Source: an uncultured Candidatus Saccharibacteria bacterium (GTDB taxonomy: Bacteria > Patescibacteriota > Minisyncoccia > 2-02-FULL-40-12 > GWA2-44-9). Taken from it: 40,610 nt of DNA. The notes beneath the pieces were generated by a model that saw only the letters and a program-made list of their open reading frames with translations, made no database searches and was not told where the DNA came from. Below, piece after piece: positions 1 to 40,610 of the stretch. A program made the translations under genes and the position numbers. The stretch is taken from assembly GCA_964491455.1 (NCBI GenBank), contig CAZBFM010000001.1, forward strand, positions 522,293 to 562,902, in the 5' to 3' direction. How positions within the stretch are numbered: position 1 is the first letter of the stretch; each line of letters starts with the position of its first letter.

Positions 1-918
1 GTGTCGCAATCGGTACCCACAAGTATCGTCGCCGGACAAACAGCGACCGCCACCGTTACCATGACCAACAATGGCACCACGACGTGGACGACAGGCGCAT
101 CGTATAAGCTTGGCTCTCAGAACCCAGCGGACAACTCAACGTGGGGATTGGGCCGCGTCACGGTTGGATCATCCATTAGTCCTGGAGCCTCCAAGATATT
201 CTCCTTCACCATCACCGCACCGAGCACTCCAGGGACCTACAACTTCCAATGGCGCATGGTGCAAGAGCTGATCGAGTGGTTTGGCAATACAACACCCAAT
301 GTTGCGATTACGGTGACAGCTACGAATCCGGTTGTTTCCAGTGTTCAAGCAGGCGCTCAAGATTATTGCTCTCATAGCGACCAACGCTCCATCTCATGGT
401 CGTATAGTGATCCCCTAGCGAAAGCCCAGACGTCCTATACTGTTCAGATTGGACGAGACCCCTTATTTGCTGATTACGATTTTTCGTACGCGGGCATCGG
501 AAGCTCAACGAACTACACGCAAACGGGCTTAAGCTACAACACGACCTACTATGCGCGCGTGAAGGCAGTCAACAGCAGTGGTGTAGAGTCTGCATGGGCA
601 TCGAGCGCAGCGTGGACGACACCTCTGCATGCATACCCATCAGCGAACTTCACATTCGCACCTTCAAGGCCCGAAATTGGCGCCACGACCACGTTCACCA
701 ATACATCGACTTGCTCCCCTTCATGCCCTATATGGTCGTGGAATTTTGGTGACAGCGGTACATCAACTTCACAATCACCAACACATGCGTTTTCTGCAGC
801 ATCAACCTACAGTGTTCAACTCACCGCTACCGACACCGCAGGATACTCATGCTCCACTACAAAGTCGGTCCCCGTTCAGCAGCGTATTCCTGGGTGGAAA
901 GAGGTGCTGCCGAGATAG
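1..918 (+). CDS. Secreted/surface multi-domain protein, C-terminal fragment (5' end outside window): NBR1-FW-like Ig module, FN3-like module, PKD-like module
   Basis: ORF open from the window edge to TAG at 916-918. Motifs: STWGLGRV...YNFQWRMVQELIEWFG (FW-type), TTYYARVKAVNSSGVES (FN3-like), WNFGDSGTS...YSVQLTATD (PKD-like). Confidence 0.6.
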   Translation: MSQSVPTSIVAGQTATATVTMTNNGTTTWTTGASYKLGSQNPADNSTWGLGRVTVGSSISPGASKIFSFTITAPSTPGTYNFQWRMVQELIEWFGNTTPNVAITVTATNPVVSSVQAGAQDYCSHSDQRSISWSYSDPLAKAQTSYTVQIGRDPLFADYDFSYAGIGSSTNYTQTGLSYNTTYYARVKAVNSSGVESAWASSAAWTTPLHAYPSANFTFAPSRPEIGATTTFTNTSTCSPSCPIWSWNFGDSGTSTSQSPTHAFSAASTYSVQLTATDTAGYSCSTTKSVPVQQRIPGWKEVLPR

Positions 919-949
919 CAATCCTGTGCTACTATCGTGCAAGCAACCA

Positions 950-1036
950 GGGAAGGTGGCTGAGTGGTTGAAAGCAGCGGTTTACTAAACCGCCGGACCT
1001 TTACGGGTCTCGTGGGTTCGAATCCCACCCTTCCCG
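950..1036 (+). tRNA. tRNA-Ser (type II, long variable arm); anticodon reads ACU in my hand fold (GCU expected)
   Basis: Acceptor GGGAAGG/CCTTCCC, 3-bp D stem GCT/AGC, anticodon stem GCGGT/ACCGC with loop TTACTAA, 18-nt variable arm, T arm GTGGG-TTCGAAT-CCCAC, discriminator G. CCA is not encoded. Confidence 0.85.
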
Positions 1037-1048
1037 CATTGCAAAAAG

Positions 1049-1071
1049 AACTGCCGTTTGGCAGTTTTTTT
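1049..1071. terminator. Rho-independent terminator, bidirectional (A-run upstream, T-run downstream)
   Basis: AACTGCC-GTTT-GGCAGTT hairpin followed by TTTTTTT, preceded by AAAAAG. Confidence 0.7.
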
Positions 1072-1080
1072 GTAGCTAAA

Positions 1081-1208
1081 GAAGCAAGGTGGGATTCGAA
1101 CGGCCGCAGCGTTGCGATAGCAAGCAGCTGACGCCGCGAGGCCTGGTCCCGAAGCGAGTATTCGCGACGGCGAATACTCGACCGAGGGCGAGACCACCCT
1201 TCCCGCCA
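1081..1208 (-). other. Degenerate inverted tRNA-Ser-like element / structured RNA candidate
   Basis: Exact 14-nt inverted copy of the tRNA-Ser T-arm GTTCGAATCCCACC (1088-1101). Exact 13-nt direct copy of its acceptor end CCACCCTTCCCGC (1194-1206, followed by CA). Internal perfect 10-bp hairpin GAGTATTCGC-GACG-GCGAATACTC. The T stem and acceptor do not pair as in a functional tRNA. Confidence 0.3.
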
Positions 1209-1236
1209 TTACAAATGCAGACGCCGGTGATATACT
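1209..1236 (+). promoter_or_regulatory. Sigma70-like promoter candidate for 1264-1692
   Basis: TTACAA, 16-nt spacer, TATACT. Confidence 0.4.
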
Positions 1237-1263
1237 GAACGTGCGTATAAATTAATTATTCTT

Positions 1264-1692
1264 ATGAAGCAACTCGAAAAAGTATTATCGTCATTTTTCG
1301 CATCTCTCCCGAATCTCCCCGCGAGCATCCGAGAATTCCTCGTTAAAATCGCACCGTACTTTGCAGTGATTGGTTTTATTCTGTCGCTCCCTGCAATTCT
1401 CTCATTGATAGGGCTGGGATCCTTCGCGTCAGTTATCGCAGGTATTGGAGGCAACTGGGCAAACGACGGCGGCACCGCACTTGCCATCATCTACTCTATC
1501 GTCAGCACTATTCTTCTCGGTCTCTCAATTAGTGGACTCTTTGCGCGGCACATGGAGGGATGGCGTTACAGCTACTACAACGCGCTCGCTGGTGGCGTCT
1601 ATGCAATCTTGCGCTACGACTTGGGAGGTTTGATTATCGGCACCGGCATTTCATTGTACGTGCTTTTCCAGATTCGCTCGCACTACAAATAG
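1264..1692 (+). CDS. Small multi-pass membrane protein, function unknown
   Basis: 142-aa ORF with an ATG start and 3-4 hydrophobic helices. No motif recognised. Confidence 0.6.
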   Translation: MKQLEKVLSSFFASLPNLPASIREFLVKIAPYFAVIGFILSLPAILSLIGLGSFASVIAGIGGNWANDGGTALAIIYSIVSTILLGLSISGLFARHMEGWRYSYYNALAGGVYAILRYDLGGLIIGTGISLYVLFQIRSHYK

Positions 1693-1753
1693 CCACGCAC
1701 AGCGTGGCTCGACGTTGCGAAATCACGATTTTCGTGGTATTCTTTGACGTCCT

Positions 1754-3289
1754 ATGAGCTCCACGCCCTCTCCTATCGCATCGACCACATCCACCCCTCG
1801 CCCACCAGTCGTGGTTGTATTGGGTCACGTGGATCATGGAAAGACCAAGCTTCTCGACGTGATTCGTAAGACCAACGTCGTCGCCGGCGAGTCAGGCGGC
1901 ATCACGCAACACATCGGTGCCTATCAGGTTACGGCCGAGGGAAAGACGCTTACGTTCTTGGACACGCCAGGGCATGAAGCATTTACCGCGATCCGCAGTC
2001 GCGGAGCACATGTAGCAGATATTGCGATCTTGGTGGTCGCCGCCGACGAGTCCGTCAAGCCACAGACCAAGGAAGCTATCCGCATCATCAAAGAATCTGG
2101 TCTTCCTACTATTATCGCCATCAATAAGATCGACAAAGAGGGAGCAAACTCCGCAAAGGTAAAGCAGGATCTCGCACAAGAAGATGTGCTCGTCGAAGAA
2201 TGGGGCGGACAGACGCCTGCAGTTGAAATTTCGGCAAAAGATGGCCGTGGCATTCCTGAGCTCTTAGAAATGATTGGCTTGGTAGCCGACTTGCTTGAGC
2301 TCAAAGAAATCTTGCCCGCACAATCTTCAGGTATCATCATCGAGTCAAATCTTGATAAGCGTCGCGGCTATGTTGCCACTGCACTAGTCAAAGAAGGTAT
2401 TTTGCACGTTGGTGACTGGATAGTCGTTGACCACGTCGTCGGCAAAGTAAAAAGCATGGAAGATTTTCTGGGAACTCCAATCCAAGAAGCTCGCCCCTCG
2501 CAACCAGTACTGCTGACCGGATGGCAAGAACCTCCACGCGTTGGGGGCACGTATCACACAGCGCCATCGAAAAAGTCTGCCGAAGAACTCGCTGCCGACT
2601 CTATCACTCCCCCACCAGCTGCATTCGATACATTCCGCGGAGGCGACCATGGCACATCATCGGATCGGCTTACCTTGAATGTCATTTTCAAAGCGGATGT
2701 CGCTAGCTCGCTTGAAGCGATCGAACTTTCTATCGCAGCAATTCCTTCGGAGCAAATCTCTCTTCGTGTGCTCGGCTCTGGCATCGGCAACATCACCGAG
2801 GGTGATGTGAAAACAGCTGCAGCAAAAGGTGCAATAATTTTGGGATTTCGTGTGCAGCCAGATTCAGCTGCAGCAAAACTCGCTGAACGCGACGGCATCA
2901 CGATTCGTTCGTTTGATATCATCTACGAACTCATCGAGGCTATCCGCAACGAACTAGCCGCGCTTCTACCCACCGAGACACAGCGCACCGTGGTCGGCAA
3001 ACTCAAAGTGCTTGCCATCTTTAAAACTGATGCGCGCTCTGTTATCTTAGGCGGGCGCGTCACCACTGGATCGATTCGCAAGGGATCACTCGTGGATCTA
3101 GCGCAGTCCGAAAAGCCGATTCGTATCGGAAAAATCACGAGTCTCCAGCGCGAAAAAGAAGACGTCACCGAAGTCGCGCAAGGCGCTGACTGTGGTATGC
3201 GAATCGACACGAATGCATTCGAAGGTGAGGTTCGCGAGGGCGATGTGCTAGAATTCATCACCGAAGAGCAGGTTAAAAAAACGCTCTAA
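1754..3289 (+). CDS. infB: Translation initiation factor IF-2 (short form lacking the long N-terminal region)
   Basis: GTPase motifs VLGHVDHGKTKLLD, LDTPGHEAF and AINKIDK. C-terminal IF-2 domains are present. 511 aa. Confidence 0.95.
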   Translation: MSSTPSPIASTTSTPRPPVVVVLGHVDHGKTKLLDVIRKTNVVAGESGGITQHIGAYQVTAEGKTLTFLDTPGHEAFTAIRSRGAHVADIAILVVAADESVKPQTKEAIRIIKESGLPTIIAINKIDKEGANSAKVKQDLAQEDVLVEEWGGQTPAVEISAKDGRGIPELLEMIGLVADLLELKEILPAQSSGIIIESNLDKRRGYVATALVKEGILHVGDWIVVDHVVGKVKSMEDFLGTPIQEARPSQPVLLTGWQEPPRVGGTYHTAPSKKSAEELAADSITPPPAAFDTFRGGDHGTSSDRLTLNVIFKADVASSLEAIELSIAAIPSEQISLRVLGSGIGNITEGDVKTAAAKGAIILGFRVQPDSAAAKLAERDGITIRSFDIIYELIEAIRNELAALLPTETQRTVVGKLKVLAIFKTDARSVILGGRVTTGSIRKGSLVDLAQSEKPIRIGKITSLQREKEDVTEVAQGADCGMRIDTNAFEGEVREGDVLEFITEEQVKKTL

Positions 3290-3393
3290 CCGGCGCAGCA
3301 CCGCTTCGCCTGCTAGCTCCGTGGTACAAGCAGTGGTGCTAGATAGTAAAGGTGTATATGAACAATTCGAGGTATAGGTCATGCCGCATGCAT

Positions 3394-3468
3394 GGCGCAG
3401 TCGCCAAGTGGTAAGGCAAGGGTCTGCAAAACCCTTATTCGGGGGTTCGATTCCCCCCTGCGCCTCCA
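3394..3468 (+). tRNA. tRNA-Cys (GCA), CCA encoded
   Basis: Acceptor GGCGCAG/CTGCGCC, D arm with the A13:A22 mismatch typical of bacterial tRNA-Cys, anticodon loop CTGCAAA, T arm GGGGG-TTCGATT-CCCCC, discriminator T then CCA. Confidence 0.9.
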
Positions 3469-3493
3469 ATGTTCTTTTCGAGATAGGAGCGAT

Positions 3494-3985
3494 ATGCGTA
3501 TCATACGATGCACATCCACAAGTGTGTTCCCCTACACCGACCGACTCACGTATCTATTGCGACAACAGTCACCAGGCGATCGAGCACTGACCGATGATGA
3601 CATCAGAGAAGCGCTCAGTAATCCGAACTTCTACCTCTTCGTTGCCGTTGATGATCTGGGGTCGTTTCCCCATAATTACCTCGGTATGGGTAGCATTTTC
3701 TTCCAGCGCAATCTTGCGCGTTGGATTGCTGAAATTCACGATGTTGTTGTCGATGAGCCGCAACGTGGCCGACACATAGGTGAGACTCTGACAAAGAAAC
3801 TCATCGATACGGCGCAGTCATTCGCAACGAACCGAGATCAAAAGATAAAGTTGTTTCTGACGAGTCGACCCAGTCGCACGGCGGCCAATGCCCTCTATCG
3901 CAAGCTCGGCTTCGTGCTCGTCGCACAGGCAGATGGTGCATGGGGTACGAATTTGTACAAGATGAATATCATGCCAAGGCCCTGA
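3494..3985 (+). CDS. GNAT family N-acetyltransferase
   Basis: ATG at 3494 preceded by AGGAG (3485-3489). Acetyl-CoA motif A is VVVDEPQRGRHIGETL. The longer ORF from 3392 would overlap tRNA-Cys. Confidence 0.75.
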   Translation: MRIIRCTSTSVFPYTDRLTYLLRQQSPGDRALTDDDIREALSNPNFYLFVAVDDLGSFPHNYLGMGSIFFQRNLARWIAEIHDVVVDEPQRGRHIGETLTKKLIDTAQSFATNRDQKIKLFLTSRPSRTAANALYRKLGFVLVAQADGAWGTNLYKMNIMPRP

Positions 3986-4017
3986 CCCGCACGCCCGTTA
4001 CCTGATGGGCTTTTTTC

Positions 4018-4045
4018 TTGAAAAAGCCTTAAAAATCAGTATACT
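4018..4045 (+). promoter_or_regulatory. Sigma70-like promoter candidate for tRNA-Leu
   Basis: TTGAAA, 16-nt spacer, TATACT, about 17 nt upstream of the tRNA 5' end. Confidence 0.45.
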
Positions 4046-4061
4046 AGCGGTAGTACAGTTT

Positions 4062-4146
4062 GCCCGGGTGGCGGAATTGGTATACGCACTCGACTTAAAA
4101 TCGGGCGCCGCAAGGCATGTGGGTTCGACTCCCACCCCGGGCACCA
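4062..4146 (+). tRNA. tRNA-Leu (TAA), CCA encoded
   Basis: Acceptor GCCCGGG/CCCGGGC, anticodon stem CTCGA/TCGGG with loop CTTAAAA, long variable arm, T arm GTGGG-TTCGACT-CCCAC, discriminator A then CCA. Confidence 0.9.
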
Positions 4147-4164
4147 TCACATCTCAGTCAAAAC

Positions 4165-4186
4165 AGCACCCCGACATCGGGGTGCT
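4165..4186. terminator. Hairpin terminator shared by tRNA-Leu (+) and the 4194-4628 gene (-)
   Basis: AGCACCCCG-ACAT-CGGGGTGCT, followed by TTGCTT on the + strand and GTTTTG on the - strand. Confidence 0.55.
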
Positions 4187-4193
4187 TTGCTTC

Positions 4194-4628
4194 TCATTCG
4201 TATTCACGCATACCACGGGCATCGTAGAGACGGCTGCGCGTTTGCCCCACCGATAATGCACGAATTCGCGAGTAGCTTTCCACCGGCTGAAGAATCAATC
4301 CTCGCGTTGGCTTGGATGTGATGCGTATCTGCCACACCGGCATGCCGTGCATCAGGAAGTATCGCGCCTCCCCCGCAACGCCCGCACCCCACATGCCGTC
4401 GCCAAACGGAAGAAACACACCTCCATCGCACAGCGGGAGCACGCACTCATAGAAGTACACCATGCCATTGCCTGTACGCGACTTCGAGCGCCGATATCCT
4501 TCTTGATGCGCCACGATATTGGGGTTCTCAAGTGTGCAGTTCGGAATAAGTCGTGGGATACGCTCTAGGATGTACGCTTCCAGCTCCGTGTCGTATGAAT
4601 TTACGGGATGTCCAAAGTACAACCGCAT
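4194..4628 (-). CDS. Hypothetical protein; possibly nucleoside 2-deoxyribosyltransferase-like fold (weak guess)
   Basis: 144-aa ORF starting MRLYFGHPVNSYDTELE..., with ...GGVFLPFGDGMWGAGVAGEARYFLMHGMPVW. It lies between tRNA-Leu and tRNA-Arg on the opposite strand. Confidence 0.5.
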   Translation of the reverse strand: MRLYFGHPVNSYDTELEAYILERIPRLIPNCTLENPNIVAHQEGYRRSKSRTGNGMVYFYECVLPLCDGGVFLPFGDGMWGAGVAGEARYFLMHGMPVWQIRITSKPTRGLILQPVESYSRIRALSVGQTRSRLYDARGMREYE

Positions 4629-4708
4629 ACCTCACCTCCTCTGTCGCGACAATAGCAATCACGTTGAAATTGTAAAGAATCATGCGATACTCACAGTGAC
4701 TTCACCTT

Positions 4709-4780
4709 GCTCCTGTCGTTTAATGGATAAGACGCTGGCCTCCGAAGCCGGAAATTGAGGTTCGATTCCTCATGGGAGCA
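4709..4780 (+). tRNA. tRNA-Arg (CCG), CCA not encoded
   Basis: Acceptor GCTCCTG/TGGGAGC (two G:U pairs), D stem GTTT/AGAC, anticodon stem CTGGC/GCCGG with loop CTCCGAA, T arm TGAGG-TTCGATT-CCTCA, discriminator A. Confidence 0.85.
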
Positions 4781-4781
4781 C

Positions 4782-5375
4782 ATGACATTCAACGCACTGC
4801 TCATCGCGAGCGCAACGATACTTCAAATTGCTGGGTACATCTCCTACAACCGAGGAGTTGCTAATCGTACCATCACTCCCAATATTTCGTCGTGGCTCAT
4901 TTGGGGCACCATATCGCTCATCAGCTGCACTTCGTATATCTCGCTGAGCAACCAAAACATCTCGGTGTCGATCATGCCGATTGTAGTGACAATCATCGAT
5001 ATTGCCACCTTCGTGAGCATACTTCACCGAGGAACCTTTCAATCTATTACTCGTTTTGATACAGGAGCGCTCGTTTTGTCGCTTGCATCGCTCATTACAT
5101 GGGCATTCATCGACTCGGCGCAAGCGGCAAACATCCTCGTCCAGGCTGCCCTCCTCATTGGAACACTGCCAACCATTCACGGAGCATACTTGAATCCGTC
5201 GTATGAAAGACCTACTCCATGGTTTCTGTGGTCGTGCGGATTTCTCGTAGCAACTATCATCGTTGCGCGCCAAGATATTCACTGGGTTGCCTATCTTTCT
5301 CCCCTGTTGCAATTGGCCATGTATCTAACCATCGGCACACTCGCGCTTCGCGCAACAAAAAACGCCACCGCGTAG
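4782..5375 (+). CDS. Multi-pass integral membrane protein, function unknown
   Basis: ATG at 4782 immediately after tRNA-Arg; the track start at 4755 lies inside the tRNA. About six hydrophobic helices. Confidence 0.6.
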   Translation: MTFNALLIASATILQIAGYISYNRGVANRTITPNISSWLIWGTISLISCTSYISLSNQNISVSIMPIVVTIIDIATFVSILHRGTFQSITRFDTGALVLSLASLITWAFIDSAQAANILVQAALLIGTLPTIHGAYLNPSYERPTPWFLWSCGFLVATIIVARQDIHWVAYLSPLLQLAMYLTIGTLALRATKNATA

Positions 5376-5387
5376 GTGGCGTTTTTT
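5357..5387. terminator. Bidirectional rho-independent terminator
   Basis: AAAAAA-CGCCACC-GCGTA-GGTGGCG-TTTTTT, overlapping the stop codon of 4782-5375. Confidence 0.75.
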
Positions 5388-5391
5388 GAAA

Positions 5392-5547
5392 CTACTCCGC
5401 CGGAGTCGCTTCCGCTGCAGGTGCATCAACGGTCGCCTCTTCGGTTGCTGGTGCTGCCACCGCTACCTCATCAGCTCCGCAACCGACACACTTGCCCTCT
5501 GCAAACTCGACACCATCACACTGTGCACACTTTTTTACTTCATCCAT
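5392..5547 (-). CDS. Small zinc-ribbon protein (51 aa), below the ORF-track length cutoff
   Basis: My translation of the minus strand: MDEVKKCAQCDGVEFAEGKCVGCGADEVAVAAPATEEATVDAPAAEATPAE*. It has a CxxC-x9-CxxC motif and an acidic Ala/Glu tail. No clear Shine-Dalgarno sequence. Confidence 0.35.
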   Translation of the reverse strand: MDEVKKCAQCDGVEFAEGKCVGCGADEVAVAAPATEEATVDAPAAEATPAE

Positions 5548-5672
5548 AGAATCGTACCGCCCACCACGCACTGCAGCATTACTTGAAAGTCATGCGCGCA
5601 CACAGAGAATCGGAAATGAGTCGGATTACTTCTGCACGCTACCACGATGTGAGCGAAACTACAATGATATTC

Positions 5673-6152
5673 CTATTTATTGGCAACTACGAGCGCGATG
5701 ATCGTTTTGCCAGATTCCGTTGCAATGGTCACCGTTGCAATTCTTCCACTTTTTTCTGCGCTCAATACTGATGTGCCATTAACCGTTGCGTCTGCCTGTA
5801 TCTTCCAGCCCTGCTTCGCGATTTCTCCCTTGTACCACTTCGCAACATCGTCAACGCTGTCCGCTGTTTGCAATCCAACATAGTGACCCTCAGAGCTTGT
5901 ATCCTGTCCTGCTGCAAGAGAACCCTGCACCGTTGAGCCCGGATACACAGGTACATCGGCCGGGAAATCGTTCGGCAGTTTGTCACTCGTTGACCACGTT
6001 CCCTGGTCTGTTGTTACCGTGACGTCATCAATGCTTTTCTCTTCAGTCTCCTTCGTATCTAGAGTCGTGGACGATTTCATGAGACCAGCACGAGCGCCAA
6101 CAACTATCAATCCAACAAGAACGATCGCTCCGACAAGGTATTTTTTATTCAT
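5673..6152 (-). CDS. Exported or membrane-anchored hypothetical protein
   Basis: N-terminal signal anchor MNKKYLVGAIVLVGLIVVGARAG followed by a 130-aa soluble domain. No motif recognised. Confidence 0.65.
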   Translation of the reverse strand: MNKKYLVGAIVLVGLIVVGARAGLMKSSTTLDTKETEEKSIDDVTVTTDQGTWSTSDKLPNDFPADVPVYPGSTVQGSLAAGQDTSSEGHYVGLQTADSVDDVAKWYKGEIAKQGWKIQADATVNGTSVLSAEKSGRIATVTIATESGKTIIALVVANK

Positions 6153-6219
6153 AGGTGACGTACAATATATACGGTGCTATCGTAGCACTAGTTTATCTAT
6201 TTCGGGAGGTACCTTACCA

Positions 6220-7077
6220 ATGCTCGCAATGCTCCTGACGGTACAAATTCTGACGCAAGAAATACCGATCATATACTCGGCGAACATCCCCGATCCATCG
6301 AAGCGAGCAGTTGCGCAAGGGCAAGCCATCGCGCTGCAACTTACGCCACTCAAGTGTGCTCATCCCATTGTCTTCAACGATGTCGCGTACCGCTGTCGAC
6401 CCGATGGTTTCGTTATCATCGGGATTCCTATGAACACGCAAGCGCGAATCTATCCCGTAACATCGGGCACGTCCGTTGTGGCGCAACTCGATATCACCCC
6501 AACGGCATGGCAACGCATTCATCGATCAGCTCGACCGAGCGCGGGAAAAGCGCCACCGGCACAGCTTGATCGAGATCGTATCGCAAAAGACACAGCATTC
6601 TCGGCACACGCGGATGCACGTTGGAGCTCGTATCATCTGCGCGTACCGCTTGCACTTCCATTGAGTTCCGCATTTCGAATCACGGATCCCTTTGGCCTTC
6701 AGCGACTCTATGGGAAGCAAATGGCAACGATCGGACACAATGGAGTGGATCTCGCCGCTCCTGTCCAGCAATCGTGGAGTCGCAGCGCTCCGCTTGCGCA
6801 AAGCATGGCATCCGGCGTTGTTGTACTGGCGTCACGCCTCTGGGCGGAAGGCAATACGGTGGTCGTCTATCATGGCGATTCAATCTATACCTCATATTGT
6901 CATCTCCGCATCATCACTGTGAAGCGCGGCGAGCTCGTAAGCTCCGGACAAGCGCTTGGAGAAGTCGGTAGCACGGGACAATCTTCAGGCCCCCATTTGC
7001 ACCTCACATTTCGCATCAACGGCATCAATGTTGATCCCCTTCTCGCGCGTATCTCCCTCAATGAGTCACTCCGCTAA
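6220..7077 (+). CDS. M23 family metallopeptidase
   Basis: ATG at 6220 with GGGAGG at 6205-6210. Motifs HNGVDLAAP and GSTGQSSGPHLHLTFRINGINVDPL. The track start at 5980 overlaps the convergent 5673-6152 gene. Confidence 0.8.
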   Translation: MLAMLLTVQILTQEIPIIYSANIPDPSKRAVAQGQAIALQLTPLKCAHPIVFNDVAYRCRPDGFVIIGIPMNTQARIYPVTSGTSVVAQLDITPTAWQRIHRSARPSAGKAPPAQLDRDRIAKDTAFSAHADARWSSYHLRVPLALPLSSAFRITDPFGLQRLYGKQMATIGHNGVDLAAPVQQSWSRSAPLAQSMASGVVVLASRLWAEGNTVVVYHGDSIYTSYCHLRIITVKRGELVSSGQALGEVGSTGQSSGPHLHLTFRINGINVDPLLARISLNESLR

Positions 7078-7082
7078 ACACA

Positions 7083-7108
7083 ACCTGCACATCACTGTGC
7101 AGGTTTTT
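7083..7108 (+). terminator. Rho-independent terminator after the M23 gene
   Basis: ACCTGCAC-ATCACT-GTGCAGGT followed by TTTTT. Confidence 0.7.
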
Positions 7109-7139
7109 CATGATAAAATTTCATCACTACATACGTATT

Positions 7140-8621
7140 ATGCACCCCGAAAAAAAGAGCTTCATCATCCTATTCTTTCTTCTAGCGATCATATCAGGTG
7201 GATTATTAGCATGGCGCTTAGGGTTTAATCCTACGGTAGGAACATTCTTCGCATCAAACACCACAACACAAGAGCTGAAATTCCAAACAACATCAGCGAC
7301 GAGAATCAATGAAGTGGGCCGCGCAGGTACCTATGACTACTCACCTTCTAGTATTCGTGATGCTTCTGGGATGAAGGTCTACGTATGCGGTGGTGGAGTT
7401 GCGGGCGACCCGATGTCGGGCCATGACGCCATTTATTTGACGCAATTTGCTCCCGACGGGACAAAAGTCATCGATTCGCAACGCGTTATAGCACCCACTA
7501 TTACCACCGACTCCGACGACTCTATGCACGCATGTGCTCCGAGCGTGATTCAGCACAGTTTTTCACTATTGGAAAATGGCGCAAATAAATATCTCGCCTA
7601 CTACGAATGCGCACCAAAAGTGTACCGCACCAGCGACCAGGCCCACGTAGACATGTTCACTCAGATTTGTGTTGCCTACAGCGATGACGGCATCACCTGG
7701 AAAAAATATAACAAAACCGCATGGGAAGCAGCTGGAACACTTGTATCCTCAACGGAACCGGCCACTCCTGTCATTACAATCAATCCAATAATGGCTAGTC
7801 TTTTCGGAATCCGCGTCTCTGGTGGAAAATACTTAACTGACAAAACTGCAATCGAAGGTGCGCAATCCTATGGCGTCGGTCATCCCAGCGCACTTGTTCG
7901 TGATGGCATGATTTGGCTTTACTACTATGACTCGGTAGGAATGTGGGGTGATCGTGGTTTGTTTTTAAGAAAATCAAACGACGGCGTTCATTTCACTGAC
8001 GCCGTTAAGATTACGAACATCAAATCTCCTGTTGAAGTAAAGTACGTTCAAAACCCGGTCGGAACTCAGCCTGGATATTTTGTAGCGCTCGGACATGCAT
8101 TTAACGTTCCCTACTATAATTATTCATGGGATGGCATTAACTGGCAGTGGACCGAAGAAGACTCTCAAGATTTCTATACATCGATGCTCGCGCAAAATTA
8201 CTCCCTTGCCGCGCCGGCATCAGGAATGTGCCTTTCGCCTGGCGGGTTAAGTTTGGTGAGTGATTCATCGGGAACAGTCCAGAACACAACCATCGTTGTT
8301 GCTACCAACGAAGGCAAACTTGGCGGCAGCGACGGGTGCACCGCAAGCAATGGTTGCTCATGTTACGACCCCCGCGAAGATGCGGCTCGTGGGTCAACAT
8401 GGCAAGCATCATTTTATACTGGAACGTTTGCCGCTATCGTGCCGATATCAACTCCCCTTCGCGGCGACCTCAACTCCGACGGCATCGTCAACGCCGCAGA
8501 CCTCTCTAGGCTCGTTACGATATTTGGACAGACGAGCGATCTCGGTGGCGCTGATCTGATACCAGGCAACGGGGTGGATATCTTCGACTATAACGAGCTC
8601 GTGAGGATATTGAATCAGTAG
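7140..8621 (+). CDS. TM-anchored Asp-box (BNR) beta-propeller protein, putative glycosidase-like, with C-terminal dockerin
   Basis: Start chosen at MHPEKKSF by parallel with the next gene. TM helix plus WRLGFNPTVGTFFASN motif. Asp-box-like repeats YSDDGITW, KSNDGVHF, YSWDGINW. Dockerin is GDLNSDGIVNAADLSRLV...ADLIPGNGVDIFDYNELV (8457-8621). Confidence 0.7.
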   Translation: MHPEKKSFIILFFLLAIISGGLLAWRLGFNPTVGTFFASNTTTQELKFQTTSATRINEVGRAGTYDYSPSSIRDASGMKVYVCGGGVAGDPMSGHDAIYLTQFAPDGTKVIDSQRVIAPTITTDSDDSMHACAPSVIQHSFSLLENGANKYLAYYECAPKVYRTSDQAHVDMFTQICVAYSDDGITWKKYNKTAWEAAGTLVSSTEPATPVITINPIMASLFGIRVSGGKYLTDKTAIEGAQSYGVGHPSALVRDGMIWLYYYDSVGMWGDRGLFLRKSNDGVHFTDAVKITNIKSPVEVKYVQNPVGTQPGYFVALGHAFNVPYYNYSWDGINWQWTEEDSQDFYTSMLAQNYSLAAPASGMCLSPGGLSLVSDSSGTVQNTTIVVATNEGKLGGSDGCTASNGCSCYDPREDAARGSTWQASFYTGTFAAIVPISTPLRGDLNSDGIVNAADLSRLVTIFGQTSDLGGADLIPGNGVDIFDYNELVRILNQ

Positions 8622-8630
8622 TATACTCAA
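8456..8630 (+). repeat. Copy 1 of a ~175-bp near-identical direct repeat (dockerin coding segment plus stop plus 9 nt)
   Basis: Matches 10310-10484 with 3 mismatches by eye. The remainder of the two genes is dissimilar at the DNA level. Confidence 0.9.
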
Positions 8631-8645
8631 GAAGAATTTCTTTGT

Positions 8646-10475
8646 ATGCATCCAAGTAAGCGAGCATTCATTCTCCTCGTTGTTATACTAGCTCTCATTT
8701 CTGGTGGTCTTTTGATGTGGCGGTTTGGGGTAACGTTTGATGCGGGAAGGTTCTTTGCAGCCGAGAACAGCGATGGGGTCGATCCTCAATATATTTTTGT
8801 TCGAAAAAGCAATACTTGCTCTAATTGCATTCTGTGGAATGGGCACTATCCGGAAAACTACAGCGCCGCAGCTATCAACGAAATCGTTACTCTTATTGGC
8901 ACAAAGGGAACACCCACGCGTCGACTCGGCGTCGGGGCTATCTTCGAACCAAATCAAATCGACATAGCAAAGACAAAGCAGTCTCTCGTCAATCTACTCC
9001 TTGCCTCATTAGAAAATGAATTCCCAGTCTTTATCTCCCTTGATAACTTTACCTGGTGGGATAACCGCCCAAACCTCTGGTATTGGTGGGAACCGGGTAT
9101 AAGTGCCGCCGAGAAAGCAGCACGCAAAGCGAATGTCGAGTGGTCCAACTGGGATGGAGATACGAACGACGCTAACGCACTTAAAATCAGCTGGACGAAT
9201 TGGGGTAGCCAGTTCCGCAGACCTCCGAGCCCTAATCTTTTGAGTCCCGCGTATATCGAGAATTCGATTTCTAACCTCAATCAACTATTACCGGTAATCA
9301 CCGAGTGGTATCGTCAGTTACCAGCAAATAAGAAATATTTACTCGGAGGCGTTGATTTTGGTAATGAGGTTGATATTGGTGCTAATTTTTATTACTACCC
9401 AAATGGCAATTCGTATACCAGCGGAGACCCAGTATCAACATTGAACACGGATCCTGCGAGTGACCCACACTATCCCACGAGCGACTTCTTGGCGCACACG
9501 ACTCAAATAGGCTACGCCGCATTGAAGCTCGGCGGTATCAAGTCGTCGGGAGCGATAACTACCGAAGACCTCAATGCCGCAGTTAATCGTTACCTAAATA
9601 TACTCACGAAGCACGCCTATGACGCAGGCATCCCGCGTAATAAGATATTCAATCACACCGGTGGCAAGGGGTCATCACCCGACTGGATATACCCATCAAC
9701 ACCTGCGTTCACCGATCTGCGCAGCACCCTCATGCCATATGCGTACCCCGGATGGAGCCTGTACGGCAATAAAACGAATCCTGTAAATAGCGTATTACTA
9801 AACAGCGCCCTCGATAGCGTGCCGGGCATGCAGTGGGCATCACCGGAATGGCTTCCCGACGCAACGGACGCTGCCGAATGGCTTTCCGCAGTCAGAAATA
9901 CATTAAACTATCGCAATAATCGATTCATTAATATCGCAAATTGGGAAGAAATCAGAAACAATCCTAATGCGTTATCGGCAATTCGTACCGCACTCGGAGA
10001 AAGCCCCGCATGCTGGGTAAGCAGCCCCACCGTCAGCGTAGCAGCGACGGGAAATTCCGCCGTTTTCACCGTGAGTGGCGGACAACATGCGACCGCTCAA
10101 TATCTGAATATTGCCACCAATTCGACCTTGAGAAGTGATGGCATTTTCCAAACAGCGGATATCGCCAATGACAATATCGTCGGCAAGAACAGCTACACCG
10201 TGCCGAATTTGACACCAGGTGTATATCATTGGCTTCTTGCGTCCGATGGGTGCAGCCCCGTGCAACGTCGTGTCGCGTATGGAACATTCGAAATTACCGC
10301 TTCGCAAGCCCTTCGCGGCGATCTCAACTCCGACGGCATCGTCAACGCCGCAGACCTTTCTAGGCTCGTTACGATATTTGGACAGACGAGCGATCTCGGT
10401 GGCGCTGATCTGATACCAGGCAACGGGGTGGATATCTTCGACTATAACGAGCTCGTGAGGATCTTGAATCAGTAG
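8646..10475 (+). CDS. TM-anchored protein of unknown (possibly carbohydrate-active) function with Ig-like module and C-terminal dockerin
   Basis: N-terminus MHPSKRAFILLVVILALISGGLLMWRFGVTFDAGRFFAAEN, Trp-rich central domain, dockerin identical to that of 7140-8621 (10311-10475). Confidence 0.7.
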   Translation: MHPSKRAFILLVVILALISGGLLMWRFGVTFDAGRFFAAENSDGVDPQYIFVRKSNTCSNCILWNGHYPENYSAAAINEIVTLIGTKGTPTRRLGVGAIFEPNQIDIAKTKQSLVNLLLASLENEFPVFISLDNFTWWDNRPNLWYWWEPGISAAEKAARKANVEWSNWDGDTNDANALKISWTNWGSQFRRPPSPNLLSPAYIENSISNLNQLLPVITEWYRQLPANKKYLLGGVDFGNEVDIGANFYYYPNGNSYTSGDPVSTLNTDPASDPHYPTSDFLAHTTQIGYAALKLGGIKSSGAITTEDLNAAVNRYLNILTKHAYDAGIPRNKIFNHTGGKGSSPDWIYPSTPAFTDLRSTLMPYAYPGWSLYGNKTNPVNSVLLNSALDSVPGMQWASPEWLPDATDAAEWLSAVRNTLNYRNNRFINIANWEEIRNNPNALSAIRTALGESPACWVSSPTVSVAATGNSAVFTVSGGQHATAQYLNIATNSTLRSDGIFQTADIANDNIVGKNSYTVPNLTPGVYHWLLASDGCSPVQRRVAYGTFEITASQALRGDLNSDGIVNAADLSRLVTIFGQTSDLGGADLIPGNGVDIFDYNELVRILNQ

Positions 10476-10484
10476 TATACTCAA
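10310..10484 (+). repeat. Copy 2 of the ~175-bp dockerin repeat
   Basis: See 8456-8630. Confidence 0.9.
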
Positions 10485-10490
10485 ATCACT

Positions 10491-11483
10491 ATGGAACCAA
10501 CACCTCAACCATCACCCTCTCACGCATCGCGCTGGTTCGTGCTCATTGGAGCTCTCATACTCATTGTGGGAGCAGCGTATGGCTCGTACTGGTATTTTAT
10601 TGAGAAGCAAAATCTTAGCTTCAATATCGATCTCAACACAAGCTCGGCATCAACAGACTCCCCCGTGCTCAACCTCACCCCCGGAGCAACGTCAATCACC
10701 ACAGGCCAACCAGGCTACTTTGATATCACCATTGATGCTGGTACCAGAAAAGTTTCCGCTGTCGATCTACGTCTCGCAATCACCGGAGCTGTCACGGGAT
10801 TAGCGATCGACACATCGACATCCGAGTTCACTGATCTCATTAAAGCTGCCAGTATTACGGGTCAAACCGCGACCATCGTTCTCGGTTCTGGCGCCACTCC
10901 TAAATCAGGAGTCAACCTCAAGGTTGCTCGTCTCACATTCACAGCGGGTGCGGTTGGCACAATCTCACTCTCAACAAGCGGATCCCAAGCGGCGTCAAAC
11001 GAGTCAACTACGAATATTCTCGCATCCTCCACCACTAGTACAATTTCAGTGGTTGCTATAGCGCTCAATCCACCTACAGCGACCCTTACTGCATCCCCCA
11101 CAACCATAAAGACTGGGCTGCTATTGAATTCTTCTGCAACGCTTACGTGGTCACATAATGGTACCAGTGCAACCATCTCACCAGCAGGAGTTGCGACATC
11201 CGTTGGCGCCACCGGCAGCACTACCGTGAGTCCCACCACAACCACCACGTACACGCTCACAGCAACAAATACTGATGGCTCAACTCCAACAACAGCAACA
11301 ATTACGGTCCAGAAAGTATGCGATGTTAATAACGATGGAGTCGTCGGCATCCTGGACATCAATCCTATCGTGGAGGACTTTGGGAAGCCCAGCGCACGAG
11401 CTGACTTCAATAAAACCGGCCTCGTAGACATTTTCGATTACAATATTTTTGTCACCAATTTTGCGAGTCAAAAAACAAACTAA
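10491..11483 (+). CDS. Adaptor-type protein: TM anchor, cohesin-like module, Ig-like module, C-terminal dockerin
   Basis: Cohesin-like segment YFDITIDAGTRKVSAVDLRLAI...VNLKVARLTFTAGAVGTISLS (about 10653-11001). Dockerin is CDVNNDGVVGILDINPIV...ADFNKTGLVDIFDYNIFV (11319-11483). Confidence 0.65.
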   Translation: MEPTPQPSPSHASRWFVLIGALILIVGAAYGSYWYFIEKQNLSFNIDLNTSSASTDSPVLNLTPGATSITTGQPGYFDITIDAGTRKVSAVDLRLAITGAVTGLAIDTSTSEFTDLIKAASITGQTATIVLGSGATPKSGVNLKVARLTFTAGAVGTISLSTSGSQAASNESTTNILASSTTSTISVVAIALNPPTATLTASPTTIKTGLLLNSSATLTWSHNGTSATISPAGVATSVGATGSTTVSPTTTTTYTLTATNTDGSTPTTATITVQKVCDVNNDGVVGILDINPIVEDFGKPSARADFNKTGLVDIFDYNIFVTNFASQKTN

Positions 11484-11489
11484 CATCGT

Positions 11490-12365
11490 ATGACGTCATC
11501 CCTCCTTCGATCATCGGTAGCATTTGCAGTCATGATCCTTCTGCTGGCACCAACTACCGTATTCGCACTCGCAGGTGGACCCACGCTATCCTTGCAACCA
11601 AGCGCCTCTACCACCAGCACGAATAATCAATTCACCGTTCAACTTTCTCTCGATACAAAAAGCTATACCGTCACAGCGGTCGATGTGAAGATCTCCTTCC
11701 CTTCTGACAAGTTGCAGGCACTCTCTATTACTCCGGGAACATTTCTACCCTCAGAGCTCATACCCGGTTCGGTTGGCCCAGGAACCGCCGCTATCACCAT
11801 GGCGGGTGGAGCAACGGGAAAGCAAGGCACGGGCACAGTAGCAATAGTCACCTTCAAGGCACTCAGTGCCGGGTCTGCCACAATTACATTCGACGCGTCC
11901 ACTCAAATAGCCGCAGTAGGCCAGACAAGCAACGTTGTCGACACACTGTCGCCGACAACAGTCACCATCTCAGGTGCCACCGTCATTACGTCCACACCGA
12001 CAGCGACGATATCCGCGACACCCACGCCAACATCCGGATCATGCCCAACACAATATGACCCCGTCTGTGGAACGAACGGCGTGACCTACGTAAATCGCTG
12101 CTCGGCTGAAATCGTCTATCGCAAAACCGTCGCCTACGTTGGAGCATGCACCACCGCGTCTACAACACCCACCACGTCACCGCGCATACCATCAGTAGGC
12201 CAAATATCAACTGGCCCCGGCGATGTCACCATCGTGGCACTTATCCTAAGCTCGCTGACAACACTCTTGTATGTGGGCTACACGCGCTCAAACGCATTCC
12301 GAAAAAACGAAATTGAGGAGATCGCAAAAGACGAACGCGAAACCCCTCCTGATTTTCGATCGTAG
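11490..12365 (+). CDS. Anchoring scaffoldin-like protein: signal peptide, cohesin-like module, Kazal-like module, C-terminal TGPGD-TM-DFRS anchor
   Basis: Signal peptide MTSSLLRSSVAFAVMILLLAPTTVFALA. Cohesin-like FTVQLSLDTKSYTVTAVDVKISFPSDKLQAL...GTVAIVTFKALSAGSATITFD. Kazal signature CPTQYDPVCGTNGVTYVNRC...GAC (12042-12149). Anchor module at 12207-12365. Confidence 0.7.
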   Translation: MTSSLLRSSVAFAVMILLLAPTTVFALAGGPTLSLQPSASTTSTNNQFTVQLSLDTKSYTVTAVDVKISFPSDKLQALSITPGTFLPSELIPGSVGPGTAAITMAGGATGKQGTGTVAIVTFKALSAGSATITFDASTQIAAVGQTSNVVDTLSPTTVTISGATVITSTPTATISATPTPTSGSCPTQYDPVCGTNGVTYVNRCSAEIVYRKTVAYVGACTTASTTPTTSPRIPSVGQISTGPGDVTIVALILSSLTTLLYVGYTRSNAFRKNEIEEIAKDERETPPDFRS

Positions 12366-12373
12366 CACCCAAG

Positions 12374-13306
12374 CTACTTCTTAGCTCCTTTCAGGAATTT
12401 TTCGTGCACCTCACGGAGACCCTTGTCAGTCACGTGGGTATAAATTTGCGTGGTCGTAATTGAGCTATGACCCAACATTGCTTGCACCGAGCGAATATCA
12501 GCACCGTTGCGAAGCAAATCAGTCGCGAAACTATGCCGAAGCGTGTGAGGACTCACCTGCTTCCCAATGATACCCGCCGCCGTTGCGTGTGTCTTCACAA
12601 TACGCTGGATGGATCGAGGTGTAAGGCGTAGATCTTCATATTTTCCGAATGCAAGATTGCGAGGTATACGGATGAAGAGCGCCGGGTCCATATCCGCGCG
12701 CGCCGCAAGCCACGTCTTGAGATGCTCTCCGGCATCGGCGCTAATAAATACAGGTCGGACCTTGCCACCCTTTCCACGAACCGCGAGCTCACCTCGCTCC
12801 ACGGAAATCATATCTCGATTGAGCGAGCAAAGCTCGGAGACACGCATACCAGTCGAAAAGAGCGTAGCAAGCATTGCCTTATCGCGCAGCGCTGGAAGAT
12901 CGCTCCCCTGTGGAGCCTCGAGGAGTCGTTGGAGCTCCGCCATCTCAAGGAAGCTCACCTGTCGATCTTCTTGCTTTCCAAGCTCAACGCGCTCGGGGGC
13001 TATCGAGGCAATCTGTCGCTTGGCAAGATATTTCAAGAAGTTGCGCAACGCGATGATGTGATAGTTTTGCGTGATTCGTTTGAGTGGTGCTTGTGTATCG
13101 GGATCTTTATACCGATTGAGCCACAGACGATACTGGCGAATACCATCCTCGGTGATGTCAGAGATATCCCCTCCCGTAGTTGCGGTGGCAAACTGTATAA
13201 AACGATCGAGGTAGCGATTATAGTTCTCGATGGTCTTCATCGCACGGTTACGCTCGATTTCCAAATACTCGAGATACTCGTTCTTGATTTGATTGATGGT
13301 CGCCAT
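12374..13306 (-). CDS. xerC: Tyrosine site-specific recombinase, XerC/XerD-like
   Basis: N-terminal SAM-like core-binding domain. Catalytic region HTLRHSFATDLLRNGADIRSVQAMLGHSSITTTQIYTHV (R..HxxR..H..Y). Confidence 0.85.
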   Translation of the reverse strand: MATINQIKNEYLEYLEIERNRAMKTIENYNRYLDRFIQFATATTGGDISDITEDGIRQYRLWLNRYKDPDTQAPLKRITQNYHIIALRNFLKYLAKRQIASIAPERVELGKQEDRQVSFLEMAELQRLLEAPQGSDLPALRDKAMLATLFSTGMRVSELCSLNRDMISVERGELAVRGKGGKVRPVFISADAGEHLKTWLAARADMDPALFIRIPRNLAFGKYEDLRLTPRSIQRIVKTHATAAGIIGKQVSPHTLRHSFATDLLRNGADIRSVQAMLGHSSITTTQIYTHVTDKGLREVHEKFLKGAKK

Positions 13307-13412
13307 GTACCTGCAGTATACAGAATGTGTCGCACAAGAAAATGATTGACAATTAACTTTTTTAATGATATTATTTGTTCCTGCTGTTCACTACCAATGA
13401 AGGAGAAAACGC

Positions 13413-13844
13413 GTGACTATTCTTTCTACGACGTTGATCGCTCTGGCGCTGATCATCGCGAGCGTCGTTTCATACAGCTTCGTGGTCGGGCCCTGGATCT
13501 ACGCCAAGGAGCTCAAGGAGCTGTTTTCCTTGGACACTCTACCAAAGGACAAGCTCGAACGTGAGATGGCGACACCCTACCTCAAGGCGGCGCTCCAGAA
13601 GTACGAGTACGCCATGAAGGCGGTCCAACACGAGCTCCGGCTGCACCTCGGACTACCAGACGCATCAACGCCCGAAGAGGTGTCCGAGCGCATCGCACAG
13701 TATCGCGCGATCACGTCGCGGCTCCATGATGCCACGTGGAAACACGAGCGAGCACGCTTCATGTACAGCAAGTTCGGAGAAGAGCCCGAAACGCCCCTCA
13801 CACAGAGCCAAGGCGCTGTCTTCGATCCGAACGCCATCGACTAG
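13413..13844 (+). CDS. TM-anchored hypothetical protein (GC3-rich ORF)
   Basis: GTG start at 13413, 8 nt after AAGGAG. One N-terminal TM helix and a helical soluble part. About 62% GC in the sampled 60 nt. Confidence 0.55.
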   Translation: MTILSTTLIALALIIASVVSYSFVVGPWIYAKELKELFSLDTLPKDKLEREMATPYLKAALQKYEYAMKAVQHELRLHLGLPDASTPEEVSERIAQYRAITSRLHDATWKHERARFMYSKFGEEPETPLTQSQGAVFDPNAID

Positions 13845-13863
13845 GTCGCCGCTTCCCCACCCT

Positions 13864-13884
13864 CCCCCAAGCACTGCTTGGGGG
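13864..13884 (+). terminator. Hairpin terminator after 13413-13844
   Basis: CCCCCAAGC-ACT-GCTTGGGGG, followed by an AT-rich tract (no clean T-run). Confidence 0.5.
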
Positions 13885-13898
13885 AGTTATTCTATCAT

Positions 13899-13927
13899 TT
13901 GCAAGAATGCAAAAATCATGCTATAAT
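13899..13927 (+). promoter_or_regulatory. Near-consensus sigma70 promoter for rpsO
   Basis: TTGCAA (13899-13904), 17-nt spacer, TATAAT (13922-13927). Confidence 0.65.
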
Positions 13928-13996
13928 GACTCCATAGTAAGTTCTAATGACGTGCGGTTGGTGCCTCAAGGTTCCTGACCGTATCGTGACAATTTC

Positions 13997-14260
13997 ATGT
14001 TAACCCCCAAGCAGAAGTCGAAGCTCATCGGCGCACATCAGATTCACGAAAAGGACACCGGTTCACCGGAGAGTCAGGTTGCGCTCTTTTCAGCAGAAAT
14101 CGAGGCCCTCACCAAGCATTTAAAGAAGCACGGCAAGGACAACAGCTCCCGTGTTGGACTCCTCAAGATGGTCGCCAAGCGCCGCCGTCTCATGGCGTAC
14201 CTCAAGCGCACCGATGAGAAGCGCTACGCAAAGCTCTCCAAGAGCATGGGCCTCAAGTAA
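13997..14260 (+). CDS. rpsO: 30S ribosomal protein S15
   Basis: GSPESQVALFSAEIEALTKHLKKHGKDNSSRVGLLKMVAKRRRLMAYL matches the S15 signature. 87 aa. Confidence 0.95.
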   Translation: MLTPKQKSKLIGAHQIHEKDTGSPESQVALFSAEIEALTKHLKKHGKDNSSRVGLLKMVAKRRRLMAYLKRTDEKRYAKLSKSMGLK

Positions 14261-14286
14261 GTCAGCGTCTCCTAATATTTTCATAG

Positions 14287-14931
14287 ATGCCCGATAAAAT
14301 AACTATTCAACCGCGACCTAACCATCGCGTGGGCGTGTTCGTAGACATGCAGAATCTCTACCACAGCGCCAAGAATCTCCATGGTGCACGTATCAACTTC
14401 GCCGAACTCGTAAAGCTCGCCAGCGCTAATCGCCAGATCATCCGTGCGCTCGTCTACGTCGTCAAAAGCGGCGAAACCGACGAAAAAGCATTCTTTGACG
14501 CGCTCGAAAAAAGCGGTCTTGAGCTCAAGATGAAAGATTTACAGGTGTTTGCTGGTGGTGCAAAGAAAGCCGACTGGGATGTCGGTATGGCAGTCGATGT
14601 CATATCACTGGCAAAACAGCTCGATGTAGTGGTACTTGCCACCGGTGACGGTGACTTCGTCCCCCTCGTCGAATACCTCCAGCATAATGGCGTCATCGTG
14701 GAAGCGATGTCATTTGGTCGCTCCACGTCTCTGCGCCTGAAAGAAGTGGTCAACAACTACATCGACCTGGACGATCAACGCAAGATTCTCATGGGTATTC
14801 CAGGCCAAGGGCCCGCTCGCCGCTCATCTCGTGGCAGTGGCCGCGCACGAAGCACCAAGCAATCAGCGCAATCGGCCGCTCCTATTTCCGAATCCTTCAT
14901 GGCTCCGCGGATTCATCCCGACGAAGAGTAA
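14287..14931 (+). CDS. NYN/LabA-like (DUF88) domain protein with basic disordered tail
   Basis: VGVFVDMQNLYHSA...VVVLATGDGDFVPLVEYLQHNG is typical of LabA-like NYN ribonuclease folds. C-terminal RRSSRGSGRARS tail. Confidence 0.75.
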   Translation: MPDKITIQPRPNHRVGVFVDMQNLYHSAKNLHGARINFAELVKLASANRQIIRALVYVVKSGETDEKAFFDALEKSGLELKMKDLQVFAGGAKKADWDVGMAVDVISLAKQLDVVVLATGDGDFVPLVEYLQHNGVIVEAMSFGRSTSLRLKEVVNNYIDLDDQRKILMGIPGQGPARRSSRGSGRARSTKQSAQSAAPISESFMAPRIHPDEE

Positions 14932-14936
14932 CCCCC

Positions 14937-14969
14937 AGAACCCCCGCATCCGCGGGGGTTCTGATTTTT
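14937..14969. terminator. Bidirectional rho-independent terminator between convergent genes
   Basis: AGAACCCCCGC-ATCC-GCGGGGGTTCT followed by GATTTTT. Confidence 0.75.
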
Positions 14970-14975
14970 AAAACC

Positions 14976-16796
14976 TTACTTGCGGATACGAAAGACCAGT
15001 TCCTGACTATCAAGCCATACGTCCGCCGACCCCGCTGAATGATCATCCAAATACAAGCCAAAATTACCGCAACCAACACCGAAAAGTAGCGGAATATCTT
15101 CGACAAATATGGGATTCATTGCAATAAACATCCAGTCTCCGAGAGGTTGATCTGTGAGCATCAGCCTGAGATGCGGTCCGACTTCTGCGGGGCAAAGCTC
15201 GAGACCGAGCTGTTCGGCTGTTCTGCTGATTTGATCAAAAGTGACTCCACTCTGGAGACCGAGGTCAGCGACCGTCAAACGAACCAGATCAACACGCTCT
15301 CTTGTCTTGGATGTTGTAAAGTCGGGGCTATCCAGAAGTGAACGGGCATAGTTGTTGGTATAGATATTTTGCGATTGCATCTCCTGCTCGAGCTGTTCCG
15401 CACTCATCCCCCCAATCTCCGTCTCCATCTTTCTGATCTTCCCCTCAGGAAACGAGGTGTAGAGATGCTCGATGGGGAGACTAAAGATACCAGGGAAGAG
15501 CGGACCGATGTATGCCTTGGTGTCCGGCTTGATCTGCCTCTCTCTGGCGGCAAGCTGATGTGGTTTGCAGTCGAAGACAACGGACATGTCGGCAACAGGG
15601 CTGCGGGTTCTGCGGAGCTCTTCAATGCGGGGGTCTTTCTGATAGCCAAATCCTTCGATAGGGGTATCGAGCTCGTAGAGGAAGGTGAGGTCGTCTCGCG
15701 AGAGAACCTTGCCGGCGCCTGCTTTCTTCTCGATTTCAGTCAGATGCGCCATGTCTGCTGATTTTTTCTCATATGACGTGCCGTCAGGAAATTCCTTCAG
15801 CTTCTCCTGCACCACAGGCGCGATATACGGGTCGAGGTTTTGATCGGATGCGATACCACGTACCTCACCGATACTGTTTCCTTCCATGCGGATAGCGGAG
15901 CGAGGGATGGTTGGCTTGCCTGATGCGTCGAGCGAGTAGTAGACGTAGAAGTCGCCATGAGAAAGTTGGTTCTGTGCGGTAGACTCCCCTGCGGTGCACC
16001 AGCCCGTGCCGTGACCCTGTAGAGATTGTACGAGTGGCATATGGTCGGAGCCTCGCGGATATTTGACCCAGACCCCTTCGGTGACGGAGAGGAGATTTTT
16101 CTCCGTGGGAGTGACTTGCTCAATTGCCCAGGCATAGAGCTTTGGGAAATTTTCTGATTTAACCAGCTCCGCTGCTCCGCCCTCCATAAGCAAGTATCCC
16201 GCGTGCTTTTTCTCAATAATATCGAGCACATACGCCAGTGCTTCGCGATTCAGATCGGGAAATGGTTTCGTGGTGCCCTTGGAGCGCTTGGTGAATGCTT
16301 TCTTTTCTTTGTCATATTCGCCCATGCCCAAGATACTGCGGATAGCAAAGTACTTGAGCCAATCGGGATAGGTGGCATCGGGAGACGAGAGGTAGTCGAT
16401 CCAGGTATCCAGCGAACTGCGCTGATCGGATGTGATCACATCAGCGAGCTGTTCCCGTTGTTCTTCGGTAATTTCGATATCGCCATGTCCTCGCTCGCGC
16501 GCAAGCTTCTGTTGATGTTCGTAGTATCCCTCGGGGATATCTGCTGGTCGGATGACGTGCCTATCGTACATCACCTTTTTGAGTGCACTCATCCCCCGCT
16601 CTCGCAGTGCGGGGCTGGGACGATCGAGGATCTCGCGGATGCGCGCGAGATAGTTGGAGATTTGAGACTCGGGCTGTTGCGGTACTTTCTCGCCAGTGCG
16701 TATTCTAGTACGCTTTGCCGCTGCTTCCGTTTCGGGAGCTTTGTGCAGCGCATATTTTTCCTTGAGCATCTTCGGCCCGTGTTCGGACATATGCAA
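14976..16796 (-). CDS. Large (606 aa) cytoplasmic hypothetical protein, no recognisable domain
   Basis: Long uninterrupted ORF with an ATG start and no TM helix or signal peptide. Distinctive stretches are DWLKYFAIRSILGMGEYDKEKKAF and HGTGWCTAGESTAQNQLSHGDFYVYYS. Confidence 0.7.
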   Translation of the reverse strand: MHMSEHGPKMLKEKYALHKAPETEAAAKRTRIRTGEKVPQQPESQISNYLARIREILDRPSPALRERGMSALKKVMYDRHVIRPADIPEGYYEHQQKLARERGHGDIEITEEQREQLADVITSDQRSSLDTWIDYLSSPDATYPDWLKYFAIRSILGMGEYDKEKKAFTKRSKGTTKPFPDLNREALAYVLDIIEKKHAGYLLMEGGAAELVKSENFPKLYAWAIEQVTPTEKNLLSVTEGVWVKYPRGSDHMPLVQSLQGHGTGWCTAGESTAQNQLSHGDFYVYYSLDASGKPTIPRSAIRMEGNSIGEVRGIASDQNLDPYIAPVVQEKLKEFPDGTSYEKKSADMAHLTEIEKKAGAGKVLSRDDLTFLYELDTPIEGFGYQKDPRIEELRRTRSPVADMSVVFDCKPHQLAARERQIKPDTKAYIGPLFPGIFSLPIEHLYTSFPEGKIRKMETEIGGMSAEQLEQEMQSQNIYTNNYARSLLDSPDFTTSKTRERVDLVRLTVADLGLQSGVTFDQISRTAEQLGLELCPAEVGPHLRLMLTDQPLGDWMFIAMNPIFVEDIPLLFGVGCGNFGLYLDDHSAGSADVWLDSQELVFRIRK

Positions 16797-16826
16797 CTAT
16801 TTTACCATAACCATGCTAATGCATTG

Positions 16827-16925
16827 CTGACATATCGCTGCGAAGACCATTTCGAGCTCGACGGAGCGAGAACGGAGTTGATTTGATACCAATCAAATCA
16901 ACGTGTCCGAGCAGCGATATGTCAG
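16827..16925. repeat. 99-nt compound inverted repeat / long hairpin in the divergent intergenic region upstream of pnp
   Basis: Outer arms CTGACATATCGCTGC (16827-16841) and GCAGCGATATGTCAG (16911-16925) form a perfect 15 bp. The inner hairpin GTTGATTTGAT-ACCA-ATCAAATCAAC is a perfect 11 bp. Confidence 0.8.
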
Positions 16926-17122
16926 TGATGCGGTAAAATCAATCAACGCGAAGCTCTAGCAAAATAGAACATTTTGTGGCATACTCGTTGCCGTAGCATT
17001 CATTGCAGTGGCGTGAAACTATACGGGCACCGTTCAATCTAGACCGCAGCGTTCCATTAGGAACATTGAGGCTTAGAGTGAACCGCCCCTCGGGGCACCG
17101 TCACCTCTCGCCATTTTTCACT

Positions 17123-19255
17123 ATGTCAGAGAAAGTCTATACCGCGACGTTCGCGGGTAAACCACTCACCGTCAAGGTGGGTAAATTAGCGCAGCAGGCC
17201 AATGGTTCAGTGTTAGTGCAGTACGGCGAGACCACCATTCTCGCAACAGTCGTATTAGGCGACGTCACGCCTCGTGACTACTTTCCCCTCTCGGTAGATT
17301 TCGAGGAACGCTATTATGCCGCCGGAAAGATCAAGGATTCCAAGTGGCTCAAGCGCGAAGGTCGCCCCACGGAAGAGGCAATCCTTACAGGGCGTGTTAT
17401 CGACCGCTCGATCCGCCCACGTTTTAACCAGCGAACACGCAATGAATTGCAATGTGTCGCAACGGTGCTTTCGTTTGATAAAGTCAACGATGCAGACATG
17501 CCATCGGTTTTTGCGGTCTCCACAGCGCTCATGGTGTCCGATATCCCTTACGCAGGACCTGTCTCCAGTGTCCGCGTTGGTCGCATTAATGGTTCATTTG
17601 TCATCAATCCGACGTATGCAGAACGACTTGAGAGCGATCTGGACATCATCGTCTCAGGCACCTCAACCCGCATTAACATGATTGAAGCAGGTGCAAATAT
17701 ATTGCCTGAAGACGTCATCGGTGATGCTATCGAAGCAGGTTTTACAGCGCTCAAAGAACTCAACGATCTTCAGATGAGTATCGCCAAGGAAGTTGGCAAA
17801 GCAAAAGTCGAACTCGCAATGTCGAGCGTTGATGAAGAATTAATGACAGTCGTACGCGAATTTGCCGAACCAAAGCTCGATACCGCAATTTTTGCGGCAA
17901 CAAAAGCAGAACACTATGCTGGACAGGCGCGCGTTCAGGAGGAGCTTATGGCGCACCTCGATGAGAAGTATGCCGGTGACGCCCAGCTGGAAGACAAGAA
18001 AGCTGCCGCAGTCGGATTTCTCGATGAGTGCATTAATGTTGTCGTACATCGCAACATTTTGGAGCGAGATCGACGCGTCGACGGTCGCAAGCTCGACCAG
18101 CTTCGCACATTGAGCGCAGAGGTCGGTGTTTTGCCTCGCACACACGGTACAGGACTCTTTATGCGCGGCGACACACAGGCATTGAGCGTGTTGACGCTTG
18201 CCTCGCCGGGACAGGAGCAGTGGATGGAAAGCATGGAAATCGAACTTTCCAAGAAGGGCTTCATGCACCACTACAATTTCCCACCATACTCAGTCGGTGA
18301 GACTGGCCGTATGGGTGCCCCTGGACGCCGTGAAATTGGCCATGGCGCCCTTGCAGAGCGAGCACTCGTACCTATCATCCCCTCACGAGAAAAGTTCCCC
18401 TACACGATTCGTATCGTGTCAGAAATTCTCGGATCCAATGGCTCTTCTTCGCAGGCATCTATCTGTGGCTCTACCCTCGCACTCATGGACGCAGGCGTTC
18501 CTATCTTAGCGCCTGCAGCAGGTATCGCGATGGGACTTATGCTTGACGAAAAAGGTGAACACTACAAAATCCTCACCGACATCCAAGGCCCCGAGGATCA
18601 CCATGGCGACATGGATCTCAAGGTTGCCGGAACCCGTGAAGGCGTCACTGCGATGCAGATGGATGTGAAGATTGATGGCATCACGCCGCAGATTGTTCGA
18701 GAGACTCTCGCGCAAGCTCGCCGTGCACGCTTAGAGATTCTTGATGTGATGCAGAAGGCAATCTCCGCTCCTCGCGCTGAATTGTCGGTACACGCGCCTC
18801 GCGTTCACCTCATGAAGATTGACTCTGACAAGATTGGACTAGTCATCGGATCTGGTGGCAAGACCATCAACGGCATCATCGATGAAACCGGCGCAACCAT
18901 CGACATCGAAGATGACGGCACAGTATTTATAACCGCAGGCTCGCCTGAAGCGATGAAGCTCGCCATCGACCGCATCACCCAGCTCACCTATGAACCAAAG
19001 CCAGGTGAAGAATTCGACGGCACGGTTGTGTCCGTGAAGGACTTTGGCGCATTTGTTGAAATCCTTCCAGGAACGGATGGCATGGTGCACGTATCAGAGA
19101 TGAGCACCGATCGCATTGCGCATCCGTCCGATGCAGTCAAAGAAGGTCAAAAAGTGCACGTCTGGGTAGTGGCAGTCAGTCCCGAGGGCAAGATTTCGCT
19201 CTCGATGCTTGGACCACAGGGCAAGCCTCGCGGTGATCGTCCACAGCGACGATAA
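17123..19255 (+). CDS. pnp: Polyribonucleotide nucleotidyltransferase (PNPase)
   Basis: Start at MSEKVYTATFAGKPL. Two RNase PH domains (GSNGSSSQASICGSTLALMDAGVPI), KH domain (GSGGKTINGIIDETGA) and S1 domain (GTVVSVKDFGAFVEILPGTDGMVHVSEM). Confidence 0.95.
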   Translation: MSEKVYTATFAGKPLTVKVGKLAQQANGSVLVQYGETTILATVVLGDVTPRDYFPLSVDFEERYYAAGKIKDSKWLKREGRPTEEAILTGRVIDRSIRPRFNQRTRNELQCVATVLSFDKVNDADMPSVFAVSTALMVSDIPYAGPVSSVRVGRINGSFVINPTYAERLESDLDIIVSGTSTRINMIEAGANILPEDVIGDAIEAGFTALKELNDLQMSIAKEVGKAKVELAMSSVDEELMTVVREFAEPKLDTAIFAATKAEHYAGQARVQEELMAHLDEKYAGDAQLEDKKAAAVGFLDECINVVVHRNILERDRRVDGRKLDQLRTLSAEVGVLPRTHGTGLFMRGDTQALSVLTLASPGQEQWMESMEIELSKKGFMHHYNFPPYSVGETGRMGAPGRREIGHGALAERALVPIIPSREKFPYTIRIVSEILGSNGSSSQASICGSTLALMDAGVPILAPAAGIAMGLMLDEKGEHYKILTDIQGPEDHHGDMDLKVAGTREGVTAMQMDVKIDGITPQIVRETLAQARRARLEILDVMQKAISAPRAELSVHAPRVHLMKIDSDKIGLVIGSGGKTINGIIDETGATIDIEDDGTVFITAGSPEAMKLAIDRITQLTYEPKPGEEFDGTVVSVKDFGAFVEILPGTDGMVHVSEMSTDRIAHPSDAVKEGQKVHVWVVAVSPEGKISLSMLGPQGKPRGDRPQRR

Positions 19256-19262
19256 TCTCGTC

Positions 19263-19297
19263 AAACAAAAACCCCGCCATGAGCGGGGTTTTTGTTT
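19263..19297. terminator. Bidirectional rho-independent terminator
   Basis: AAACAAAAACCCCGC-CATGA-GCGGGGTTTTTGTTT. Confidence 0.8.
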
Positions 19298-19300
19298 AGA

Positions 19301-20434
19301 CTAGAATGCGGTTATCGCTTTGGAATCAATAATACCCTGAACCTCTTCGAATCCGAGTGGGAACGAGTAATTATATCGAGCCGGCAACGCGAATACATAT
19401 TTTTCATTGCGAGCTAATTCGCTTGGCCCTATCGGAGCGGCACCAAAGCTCCATTCATCCTTCATGCTCTTTTCCCACTGCTGGACTGTGAGCACCATGA
19501 TGGGTATATCTTGCCGTGGCTTTTTTGTAGTTGAAGCTGGATGTTGGATGCGCACCATGACGCCCGATGCAATCGTCTTGGAGTCCGCTGTTACTAACCA
19601 CGTATCATCTTTGACGGTATATCCCCTCCAACTCACCGGGAGCGTCACACGAAGTCCGTAGGCAATGTTTTTATACTCAATCGATGCCTGAAGATCGTTG
19701 AATGTGAATGTCGACAACACCTGGGAGCTCGTTAGCTCATTGGTGCTTCGGCTCTGCGTTAGCGTGTACAGCGCATCCTTGTGTTCGATAAATATAGTTC
19801 TCGTTTCAAAGTCTTTGCCCTTGTAATCATACGTCCAGGCGTCCCGCCCCTGGAATGACACAGCTACATCACCATTGCTCGGCAATTTTGAGAGATACTC
19901 CTGCAACGACTTCGCCCCTGCGTTTTTATAGAGCGCGGCCGCGTTCTTTTGAGCCGCAATTGTTAAATCAGGAAGTATTTGTGTTTTCTCACTACGAAAG
20001 CTCGTGATGCTTGCGCTACTAGTCACATCCCAATCAGCGGGAATCGATAGAGAGAAATTACCAGCATCGCTGCTATAGCTTGTCCATCCATTCAATAGAG
20101 TCGTCTCCGGCGCTGGGCAAACGAGGATCGGCGGACAAGGAGCTCGAATACATTGCACCTGTTGCAGCACACACTGACCCTTCCTTCCCTCGTCATCTTT
20201 CGGGACAACAACCGCATCATCCCCCTGTGGCCAGTAGCCCTGATACCAAAGGGTGCCCAGAGCAACTGAGAGAACCGCCACCACGAGAAGAAGTACGCCA
20301 ACGACTGACCAATGCTTTCGAAGGGCAGCTCCGTGAGCTTGTATTTTTGCTAACTCACTCAGTGATGCATGCTCCTCGTGCTCACCCGACAGATTCATAT
20401 TGTCTTGCATGTCATCAGTATACCGCACGCACAC
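19301..20434 (-). CDS. TM-anchored extracytoplasmic hypothetical protein
   Basis: GTG at 20434 or ATG at 20410 (MQDNMNLS...). TM helix WSVVGVLLLVVAVLSVALGTLWY. Cys-rich stretch CVLQQVQCIRAPCPPILVCP. Confidence 0.6.
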   Translation of the reverse strand: MCVRYTDDMQDNMNLSGEHEEHASLSELAKIQAHGAALRKHWSVVGVLLLVVAVLSVALGTLWYQGYWPQGDDAVVVPKDDEGRKGQCVLQQVQCIRAPCPPILVCPAPETTLLNGWTSYSSDAGNFSLSIPADWDVTSSASITSFRSEKTQILPDLTIAAQKNAAALYKNAGAKSLQEYLSKLPSNGDVAVSFQGRDAWTYDYKGKDFETRTIFIEHKDALYTLTQSRSTNELTSSQVLSTFTFNDLQASIEYKNIAYGLRVTLPVSWRGYTVKDDTWLVTADSKTIASGVMVRIQHPASTTKKPRQDIPIMVLTVQQWEKSMKDEWSFGAAPIGPSELARNEKYVFALPARYNYSFPLGFEEVQGIIDSKAITAF

Positions 20435-20488
20435 ACTTCCACAACAATGAAATGAGCGCTATGATGGGGTTATTCACGTAGCACTCTT

Positions 20489-21655
20489 ATGCCAGACCAA
20501 CCATCACTCACCCCGCAAGCACCCCAGTCGCGCCCACCGATGAATCTCCCGATAGCATCGAGTCGCGCCTCCTCACCTTCTACCCCCGTCGCAGCACCTA
20601 TACAGGCACCAAAACCGGCGCTGCAACCTCCTGCGCCTGCGATGACAGAGATTCGCGCACCTGTACCCACGCCAACTCCTCCACCCAGAATCGCATCTGA
20701 GTCACGCCCCATGCCGGTTGCGCCTACTCCACATACATCCGTGACTGAGCAAGTGCACACGATGAGCACCGATATTGCTCGCATTACCACTGGAACCTAT
20801 ACAGCGCCCACAGATCGTACCCCGCAAGCCCCACTTCCCGCGCGAATAACACCTCCGCCCCTGCAAGAACCTAGCACACCTCGAGGCCGTATGGCTGCAT
20901 ACGCGATTGGCGCCATTATTGTCATAGGCCTGATTGGTTACCTTATCTCATCAATACTCAGCAATTCAGATTCCATTGCGACGACGCCAACTCCTGTTAC
21001 CTCTCGAAGTGCCTCGCCATCACCTACAGCCACCCCCAGCAACGCTCGCAAGATTGCCTCCTATTTCGCTGATACAACTACGCTTGCCGCGTTACCGCAA
21101 TCATCCTCAATCGTTACGGATGCGCGAAATACAATCATTGCCACAAAAACACAGCCAAAAACAGCTCAGCGCCTTCTAATAACAATCGCAGGAGCAACGC
21201 CCACTTCATCCGTCGTCGTGCGCTCATTGCTAACACCTTCACTTCCAGAGACCACACTAGCATCGTTTCTAGGCGCTGATTGGGCTACCGTGACCTATGG
21301 TCAAACCGAGCAATATACGAGCGCGGGCGCGCTTACGACCGGGATAGCGACGAGACCCGTTATGATTATTGAGGTAACCGATGCGACGATTGCACGCCAG
21401 CAAATGCTCAACTGGGAGACAAGCGGCCTTCTTGATGCTGCGAGTCAGCTCTTTGGCTTTGATGCTACGAAGCGCAAGCTCGATACGTTTAGCGATGCGC
21501 TCCATCGAACACTACCCGTTCGCTTTATCAATTTCCCGTATGCTGACTCGAGCATAGACTACGTAATCGTCACTGCCTCCAACAACGTAAACTATCTCGT
21601 CATCGCGTCGTCCCGCGAGTCACTATTTTACGTAGTCGATCTGCTCACACAGTAG
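20489..21655 (+). CDS. Hypothetical protein: Pro-rich N-terminal region, single TM helix, extracytoplasmic domain
   Basis: ATG at 20489. About 135 aa of P/A/T-rich sequence, TM helix AAYAIGAIIVIGLIGYLISSIL, then a 230-aa domain with no motif recognised. Confidence 0.6.
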   Translation: MPDQPSLTPQAPQSRPPMNLPIASSRASSPSTPVAAPIQAPKPALQPPAPAMTEIRAPVPTPTPPPRIASESRPMPVAPTPHTSVTEQVHTMSTDIARITTGTYTAPTDRTPQAPLPARITPPPLQEPSTPRGRMAAYAIGAIIVIGLIGYLISSILSNSDSIATTPTPVTSRSASPSPTATPSNARKIASYFADTTTLAALPQSSSIVTDARNTIIATKTQPKTAQRLLITIAGATPTSSVVVRSLLTPSLPETTLASFLGADWATVTYGQTEQYTSAGALTTGIATRPVMIIEVTDATIARQQMLNWETSGLLDAASQLFGFDATKRKLDTFSDALHRTLPVRFINFPYADSSIDYVIVTASNNVNYLVIASSRESLFYVVDLLTQ

Positions 21656-21703
21656 TTATCACCCGATTCATCCACAGTCAGCCGAGCGTGTCATACCTCG
21701 CCA

Positions 21704-21729
21704 ATCCCCCGAAACGACCCTCGGGGGAT
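21704..21729 (+). terminator. Hairpin terminator after 20489-21655
   Basis: ATCCCCCGA-(8 nt)-TCGGGGGAT followed by ATTCATTTCT. Confidence 0.5.
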
Positions 21730-21763
21730 ATTCATTTCTATGGCGCAACAGCTTATGTTTTGA

Positions 21764-21868
21764 GGTGCCAACGTGGTGACAAGGTGACAGCGTGGTGACA
21801 GACTTGGTGACAGCGTGGTGACAGACTTGGTGACAAGTTATCCACTTGGTGCCATTGCCGGTGTCACC
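21764..21868 (+). promoter_or_regulatory. Iteron-like array of GGTGACA heptamers (candidate operator array)
   Basis: Six direct GGTGACA (21775, 21783, 21794, 21806, 21817, 21829), two GGTGCCA (21764, 21848) and the palindrome GGTGTCACC (21860-21868). The 23-bp unit GCGTGGTGACAGACTTGGTGACA is exactly duplicated in tandem (21790-21812, 21813-21835). Confidence 0.6.
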
Positions 21869-21883
21869 ATCGTGCCCTATACT
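21855..21883 (+). promoter_or_regulatory. Promoter candidate embedded in the repeat array
   Basis: TTGCCG (21855-21860), 17-nt spacer containing GGTGTCACC, TATACT (21878-21883). Confidence 0.35.
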
Positions 21884-22206
21884 TTGAGGGTAGTTCTTTC
21901 GAAGTCGTACCACCTCGCTGGCACCTCTACTGGAGCCATCGCAGCGTGAACGACAAGCGCAGAAACAGAGCAGTGTAGTGCAGCAGCTCATTGGTAGCGA
22001 CAGCAGGGTAAGTACAATTTATCAGTCGAACTCTTTGTGAGGCAATCGCGCCCACCGAGGGTAGATAGTCAAGGGCACTCCTCCATAAAACACCATAACG
22101 GTATTACGGGGAACGGAGTGCCCTTTCCTTTTGCTATAATTGCCTTCACTATTCTTGATTTGCATATGTGAAAGTGATATACCTGTACTACTAATCAATC
22201 GAACAC

Positions 22207-22458
22207 ATGGAACGATCCCCCTCAAACCCAACAGCAGAGCAACTTGATGCAGAGATAGCAGATATTGATCGTCAGCTTTTAGAGCTCGATGGTCATCTTG
22301 CGCATCACTCGGAAACAGGAAGCAACTCTCCTGATGACGATGGGCAAGAAGCTGCGCAAGATATGCAGGATATGGCCACGGGTCCCGGCTTCAAAATGGA
22401 CAAGCTCCGTCATCGCCGCGCCGAACTCATCGCGCAAAAAGAAGCTCTGAATTCTTAG
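22207..22458 (+). CDS. Small acidic coiled-coil hypothetical protein (83 aa)
   Basis: ATG start. An extended -10 TGCTATAAT lies at 22132-22140 upstream. No motif recognised. Confidence 0.5.
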   Translation: MERSPSNPTAEQLDAEIADIDRQLLELDGHLAHHSETGSNSPDDDGQEAAQDMQDMATGPGFKMDKLRHRRAELIAQKEALNS

Positions 22459-22488
22459 CTATTATGCGCTTGAGGGGGCGCACAACCC

Positions 22489-24087
22489 TTGTCGCACCAC
22501 ATACCATCATCGGCACTTTGCGGAATAGACGCAGTGCCGGTTTTTGTTCAAATAGACTCCAATCCCGGTCTACATTCATTCACCGTGGTTGGCCTTGGCG
22601 ACAAAGCTGTTCAAGAATCGATTGAGCGCATCGATGCAGCCATTAAACATAGCGGCTTCGAGTCTCCTCGCTCAAAGAATCGTCGCTTTATAATCAATCT
22701 AGCTCCTGCAGATTTAAAGAAGGAAGGCCCCGGGTATGATCTTCCCATGGCAATTGCGTTTCTCGTGGAAACGAAGCAAGTTTCACTTCAGAATCCCCTT
22801 CCAATTATGATTGGCGAACTCGGACTCGATGGCGTTCTTGCACACACTAATGGAGTTCTCGCTGCCACACTCCTAGCGAAGGAGCAGGGTTATCCGGCGA
22901 TCGTAGTCCCCTCGTGCAACGTCGTAGAAGCATCAATGGTGCCAGATATCACCATCTACGCGGCAGACTCCCTGGCGCATGCCATTACATTCATTGGCAC
23001 ACCCATAGGTGACACCAAGGGACCAGTCGTGTCACCTGGTGCCAAGTTGGCACCAGGTGACAAGTTGGCACCAGTCAGTGACAGCGTGACACCTCGTGGT
23101 GACAAGATGACATCTGGTGACAGGACCGTGGCACTCGATGATTCATTTGCCTACATACAAGGCCAGCATACGGCAAAGCGCGCGTTGATAATTGCTGCCG
23201 CGGGAGGGCACAATGTCCTCATGACTGGCGCTCCCGGCTCAGGTAAGACGCTGCTCGCACGCTCAATCACTGGACTACTCCCCGCGCTCGCTATTGATGA
23301 AGCCATCGAAGTCGCTAAGATTCGCAGCGCCGCTGGCATACTCCGTGGCGGGATCACCTCACTACGGAGGCCATTTTGCTCACCTCATCACACATCATCC
23401 CCTGTTTCTCTCATCGGCGGTGGCTCATTGATACGCCCAGGCCAAATCAGTCTTTCGCATCGGGGCGTTCTTTTCCTTGATGAAATGCCGGAATTTGCTC
23501 GAAATGTTCTTGAGGCACTTCGTCAGCCACTCGAAGACGGCATCGTCACCGTTTCGCGCGCATCTGGAACCCTAACGCTGCCAGCAAAATTCATGCTTAT
23601 TGGAGCAATGAATCCCTGCCCATGCGGAAATTCCGGCGATCCCCTGTCGGAATGCACATGCGCACTCGCTGCGATCACAAAATATCGAAAGAAGATTTCC
23701 GGCCCACTACTGGATCGAATGGATCTGCATATTCAAGTTTCCCGTGAACAGGTTGGCATAGCACATTCCATTGATTCTGATGGCCTCATCAAAGCTCGAC
23801 AATCGGTTGCGCTAGCTCGCTCTATTCAAGCGAAACGATACTCTGGCACTAATCTCATTACGAATAGCGAGATATCCCACAAGAATATTGACCAGTATTG
23901 CTCTCTTGATGCTGCGGCGTCCGCCTTACTCACCGAACTCGTCAACAAGCGCAATCTATCACTTCGCGCATTTCACAAGATAAAGAAAGTAGCTCGTACA
24001 ATTGCCGACTTGGAGGAGGCTCAACAAATAACCTCCGCACATGTTGCGGAGGCGGTGGCGTTTCGCATGACTGAATTGGCCGCGTAA
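22489..24087 (+). CDS. comM: YifB/ComM family Mg-chelatase-like AAA+ ATPase
   Basis: TTG start. N-terminal Lon-like domain (FTVVGLGDKAVQESIERI), Walker A GAPGSGKTLLA, Walker B VLFLDEMPEF, C-terminal Mg-chelatase domain. Carries a roughly 30-40-aa repeat-derived linker insertion (see findings). Confidence 0.9.
   Translation: MSHHIPSSALCGIDAVPVFVQIDSNPGLHSFTVVGLGDKAVQESIERIDAAIKHSGFESPRSKNRRFIINLAPADLKKEGPGYDLPMAIAFLVETKQVSLQNPLPIMIGELGLDGVLAHTNGVLAATLLAKEQGYPAIVVPSCNVVEASMVPDITIYAADSLAHAITFIGTPIGDTKGPVVSPGAKLAPGDKLAPVSDSVTPRGDKMTSGDRTVALDDSFAYIQGQHTAKRALIIAAAGGHNVLMTGAPGSGKTLLARSITGLLPALAIDEAIEVAKIRSAAGILRGGITSLRRPFCSPHHTSSPVSLIGGGSLIRPGQISLSHRGVLFLDEMPEFARNVLEALRQPLEDGIVTVSRASGTLTLPAKFMLIGAMNPCPCGNSGDPLSECTCALAAITKYRKKISGPLLDRMDLHIQVSREQVGIAHSIDSDGLIKARQSVALARSIQAKRYSGTNLITNSEISHKNIDQYCSLDAAASALLTELVNKRNLSLRAFHKIKKVARTIADLEEAQQITSAHVAEAVAFRMTELAA
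23008..23122 (+). repeat. In-frame copy of the GGTGACA/GGTGCCA repeat family inside comM
   Basis: GGTGACA at 23008, 23056, 23098 and 23116. Variants AGTGACA, CGTGACA and GATGACA. GTGTCACC at 23029. GGTGCCA at 23038. Shares CGTGGTGACAAG (12 nt) and GGTGACAAGTT (11 nt) with the intergenic array. Confidence 0.75.
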
Positions 24088-24090
24088 TGC

Positions 24091-25053
24091 CTACTTAGCA
24101 AGTGGATTCTTTGCGCCGTGAACCTCAAAATGCAAATGGTTTCCCGTGGAGTTCCCTGTCGAACCCATGAGTGCAATTACATCGCCCCTGTGAACGCTTT
24201 GCCCAACTTCAACAAGAAGCTTTGAGGCATGTCCGTACAGCGTTTCGGTCCCGTTGCCGTGCGACAGCTTAATGTACCGTCCATAGCCGCCATTGTAGCC
24301 GCTCGCATCTGAAATCACGACAACACCATCAGCGGCAGCTTTGATTGGCGTTCCGTAGCTATTTGCAATATCTATGCCGTTTCGTCCGTGAATCGCACCG
24401 TTTCGCGTAATGATTCCCGTCGTTGGCCTCATAAAGTAATCCCCGAGATCAGGAAGGTGCGTAAACTGCGTAACCACAGTCGTTGCAAGCTTTGTCGCAG
24501 CTCCCGCTGTTCGACTCACCCTCAATACACCGTTTGGAATGATGATTTCACTACTTATCGCCAGGCTACCATCAATGGGTAGGCGATTATAAGCAATGAT
24601 CCTGTCGACGTCGGCACCATACTTGTTCGCTAAGGAACTCGCAGTATCTCCTTTTAGGACCTTGTGAATTACACCGGTAATTGGCGGTATTCTCAATATC
24701 TGACCAGGCTTGATATTATTCGGATTTGTTAATGAGTTTGCCCACATAATAGAGGTCTGCGAGACGCCATAGTCAGACGCAATAAATGAAAGCAGATCGC
24801 CATCTTGCACGACGTATTCGATAACGCCGGCACGACGGCCAGATAGCTGCTCAATATATTCACTATCCGGAGGAGTTATCGCTAGCAGCGCACTATCATG
24901 CATCGTAGCGACTTCGGTACTCGGAATAGGGGATAGAGCGGATGAATCTCCCATGGAACCCGCATAGACGCTATTGATATCTGCGAGTTGAGCGTATGAA
25001 AGCTGCTGCCCGCTCACACGGACTGGCGTTCGATCCTCAATCGATTTCTGCAT
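24091..25053 (-). CDS. LysM-domain M23 peptidase (murein hydrolase); the true 5' end is probably upstream, up to 25251
   Basis: Two LysM repeats (YVVQDGDLLSFIASDYGVSQTSIMWANSL, HKVLKGDTASSLANKYGADVDRIIAYNRL). M23 motifs HGRNGIDIAN and GSTGNSTGNHLHFEVHG. The upstream frame is open and encodes a TM helix. Confidence 0.85.
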   Translation of the reverse strand: MQKSIEDRTPVRVSGQQLSYAQLADINSVYAGSMGDSSALSPIPSTEVATMHDSALLAITPPDSEYIEQLSGRRAGVIEYVVQDGDLLSFIASDYGVSQTSIMWANSLTNPNNIKPGQILRIPPITGVIHKVLKGDTASSLANKYGADVDRIIAYNRLPIDGSLAISSEIIIPNGVLRVSRTAGAATKLATTVVTQFTHLPDLGDYFMRPTTGIITRNGAIHGRNGIDIANSYGTPIKAAADGVVVISDASGYNGGYGRYIKLSHGNGTETLYGHASKLLVEVGQSVHRGDVIALMGSTGNSTGNHLHFEVHGAKNPLAK

Positions 25054-25395
25054 AAGTCCACTTAAAAATGAGGCCTGCCCGTCGCTGCTCGTGCCATAGA
25101 AGACAACAATCGCAATCGCAACAAAAATCGAAGCATAGAGCTCCAGTGACCGACTTTTGATGATTCCCAGTATGATCGTCTGGACTCGACTTCTGGCGTT
25201 ATGCCTGCGAGCCGCGAGACTGATTATCGACGTTGGAATACGAATAGGCCACTATAGCGAAAACCCTTAGAACCGCTGTTTCCTTGCATTTCCGCTATAA
25301 AAAGCAAAAATTCTCTTGCGAGAATCACCTACGCAGGGTAGCATTTTTGACACCTACTGGTCAATGGCCGATCAGCTGCCTATCCACAGAATCTC

Positions 25396-25755
25396 ATGGT
25401 ATCATTTTGGACAACATTCGGTACATCCGCAGAGGAGCAAGCCCGTCAGTGGCTCACCGCACAAGGATATTCCATTCTTGATTACAACTGGAGACGACCT
25501 TGGGGCGAGCTCGATGTCGTCGCTGAGAAGGACTCGGTAATTCATTTCGTGGAAGTAAAGGCCTCTCTTCATCAACGCCAAGGTTTTGAGCCGTATGTAC
25601 GCGCGGGAACTACCAAGATGCAGAAGGTCCAGCGAACCGCCCGTACGTGGCTCGCGCAACATCGACCCGACCACGACACCGAGTGGCAGATGGACGTTAT
25701 CTCGGTTATCATGCATCCATCGGGCCCGACATTTGAACACTTTCAACAAATCTAA
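25396..25755 (+). CDS. yraN: YraN family (UPF0102) endonuclease-like protein
   Basis: EEQARQWLTAQGYSILDYNWRRPWGELDVVAEKDSVIHFVEVKAS matches the family signature. Confidence 0.8.
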   Translation: MVSFWTTFGTSAEEQARQWLTAQGYSILDYNWRRPWGELDVVAEKDSVIHFVEVKASLHQRQGFEPYVRAGTTKMQKVQRTARTWLAQHRPDHDTEWQMDVISVIMHPSGPTFEHFQQI

Positions 25756-25758
25756 CTC

Positions 25759-26598
25759 ATGCATCACCCACGAATCGGAGCGCACGTCAGTATTGCCGGG
25801 GGAATTGATCAGGCTCCTCTTCGCGCAGCAGCAGAAGAACTGGAAATTTTTCAATGCTTTAGTCGGTCACCACAAGGGGGCAAGGCAGCCGAACTAACGG
25901 ATGCATTAATCTCTTCATTTGCCGCGAACATGAAAGCGGGAGGTTTTGATTCGTTTGTGATACATGCCCCGTACTACATCAATACCGCATCCTCGGAGCA
26001 ACGCATCCTCGCATCAAGCATTCGCATTCTCCGAGAAGAGTTGGAGCGGGGGAGTACCCTTGGCGCATCCTACGTCATGTATCATCCGGGATCCCACAAG
26101 GGACGCACTCGCGTAGAGGGCATCGCCGACGCGCGACAGTCACTCGAAAAGATTCTCGACGGCTACGCTGGCACATGCAAGCTTTTGGTAGAAATTTCAG
26201 CAGGTGCGGGCGACGTGCTTGGAGACGCATTCGAGGAAGTCGCCGCTATTATTGAACCGGCCAAAAAGATGCCGGGCTTTGGTGGAGTCTGTTTTGATAC
26301 CTGCCACGCCTTTGCATCGGGATATGACTTTACCGACGAGCAAAAAGCGAAAACCGTTCTTACCTCCTTTGATACTTCCATCGGACTCTCATGGCTCAAA
26401 CTGACCCACGTCAATGACAGTAAAACTCCACTGGGTGGCAACAAGGATCGCCACGAGCATATCGGCGCCGGCCACATTGGTACCGCCGGACTCAAAGCAC
26501 TTCTGACGACAGCCTCATTTCAAGCGATTGACTGGATTCTGGAAACGGAACCCGAGGGCAGATCGTCCGATATCGCGCATCTTCGTAAGTTTCGCTAG
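25759..26598 (+). CDS. nfo: Endonuclease IV (AP endonuclease, family 2)
   Basis: IGAHVSIAGG, HAPYYINTAS, VCFDTCHAFASGYD, HVNDSK...DRHEHIGAGHIG. Confidence 0.9.
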   Translation: MHHPRIGAHVSIAGGIDQAPLRAAAEELEIFQCFSRSPQGGKAAELTDALISSFAANMKAGGFDSFVIHAPYYINTASSEQRILASSIRILREELERGSTLGASYVMYHPGSHKGRTRVEGIADARQSLEKILDGYAGTCKLLVEISAGAGDVLGDAFEEVAAIIEPAKKMPGFGGVCFDTCHAFASGYDFTDEQKAKTVLTSFDTSIGLSWLKLTHVNDSKTPLGGNKDRHEHIGAGHIGTAGLKALLTTASFQAIDWILETEPEGRSSDIAHLRKFR

Positions 26599-26666
26599 AG
26601 ACAACGTCATACAATAAAACTACGAATTCTCCATATATTATGGGCTTTTCGTGATGTTAAAGGCTA

Positions 26667-26695
26667 TTGACTTTTTGTCATATTTATGCTATACT
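26667..26695 (+). promoter_or_regulatory. Near-consensus sigma70 promoter for the high-GC island
   Basis: TTGACT (26667-26672), 17-nt spacer, TATACT (26690-26695), inside a 36% GC spacer. AAGGAG lies before the ATG at 26746. Confidence 0.6.
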
Positions 26696-26745
26696 TCAAA
26701 TGTTAGTGGTGGGAATGAGTCCCTTCACAATTCAAGGAGACAGCC

Positions 26746-27585
26746 ATGAAGCTTACTAAGTTGGTCGCCGCCTTCGTGGCGGTTCTCGTTCTTGCAGCCC
26801 CCGTGGCCGCGCAGTCGGAGTTCGAAAGCGCCCTTCAGGGCACGTTCAATGCCGCTCGCGTGGGTGTCGACGGGATGGCGCGCAACATGTGCGCCAACCA
26901 CCGAGGCACCGGCGACCTCGTCGAGGCAAGCTGGTGCTATGGGCTCGTCGTGAGCCCGAGCTCGCACCGAGTAACGGGATACAATCCCAACTCGGTGTTC
27001 GGCCCAGGTAGTCGCTTCGCTCGGATTGGCGATTTCTATCGCAACCCATATGAGCGCGGCGGTTACGCCGGCTACGGCCCTGACTTCGACGTGAACGCCC
27101 GCACGCTGGGCACCATCGTCGGCGGGGGAGCAGGTGCTGCCCTCACCGAGCATCGCCGAGGCTGGCAGAAGGCCGGTGCCATCGTTGCAGGAGCAATCCT
27201 TGGCAACATCGTCGGCAAGAAGCTCGATGAACGTTCCGCAGAGCGGATCACTGGTGAAAAGCCCAGTGACTGCGTGAAGCGCACGATGAAGGAATTCGAT
27301 AAGCGCAAGGCCTCCGTGAGCACAGAGCAAGTCATCGCTCTGTGCGGTGGGGGACCAGCGCCTGACATGGCGCAACGGACTCCACAGTCCGATGCGACGC
27401 CCGCGCCGAGCGCTACTCAAGCGCCGGCAACCGTTCATCAAAAGGACGGCTACCTGTGTAACAACACAGAAGTTGCCGTTATTATCTACGTGAACGGCAG
27501 TGCCGTGGGGCAACTTGCCCCGGGACGTAAGGTATCTGTCGCCGACCTACCAACTGGCGAACTCACGTTCATCAACAAGAACTAG
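26746..27585 (+). CDS. Secreted protein with glycine-zipper (17-kDa surface antigen-like) segment, on the high-GC island
   Basis: Signal peptide MKLTKLVAAFVAVLVLAAPVAAQ. Glycine zipper GTIVGGGAGAALTEHRRGWQKAGAIVAGAILGNIVG. Strong GC3 bias in this frame. Confidence 0.65.
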   Translation: MKLTKLVAAFVAVLVLAAPVAAQSEFESALQGTFNAARVGVDGMARNMCANHRGTGDLVEASWCYGLVVSPSSHRVTGYNPNSVFGPGSRFARIGDFYRNPYERGGYAGYGPDFDVNARTLGTIVGGGAGAALTEHRRGWQKAGAIVAGAILGNIVGKKLDERSAERITGEKPSDCVKRTMKEFDKRKASVSTEQVIALCGGGPAPDMAQRTPQSDATPAPSATQAPATVHQKDGYLCNNTEVAVIIYVNGSAVGQLAPGRKVSVADLPTGELTFINKN

Positions 27586-27598
27586 TAGGAAGAAAATC

Positions 27599-28102
27599 AT
27601 GAACATCAAGAACCTCGTCGTCGCCCTCTTCGCCGTCGTCCTCACGGTCGGCTGCACCAAGAGCCCGGCCGAGCAGGCCAAGGCGGAAGCCCGACAGCTC
27701 CGTGAAGCGGCGCAGGCGAGCGACCTGCTCAATGCGGTCGTCGCTCAGGAAATCTCTTGCGGCGACGCAGTGGCCCAAGAACGCATCTTCGACCGCAAAA
27801 CCGGAGTGCCACGGGTGTACGTGTGGGTCGACAAGGCGGAGAAGTTGATTCACTGCTACGATGGTCAGGGTCACCACCCCGTCTGGGGAGACGAGTTGAT
27901 CGAGATCACGAAGGCTCACGCCAAGGTGATCAAGGACAACGCGGGCAACTGCTACCCGGTCACCCCGCCCAAGTGCTGCACCGCGCCCCCTGCGCAGCCT
28001 TCCGCTCCGGCCCCCGTCCAACCGCCCCCTCCGCCCCCCGCAGCGCTGGCGCCTACTCCACTTCCGGAGCTGGGCACAAGCCCGTGCTGCGGCCGGCAGT
28101 AG
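27599..28102 (+). CDS. Lipoprotein with Pro-rich C-terminal tail, on the high-GC island
   Basis: ATG at 27599 after AGGAAG. Lipobox LTVGC. C-terminal APPAQPSAPAPVQPPPPPPAALAP...CCGRQ. Confidence 0.6.
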   Translation: MNIKNLVVALFAVVLTVGCTKSPAEQAKAEARQLREAAQASDLLNAVVAQEISCGDAVAQERIFDRKTGVPRVYVWVDKAEKLIHCYDGQGHHPVWGDELIEITKAHAKVIKDNAGNCYPVTPPKCCTAPPAQPSAPAPVQPPPPPPAALAPTPLPELGTSPCCGRQ

Positions 28103-28107
28103 GGCAA

Positions 28108-28154
28108 CCCCGTAATTCGTCTCATGCAATGAGGCGGGCTACGGGGCTTTTTTT
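28108..28154 (+). terminator. Rho-independent terminator closing the island
   Basis: CCCCGTA ... TACGGGG enclosing a second hairpin (CGTCTCAT-GCA-ATGAGGCG), followed by CTTTTTTT. Confidence 0.65.
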
Positions 28155-28194
28155 ATTCATTGATAATCATCCTATATCCAGCTACCATACTGCT

Positions 28195-28641
28195 ATGCAT
28201 CTGGTAACACACTCTCCTGAAGACACGCACGCGCTTGCGACAACCATCGCCGAGCGTATTCGCGCACGAATGCCCGGACGCACTACCGCTCTCGTGCTCG
28301 CCCTGCGCGGCGACTTGGGAGCAGGGAAAACCACATTTACACAAGGACTCGCAAAAGCGCTTGGTATTTCCCAAATGCCAAAGAGTCCAACATTCTTACT
28401 TGCCAAAGAATACGCAGTACCCAACACTTCGTGGTCGCTGTGGCATTTGGACTGCTATCGTCTCACCGGTCATCACGATCTCCAGACGCTCGACATGCAC
28501 CGCATCTTCGACAACCCCCTCAATATTGTCGTAATTGAGTGGCCTGAAAATATTGGCGATGAACTACCACGTGATCACATAGAAGTTCATTTTCAACACG
28601 ACGGCGGCGATGGGCGGAGCATCACGGTATCTGAATCATGA
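28195..28641 (+). CDS. tsaE: tRNA threonylcarbamoyladenosine (t6A) biosynthesis ATPase TsaE
   Basis: ATG at 28195. P-loop LRGDLGAGKTTFTQG and motif HLDCYRL. The stop codon overlaps the polA start (ATGA). Confidence 0.8.
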   Translation: MHLVTHSPEDTHALATTIAERIRARMPGRTTALVLALRGDLGAGKTTFTQGLAKALGISQMPKSPTFLLAKEYAVPNTSWSLWHLDCYRLTGHHDLQTLDMHRIFDNPLNIVVIEWPENIGDELPRDHIEVHFQHDGGDGRSITVSES

Positions 28642-31286
28642 AAAAATTTATCCTTATCGACTCCAACGCGCTCGTCCATCGTGCTTTTCACGCGCTCCCA
28701 CCGCTATCGTCGCCAAGCGGTAAGCAGACAAACGCTGTGTACGGTTTCACATCGGTGCTCCTGAAAATGATCAGCGACCTGAAACCCGACTACATGATTG
28801 CGACATTTGATTTGGCGGGACCCACATTCCGCCACGATGCCTACGACCAATACAAAGCGCATCGCGTCAAAGCGCCCGATGAACTGTATGCGCAGATTCC
28901 CGACGTGAAACGAATGCTCACCGCTTTTGGCATTCCTATTATTGAGCATGCTGGCTTTGAAGCAGATGATGTCATTGGAACATTAAGCACCCAATCGCGA
29001 GACATGCCAGGCCTGCAGACCATCATCGTGACGGGGGACTTAGATACCCTCCAACTTGTCGACGAGCAAAGGGTTGTCGTGTTTACGTTGCGGAAGGGGA
29101 TGACCGACACCGTTACGTATGATGAAGCCGGCGTTCGCGAGCGCTACGGAATCCCTCCGTCGCTCGTTGCAGATCTTAAGGGACTCAAGGGAGACCCGAG
29201 CGACAACATACCGGGCGTCTCGGGTATTGGAGAAAAAACTGCATCGACACTGGTACAACGCTATGGCACCCTCGAAGAGCTCTACCGCGAACTAGAAAAC
29301 CCCGCATTTGCCACCGGCAAGGAAAGCGGTGTCTCGGAGAAACTCAAAGCAAAGTTGATCGAACAAAAAGACATGGCGTTCTTCAGTAAGAAGCTCTCAA
29401 CTATTATTCGTGATGTTCCTGTTACGTTTGATATTTCGACGGCAAATTGGCGAGAGCACATCAACACCTTGGCGCTCGAAGAACTGTGCAAAGAACTCGG
29501 ATTTTTTACGCTCATAAAACGGATTCATACAACGCTCAATCCGGCGATCAAAGCCGCATCCGAGCAGACGCTCGACTTTGAAGCGCCCACTACTTCTCCG
29601 GTTGCAAGCACAGCGACACCACTCACCAGCATCGCCGAGCTGGGCGCAATCACTGACGTGGCAATCGCGGGAGTAATCCACGATGGTCAGCTTGAAGAAC
29701 TCTATCTTACGGTCGATGGTGCAACGGTGTACTCGATTTCAAAGCCAACAACGACCATACTCGAGGAACTGACGCGGTCGTCGGCGTGTATTATCGGTCA
29801 CGACCTCAAGACTCTCATTGAATCTTCCGCCGCACCACTCGCTCTCACAGGAACAACACTTTTCGACACTCGTATCGCGGCGTGGCTTACGAATCCCGAG
29901 CTGAAAGAGTACGACCTTGGTCGCGTTGCTTACGACCTCGCAGGCCTAATGATATCAGATGACAACGCGGAATCTGTGCGCATCATCTGGAAGCTCAAAT
30001 CGCTCCTTGCCGAGCGAATTACCGCGCATGAGCTCAATGATATCTTTCAGACTCTCGAGATGCCTCTAGTGCCAATTTTGACCTCTATGGAGCATGCGGG
30101 CATCCAAGTAGACGCCAACGTCATCGACGAGCTTCTCACTATGGCGCGCACCGATGTTGCCTCACTCGAAGAACGCATCTACGCAAGCACCGGCACGACG
30201 TTCAACATCAATTCACCATCACAGTTGGGCGAAGTGCTCTTCACGAAGCTCGGACTCAAAGGCAAGGTGCGACGCACGGGAGGGGGAGTACCATCCACTG
30301 CCGCCGCGGAACTGGAGAAGCTCCGCGATGAGCATCCGGTAATCGAACTGATTTTGCAGTACCGCGAGCTCAACAAACTCAAGACTACCTACATCGAACC
30401 ATTTCCAAGTCTCATCGATGCATCCGGCCGCATACACACCACGTACAATCAAACGGGCACAGCCACGGGTCGACTCTCATCGTCGAATCCCAATCTCCAA
30501 AACATTCCAACTCGCACCGAACTCGGGCAGCGTTTTCGCGCCGCATTTGTAGCTCCCAAGGGCTTTCAACTTCTCTCACTCGACTACTCACAGCTCGAGC
30601 TACGCATCGTTGCCCACGTCGCCAATGATGCCACTATGATTGAAGCATTCCGCAATGGGGAAGACATCCACACACGCACCGCATCCGAGATATTCCAAGT
30701 CACACCCAACGATGTCACCAAGGACATGCGTCGCCAAGCAAAAGTTCTCAATTTTGGGATCATCTACGGCATGGGCGTGCTTGGCTTTGCTCGATCAGCC
30801 GGCGTCTCACGAGATACGGCGAAGAAATTCATTGACGACTATTTTGTTCGATTCTCTGGTGTCGCCGACTACATGGAGCGCACCAAGAATGAAGCGTTCA
30901 AGAATGGGTACGTGAGCACACTCATGGGACGACGGCGCCCTCTACCTGACATCAAGAGCACCATGCCACAATTGGCGGCACAATCAGAGCGTATGGCTAT
31001 CAATCACCCCATTCAGGGAACGGGTGCCGATATCGTAAAGCTTGCGATGATTGCCGTGGATGCGCAGATTCGAAACCTTGGGACCGATAGTGGCATACGC
31101 ATGCTCCTTCAGGTGCACGATGAACTTGTGCTCGAAGTTCCGAACTCAACACTCCCTGATCTTGCACACACCATTGCAAAAACGATGGAGCACGTTGTCT
31201 CACTATCGGTGCCCCTTGTTGTAGAAGCCAAATCAGGACAACACTGGGCGTCTATGCAGCATATCGATCACGTAGAACAATCATGA
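28638..31286 (+). CDS. polA: DNA polymerase I (5' nuclease plus vestigial 3'-5' exonuclease plus polymerase)
   Basis: GDPSDNIPGVSGIGEKTA (5' nuclease H3TH). Polymerase motifs LLSLDYSQLELRI, RRQAKVLNFGIIYG and LLQVHDELVLEV. The Exo I/II/III acidic residues (DxE, NxxxYD, YxxxD) are not recognisable. Confidence 0.95.
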   Translation: MKKFILIDSNALVHRAFHALPPLSSPSGKQTNAVYGFTSVLLKMISDLKPDYMIATFDLAGPTFRHDAYDQYKAHRVKAPDELYAQIPDVKRMLTAFGIPIIEHAGFEADDVIGTLSTQSRDMPGLQTIIVTGDLDTLQLVDEQRVVVFTLRKGMTDTVTYDEAGVRERYGIPPSLVADLKGLKGDPSDNIPGVSGIGEKTASTLVQRYGTLEELYRELENPAFATGKESGVSEKLKAKLIEQKDMAFFSKKLSTIIRDVPVTFDISTANWREHINTLALEELCKELGFFTLIKRIHTTLNPAIKAASEQTLDFEAPTTSPVASTATPLTSIAELGAITDVAIAGVIHDGQLEELYLTVDGATVYSISKPTTTILEELTRSSACIIGHDLKTLIESSAAPLALTGTTLFDTRIAAWLTNPELKEYDLGRVAYDLAGLMISDDNAESVRIIWKLKSLLAERITAHELNDIFQTLEMPLVPILTSMEHAGIQVDANVIDELLTMARTDVASLEERIYASTGTTFNINSPSQLGEVLFTKLGLKGKVRRTGGGVPSTAAAELEKLRDEHPVIELILQYRELNKLKTTYIEPFPSLIDASGRIHTTYNQTGTATGRLSSSNPNLQNIPTRTELGQRFRAAFVAPKGFQLLSLDYSQLELRIVAHVANDATMIEAFRNGEDIHTRTASEIFQVTPNDVTKDMRRQAKVLNFGIIYGMGVLGFARSAGVSRDTAKKFIDDYFVRFSGVADYMERTKNEAFKNGYVSTLMGRRRPLPDIKSTMPQLAAQSERMAINHPIQGTGADIVKLAMIAVDAQIRNLGTDSGIRMLLQVHDELVLEVPNSTLPDLAHTIAKTMEHVVSLSVPLVVEAKSGQHWASMQHIDHVEQS

Positions 31287-32299
31287 AATTGAAATTTGCA
31301 AAACTCGACCCCGTTCTGACGGTCGTCCTCCTACTGGCGTGCGTTGCTGTACTAGCGCTTCTGTATTGGCTCTTCGGCTCGTCGTCTCTCGTTATCTCGA
31401 ATACAAACCCCCCAAGCTCGCGAACGCTCGGAGCGTTGAGTGGTACGCCGTGCGATCATGCCAATCAGCGCCCCATAGCGGTTATGCTCTCATCAGATGC
31501 TGAAGCACGACCGTTATCGGCTATCGGGCAAGCTGACATGGTTTTTGAAATGCCGGTTACACCGAACGGCATCACGCGCATGATGGCAGTCTATCAATGC
31601 AACCAACCACGTGAGCTTGGCTCTATTCGATCCGCTCGAGGAGATTTCATACCGCTCGCGCAAGGTCTCGATGCCATTCTCGTTCACTGGGGAGGGGAGA
31701 AGGATGCGCTCACAGAACTCAACAACGGTGTCATCGATAACATTGACGCACTGAAATACGAGGGTACGACATTTTTCCGGAAAAATGGCGTCGCTCGCCC
31801 ACACAATGGATTCACCTCCAGCGAGCTCCTGTGGGAGCGCGTAGAAACATTGGGATACCGCGCAACCTCAAGTATTGCCCCATACCTCCACCAATCCGTG
31901 AATGGCGATCGTAATCTTGGTTCGCTAACCACAACCGTCGAGCAAGCGTGGCCCCAAGGCATGAATGTACGCTTCACCTACAACAACACCACAAACACCT
32001 ATCTTCGCGAGCGAGGAAACAAGCCAGAATACGACGCATCATCAAACTCGCAAGTCCACGCCAGTGTCGTTATCGCAATGCACACAACAGCGACATTTCT
32101 CCATGACCAGTATATTCATGTACAAACTCTTGGAAGCGGCGTAGCAACGATTTGGCAACGAGGTCAACGTAGCAGTGCGCTCTGGAAGAAAGAACGCTCG
32201 ACGGATCCATTGCTCTTTACTGATAGCAAAGGCACACGTATTTCTTTTGAACCTGGTACGATCTGGGTACTCATCGACGCGCCACTACCAACCCCGTAG
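31283..32299 (+). CDS. DUF3048 family exported protein
   Basis: TM/signal anchor, then RPIAVMLSSDAEARPLSAIGQADMVFEMPVTPNGITRMMAVYQ, typical of DUF3048. The start overlaps the polA stop (ATGA). Confidence 0.6.
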   Translation: MKLKFAKLDPVLTVVLLLACVAVLALLYWLFGSSSLVISNTNPPSSRTLGALSGTPCDHANQRPIAVMLSSDAEARPLSAIGQADMVFEMPVTPNGITRMMAVYQCNQPRELGSIRSARGDFIPLAQGLDAILVHWGGEKDALTELNNGVIDNIDALKYEGTTFFRKNGVARPHNGFTSSELLWERVETLGYRATSSIAPYLHQSVNGDRNLGSLTTTVEQAWPQGMNVRFTYNNTTNTYLRERGNKPEYDASSNSQVHASVVIAMHTTATFLHDQYIHVQTLGSGVATIWQRGQRSSALWKKERSTDPLLFTDSKGTRISFEPGTIWVLIDAPLPTP

Positions 32300-32302
32300 C
32301 AC

Positions 32303-33241
32303 ATGCTTCACCTCATTCACGGCAAAGATCCCTACCAGATACGCTCTGCACTCGCTGCCACCATTGCGAAGCAGTCGGCTACGCACGCGCAATCGCTCGA
32401 AGTGATTCGCCTTGATTGCCGAGACGAGAACACTCTGGACGCTCTTCATCGGCAACTTAAGTATCCTTCGTTTCTGCATCACCCCCGCATTATTGTCGCC
32501 TCAAACGCGGCTCATGCATCGATGGAAGAGATACTCGAAGAATACGACGTTCCGAATCTATCAGACATCATCTTCCTCGCCACCATTAATACATCAGAAA
32601 AAGATGCCGATAAGAAAATACTCGCGAAGCTTCAAAAAATAGCACCCTCAAGCACGCATGCTGAGGCACTCTCCGGAAAGGAACTTGAAGTATGGGCGCG
32701 CGCGTACTGCTCTGACAGAGGATCCGATCTTCCACCCACGGCCTGGACTCATCTCCTTCGTCGCGTAGGGGAGGATATGTCGCAATTGTCTCATGAGCTC
32801 GAAAAGCTCACCGCTTACGCCGGAGCTACACCTATCGACGTCGATATGATTACACTACTCACGTCGGCACGTCAGGATCATGATACGTGGGAGCTCTCCA
32901 ATGCCGTTGCCGCCCATGATAAACGCGCCACCCTCAAGGCTTTGTGGCGTAGCCTGCGGGATGGCACCCCTGAACAGATCGTCCTTGGCTCACTCGCTTC
33001 AGGACTACGAAATCTCATCATGATTCAAGACGTAGCCTCTCGAAAGACGAGCTCAGCGGTGATCGCTACCACGATTGGACTACATCCATTTGTTGTTTCA
33101 AAATCACTTGCCGGCGCTCGTCTTGCGACCCCCCAGAAATTACAAAAAGCATTTCTCTCATTAACTGAACTGGAGCGCTCATCAAAAGATGGCACCGCAC
33201 ACCTCACCGACGGTCTCTTTCACGTCGTTCTCTCATTATAA
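32303..33241 (+). CDS. holA: DNA polymerase III delta subunit
   Basis: MLHLIHGKDPYQIRSAL..., HELEKLTAYAG...ID, TWELSNAVAAHDKRATLKAL. Length and pattern fit HolA. Confidence 0.7.
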   Translation: MLHLIHGKDPYQIRSALAATIAKQSATHAQSLEVIRLDCRDENTLDALHRQLKYPSFLHHPRIIVASNAAHASMEEILEEYDVPNLSDIIFLATINTSEKDADKKILAKLQKIAPSSTHAEALSGKELEVWARAYCSDRGSDLPPTAWTHLLRRVGEDMSQLSHELEKLTAYAGATPIDVDMITLLTSARQDHDTWELSNAVAAHDKRATLKALWRSLRDGTPEQIVLGSLASGLRNLIMIQDVASRKTSSAVIATTIGLHPFVVSKSLAGARLATPQKLQKAFLSLTELERSSKDGTAHLTDGLFHVVLSL

Positions 33242-33298
33242 GTCGCGTTCGAATTACTTTGCCAATATTGCTATTTTGTGGTAGAGTAGAGATCTGCT

Positions 33299-34849
33299 AT
33301 GTCGCATGACTACCTCGCGTACGGACGCGCAACCGAAATACAATCTCCTAGCGATAGACGGCTCTACCGCCTCCTGGAAATGCAGCCGGGTATATTCTCC
33401 TGGGGGACGCTCATCGCTGTCGTCGCTGCTTCGTACTGGTTTCCCGTGTTTGCGTCTCTTTTTATTATCGGGTTCGACGTATACTGGTTGATGAAGACAA
33501 TTTTTCTGTCAGCTCACATGAACCATACGTATCGAAAGATGCGAGCACAGCAACGCATAGATTGGATGCGGCGACTTCGCGAGGAAGATCCTTCATCAGC
33601 AATGCTTCCCGATGTTCACTTCACTGACATTCGCCATCTCGTTATTTTGCCCATGGCAACGGAACCCCATGAAGTCGTTCGTGAAAGTTTTGAAGGACTC
33701 TTAAAGACCACCTGGCCACTAGAACGCATGCTCGTCGTATTGGCCATTGAAGGTCGGGTAGGGGACTCAGCGCGTGCCATTGCGAAACGCATCCAGCAAG
33801 AATACGGCAATCGATTTTTGCGATTGATTGTATCTGAGCATCCCGATGCAATCGAGGGCGAGATTCGCGGTAAGGGCTCCAATGAAACCTGGGCAGGGAA
33901 ACAGGCCGTACAAGTCATAGACGAACTCGGCATTCCTCGCGAGCGCGTGATCGTTTCGGTATTCGATGTCGACACCGTTGCACCTCATGATTTTTTTGCT
34001 TGTCTCACCTGGAATTTCCTCACCGCAGCTCAACCGCTTCGCTCGTCCTTTCAACCGATTCCTATTTTCAGTAACAATATCTGGCACGCTCCGGCATTCG
34101 CGCGCGTATTCGCATTTTCGACAACATTTTGGCAAATGATTCAGCAGGCACGACCCGAGCAGCTCGTCACGTTTTCAAGCCAATCAATAAGCCTGCCAGC
34201 GCTTATCGATGTCGGTTTTTGGCAGGTCAACGTCGTATCAGAAGATTCCCAGATATATTGGAAATGCTTCCTACGCTATGATGGCGACTGGACGACCGTC
34301 CCGCTCAACTATCCAGTCTATATGGATGCGAACGTTGCGCCGACATTCTGGGGCACCCTCATCAATCAATATAAGCAGATCCGCAGATGGCACTATGGAG
34401 TAGAGAACAACCCGTACTTCCTCTTTGGCTTCATCAAGAACAAAAAAATTGCATGGCAAAAAAAGTGGCACCATGCATTCAATATGATTGAAAAAACACA
34501 TTCGAGCGCTACGAATGCATTGATCATCTTCCTCCTTGGTTGGCTTCCAGTAACCATCGGTACGGGACATTTTGGTGCCAGCGTCCTCTCGTATAATCTT
34601 CCGCACATCACCAAAGTCATCATGATGCTCGCCATGGTGGGACTCATCTCATCCGCGGTCATATCACTCGTTCTTCTCCCGCCGCGCCCACCAAATTTCG
34701 GAAAATTCCGATTTGTATGGATGATTCTTCAGTGGCTTCTTTTCCCAATCAATTTCATCCTCTTTGGTTCTATTCCGGCGCTGGACGCGCAAACACGTCT
34801 CATGCTTGGTAAGTATATGGGCTTTTGGGTGACACCGAAGTCACGATAG
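33299..34849 (+). CDS. Membrane-embedded family 2 glycosyltransferase, processive type (cellulose/chitin synthase-like)
   Basis: N- and C-terminal TM helices. Motifs VSVFDVDTV (DxD), VVSEDSQIYWK (ED) and QYKQIRRWHYG (QxxRW). Confidence 0.65.
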   Translation: MSHDYLAYGRATEIQSPSDRRLYRLLEMQPGIFSWGTLIAVVAASYWFPVFASLFIIGFDVYWLMKTIFLSAHMNHTYRKMRAQQRIDWMRRLREEDPSSAMLPDVHFTDIRHLVILPMATEPHEVVRESFEGLLKTTWPLERMLVVLAIEGRVGDSARAIAKRIQQEYGNRFLRLIVSEHPDAIEGEIRGKGSNETWAGKQAVQVIDELGIPRERVIVSVFDVDTVAPHDFFACLTWNFLTAAQPLRSSFQPIPIFSNNIWHAPAFARVFAFSTTFWQMIQQARPEQLVTFSSQSISLPALIDVGFWQVNVVSEDSQIYWKCFLRYDGDWTTVPLNYPVYMDANVAPTFWGTLINQYKQIRRWHYGVENNPYFLFGFIKNKKIAWQKKWHHAFNMIEKTHSSATNALIIFLLGWLPVTIGTGHFGASVLSYNLPHITKVIMMLAMVGLISSAVISLVLLPPRPPNFGKFRFVWMILQWLLFPINFILFGSIPALDAQTRLMLGKYMGFWVTPKSR

Positions 34850-34850
34850 T

Positions 34851-37016
34851 CTATTCGAAATGGGAGAACATCTGCACGTCTTTCACTTGCGCCGCTATCA
34901 CGGGGTGACGCTCAAGATTTGGGTCGAGCTCCATGATTGATTGTGCAGCAGAACGTGCTTTTTTGATAAGGTCGACGTTAGCGAGAGCTTCCATGGTTAG
35001 ATCAGGCAATCCCGATTGCTTGATGCCAAAAAACTCTCCGGGACCACGGATTTTCATATCTTGCTCCGCCAGCAAGAAGCCATCATCGGTTTTGGTCATC
35101 GCCTGCAGACGACGATTACCGACGGAGTCATCGGTAGAGAAGAGGAAGCAGTATGATTGGTGGTGCGCGCGGCCAACCCGACCACGAAACTGGTGGAGCT
35201 GCGCGAGCCCAAAGCGATCCGCACCTTCAATGAGCATGATAGTGGCATTCGGGACATCAACACCAACCTCAATGACGGAGGTAGCAACCAGCACGTCATG
35301 CCACCCTTCTTTAAATTCGTGCATGATTGATTTTTTTTGAGCTGGCTTCATGCGTCCATGGAGCATCGCGACTTTGAGATCGGGAAATATCTCTTTCGAT
35401 AATTTCACATATTCAACCTCAACCGCTTTCACGCTCGCCCAGAGCACCGAAAGTTTCGTCTGCTTCAGTGGAGTTTTCGATGGCCCCGTCTCTACGCTAG
35501 GGGAGGAGACTTCAATGGCAGGACAGATAACAAACACCTGTCGACCACCTTTCACTTCTGCGCGAATGAAATCATAGACCTCCTGACGCTCGAGGGCGGA
35601 AACAACTTTTGTAGCGATGGGAAGGCGACCCTTTGGTTTTTCCCGTAGTATTGAAATATCGAGGTCACCAAAAATGGTCATGGCCAAGGTTCGCGGAATA
35701 GGCGTGGCCGTCATCGAGAGCAGGTGAGGGACCCGCGCAGTTGCACCACGACTTGATTTTACGAGCGCTGCTCGCTGTTGGACGCCAAATCGGTGCTGCT
35801 CATCAATCACCACCAGGGCAAGCGATGCAAATTTCACGTCCTGCTCTATCACCGCATGCGTGCCAATCACGACATGAACTCCTTGAGATGCGATGGCGTT
35901 CTTTACAGCCGTCTTTGTAGCCTCCTTTTCATCAATCATAGCCGTCGAGCCCGTCAGAAGCGCAGAAGTAATACCCGGAATCTTTGCGAGTAACGCACGC
36001 AGCGTGCGATAGTGCTGCTGCGCCAACACTTCTGTGGGGACTAATATCACAGTCTGGTGTCCCTCCCGTGCCGCATGGAATGCCGCAAGGAGTGCCACGA
36101 CCGTTTTACCGCTTCCTACATCTCCCTCGAGAAGTCTATTCATCGGATAGGGACGCTCCATATCTTTGAGAATCTCCAGCGTCGCGACTCTCTGGTCTTT
36201 GGTAAGCGGAAAGGGGAGGGTAGCCACGAGCTCACGCATGAGCGAAGCATCAAGCGGGATACTGGTTGCAAGAAGTTGCGTAATGAATCTTCGCTCCTGC
36301 AGCGCCTTAAGCTGCAGGAGAAGCAGGTCATCAAAGGCAAGCCGCTCTCGCGCGTGAGGCACCGCATCTTCTGACTCGGGATAATGAACAACACGTAACG
36401 CATCAAGCAGTGGCGCAAGATCATACTGTCGTCGTATCTCTTCGGGAAGGGGATCACTAAGGTGAAGCGTTTCCAGAATCGGCTGGACGAGGAATCGTAA
36501 GAACTTCGATGTGACCCCATCTGTTTCAGGATAGATGGGTATCAGGCGACCCGTATGGACAAGCCCCGTCGCCTCATCTCGCGTTGCTCCCACTTTTTCA
36601 AAAATGGGACTCGACATATACAGTCCTCGCTTATCGAGAACCACTTTTCCTGAAATAGAAAGAAGCGTACCTTCGGCAAGCGTGTCTTCGAGGTAGGGCT
36701 GATTGAACCAGACCGCTCGTAAAGCGCCGCTATCATCTTGCACCGTCGCAGTAGTGATCGTCATGCGCTTCGGCCAAATATTTCTCGTGGTGATTGCAAT
36801 AACCCGACCCTGAATCGTCTGCTTGAGCCCAGGCACGACCTGATCAATAGCCACGAATTGACTGTAGTCTTCATATCGCGCGGGTAGGTGCCAGAGCAAT
36901 TGACGCACCGTTCGAATGCCAAGCTTGGCCAGTCGCGCCGCACTTCGCGCTCCCACAGAGCGAATCGAAGTAACCGGCGCTGAAAGATCCTGTGTCGTGG
37001 AAGAGGAGGAAATCAT
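34851..37016 (-). CDS. recG: ATP-dependent DNA helicase RecG
   Basis: Wedge domain, GDVGSGKTVVALLAA, VVIDEQHRFGV, MTATPIPRTLA, LHQFRGRVGR. ATG at 37016 is preferred because the TTG at 37046 lies inside the upstream terminator hairpin. Confidence 0.95.
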   Translation of the reverse strand: MISSSSTTQDLSAPVTSIRSVGARSAARLAKLGIRTVRQLLWHLPARYEDYSQFVAIDQVVPGLKQTIQGRVIAITTRNIWPKRMTITTATVQDDSGALRAVWFNQPYLEDTLAEGTLLSISGKVVLDKRGLYMSSPIFEKVGATRDEATGLVHTGRLIPIYPETDGVTSKFLRFLVQPILETLHLSDPLPEEIRRQYDLAPLLDALRVVHYPESEDAVPHARERLAFDDLLLLQLKALQERRFITQLLATSIPLDASLMRELVATLPFPLTKDQRVATLEILKDMERPYPMNRLLEGDVGSGKTVVALLAAFHAAREGHQTVILVPTEVLAQQHYRTLRALLAKIPGITSALLTGSTAMIDEKEATKTAVKNAIASQGVHVVIGTHAVIEQDVKFASLALVVIDEQHRFGVQQRAALVKSSRGATARVPHLLSMTATPIPRTLAMTIFGDLDISILREKPKGRLPIATKVVSALERQEVYDFIRAEVKGGRQVFVICPAIEVSSPSVETGPSKTPLKQTKLSVLWASVKAVEVEYVKLSKEIFPDLKVAMLHGRMKPAQKKSIMHEFKEGWHDVLVATSVIEVGVDVPNATIMLIEGADRFGLAQLHQFRGRVGRAHHQSYCFLFSTDDSVGNRRLQAMTKTDDGFLLAEQDMKIRGPGEFFGIKQSGLPDLTMEALANVDLIKKARSAAQSIMELDPNLERHPVIAAQVKDVQMFSHFE

Positions 37017-37042
37017 CACACTATCAATACCATGGCTCCACA

Positions 37043-37080
37043 ACAAACGAAAGCGGACGTTGACGCCCGCTTTCGTTTGT
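37043..37080 (-). terminator. Hairpin terminator after the adhesin-like gene cluster
   Basis: 14-bp stem ACAAACGAAAGCGG / CCGCTTTCGTTTGT with a 10-nt loop, between the stop at 37085 and recG. Confidence 0.6.
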
Positions 37081-37084
37081 TCAT

Positions 37085-38299
37085 CTAACTTCGAAAATCG
37101 AGCGGGTCTCTATCGCTCGTGATCGCGTCAACTTCATGACGCTTATACGTCGACGTATGCGTATACGAAACATACAACAAGGTCAGAATCGATGAGATAA
37201 GAAATGCTGCGAGAAGCGCATCGCCGGGTCCCGTTTGCACCACGCCCGTAGTGCCGGGTGCCGGCTTGGTTACTGAAAAAACAAGTGAATCATTCGCCTC
37301 ACCATCTCCGACAGTTTGCATCTTCGCAACGGATTGTAGTTGAGTGGTGCCAACCACAAATTGCGCGGCAGATACATTCACACGAAGTGTGATAGTGGTA
37401 CTCTGACTCGGACCTAACATTCCCAGAGAAAGACCCCCCGCAGCAATCGTGTCAACGCTCGTGGGAATACCGGCAATCGTAGTGCTGCCCGCAATATATG
37501 TAATTCCGGGTGGCAACAGTATCATCACCATCGCCCCGGAAAGATTCCCAAGCGCAGAAGCATTACGTGCTTGCAGGCGAATTTCAGCTACTTGTCCGGT
37601 TCGAATCTGAATCGACTTCGATTGCCCGCCTGACACGGAAATATTCTCTCCACTCATCAGAATACTCGGAGACCCTCGAGGCGGTGGCGTTGACGTGGAT
37701 GTTATCGTGGGGAAGGGGGTTGGAACTACCGTCATCGTGGGAATCGGTGTGTTGCTTGGGGCTGGAGTAGCGGTTGGTGCTGGAATCGCGGTTGGAGTAG
37801 GAGTAGCCGTTGGCGTTGGTGAGGCAACGGTACTACAGGTGACGGCGTTGGACGCAGTATCTGCCCATGCCTTATGACGATAGACGTAGGTGTGCCCTGG
37901 TTGAATGTTCGTGTCAGTGTACGTCGTCACATTCAGATTTGTGCACGGTGAAAGATTATTTGGACCTCCACATACCCACTGATTTGTTGCGCCGTCCATT
38001 GAACGCAAAATACTATTGGAATCGTGTCCAGCGGGAAGCGTCCACGTAAGCACATTTTGCGTGGCACTGCATTGAATAGAGAGTGCTGATGGCGCATGCA
38101 CAGCGGCAGCAAAGAATCGATTCACTTCAAGAGTAAAGCCCAAACGCGCCCACACTATCAAGAGGATGCTAACGATCGTGAACGCGCTCGCCAAAAGAAT
38201 CCAGTGCACTCGATAAAATCGCAGCATTGAACTCCGAGCTAAAGCTAGACGTTGCCGTATACCGTCGAAAGCGCTTTGAATACTCGGGGGAAGCTGCAT
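37085..38299 (-). CDS. Surface adhesin-like protein: TM plus RFFA motif, FN3-like module, PT linker, DUF11-like repeat, TGPGD-TM-DFRS anchor
   Basis: N-terminus ...IVWARLGFTLEVNRFFAAA. PT linker PTPTATPTPTAIPAPTATPAPSNTPIPT. DUF11-like LLPPGITYIAGSTTIAGIPTS...TTITLRVNV. Anchor module at 37085-37237. An alternative start is at 38227. Confidence 0.7.
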   Translation of the reverse strand: MQLPPSIQSAFDGIRQRLALARSSMLRFYRVHWILLASAFTIVSILLIVWARLGFTLEVNRFFAAAVHAPSALSIQCSATQNVLTWTLPAGHDSNSILRSMDGATNQWVCGGPNNLSPCTNLNVTTYTDTNIQPGHTYVYRHKAWADTASNAVTCSTVASPTPTATPTPTAIPAPTATPAPSNTPIPTMTVVPTPFPTITSTSTPPPRGSPSILMSGENISVSGGQSKSIQIRTGQVAEIRLQARNASALGNLSGAMVMILLPPGITYIAGSTTIAGIPTSVDTIAAGGLSLGMLGPSQSTTITLRVNVSAAQFVVGTTQLQSVAKMQTVGDGEANDSLVFSVTKPAPGTTGVVQTGPGDALLAAFLISSILTLLYVSYTHTSTYKRHEVDAITSDRDPLDFRS

Positions 38300-38301
38300 G
38301 A

Positions 38302-40317
38302 CTACGATCTAAAATCTTCGCCTTCCGACTGCGCGCGATGAGCGATATCCTTTATTTCTCGACGGCGATACATATCGGAGTGAGCATATCCCACATATAA
38401 GAGCGAAACGAGTGCCGAAATAATCAGCGCTACCACTGTTGTCTCTCCGGGTCCCGTGCTTACCGGGGGGATAACGACTCCACCATTCACGATCACAATT
38501 GGCAATTGCGCTGACAACGACGGAACACCGGTCGCCGTGATGGTTGCGGCATTAATAATAGTCGTAGTTCCAGAAGGCAGCATTGCCGCACCAGTCACGA
38601 CGCCGGAAAGCGTCACAACCGATTCCTGACCTGGAGCCAAGACTCCGAGGGGGATTCCAGTCGTCGTGATCACGTCAGAAGCGCTGATACCGCCCACTGC
38701 CACACTTCCTCTGAGGAGGCTCACTTCTGGCGGCAAGATGTCGCGTATGACCGCATCAGTAATGGGGAGGGACGACGTGTTTCTCACGCGAAGAACAAAT
38801 GAAAGCGTTTGCGTGGGCGACGTGCGAACAGGGGAGGACTCCGCAGTATCTCCGCGAGTGATATTCTTGCCCATCTTTGTCAGGGAGATGCTCAATGAAG
38901 GCGGGGCTGTCATCACCGAAATAAACGCTGAGTCGCTTACTTCGCTAACATTCGATCCGCGAGCAAATGCAGTGTTCGTAAGCGAGCTTGTTCCCGACGA
39001 GAAGAACGATGCATTTGCAATTGTCGCGTAGAACCGAACGGTCACCGTGCGGCCCTGTGCCATGTTTCCGATACTTAAGCCAGTCGACACCACGCCGTCA
39101 GTCGCTGCGATGGCATCAATGGTAGTAGATCCAACTACATAGGATAGCCCCGATGGCAGGGCATCACGCAGCGTCACAGCATTCACAGTTCCCGTTCCTG
39201 AGGACGTGATCGCAATCGAGAACTCAACAGTTTGCAGTGGATTCGCAGTAACGCTATCGGATTGAGACGACCCCTGCGTAACATTGCGAACCAACTTCGC
39301 GATGCTCAATTGAGGTACCTGCGGGGCAGGGGTAGGCGTCGCAGAAGGCGTTGGAGTAGCGGTTGGAGTTACTGACACGGAAGGGGTCGGGGTGGGAGTG
39401 CCCGTCGGAGTCGGGGTCGGAGTCGCGGTTGGAGTCGCTGTGGCAATCGCTCCACAATTAATGCCCGTATTAAAGAGCATAGCCGAATGATACTCAAACT
39501 GGTCTGATCTTGGATCGGCAGTACATACAGCGTCTACGTTATAGACATTGAAATCGATTTGATAGCGTCCGCATACAGCAGTGATCGTTTCAGAAAAACT
39601 CTTTGTTTGCCCCGCATCTATCGTTGTCCATCCGTGAATGTCTTTTGTACCTCCAGCTTCGTTGCCATATGAGTAGTCGCAATTAGCTGTACGGTCGTGA
39701 TACACGCGCGTTACATGACCAACGGGGAAGGAGTACGTATTTGTGAGATTCGAGAAATTCGTCTGAGAGCTACCGGGCGAAACCGTCATGCAGGCACCAC
39801 CCCCGGATTTTGAGTTAATAAGTACTTTTCCGCCCTTTTCTGATGTGAGATTGACACAGACAGAGCCTCCGCCTGGTGTCGCTGTTGGCGTTACTGTAGG
39901 TGCTGCTGTAGGAGTAGCATCGGGAGTCGGCGTAATATCGGGCCCGGGGGGTACAGTGGGATTTGACTGAATACAAACAGCAGCCGTGTTGTTTGCAGCT
40001 GGATCGCAACCATTCGCACAGACCTCTACGATAGCTCCGCTGCAATTAGAATAGTGCTCAAACACATCAGAGCCCGAACATGAGCGCGCTGTTGCTATGC
40101 ACGCATCGGCACCACCATTATCTGTAGGGGGTGGCGTAACATCAAATTGATCAGCTGGTGCACCCTCCTTATTACTAGCAAAAAAACGAGATACGTTGAG
40201 TGAGAATCCATGCTGCCACCAGAAATAGAATCCAGTAACTGCAATTACAATAAATAGTGCAAAAATAAATATCTTATTTGATCGGATATATGCAGAGACT
40301 CTTGAAAATAGGGGCAC
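38302..40317 (-). CDS. Surface adhesin-like protein: TM plus RFFASN motif, Cys-rich head, PT linkers, two DUF11-like repeats, TGPGE-TM-DFRS anchor
   Basis: GTG start. N-terminus ...FYFWWQHGFSLNVSRFFASN. DUF11-like VTLRDALPSGLSYVVGSTTID and VIRDILPPEVSLLRGSVAVGG. Anchor module at 38302-38460. Confidence 0.7.
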   Translation of the reverse strand: MPLFSRVSAYIRSNKIFIFALFIVIAVTGFYFWWQHGFSLNVSRFFASNKEGAPADQFDVTPPPTDNGGADACIATARSCSGSDVFEHYSNCSGAIVEVCANGCDPAANNTAAVCIQSNPTVPPGPDITPTPDATPTAAPTVTPTATPGGGSVCVNLTSEKGGKVLINSKSGGGACMTVSPGSSQTNFSNLTNTYSFPVGHVTRVYHDRTANCDYSYGNEAGGTKDIHGWTTIDAGQTKSFSETITAVCGRYQIDFNVYNVDAVCTADPRSDQFEYHSAMLFNTGINCGAIATATPTATPTPTPTGTPTPTPSVSVTPTATPTPSATPTPAPQVPQLSIAKLVRNVTQGSSQSDSVTANPLQTVEFSIAITSSGTGTVNAVTLRDALPSGLSYVVGSTTIDAIAATDGVVSTGLSIGNMAQGRTVTVRFYATIANASFFSSGTSSLTNTAFARGSNVSEVSDSAFISVMTAPPSLSISLTKMGKNITRGDTAESSPVRTSPTQTLSFVLRVRNTSSLPITDAVIRDILPPEVSLLRGSVAVGGISASDVITTTGIPLGVLAPGQESVVTLSGVVTGAAMLPSGTTTIINAATITATGVPSLSAQLPIVIVNGGVVIPPVSTGPGETTVVALIISALVSLLYVGYAHSDMYRRREIKDIAHRAQSEGEDFRS

Positions 40318-40390
40318 GAGATATAGAGAGTTAAAATCTCCCTTGAGTATACACCCTGGGAGATTTCATATACACCAACATATCCACAAA

Positions 40391-40610
40391 TTAGCTGCGA
40401 AAATCGAGTGGATCCTTTTCTTTTCCAATAGTATCGGCTTCTCGACGGAGATACGCGGACGATCTCGTGTAACCACTATACAAAAGCGTGAGAGCCGCTG
40501 CCGTAAGAAGCGCCATCAACACCGCATCGCCTGGTCCGGTCGGGATCTCACCGGCTTGCTGCTGACTTGAGTTACTCCCAAATACAGTGACCTGCACCGT
40601 CGCCACAACA
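40391..40610 (-). CDS. C-terminal end of a third adhesin-like protein with TGPGD-TM-DFRS anchor (gene continues beyond the window)
   Basis: The frame is open to the window edge and ends ...IPTGPGDAVLMALLTAAALTLLYSGYTRSSAYLRREADTIGKEKDPLDFRS. Confidence 0.65.
   Translation of the reverse strand, partial: VVATVQVTVFGSNSSQQQAGEIPTGPGDAVLMALLTAAALTLLYSGYTRSSAYLRREADTIGKEKDPLDFRS

Follow-up and report, generated by a model that had tools for sequence, protein, structure and literature searches.

Four adjacent genes (g1 to g4) on a Patescibacteria (CPR) chromosome probably assemble a small surface complex of the cohesin-dockerin type that is not a cellulosome and displays two glycosidase-like enzymes. 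The genes occupy positions 7140-12365 of the window, the 40.6-kb stretch of DNA analyzed here, and most likely form one operon. Two of them encode dockerin-bearing cargo proteins (g1 and g2), the third an adaptor (g3) and the fourth an anchoring scaffoldin (g4) (Table 1). All module assignments that could be tested are supported, either directly or through family profiles.

Table 1. Features of the putative g1-g4 operon and its 5' flank, in window coordinates.
Feature	Position	Strand	Remarks
Hairpin, then U-run	7082..7105	+	10-bp hairpin; probable intrinsic terminator of upstream M23 peptidase gene
g1, cargo 1, 493 aa	7140..8621	+	leader, beta-propeller, dockerin
g1 N-terminal hydrophobic leader	7140-7265	+	conserved
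g1 beta-propeller glycosidase-like domain	7266-8444	+	predicted; AlphaFold2 and Foldseek
Direct repeat, copy 1	8455..8630	+	176 nt; cargo dockerin and 9 nt beyond stop codon
g1 dockerin	8457-8618	+	cargo type
g2, cargo 2, 609 aa	8646..10475	+	leader, barrel, beta-sandwich, dockerin
g2 leader	8646-8771	+	
g2 (beta/alpha)8-barrel glycosidase-like domain	8778-10010	+	predicted; AlphaFold2 and Foldseek
g2 beta-sandwich	10011-10301	+	
Direct repeat, copy 2	10309-10484	+	176 nt; within g2 3' end and past it
g2 dockerin	10311-10472	+	same amino-acid sequence as in g1
g3, adaptor, 330 aa	10491..11483	+	TM helix, cohesin-like, Ig/PKD-like, dockerin
g3 transmembrane helix	10533-10601	+	
g3 cohesin-like module	10653-11075	+	divergent; homology to g4 cohesin
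g3 Ig/PKD-like module	11076-11306	+	many I-set and PKD protein matches
g3 dockerin	11316-11471	+	adaptor type; two canonical Ca loops
g4, anchoring scaffoldin, 291 aa	11490..12365	+	signal peptide, cohesin, Kazal, TGPGD/TM
g4 signal peptide	11490-11573	+	cleavable-looking, ...VFALA/GGP
g4 cohesin	11574-11969	+	Pfam Cohesin; adjoins signal peptide
g4 Thr/Pro linker	between cohesin and Kazal module	+	
g4 Kazal module	12033-12152	+	four cysteines; Kazal_1, Kazal_2
g4 TGPGD motif	12210-12224	+	
g4 transmembrane helix	12225-12284	+	hydrophobic helix, residues 246-265
g4 charged tail, about 26 aa	C-terminal	+	conserved; ends in PPDFRS

The first-pass annotation of this DNA described four co-directional genes 6-24 nt apart, and all four ORFs were found as described, with gaps of 24, 15, and 6 nt. 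An ORF scan gave no supported opposite-strand ORF between the genes. The hairpin upstream of g1 (dG -15.2 kcal/mol, z -4.6, with none of 200 shuffles folding as well) is the probable 5' boundary of the operon, terminating the M23 peptidase gene before it. A convergent recombinase gene follows 9 nt downstream of g4. The g1 start at 7140 agrees with the MHPxKK leader conserved in g2 and orthologues; an alternative ATG at 7110, rejected as a start, sits within the terminator U-tract. No NCBIfam model matches the leader (MHPxKK...GGLLxWRFG). Outside the leader and an identical C-terminal dockerin module of 54 residues, g1 and g2 are unrelated. The direct repeat that covers this module is 98% identical in DNA between its two copies.

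Dockerins consist of two repeats of about 22 residues, in which a 12-residue Ca loop (D-x-N/D-x-D/N-G-x-I/V-x-x-x-D) is followed by a helix. A six-frame regular-expression scan of the window found dockerin-type Ca loops only in g1, g2, and g3, each time at the C-terminus, and the two-repeat arrangement is present. The dockerin strings quoted in the first-pass annotation all occur in these three proteins. Both loops are canonical in g3 (DVNNDGVVGILD and DFNKTGLVDIFD). The g1/g2 module has a canonical first loop (DLNSDGIVNAAD) and a degenerate second one (DLIPGNGVDIFD), the usual ligand residues being absent at positions 3 and 5 of the latter. The AlphaFold2 model of g2 has dockerin helices at 568-576 and 597-605. 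By Pfam Dockerin_1 (PF00404, cut-off 22.9 bits) the window copies score below the threshold (g1 14.6, g2 15.4, g3 12.5 bits), while orthologous or cassette-equivalent proteins pass it at 36.9, 33.6, 25.1, 24.8, and 23.9 bits. The model also matches five of seven adaptors (best 4.1e-7), 11 of 31 members of the g2 family, and 7 of 32 members of the g1 family. A dockerin-only profile built from the cassette dockerins matched solved dockerins first (2y3n_B at 1.6e-10) and calmodulins at about 1e-5. Structure 2y3n_B is also matched by the g1 dockerin (1.3e-4) and, together with 2jnk, by the adaptor profile (about 1e-3). It is orthologues and profiles that support the identification of the window copies as dockerins.

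The adaptor dockerin had been described as different from that of the cargo, and this distinction recurs in relatives. In each genome, all cargo proteins share one dockerin type, and the adaptor has another of its own. Within one locus the cargo dockerins are near-identical whatever the enzyme; between genomes they diverge. The adaptor type is conserved in its own right and ends in ...VDIFDYNIFVTNYASQKT.

The module order proposed earlier for g4 (signal peptide, cohesin, Kazal module, and TGPGD anchor) is borne out, including the hydrophobic helix. Pfam Cohesin (PF00963) matches residues 40-159 with 28.6 bits against a cut-off of 24.1, and a profile of the g4 family matches the solved cohesins 3l8q (3e-9), 6kg8 (1.5e-6), and 1qzn (4.6e-6). 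The Kazal module scores 34.3 bits with Kazal_1 and 33.1 bits with Kazal_2 (PF00050/PF07648, cut-offs 21 and 22.8) and matches the solved Kazal inhibitor 1tgs_I at 3.9e-5. Only C185, C193, C204, and C220 are present, corresponding to C2, C3, C4, and C6 of the six-cysteine family pattern, so the module lacks the C1-C5 disulfide. Its P1 residue is Thr187, and P1 is Thr or Ala in the Kazal modules. The anchor motif, (I/V)-x-TGPG(D/E), aligns with LPxTG-like motifs in more distant Patescibacteria cohesin proteins. With its TGPGD-type motif and long conserved tail, the g4 anchor is not of the LPXTG sortase type, in which the tail is short and basic. No NCBIfam model matches the motif, and no sortase gene was found within the window.

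The cohesin-like module noted earlier in g3 is homologous to the g4 cohesin but escapes the Pfam Cohesin model, which matches none of seven adaptors (g3 and six others). The two proteins align by BLASTP at 1e-6, and hhalign joins the g3 and g4 families with 98.8% probability and an E-value of 5.5e-17 over 153 columns. Searched against the PDB, the adaptor profile had no cohesin among its matches. On the profile alignment, the g3 module is a divergent paralogue of the g4 cohesin.

By sequence, the catalytic domains of g1 and g2 matched no Pfam family or solved structure. The structural models of both have glycosidase-like folds, with modest Foldseek TM-scores of about 0.4-0.55 and no assignment to a known family. 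The g1 model (pLDDT 86.5) is predicted to be a beta-propeller most like the five-bladed glycosidases GH117, GH62, and GH130. Its top 48 Foldseek matches are GH117 (4e-10), GH62, GH130, GH32, GH43, and similar propeller enzymes. Asp-box repeats typical of sialidase/GH-like propellers had been noted in g1. The protein is not sialidase-like: the sialidase 2sil ranks only 49th, and the repeats, a seven-residue S-x-D-G-x-x-[W/F] variant, gave no Pfam BNR match at E <= 1. Members of the g1 family also occur as fusions to Malectin or CBM6 modules.

The domain of g2 had been regarded as Trp-rich and of unknown function. Its AlphaFold2 model (pLDDT 90.5) instead predicts a glycosidase-like TIM barrel with three glutamates, E165, E241, and E401, invariant among 31 homologues. 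Foldseek placed GH14 beta-amylase first (1.7e-7), then GH26 mannanase, GH158 laminarinase, Cwp19, and GH42. Clan GH-A enzymes are TIM barrels with an acid/base Glu after strand 4 and a nucleophile Glu on strand 7. In the g2 model E241 lies four residues past strand 233-237 and E401 inside strand 397-403, barrel strands 4 and 7 by our own count. GH26, GH158, and GH42 are matched, yet the best match, GH14, is outside this clan, and the homologue alignment shows no conservation of the Asn usually found before the acid/base Glu.

To judge by sequence comparison, the three-part cassette of cargo, adaptor, and anchor is conserved and syntenic across distant Patescibacteria, and the cargo varies between genomes. 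A metagenome-assembled Candidatus Paceibacterota genome (L008) has the same four genes. Its g1 is 77% identical in the catalytic domain and 96% in the dockerin, and the domains of g2-g4 are mostly 95-100% identical. Locus L001 encodes one cargo, the adaptor, and the anchor, and L006 two cargo genes and the adaptor. In L007 the adaptor and a cupredoxin-containing anchor are followed downstream by a dockerin-lectin gene. L004 and L017 carry cargo, adaptor, and anchor at a different genomic place; their Dockerin_1 scores (33.6, 36.9, and 23.9 bits) and the Pfam Cohesin score of the L017 anchor (27.6 bits) are above the cut-offs. Dockerin-loop ORFs lie a few kb or less upstream of the cohesin gene in six of the nine reference-genome (GTDB) loci found. 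In relatives, the cargo is variously a sulfatase, a BNR protein whose dockerin is N-terminal, or an F5/8-type-C lectin module. M23 peptidoglycan peptidases are conserved neighbors of the cassette. Module shuffling is indicated by the g1 of L008, described above, and by L017, where a g2-like protein shares 72% identity with g2 in the catalytic domain but only 33% in the dockerin, which matches the local type of L017. Homogenization of dockerins within a genome, their replacement when a domain is transferred, and the adjacency of dockerin and cohesin genes are expected for a docking tag selected to fit a local receptor.

The synteny of the cassette and the two dockerin types per genome fit an order in which the anchor would hold the adaptor and the adaptor the cargo. 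In this order g4 would be secreted, and its C-terminal helix would keep it in the membrane with the cohesin directed outward. The partner of the g4 cohesin would be the g3 dockerin, and that of the g3 cohesin would be the dockerin shared by g1 and g2. As each scaffoldin has one cohesin, a chain would consist of anchor, adaptor, and a single enzyme, with g1 and g2 as competitors for the same site. Such a system would tether and extend enzymes rather than form a multi-enzyme cellulosome. The cargo may be exchangeable between relatives, and the substrate may be a glycan, either from the envelope of a host cell or in the form of a polysaccharide in the environment. The Kazal module probably shields the exposed complex from serine proteases.

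A broader reading is that the cassette is a conserved, cargo-swappable surface device of ultra-small, host-dependent Patescibacteria, with three tiers, one cohesin per tier, and two sorting signals without an NCBIfam match for export and anchoring, that attacks or harvests host-envelope glycans. We advance it tentatively and with more doubt than confidence. The cargo concerned comprises two glycoside-hydrolase-like families here and sulfatase and lectin modules in relatives.

The same modules could be wired differently, which we regard as unlikely. Both dockerin types might bind g4, the cargo dockerin might bind g4 with the g3 cohesin partnered otherwise, or the proteins might cluster in the membrane of the same cell. 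Each of g1, g2, and g3 has its own N-terminal hydrophobic segment of about 19-23 residues without a clear signal-peptidase site, a feature that the first-pass annotation had not recorded. Retention of these helices would place each subunit in the membrane by itself, leaving the anchoring scheme in part superfluous. Both dockerin types also share a VDIFDYN motif in the second repeat, and a 608-aa cargo protein of L006 has an N-terminal dockerin resembling the adaptor type, suggesting some cargo may bypass the adaptor. However, all cassettes seen, at 21% to 98% identity, retain two clearly distinct types of dockerin along with two distinct cohesin paralogues, and two separate specificities are the simplest explanation.

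We consider it quite improbable that no complex forms, with the dockerins being Ca-binding, EF-hand-like stabilizing tails and the cohesins beta-sandwich spacers of unrelated neighboring surface proteins. Outside cellulosomes, modules resembling cohesins and dockerins are widespread with no partner demonstrated, which counts for this explanation, as do the sub-threshold Dockerin_1 scores, the calmodulin matches, and the failure of Pfam Cohesin on g3. It does not account for dockerin and cohesin genes that stay adjacent across distant genomes, for dockerins homogenized regardless of the attached enzyme, or for a dockerin exchanged when a catalytic domain moves between lineages. A true minimal cellulosome degrading plant cellulose, as suggested for other CPR genomes, is scarcely credible: although excerpts of CPR papers describe cellulosome genes (PMC6031116, PMC9123182) and the g2 barrel has polysaccharidases of clan GH-A as structural neighbors, each scaffoldin has one cohesin, no cellulase or carbohydrate-binding-module Pfam family matches the catalytic domains or scaffoldins, the cargo of relatives includes sulfatase and lectin-type modules, and the conserved neighbors are M23 peptidases.

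Among known systems, the tethered complex that we favor is close to the cellulosomes of Firmicutes that have both an anchoring and an adaptor scaffoldin. Examples are those of Acetivibrio cellulolyticus (ScaB/ScaC) and Bacteroides cellulosolvens, which supply the best-matching solved modules in the PDB. Like them, it has cohesin and dockerin modules with two specificities arranged as anchor, adaptor, and enzyme (here predicted from sequence), dockerins homogenized within a genome, Thr/Pro-rich linkers, and clustered genes. Firmicutes scaffoldins carry several cohesins, whereas g3 and g4 have one each, so several enzymes cannot gather on one scaffold. We found no CBM3, cellulase, SLH, or LPXTG anchor. 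With single cohesins and neither a cellulase nor a carbohydrate-binding module found, the label of cellulosome-style given in the first-pass annotation is overstated. The anchor here is instead a TGPGD motif and transmembrane helix combined with a Kazal module, N-terminal helices are present in the enzymes and the adaptor themselves, and the organism is a Patescibacterium.

Simple cellulosomes have already been mentioned in CPR bacteria, the same phylum-level group, likewise with few cohesin and dockerin genes. In excerpts of the respective papers, the Saccharibacteria T. rhizospherense has a 'simple, two-subunit cellulosome' (PMC6031116), Ca. Shapirobacterales and Roizmanbacterium have cellulosome genes (PMC9123182), and Southlakia epibionticum has an essential dockerin protein (PMC10633639). 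The excerpts of these three papers give a line or two of annotation, in which we did not find the three-part cassette, the cargo folds, the two dockerin types, the Kazal/cupredoxin insert, or the C-terminal anchor described. As far as these excerpts go, the dissection into cassette parts appears new.

The solved dockerin 2jnk/2ozn, from the NagH/NagJ glycosidase toxin complexes of Clostridium perfringens, was also among the top matches. There, glycoside hydrolases whose targets are host glycans, not plant cell walls, are joined through cohesin-dockerin pairs. As in the operon studied here, the modules are single and not in arrays. In C. perfringens they are parts of large secreted enzymes with affinity for each other, whereas here a dedicated anchor and adaptor with membrane segments are encoded.

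The four ORFs that had been proposed as a co-directional operon are real. All lie on the plus strand, with gaps of 24, 15 and 6 nt separating the genes for two dockerin-tagged cargo proteins (g1 and g2), an adaptor (g3) and an anchoring scaffoldin (g4). Upstream, a terminator hairpin sits 3' of an M23 peptidase gene; it was visible by direct folding and was not picked up by a consensus terminator scan. An alternative ATG for g1, at 7110, falls within its U-tract. Downstream, the gene of a tyrosine recombinase converges on g4 and ends 9 nt past it. Given the hairpin, the convergent recombinase and the short gaps, we infer that g1 to g4 probably form one transcription unit. The recombinase could suggest a mobile-element origin. 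It is syntenic in relatives, however, and housekeeping genes lie around the operon, so the locus is chromosomal. The start codons of all four genes share one reading frame, and in a translation through 8646-12365 nothing but stop codons and 2-5 further codons comes between g2, g3 and g4; the common frame is probably due to chance.

Elsewhere in the window, four tRNA genes (Ser-ACT as called by ARAGORN, Cys-GCA, Leu-TAA and Arg-CCG) are interspersed with IF-2 and GNAT acetyltransferase genes. One mechanically called ORF overlaps tRNA-Cys, and its true start is therefore placed further downstream. Three large ORFs had no Pfam match at the thresholds applied.

Positions of features in the window and in related loci (L-numbers)
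Feature	Sequence	Positions	Strand	Remarks
g1	window	7140-8621	+	ORF
g2	window	8646-10475	+	ORF
g3	window	10491-11483	+	ORF
g4	window	11490-12365	+	ORF
Terminator hairpin	window	7082-7105		10 bp + U-run; dG -15.2 kcal/mol, z -4.6 by direct folding
M23 peptidase gene	window	5980-7077	+	
M23 peptidase gene	window	24091-25053	-	with LysM domains
MHPxKK leaders	window	7140-7265; 8646-8771		
Direct repeat	window	8455-8630; 10309-10484		176 nt, 98% identical
Kazal module	window	12033-12152		between cohesin and anchor; also in close relatives
Shared C-terminal signal	window	12210-12365	+	
Shared C-terminal signal	window	37085-37234	-	
Shared C-terminal signal	window	38302-38457	-	
143-aa ORF	window	13413-13844		
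tRNA genes	window	950-4781		
ORF overlapping tRNA-Cys	window	3392-3985		
ORF without Pfam match	window	14976-16796	-	606 aa
ORF without Pfam match	window	33299-34849	+	516 aa
ORF without Pfam match	window	20489-21655	+	388 aa
g1 catalytic region	window	7266-8444		
g1 counterpart	L008	3522-5132		
BNR protein	L006	4342-6168		N-terminal dockerin
F5/8-type-C lectin protein	L007	3498-4310		N-terminal dockerin
Cupredoxin-bearing anchor	L007	2505-3491		
Cassette + two small ORFs	L004	6316-12878		between transketolase half genes
Cassette + two small ORFs	L017	6136-14138		between transketolase half genes

The cohesin assigned to g4 in the first-pass annotation passed the Pfam Cohesin cut-off (28.6 against 24.1 bits, residues 40-159), and a profile of its family (23 members) matched solved cohesins (3l8q at 3e-9, 6kg8 at 1.5e-6 and 1qzn at 4.6e-6). 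The Pfam models likewise matched a Kazal module, with Kazal_1 (34.3 bits) and Kazal_2 (33.1 bits) both above their cut-offs. Its four cysteines, C185, C193, C204 and C220, correspond to Kazal C2, C3, C4 and C6; P1 is occupied by Thr, and in some orthologues by Ala. At the same position the scaffoldin P0006, from locus L007, carries a cupredoxin (Copper-bind/Cupredoxin_1), and P0007-P0012 have no module. Because orthologues have a cupredoxin there, or nothing, the sequences indicate that the Kazal module is an exchangeable accessory.

The N-terminus of g4 resembles a cleavable signal peptide (...ALA/GGPTL), as had been proposed, in a stretch kept across the family. The putative membrane anchor is also present: TGPGD is followed by a hydrophobic segment (246-265) and a tail of about 26 conserved residues, the last being PPDFRS. 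In the family alignment TGPG lines up with motifs resembling LPxTG in cohesin proteins from more distant Patescibacteria. None of the NCBIfam models match the TGPGD anchor, and no sortase gene was found within the window. The TGPG(D/E) C-terminus may be a lineage-specific, undescribed sorting signal or anchor. A C-terminal signal of this kind is shared by three window proteins: g4, a DUF11 repeat protein of 671 aa, and a protein of 404 aa that matches nothing in Pfam. In it TGPG(D/E) is followed by a hydrophobic helix of some 20 residues (...LLYVGY or ...LLYVSY) and then by roughly 25 residues of charged tail, the last of which are DFR(S).

The adaptor g3 had also been credited with a cohesin-like module, and its residues 54-208 do show homology to the family of the g4 cohesin (BLASTP 1e-6; hhalign 98.8%, E 5.5e-17, 153 columns). 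The Pfam Cohesin model found none of seven adaptors, g3 included, and for this reason we describe the module, identified by homology, as a divergent cohesin paralogue. It is preceded by a hydrophobic helix (residues 15-37) and followed by an Ig/PKD-like domain (about 200-272) that is common to many unrelated proteins. The C-terminal dockerin assigned to g3 is found at residues 276-327, with both Ca loops canonical. Among solved dockerins, a profile of the adaptors matched 2y3n_B and 2jnk (about 1e-3), and Dockerin_1 matched five of the seven adaptors (best 4.1e-7).

The dockerin strings quoted earlier are present in g1, g2 and g3. By a six-frame motif scan, dockerin-type Ca loops are confined to these three ORFs of the window, each time at the C-terminus. 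With Dockerin_1 itself the assignment stood only in part: the three window copies scored 12.5-15.4 bits, short of the 22.9-bit cut-off, while orthologues and profiles upheld it. Equivalent cassette proteins of relatives passed (36.9, 33.6, 25.1, 24.8 and 23.9 bits). Dockerin_1 also matched 11 of the 31 homologues of g2 and 7 of the 32 of g1. A profile of 13 cassette dockerins placed solved dockerins on top (2y3n_B at 1.6e-10, 2b59_B at 1.2e-6, 2jnk at 1.5e-6). Because the equivalents pass, the homologues match and the profile finds solved dockerins first, these comparisons show that the window modules are real dockerins. Calmodulins came next, at about 1e-5, as is expected of an EF-hand-related module.

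The dockerins fall into two types. In the cargo type, the second loop, DLIPGNGVDIFD, departs from the usual pattern at positions 3 and 5. A direct repeat covers the cargo dockerin and 9 nt past the stop codons of g1 and g2, and in the related locus L008 both cargo copies carry an identical T-to-S change. The repeat and the shared change are suggestive of gene conversion or of concerted evolution of the tag. Cargo dockerins are near-identical inside a locus whatever the enzyme and different between genomes. The adaptor dockerin is a second type, conserved separately. Two proteins of relatives, a BNR protein in L006 and a lectin protein in L007, have an N-terminal dockerin right after the hydrophobic helix instead of a C-terminal one; that of L006 is similar to the adaptor type.

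The catalytic parts of g1 and g2 have no matching Pfam family. Searches with phmmer and profiles against PDB, Pfam and NCBIfam gave only a match of 0.15 to a glycoside hydrolase for g1 and nothing for g2, whose catalytic part has no PDB sequence match and whose exact sequence is absent from the contig collection searched. Structure prediction was therefore needed. Only 131 relatives of the g1 family turned up when 1.84 billion representative proteins were searched exhaustively; relatives carry fused Malectin, CBM6 or Ig-like modules, and invariant residues include D96, E156 and four cysteines. The AlphaFold2 model of g1 (pLDDT 86.5) is a beta-propeller, which had been read as sialidase/GH-like. 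Its best Foldseek matches, all with modest TM-scores, are GH117 (4e-10), GH62, GH130 phosphorylases, GH32 and GH43; a sialidase ranks only 49th, and the sialidase reading is rejected.

For the g2 family 40 relatives were found, most of them from Patescibacteria; one is an Omnitrophica protein and another a eukaryotic transcript. The g2 model (pLDDT 90.5) combines a (beta/alpha)8 barrel with a beta-sandwich (462-550) and a two-helix dockerin. Its nearest structures, again with modest TM-scores, are GH14 beta-amylase (1.7e-7), GH26 mannanase, GH158 laminarinase, Cwp19 and GH42. E165, E241 and E401 are invariant. In the model E241 follows strand 233-237 and E401 lies inside strand 397-403, by our own count barrel strands 4 and 7. 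Glutamates on these strands are the layout of many retaining glycosidases, so the placement is suggestive of one, not proof. Both g1 and g2 are candidate founders of new glycoside hydrolase families.

Overlooked in the first-pass annotation, a hydrophobic segment (about 19-23 residues, with no obvious signal-peptidase site) opens each of g1, g2 and g3. If these segments are retained, every subunit would be membrane-bound, and the interactions would cluster the subunits, not anchor them. A leader, MHPxKKxFxxLxxxLAxISGGLLxWRFG...G(R/K)FFA(A/S), is common to cargo proteins whose catalytic domains are unrelated, in the window and in cargo genes of L001, L004, L006 and L017. Even where the adaptors and anchors of two genomes are 21-33% identical, the leader keeps about 50% identity, a conservation that evidently exceeds that of a generic signal peptide. 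P0248, P0258, P0264, P0288 and P0301 are among the proteins of the 1.84-billion library that match the leader alone.

Searching for loci worked with A5, a narrower cohesin alignment; the broad A4 had no sufficiently conserved stretch. L008, from a metagenome-assembled Candidatus Paceibacterota, has the same four genes, with a g4 homologue 93% identical. L001 encodes one cargo protein, an adaptor and an anchor, and L006 two cargo proteins and an adaptor. L007 has an adaptor, a cupredoxin-bearing anchor and then a dockerin-lectin gene. In L004 and L017, cargo, adaptor and anchor are flanked by the genes for the N-terminal and the C-terminal half of a split transketolase, and the second L017 cargo is a sulfatase-dockerin. 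This lineage is more distant, is labelled Saccharibacteria and uses a genomic site other than that of the window (M23 peptidase/recombinase). A 143-aa ORF of the window, considered as counterpart of the 143-aa gene after the L004 anchor, is unrelated. Of nine GTDB reference-genome loci found via the anchor cohesin, six contain ORFs with dockerin loops a few kb upstream. Two M23 peptidase genes occur in the window; that directly upstream of the cassette adjoins it in L001, L006 and L007 too, with an AF_1845-like gene, and L008 has a gene matching in size and position.

Between the window and L008, its closest public relative, the g1 propeller is 77% identical, its dockerin 96% and its leader 90%; the g2-g4 domains are mostly 95-100% identical. 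The g1 catalytic module looks to have been replaced by recombination between conserved ends. In L017 the g2-like barrel shares 72% identity with g2, and its dockerin, of the local type, 33%. Catalytic domains are thus taken to move without their dockerins.

From the module identities, cargo folds, cassette conservation and two dockerin types established here, an assembly can be proposed. The g3 dockerin would bind the g4 cohesin, and the common g1/g2 dockerin would bind the g3 cohesin. Because each tier has a single cohesin, a chain would hold one enzyme and g1 and g2 would compete for the site. It would follow that the device tethers and presents enzymes and is no multi-enzyme machine. The substrate would be a glycan. 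Host envelope glycans are a reasonable guess, since the M23 neighbour is conserved, relatives have sulfatase and lectin cargo, and cultivated Patescibacteria are host-attached.

Patescibacteria are a large share of uncultured bacteria, and their few cultivated members are attached to host cells. To our knowledge, how they grip and feed on hosts is largely unknown. The operon offers a small conserved system open to expression and testing, with two binding pairs predicted and two enzyme families that lack a Pfam match. PMC6031116 and PMC9123182 already report 'simple cellulosomes' for CPR genomes. In our search of the literature on cohesin and dockerin in Patescibacteria, the candidate phyla radiation, Saccharibacteria or Parcubacteria, no paper was found to dissect such a cassette. 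PMC10633639 gives a dockerin-domain protein as essential in the cultivated, sole genetically tractable Saccharibacterium; for this reason dockerin-based surface assemblies may be central to the host-attached lifestyle.

The description as cellulosome-style holds for the cohesin and dockerin modules but not for a multi-cohesin scaffoldin, cellulases or a carbohydrate-binding module. The latter three are defining features of cellulosomes. Single-cohesin tiers with membrane segments on all subunits are an unusual cohesin-dockerin design. Like cellulosome-producing species, these bacteria have nearly identical cargo dockerins within a locus, a second dockerin type on the adaptor and catalytic domains that move without dockerins. 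The closest mechanistic analogue is the Firmicutes cellulosome with anchoring and adaptor scaffoldins. In function, the closest is the non-cellulosomal pairing of cohesin and dockerin in Clostridium perfringens glycosidases.

Follow-up and report, generated by a model that had tools for sequence, protein, structure and literature searches.

The closest described counterpart of the tails reported here is the LPXTG signal (TIGR01167/Gram_pos_anchor; sortase classes A-F), in which a motif containing Thr-Gly is followed by a helix of about 20 residues and a short, unspecific basic tail. Its carriers have an N-terminal export signal and adhesin- or Ig-like passenger domains, and the corresponding sortase, with a His/Cys/Arg triad, is encoded beside its substrates. 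Pairs with a non-LPXTG motif include class B (NPQTN), class D (LPNTA), class E (LAXTG), and the "marine" class GN (TIGR03784, with a single target); these are lineage-restricted sortase subfamilies encoded beside their own substrates, and their motifs keep Thr at P1 and Pro or Ala at P3/P4, without a conserved cytoplasmic tail. The PEP-CTERM/exosortase, PGF-CTERM/archaeosortase, GlyGly-CTERM/rhombosortase, and MYXO-CTERM systems also place a motif, a transmembrane helix, and a basic cluster at the extreme C-terminus of multiple paralogous carriers per genome. Sortase anchoring extends to cohesin proteins, as in ScaE of Ruminococcus flavefaciens, a single-cohesin scaffoldin anchored through LPXTG (PMC2930009). 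More than half of CPR genomes encode a sortase (PMC6744442).

The window, meaning the whole 40,610-nucleotide stretch of DNA that was analysed, encodes four proteins that end in a common C-terminal tail of 51-53 residues. The carriers, their tails, and a sortase gene just outside the window are as follows:

11490..12365, plus strand: 291-aa surface protein with a Sec-type signal peptide, cohesin domain (PF00963), Kazal domain, PT linker, and tail 1
12207..12365, plus strand: tail 1 (ISTGPGD...PPDFRS + stop), on the cohesin protein
37085..38299, minus strand: 404-aa surface protein with a conserved N-terminal signal module, an Ig-like/DUF11-related region, and tail 2
37085..37237, minus strand: tail 2 (VQTGPGD...DPLDFRS + stop)
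38302..40317, minus strand: 671-aa surface protein with the N-terminal signal module, two DUF11 repeats (PF01345, TIGR01451), and tail 3
38302..38460, minus strand: tail 3 (VSTGPGE...GEDFRS + stop)
40391..40610, minus strand: 3' end of a 771-aa DUF11 surface protein, truncated by the window edge and complete on contig L127, with tail 4
40391..40543, minus strand: tail 4 (IPTGPGD...DPLDFRS + stop)
42758..43435 in window coordinates, outside the window (3353-4030 of L127), minus strand: sortase (P0151; PF04203, His/Cys/Arg triad)

Each tail was recovered by translation, HMM, alignment, and DNA pattern. The four align over the spans given in the initial annotation, with 15 invariant columns (T3, G4, P5, G6, A12, L21, L22, Y23, Y26, E36, I40, D50, F51, R52, and S53). 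Three of its four open reading frames end as quoted, but the fourth frame is 40391-40609 on the minus strand, not 40391-40610. An HMM built from the four tails finds exactly these four in a six-frame translation of the window (E = 1.5e-31 to 1.6e-29); the next-best match has an E of only 0.34, so the window holds no fifth copy. A degenerate DNA pattern for TGPG[DE]-x13-LLYxxY matches four times in the window and never in 100 shuffles. Per-column DNA identity of the tails is only ∼71%, with many synonymous differences, which points to purifying selection on the peptide rather than recent gene conversion. Each tail contains a 19-residue window with a Kyte-Doolittle mean of 1.7-2.2. Every carrier has exactly two strongly hydrophobic segments, one in the tail and one at the N-terminus that is the hydrophobicity-based secretion signal; the 671-aa protein has an additional, weaker third window barely over the cut-off. 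The carriers had been described as otherwise different proteins. This holds for the cohesin protein, which is 49% identical to the clustered carriers over 55 residues, essentially just the tail, but the three proteins of the cluster are distantly paralogous (24-33% identity over the DUF11-containing region, ∼200-660 aligned residues).

A protein search with the four-tail profile, as the initial annotation had proposed, matched 211 protein clusters (50% identity), 144 of them at E ≤ 1e-10. The module is thus widespread in the clade rather than a product of recent paralogy among four genes. In every one of these clusters the tail forms the very end of the protein, preceded by DUF11, PKD, cohesin, or fn3 domains, and the passenger domains of 83 proteins are all of extracellular types (DUF11 in 36 of 83, PKD in 14, cohesin in 6, fn3 in 3); cupredoxin proteins carry it as well. 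Of 90 full-length relatives, 63 have a conserved N-terminal signal module in common; the signal peptide of the cohesin class is of the classical type. The tail therefore behaves as the modular, sorting-signal-like domain originally proposed, with motif, transmembrane helix, and basic stretch behind diverse extracellular domains.

Among 148 representatives, the motif residues are T (98%), G (99%), P (97%), G (90%), and D/E (89%). In a wider, sortase-linked set of 59 tails, Pro and the second Gly drop to 68% and 47% while V (88%), T (98%), and the first G (100%) stay, which defines the core as V-x-T-G. This near-invariant outer V-x-T-G would fit sortase cleavage between T and G. The motif lies about 5 residues ahead of a 19-21-residue hydrophobic helix, followed by Arg and Lys residues (R33 82%, R34 84%, R/H/K35 >90%). 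About 25 conserved cytoplasmic residues then reach the very C-terminus (E36 93%, D48 90%, F49 93% in the numbering of the 148 representatives), and a [DN]F end is kept in distant relatives.

The order of Thr-Gly motif, helix, and basic residues is thus that of an LPXTG signal, as are the N-terminal export signal, the passenger domains, and the sortase encoded beside its substrates. However, neither LPXTG nor the accepted variants LAXTG, NPQTN, and LPXTA precede the helix. The motif is instead [VI]xTGPG[DE], which has no Leu or Pro at P4/P3 and is conserved mainly on the primed side. Unlike the short, unspecific LPXTG tail, the segment here continues from a helix end of LLY[VS][GS]YT into the ∼25 conserved residues ending in D-F-R-S, or [DN]F in relatives. 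Existing models miss these features. No sorting-signal family in Pfam-A or NCBIfam r20 matches the tails or the full proteins at E ≤ 10, including models of the LPXTG, PEP-CTERM, GlyGly-CTERM, and PGF-CTERM types and, specifically, the LPXTG-anchor HMM (TIGR01167/PF00746); nor do the tails match a MYXO-CTERM model in NCBIfam or Pfam. The initial impression that the tail belongs to no named sorting-domain class agrees with these searches, and the tail domain is not discussed in the searchable literature. Because LPXTG models do not see the tail, its carriers are annotated as "hypothetical" or "DUF11 domain-containing". No canonical LPXTG-type C-terminus occurs among 1188 ORFs sampled from this clade.

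That no sortase gene lies in the window is literally true, but one heads the same gene cluster, lying 2.1 kb past base 40610 on the same contig; the initial annotation saw no processing enzyme because the window stops 2.1 kb too early. Contig L127, whose positions 6178-11001 correspond to window positions 40610-35787 at 100% identity, gives the gene order as a DUF11 protein with a variant tail (VKTGPADS...GLNFKK), the sortase, the 771-, 671-, and 404-aa tail proteins, and recG. All genes of the cluster point the same way, and from the sortase through the three tail genes to recG neighbouring genes are 2-73 nt apart; the 771-aa protein starts 51 nt downstream of the sortase gene, and the 404-aa protein is encoded by the final substrate gene, immediately upstream of recG.

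The assignment of this enzyme as a sortase is supported by sequence and modelling. PF04203 matches with 71 bits (E = 1e-19, cutoff 26.6), and H129 (LGHSSAYPWY), C201 (SCYPVGT), and R210 do not vary among 16 orthologues and correspond in the alignment to the catalytic residues of SrtC-1 (2xwg). Among the PDB matches listed for an AF2 model (pLDDT 79) there are only sortases (E ∼1e-9), with no class preference. The NCBIfam class models used (NF033745-8, TIGR03784 for GN, and the generic TIGR01076) leave the enzyme below every cutoff, at 40.5/165 bits for class D, 40/166 for F, 35.5/160 for C, 32.2/160 for E, and 22.7/158 for GN, and just under that of TIGR01076 (36.1 versus 39.35 bits), so its specificity is not inferable by homology. 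The protein has an N-terminal transmembrane helix only and stops right after the catalytic Arg strand.

The link between sortase and tail was followed across 53 related sortase loci from GTDB genomes, all Patescibacteria MAGs. The four-tail HMM matches in the flanks of 21 of the 24 loci whose sortase is at least 46% identical, the 3 misses being contig-end or partial matches, and at none of the 29 loci with a sortase 45% identical or less. An iterated HMM extends the tails to 31 of 53 loci, including most of those at 41-45% sortase identity. The only ORF families that recur in every one of 18 well-sampled loci are those of the sortase and the tail proteins. The conserved operon comprises one sortase and 3-5 Ig-like (DUF11) substrates, and the same operon is found on independent JGI and Logan contigs (L181-L183). 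Wherever a related locus is adequately sampled, sortase and tail occur together, although much of the synteny is among fairly close relatives, so that the co-occurrence partly reflects shared ancestry. A new class with an unknown processing enzyme, as the initial annotation had implied, is at odds with this adjacent, co-occurring sortase. The search for processing enzymes covered the window and the neighbourhoods of sortase loci, and a second enzyme may be encoded elsewhere in the genome.

Given the adjacent divergent sortase gene and its co-occurrence with the tails, the tail is best read as a lineage-specific, non-canonical sortase signal composed of [VI]xTGPG[DE], a transmembrane helix, and a conserved 25-residue cytoplasmic tail ending in DFRS. 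We assign this reading a probability of roughly 0.72, and the course of events below is inferred as regards the cut itself, the bond that is cut, the acceptor, and the part played by the conserved cytoplasmic end. Carriers would be exported via the N-terminal signal and retained in the membrane by the ∼20-residue helix and the Y..YT[RH][ST]..[FY]RRRE stretch, leaving the last ∼25 residues in the cytoplasm and placing [VI]-x-T-G-P-G-[DE] at the outer membrane face. The membrane-anchored sortase from the same gene cluster would then cut the motif, most likely between T and G, and attach the protein to the cell wall or perhaps to another subunit. A cell wall is likely present in this bacterium, since the window encodes peptidoglycan-related enzymes (M23 peptidases, LysM). 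The presumed substrates include the adhesin-like DUF11/PKD proteins and the single-cohesin protein. In contrast to the class B, D, E, and GN pairs, several substrates per genome are found at two or more loci, so this sortase appears to behave like a housekeeping sortase for the clade.

The 291-aa cohesin protein (PF00963, 28.6 bits versus a cutoff of 24.1) is a candidate anchoring scaffoldin. Like ScaE, which is encoded beside dockerin-bearing proteins, it is small and carries a signal peptide and a single cohesin, followed by a sortase-type anchor at the C-terminus. It could display the dockerin-like enzymes encoded directly upstream; however, the dockerin matches in 7110-12365 are sub-threshold (17.3-19.1 bits versus 22.9 for Dockerin_1; 21.9 versus 29 for dockerin_GC), and this is a CPR bacterium without evidence of a cellulosome.

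Two features sit poorly with a sortase signal. Leu-Pro is missing and the residues of the leaving-group side (G-P-G-[DE]) are the most strongly conserved, which is atypical for characterised sortases, and a merely discarded peptide is not expected to be so conserved across ∼25 cytoplasmic residues. A tentative solution is a bipartite signal, in which the outer V-x-T-G-P-G-[DE] is the sortase site and the conserved cytoplasmic segment, Y..YT[RH][ST]..[FY]RRRE...[DQ][PG][LM]DFRS-COOH (or [DN]F in relatives), could be a second, independently recognised element. A cytoplasmic or membrane factor that controls access to the sortase might use the segment for docking or retention; alternatively, the segment might be a functional "C-peptide" that remains in the membrane after cleavage. 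To our knowledge, no sortase pathway that combines sequence-specific cytoplasmic-side recognition with outer primed-side specificity has been described.

The same conservation to the last residues, with the [DN]F end persisting in distant relatives, would also suit a permanent C-terminal membrane anchor that is never cleaved and whose RRRE...DP[LM]DFRS end would bind a partner in the cytoplasm or the membrane, with a role in localisation, signalling, or turnover; recognition of this end by a cytoplasmic partner had been suggested in the initial annotation. The sortase would then act elsewhere or be linked by ancestry only, in keeping with the absent Leu-Pro and the silent LPXTG models. We consider this unlikely, as it leaves unexplained both the near-invariant extracellular V-x-T-G and a co-occurrence that, at 31 of 53 loci, tracks sortase identity. 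Moreover, no other sortase-type substrates were seen in the sampled DNA, and no partner gene conserved in all loci was found; one obvious candidate partner, the cytoplasmic N-terminus of the sortase itself, lacks conservation among the clades that retain the [DN]F end and does not co-vary with it.

About equally improbable is that the tail, again a sortase signal, marks the clustered DUF11 proteins as pilin-like subunits, which the adjacent sortase would polymerise into a pilus or fibre in the manner of class C enzymes rather than simply anchor to the wall. The operon of one sortase with several Ig-like substrates would suit such an assembly, the best PDB sequence match is the pilus sortase SrtC-1 (2xwg), SrtC1 (3tbe) heads the structural list, and a 419-aa protein weakly matches the isopeptide fimbrial domain TIGR04226 (E = 0.026). 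However, class C sortases typically have a C-terminal membrane anchor, which this enzyme lacks, and its model matches structures of classes A, D, and E just as well. The 83-protein alignment contains no conserved Lys-containing pilin motif, its invariant columns lying only in the tail. The tail also occurs on the unlinked cohesin protein and on proteins with PKD, fn3, or cupredoxin domains, as expected if the sortase anchors proteins generally.

Processing by a non-sortase enzyme encoded elsewhere, whether rhombosortase/GlyGly-CTERM-like, exosortase/archaeosortase-like, or another intramembrane protease, is very improbable: the G-P-G right before the helix superficially resembles glycine-rich GlyGly-CTERM-type motifs, but the tails match no NCBIfam or Pfam sorting-domain model, and no exosortase, archaeosortase, rhombosortase, or myxosortase is encoded in the window or the conserved neighbourhood of the loci, where, in all 18 well-sampled cases, the linked enzyme is a sortase instead.

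Sortases are common in CPR/Patescibacteria, yet their substrates are largely invisible to annotation. Defining the [VI]xTGPG[DE]...DFRS tail and the wider V-x-T-G...[DN]F family would reveal the surface proteome of a whole CPR clade at once, including adhesin-like DUF11/PKD proteins and a cohesin-based display system, which may mediate host attachment by episymbionts. It would also provide a natural sortase in which Leu-Pro has been lost and recognition has moved to the primed side, of relevance to enzymology and to orthogonal ligation tags; a bipartite signal, if true, would yield an additional orthogonal pair of sortase and tag. The conservation of a supposedly expendable cytoplasmic tail, down to its last residue, would thereby become a testable question.

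Four surface proteins in the window end in a shared module, in which a [VI]xTGPG[DE] motif is followed by a transmembrane (TM) helix and a basic stretch ending in DFRS. Their genes are:

11490-12365, plus strand: 291-residue cohesin protein
37085-38299, minus strand: 404-residue protein
38302-40317, minus strand: 671-residue protein
40391-40610, minus strand: 771-residue protein, cut by the window edge

The tails quoted in the initial annotation were reproduced exactly when its genes were translated, the frame of the fourth ending at 40609. Their alignment contains 15 invariant positions over 51-53 aligned residues. An HMM of the four tails finds these alone in a six-frame translation of the window (E 1.5e-31 to 1.6e-29; next E 0.34), and the window has four matches to a degenerate DNA pattern encoding TGPG[DE]-x13-LLYxxY, where shuffled sequences have none. 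The tail DNAs differ at many synonymous sites, and therefore selection is acting on the peptide itself. Two hydrophobic segments are present in each carrier, one N-terminal and the other C-terminal. The three proteins of the cluster are distant paralogues (24-33% identity over the DUF11-containing region), and the tail is the sole part that they share with the cohesin protein.

The module is a real, widespread yet clade-restricted, un-named C-terminal domain. When 1.84 billion cluster representatives were searched exhaustively with the four-tail HMM, 211 proteins were detected at E<=1e-3, two of them spurious repeat proteins, and 144 at E<=1e-10; a word-indexed protein search with the four-tail alignment gave two candidates, neither significant. 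In proteins of 41-1075 residues the module stands at the very C-terminus, bar a few whose ends diverge or run a few residues longer. Column conservation among 148 representatives is 82% for V, 98% for T, 99% for the G after T, 97% for P, 90% for the second G, 89% for D/E, 100% for Y23 and Y26, 93% for E36, 90% for D48, and 93% for F49. The passenger domains of full-length carriers are all of extracellular type, including DUF11 (36 of 83), PKD (14 of 83), cohesin (6 of 83), and fn3 (3 of 83), with cupredoxin or Kazal domains in others. This spread over 211 clusters with varied extracellular passengers rules out recent paralogy as the sole origin of the module, a possibility raised in the initial annotation. 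With a DNA pattern for the tail, true tails in 185,579 species genomes are confined to about 11 MAGs related to the window organism, mostly several per contig and in tandem; the remaining hits, in unrelated taxa, were chance matches.

Nor did the initial annotation recognise the signal as a named sorting-domain class, and this holds: with E-values allowed up to 10, neither the tails nor the full proteins match a sorting-signal model of NCBIfam release 20 or Pfam-A. Comparison of the tail profile with PDB sequences yielded nothing meaningful (best E 3.3), public records label the carriers as "hypothetical" or "DUF11 domain-containing protein", and the signal is not described in the literature searched (TGPG motif; CPR/Parcubacteria/Patescibacteria sortases; Yanofskybacteria). 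A preprint on the CPR "Pam" pilus is unrelated, that pilus being built via donor-strand exchange and not by sortase assembly. Canonical LPXTG-like C-termini numbered 0 among 1188 ORFs sampled from clade DNA.

The window carries housekeeping genes (IF-2, PNPase, PolA, RecG, S15, TsaE, tRNAs) together with M23/LysM peptidases. Its PNPase shares 95% identity with the one from a "Candidatus Paceibacterota" MAG and 72-90% with those of MAGs carrying the label Yanofskybacteria, Patescibacteria, or, wrongly, Saccharibacteria. Within 950-4781, IF-2 is interspersed with genes for four tRNAs (Ser-ACT, Cys-GCA, Leu-TAA, Arg-CCG); the Ser anticodon "act" reported by ARAGORN is unusual. Two multi-TM proteins match no Pfam or NCBIfam model at E<=0.001:

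33299-34849, plus strand: 516-residue protein, its QxxRW-like motif QIRRW suggesting a processive glycosyltransferase
4755-5375, plus strand: 206-residue protein

The initial annotation saw no sortase in this window, which is literally correct; as an absence, however, it is an edge effect, because the window stops just short of the sortase gene. Logan contig L127, which overlaps the window end (6178-11001 equals window 40610-35787 at 100% identity) and also encodes the 404-residue protein, extends past that edge. Its co-directional genes encode, in order, a 419-residue DUF11 protein, the sortase, the 771-, 671-, and 404-residue proteins, and RecG, with intergenic gaps of 2-73 nt from the sortase through recG. 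Just the last 72 codons of the 771-residue protein fall inside the window.

42758-43435 (window-equivalent, outside the window; L127), minus strand: sortase, 220-225 residues

The sortase matches PF04203 at 71 bits and has a single, N-terminal TM helix. Its His, Cys, and Arg are invariant in 16 orthologues and align with the catalytic residues of SrtC-1 (2xwg). It scores under every NCBIfam class cutoff, and among the PDB matches listed for its AF2 model (pLDDT 79), all of them sortases, classes A, C, D, and E are about equally close.

Sortase and tail occur together. Homologues of the sortase number 218 at E<=1e-5, the best 120 of the 218 all being at least 61% identical, and 53 loci were located (identity from 99% down to 29%) when species genomes were scanned with its alignment, each in a MAG that is labelled Patescibacteria/CPR or mislabelled. 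The four-tail HMM matches in the flanks of 21 of the 24 loci whose sortase is at least 46% identical, and of 0 of the 29 at 45% or below; the three non-matching loci in the first group are contig-end or partial matches. When the HMM was iterated on C-termini, most loci at 41-45% were gained, where tails read V[PSA]TG[GST][EDA]T-TM-Y[GK]R[ST]YFAQ[KR]R...[KR]xNF, and coverage rose to 31 of 53 loci. Two ORF families alone, the sortase and the tail proteins, are common to all 18 well-sampled loci, and the operon recurs with the same layout on independent JGI and Logan contigs; processing of the tail by a non-sortase protease has a low probability. In an enlarged collection of 59 tails, V is retained in 88%, T in 98%, and G in 100%, with P down to 68% and the second G to 47%. 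V-x-T-G is thus the conserved extracellular core, which fits a sortase scissile bond at T-G.

The gene directly upstream of the sortase always encodes a DUF11 protein whose tail is of a separate subtype, V[KQ]TGP[AT]DS...AYA[AV]YTR[TS]...GLNF[SLK]K (loci L127 2046-3305, L128 4424-5692, L129-L135, L155, L181, L182); the 419-residue copy on L127 has the variant VKTGPADS...GLNFKK. Because tails from more distant clades are similar to this subtype, the DFRS form seems to have originated by duplication and divergence inside the operon. An apparent conserved frameshift that would split the second substrate gene of five MAGs proved to be a separate gene for a small secreted protein. A membrane protein of ∼310-330 residues (L138 9080-9997, L140 9037-9993, L149, L153, L160-L177) is encoded ahead of the sortase in many other Patescibacteria; it has a CAP/SCP domain (PF00188, E 4.5e-13) together with TM helices, one at the N-terminus and others at the C-terminus. 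The pairing is recurrent and involves sortases at most 53% identical; the CAP-domain protein is absent from the operon of the window clade.

Another gene, 4-5 kb upstream of the sortase and outside the window, encodes a cytosolic LOG-family or "lysine decarboxylase-like" protein (PF03641; L128 544-1365, L129 4524-5267, L132, L133, L134). Near its N-terminus this protein has MPLDFRSSFHWRVFRIM, containing P-L-D-F-R-S, the same hexapeptide as the tail ends; sister clades with NF-ending tails have EDFRS or TDFRA. The sharing is probably coincidence or shared ancestry, but could represent a shared short linear motif.

A second conserved module is N-terminal and consists of a basic stretch, a hydrophobic helix, and W.x.GF[ST][LF]x[VIF]x[RK]FFA[AS]. 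It occurs in the window on two tail proteins and two tail-less dockerin-like proteins:

7113-7271, plus strand: N-terminal module
8637-8774, plus strand: N-terminal module
38081-38227, minus strand: N-terminal module
40114-40266, minus strand: N-terminal module

Elsewhere, 63 of 90 full-length tail carriers have it, as do small tail-less secreted proteins encoded within the sortase operons of sister MAGs. It matches no Pfam or NCBIfam model. The module resembles a lineage-specific signal-peptide or signal-anchor motif, somewhat in the manner of YSIRK. F at -3 would be uncommon in a signal peptidase I site.

The 291-residue protein comprises a signal peptide, a cohesin (PF00963), a Kazal domain, and the tail. 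It is directly preceded by genes for three secreted proteins:

7110-8621, plus strand: dockerin-like protein, otherwise of unrecognised family
8646-10475, plus strand: dockerin-like protein, otherwise of unrecognised family
10491-11483, plus strand: dockerin-like protein, otherwise of unrecognised family

All three end in dockerin-like EF-hand repeat pairs, with sub-threshold scores (Dockerin_1 17-19 bits, dockerin_GC 21.9 bits), and two of the three share identical 52-residue ends. Together these genes suggest a small system for cohesin-dockerin display on the surface of a CPR bacterium. The layout, a cohesin protein with the tail encoded after three dockerin-like proteins, parallels that of ScaE, a sortase-anchored, single-cohesin protein (PMC2930009), and lends independent support to the tail as a surface anchor.

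The reading that best accounts for the tail is a non-canonical sortase sorting signal served by a dedicated, unclassified sortase. The N-terminal signal would export the carrier, and the tail helix would stop transfer, keeping the basic stretch inside and presenting V-x-T-G-P-G-[DE] at the outer face of the membrane. The co-encoded membrane sortase would then cleave the motif and the protein would be passed to the wall; the M23/LysM genes indicate that peptidoglycan is present. It is improbable that the sortase polymerises the carriers into fibres. Compared with LPXTG signals, the tail lacks Leu-Pro. It is also odd among sortase signals in two respects: conservation is concentrated on the primed side (G-P-G-[DE]), and ∼25 cytoplasmic residues are kept to the C-terminus, which reads DFRS in the window proteins and [DN]F in relatives. 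It is unlikely that the module is instead an anchor that stays uncleaved and docks through a cytoplasmic motif.

The basic N-terminus of the sortase, MRLHxRxR, was considered as a general partner of the acidic DFRS end and rejected, as it is shortened to MKKF or MKLKF in clades whose tails still end in [DN]F. Because the sortase N-terminus is unconserved across [DN]F clades, the partner of the cytoplasmic tail, if any, is something else. Should the cytoplasmic tail prove to be a second recognition element, the interest of the finding would rise.
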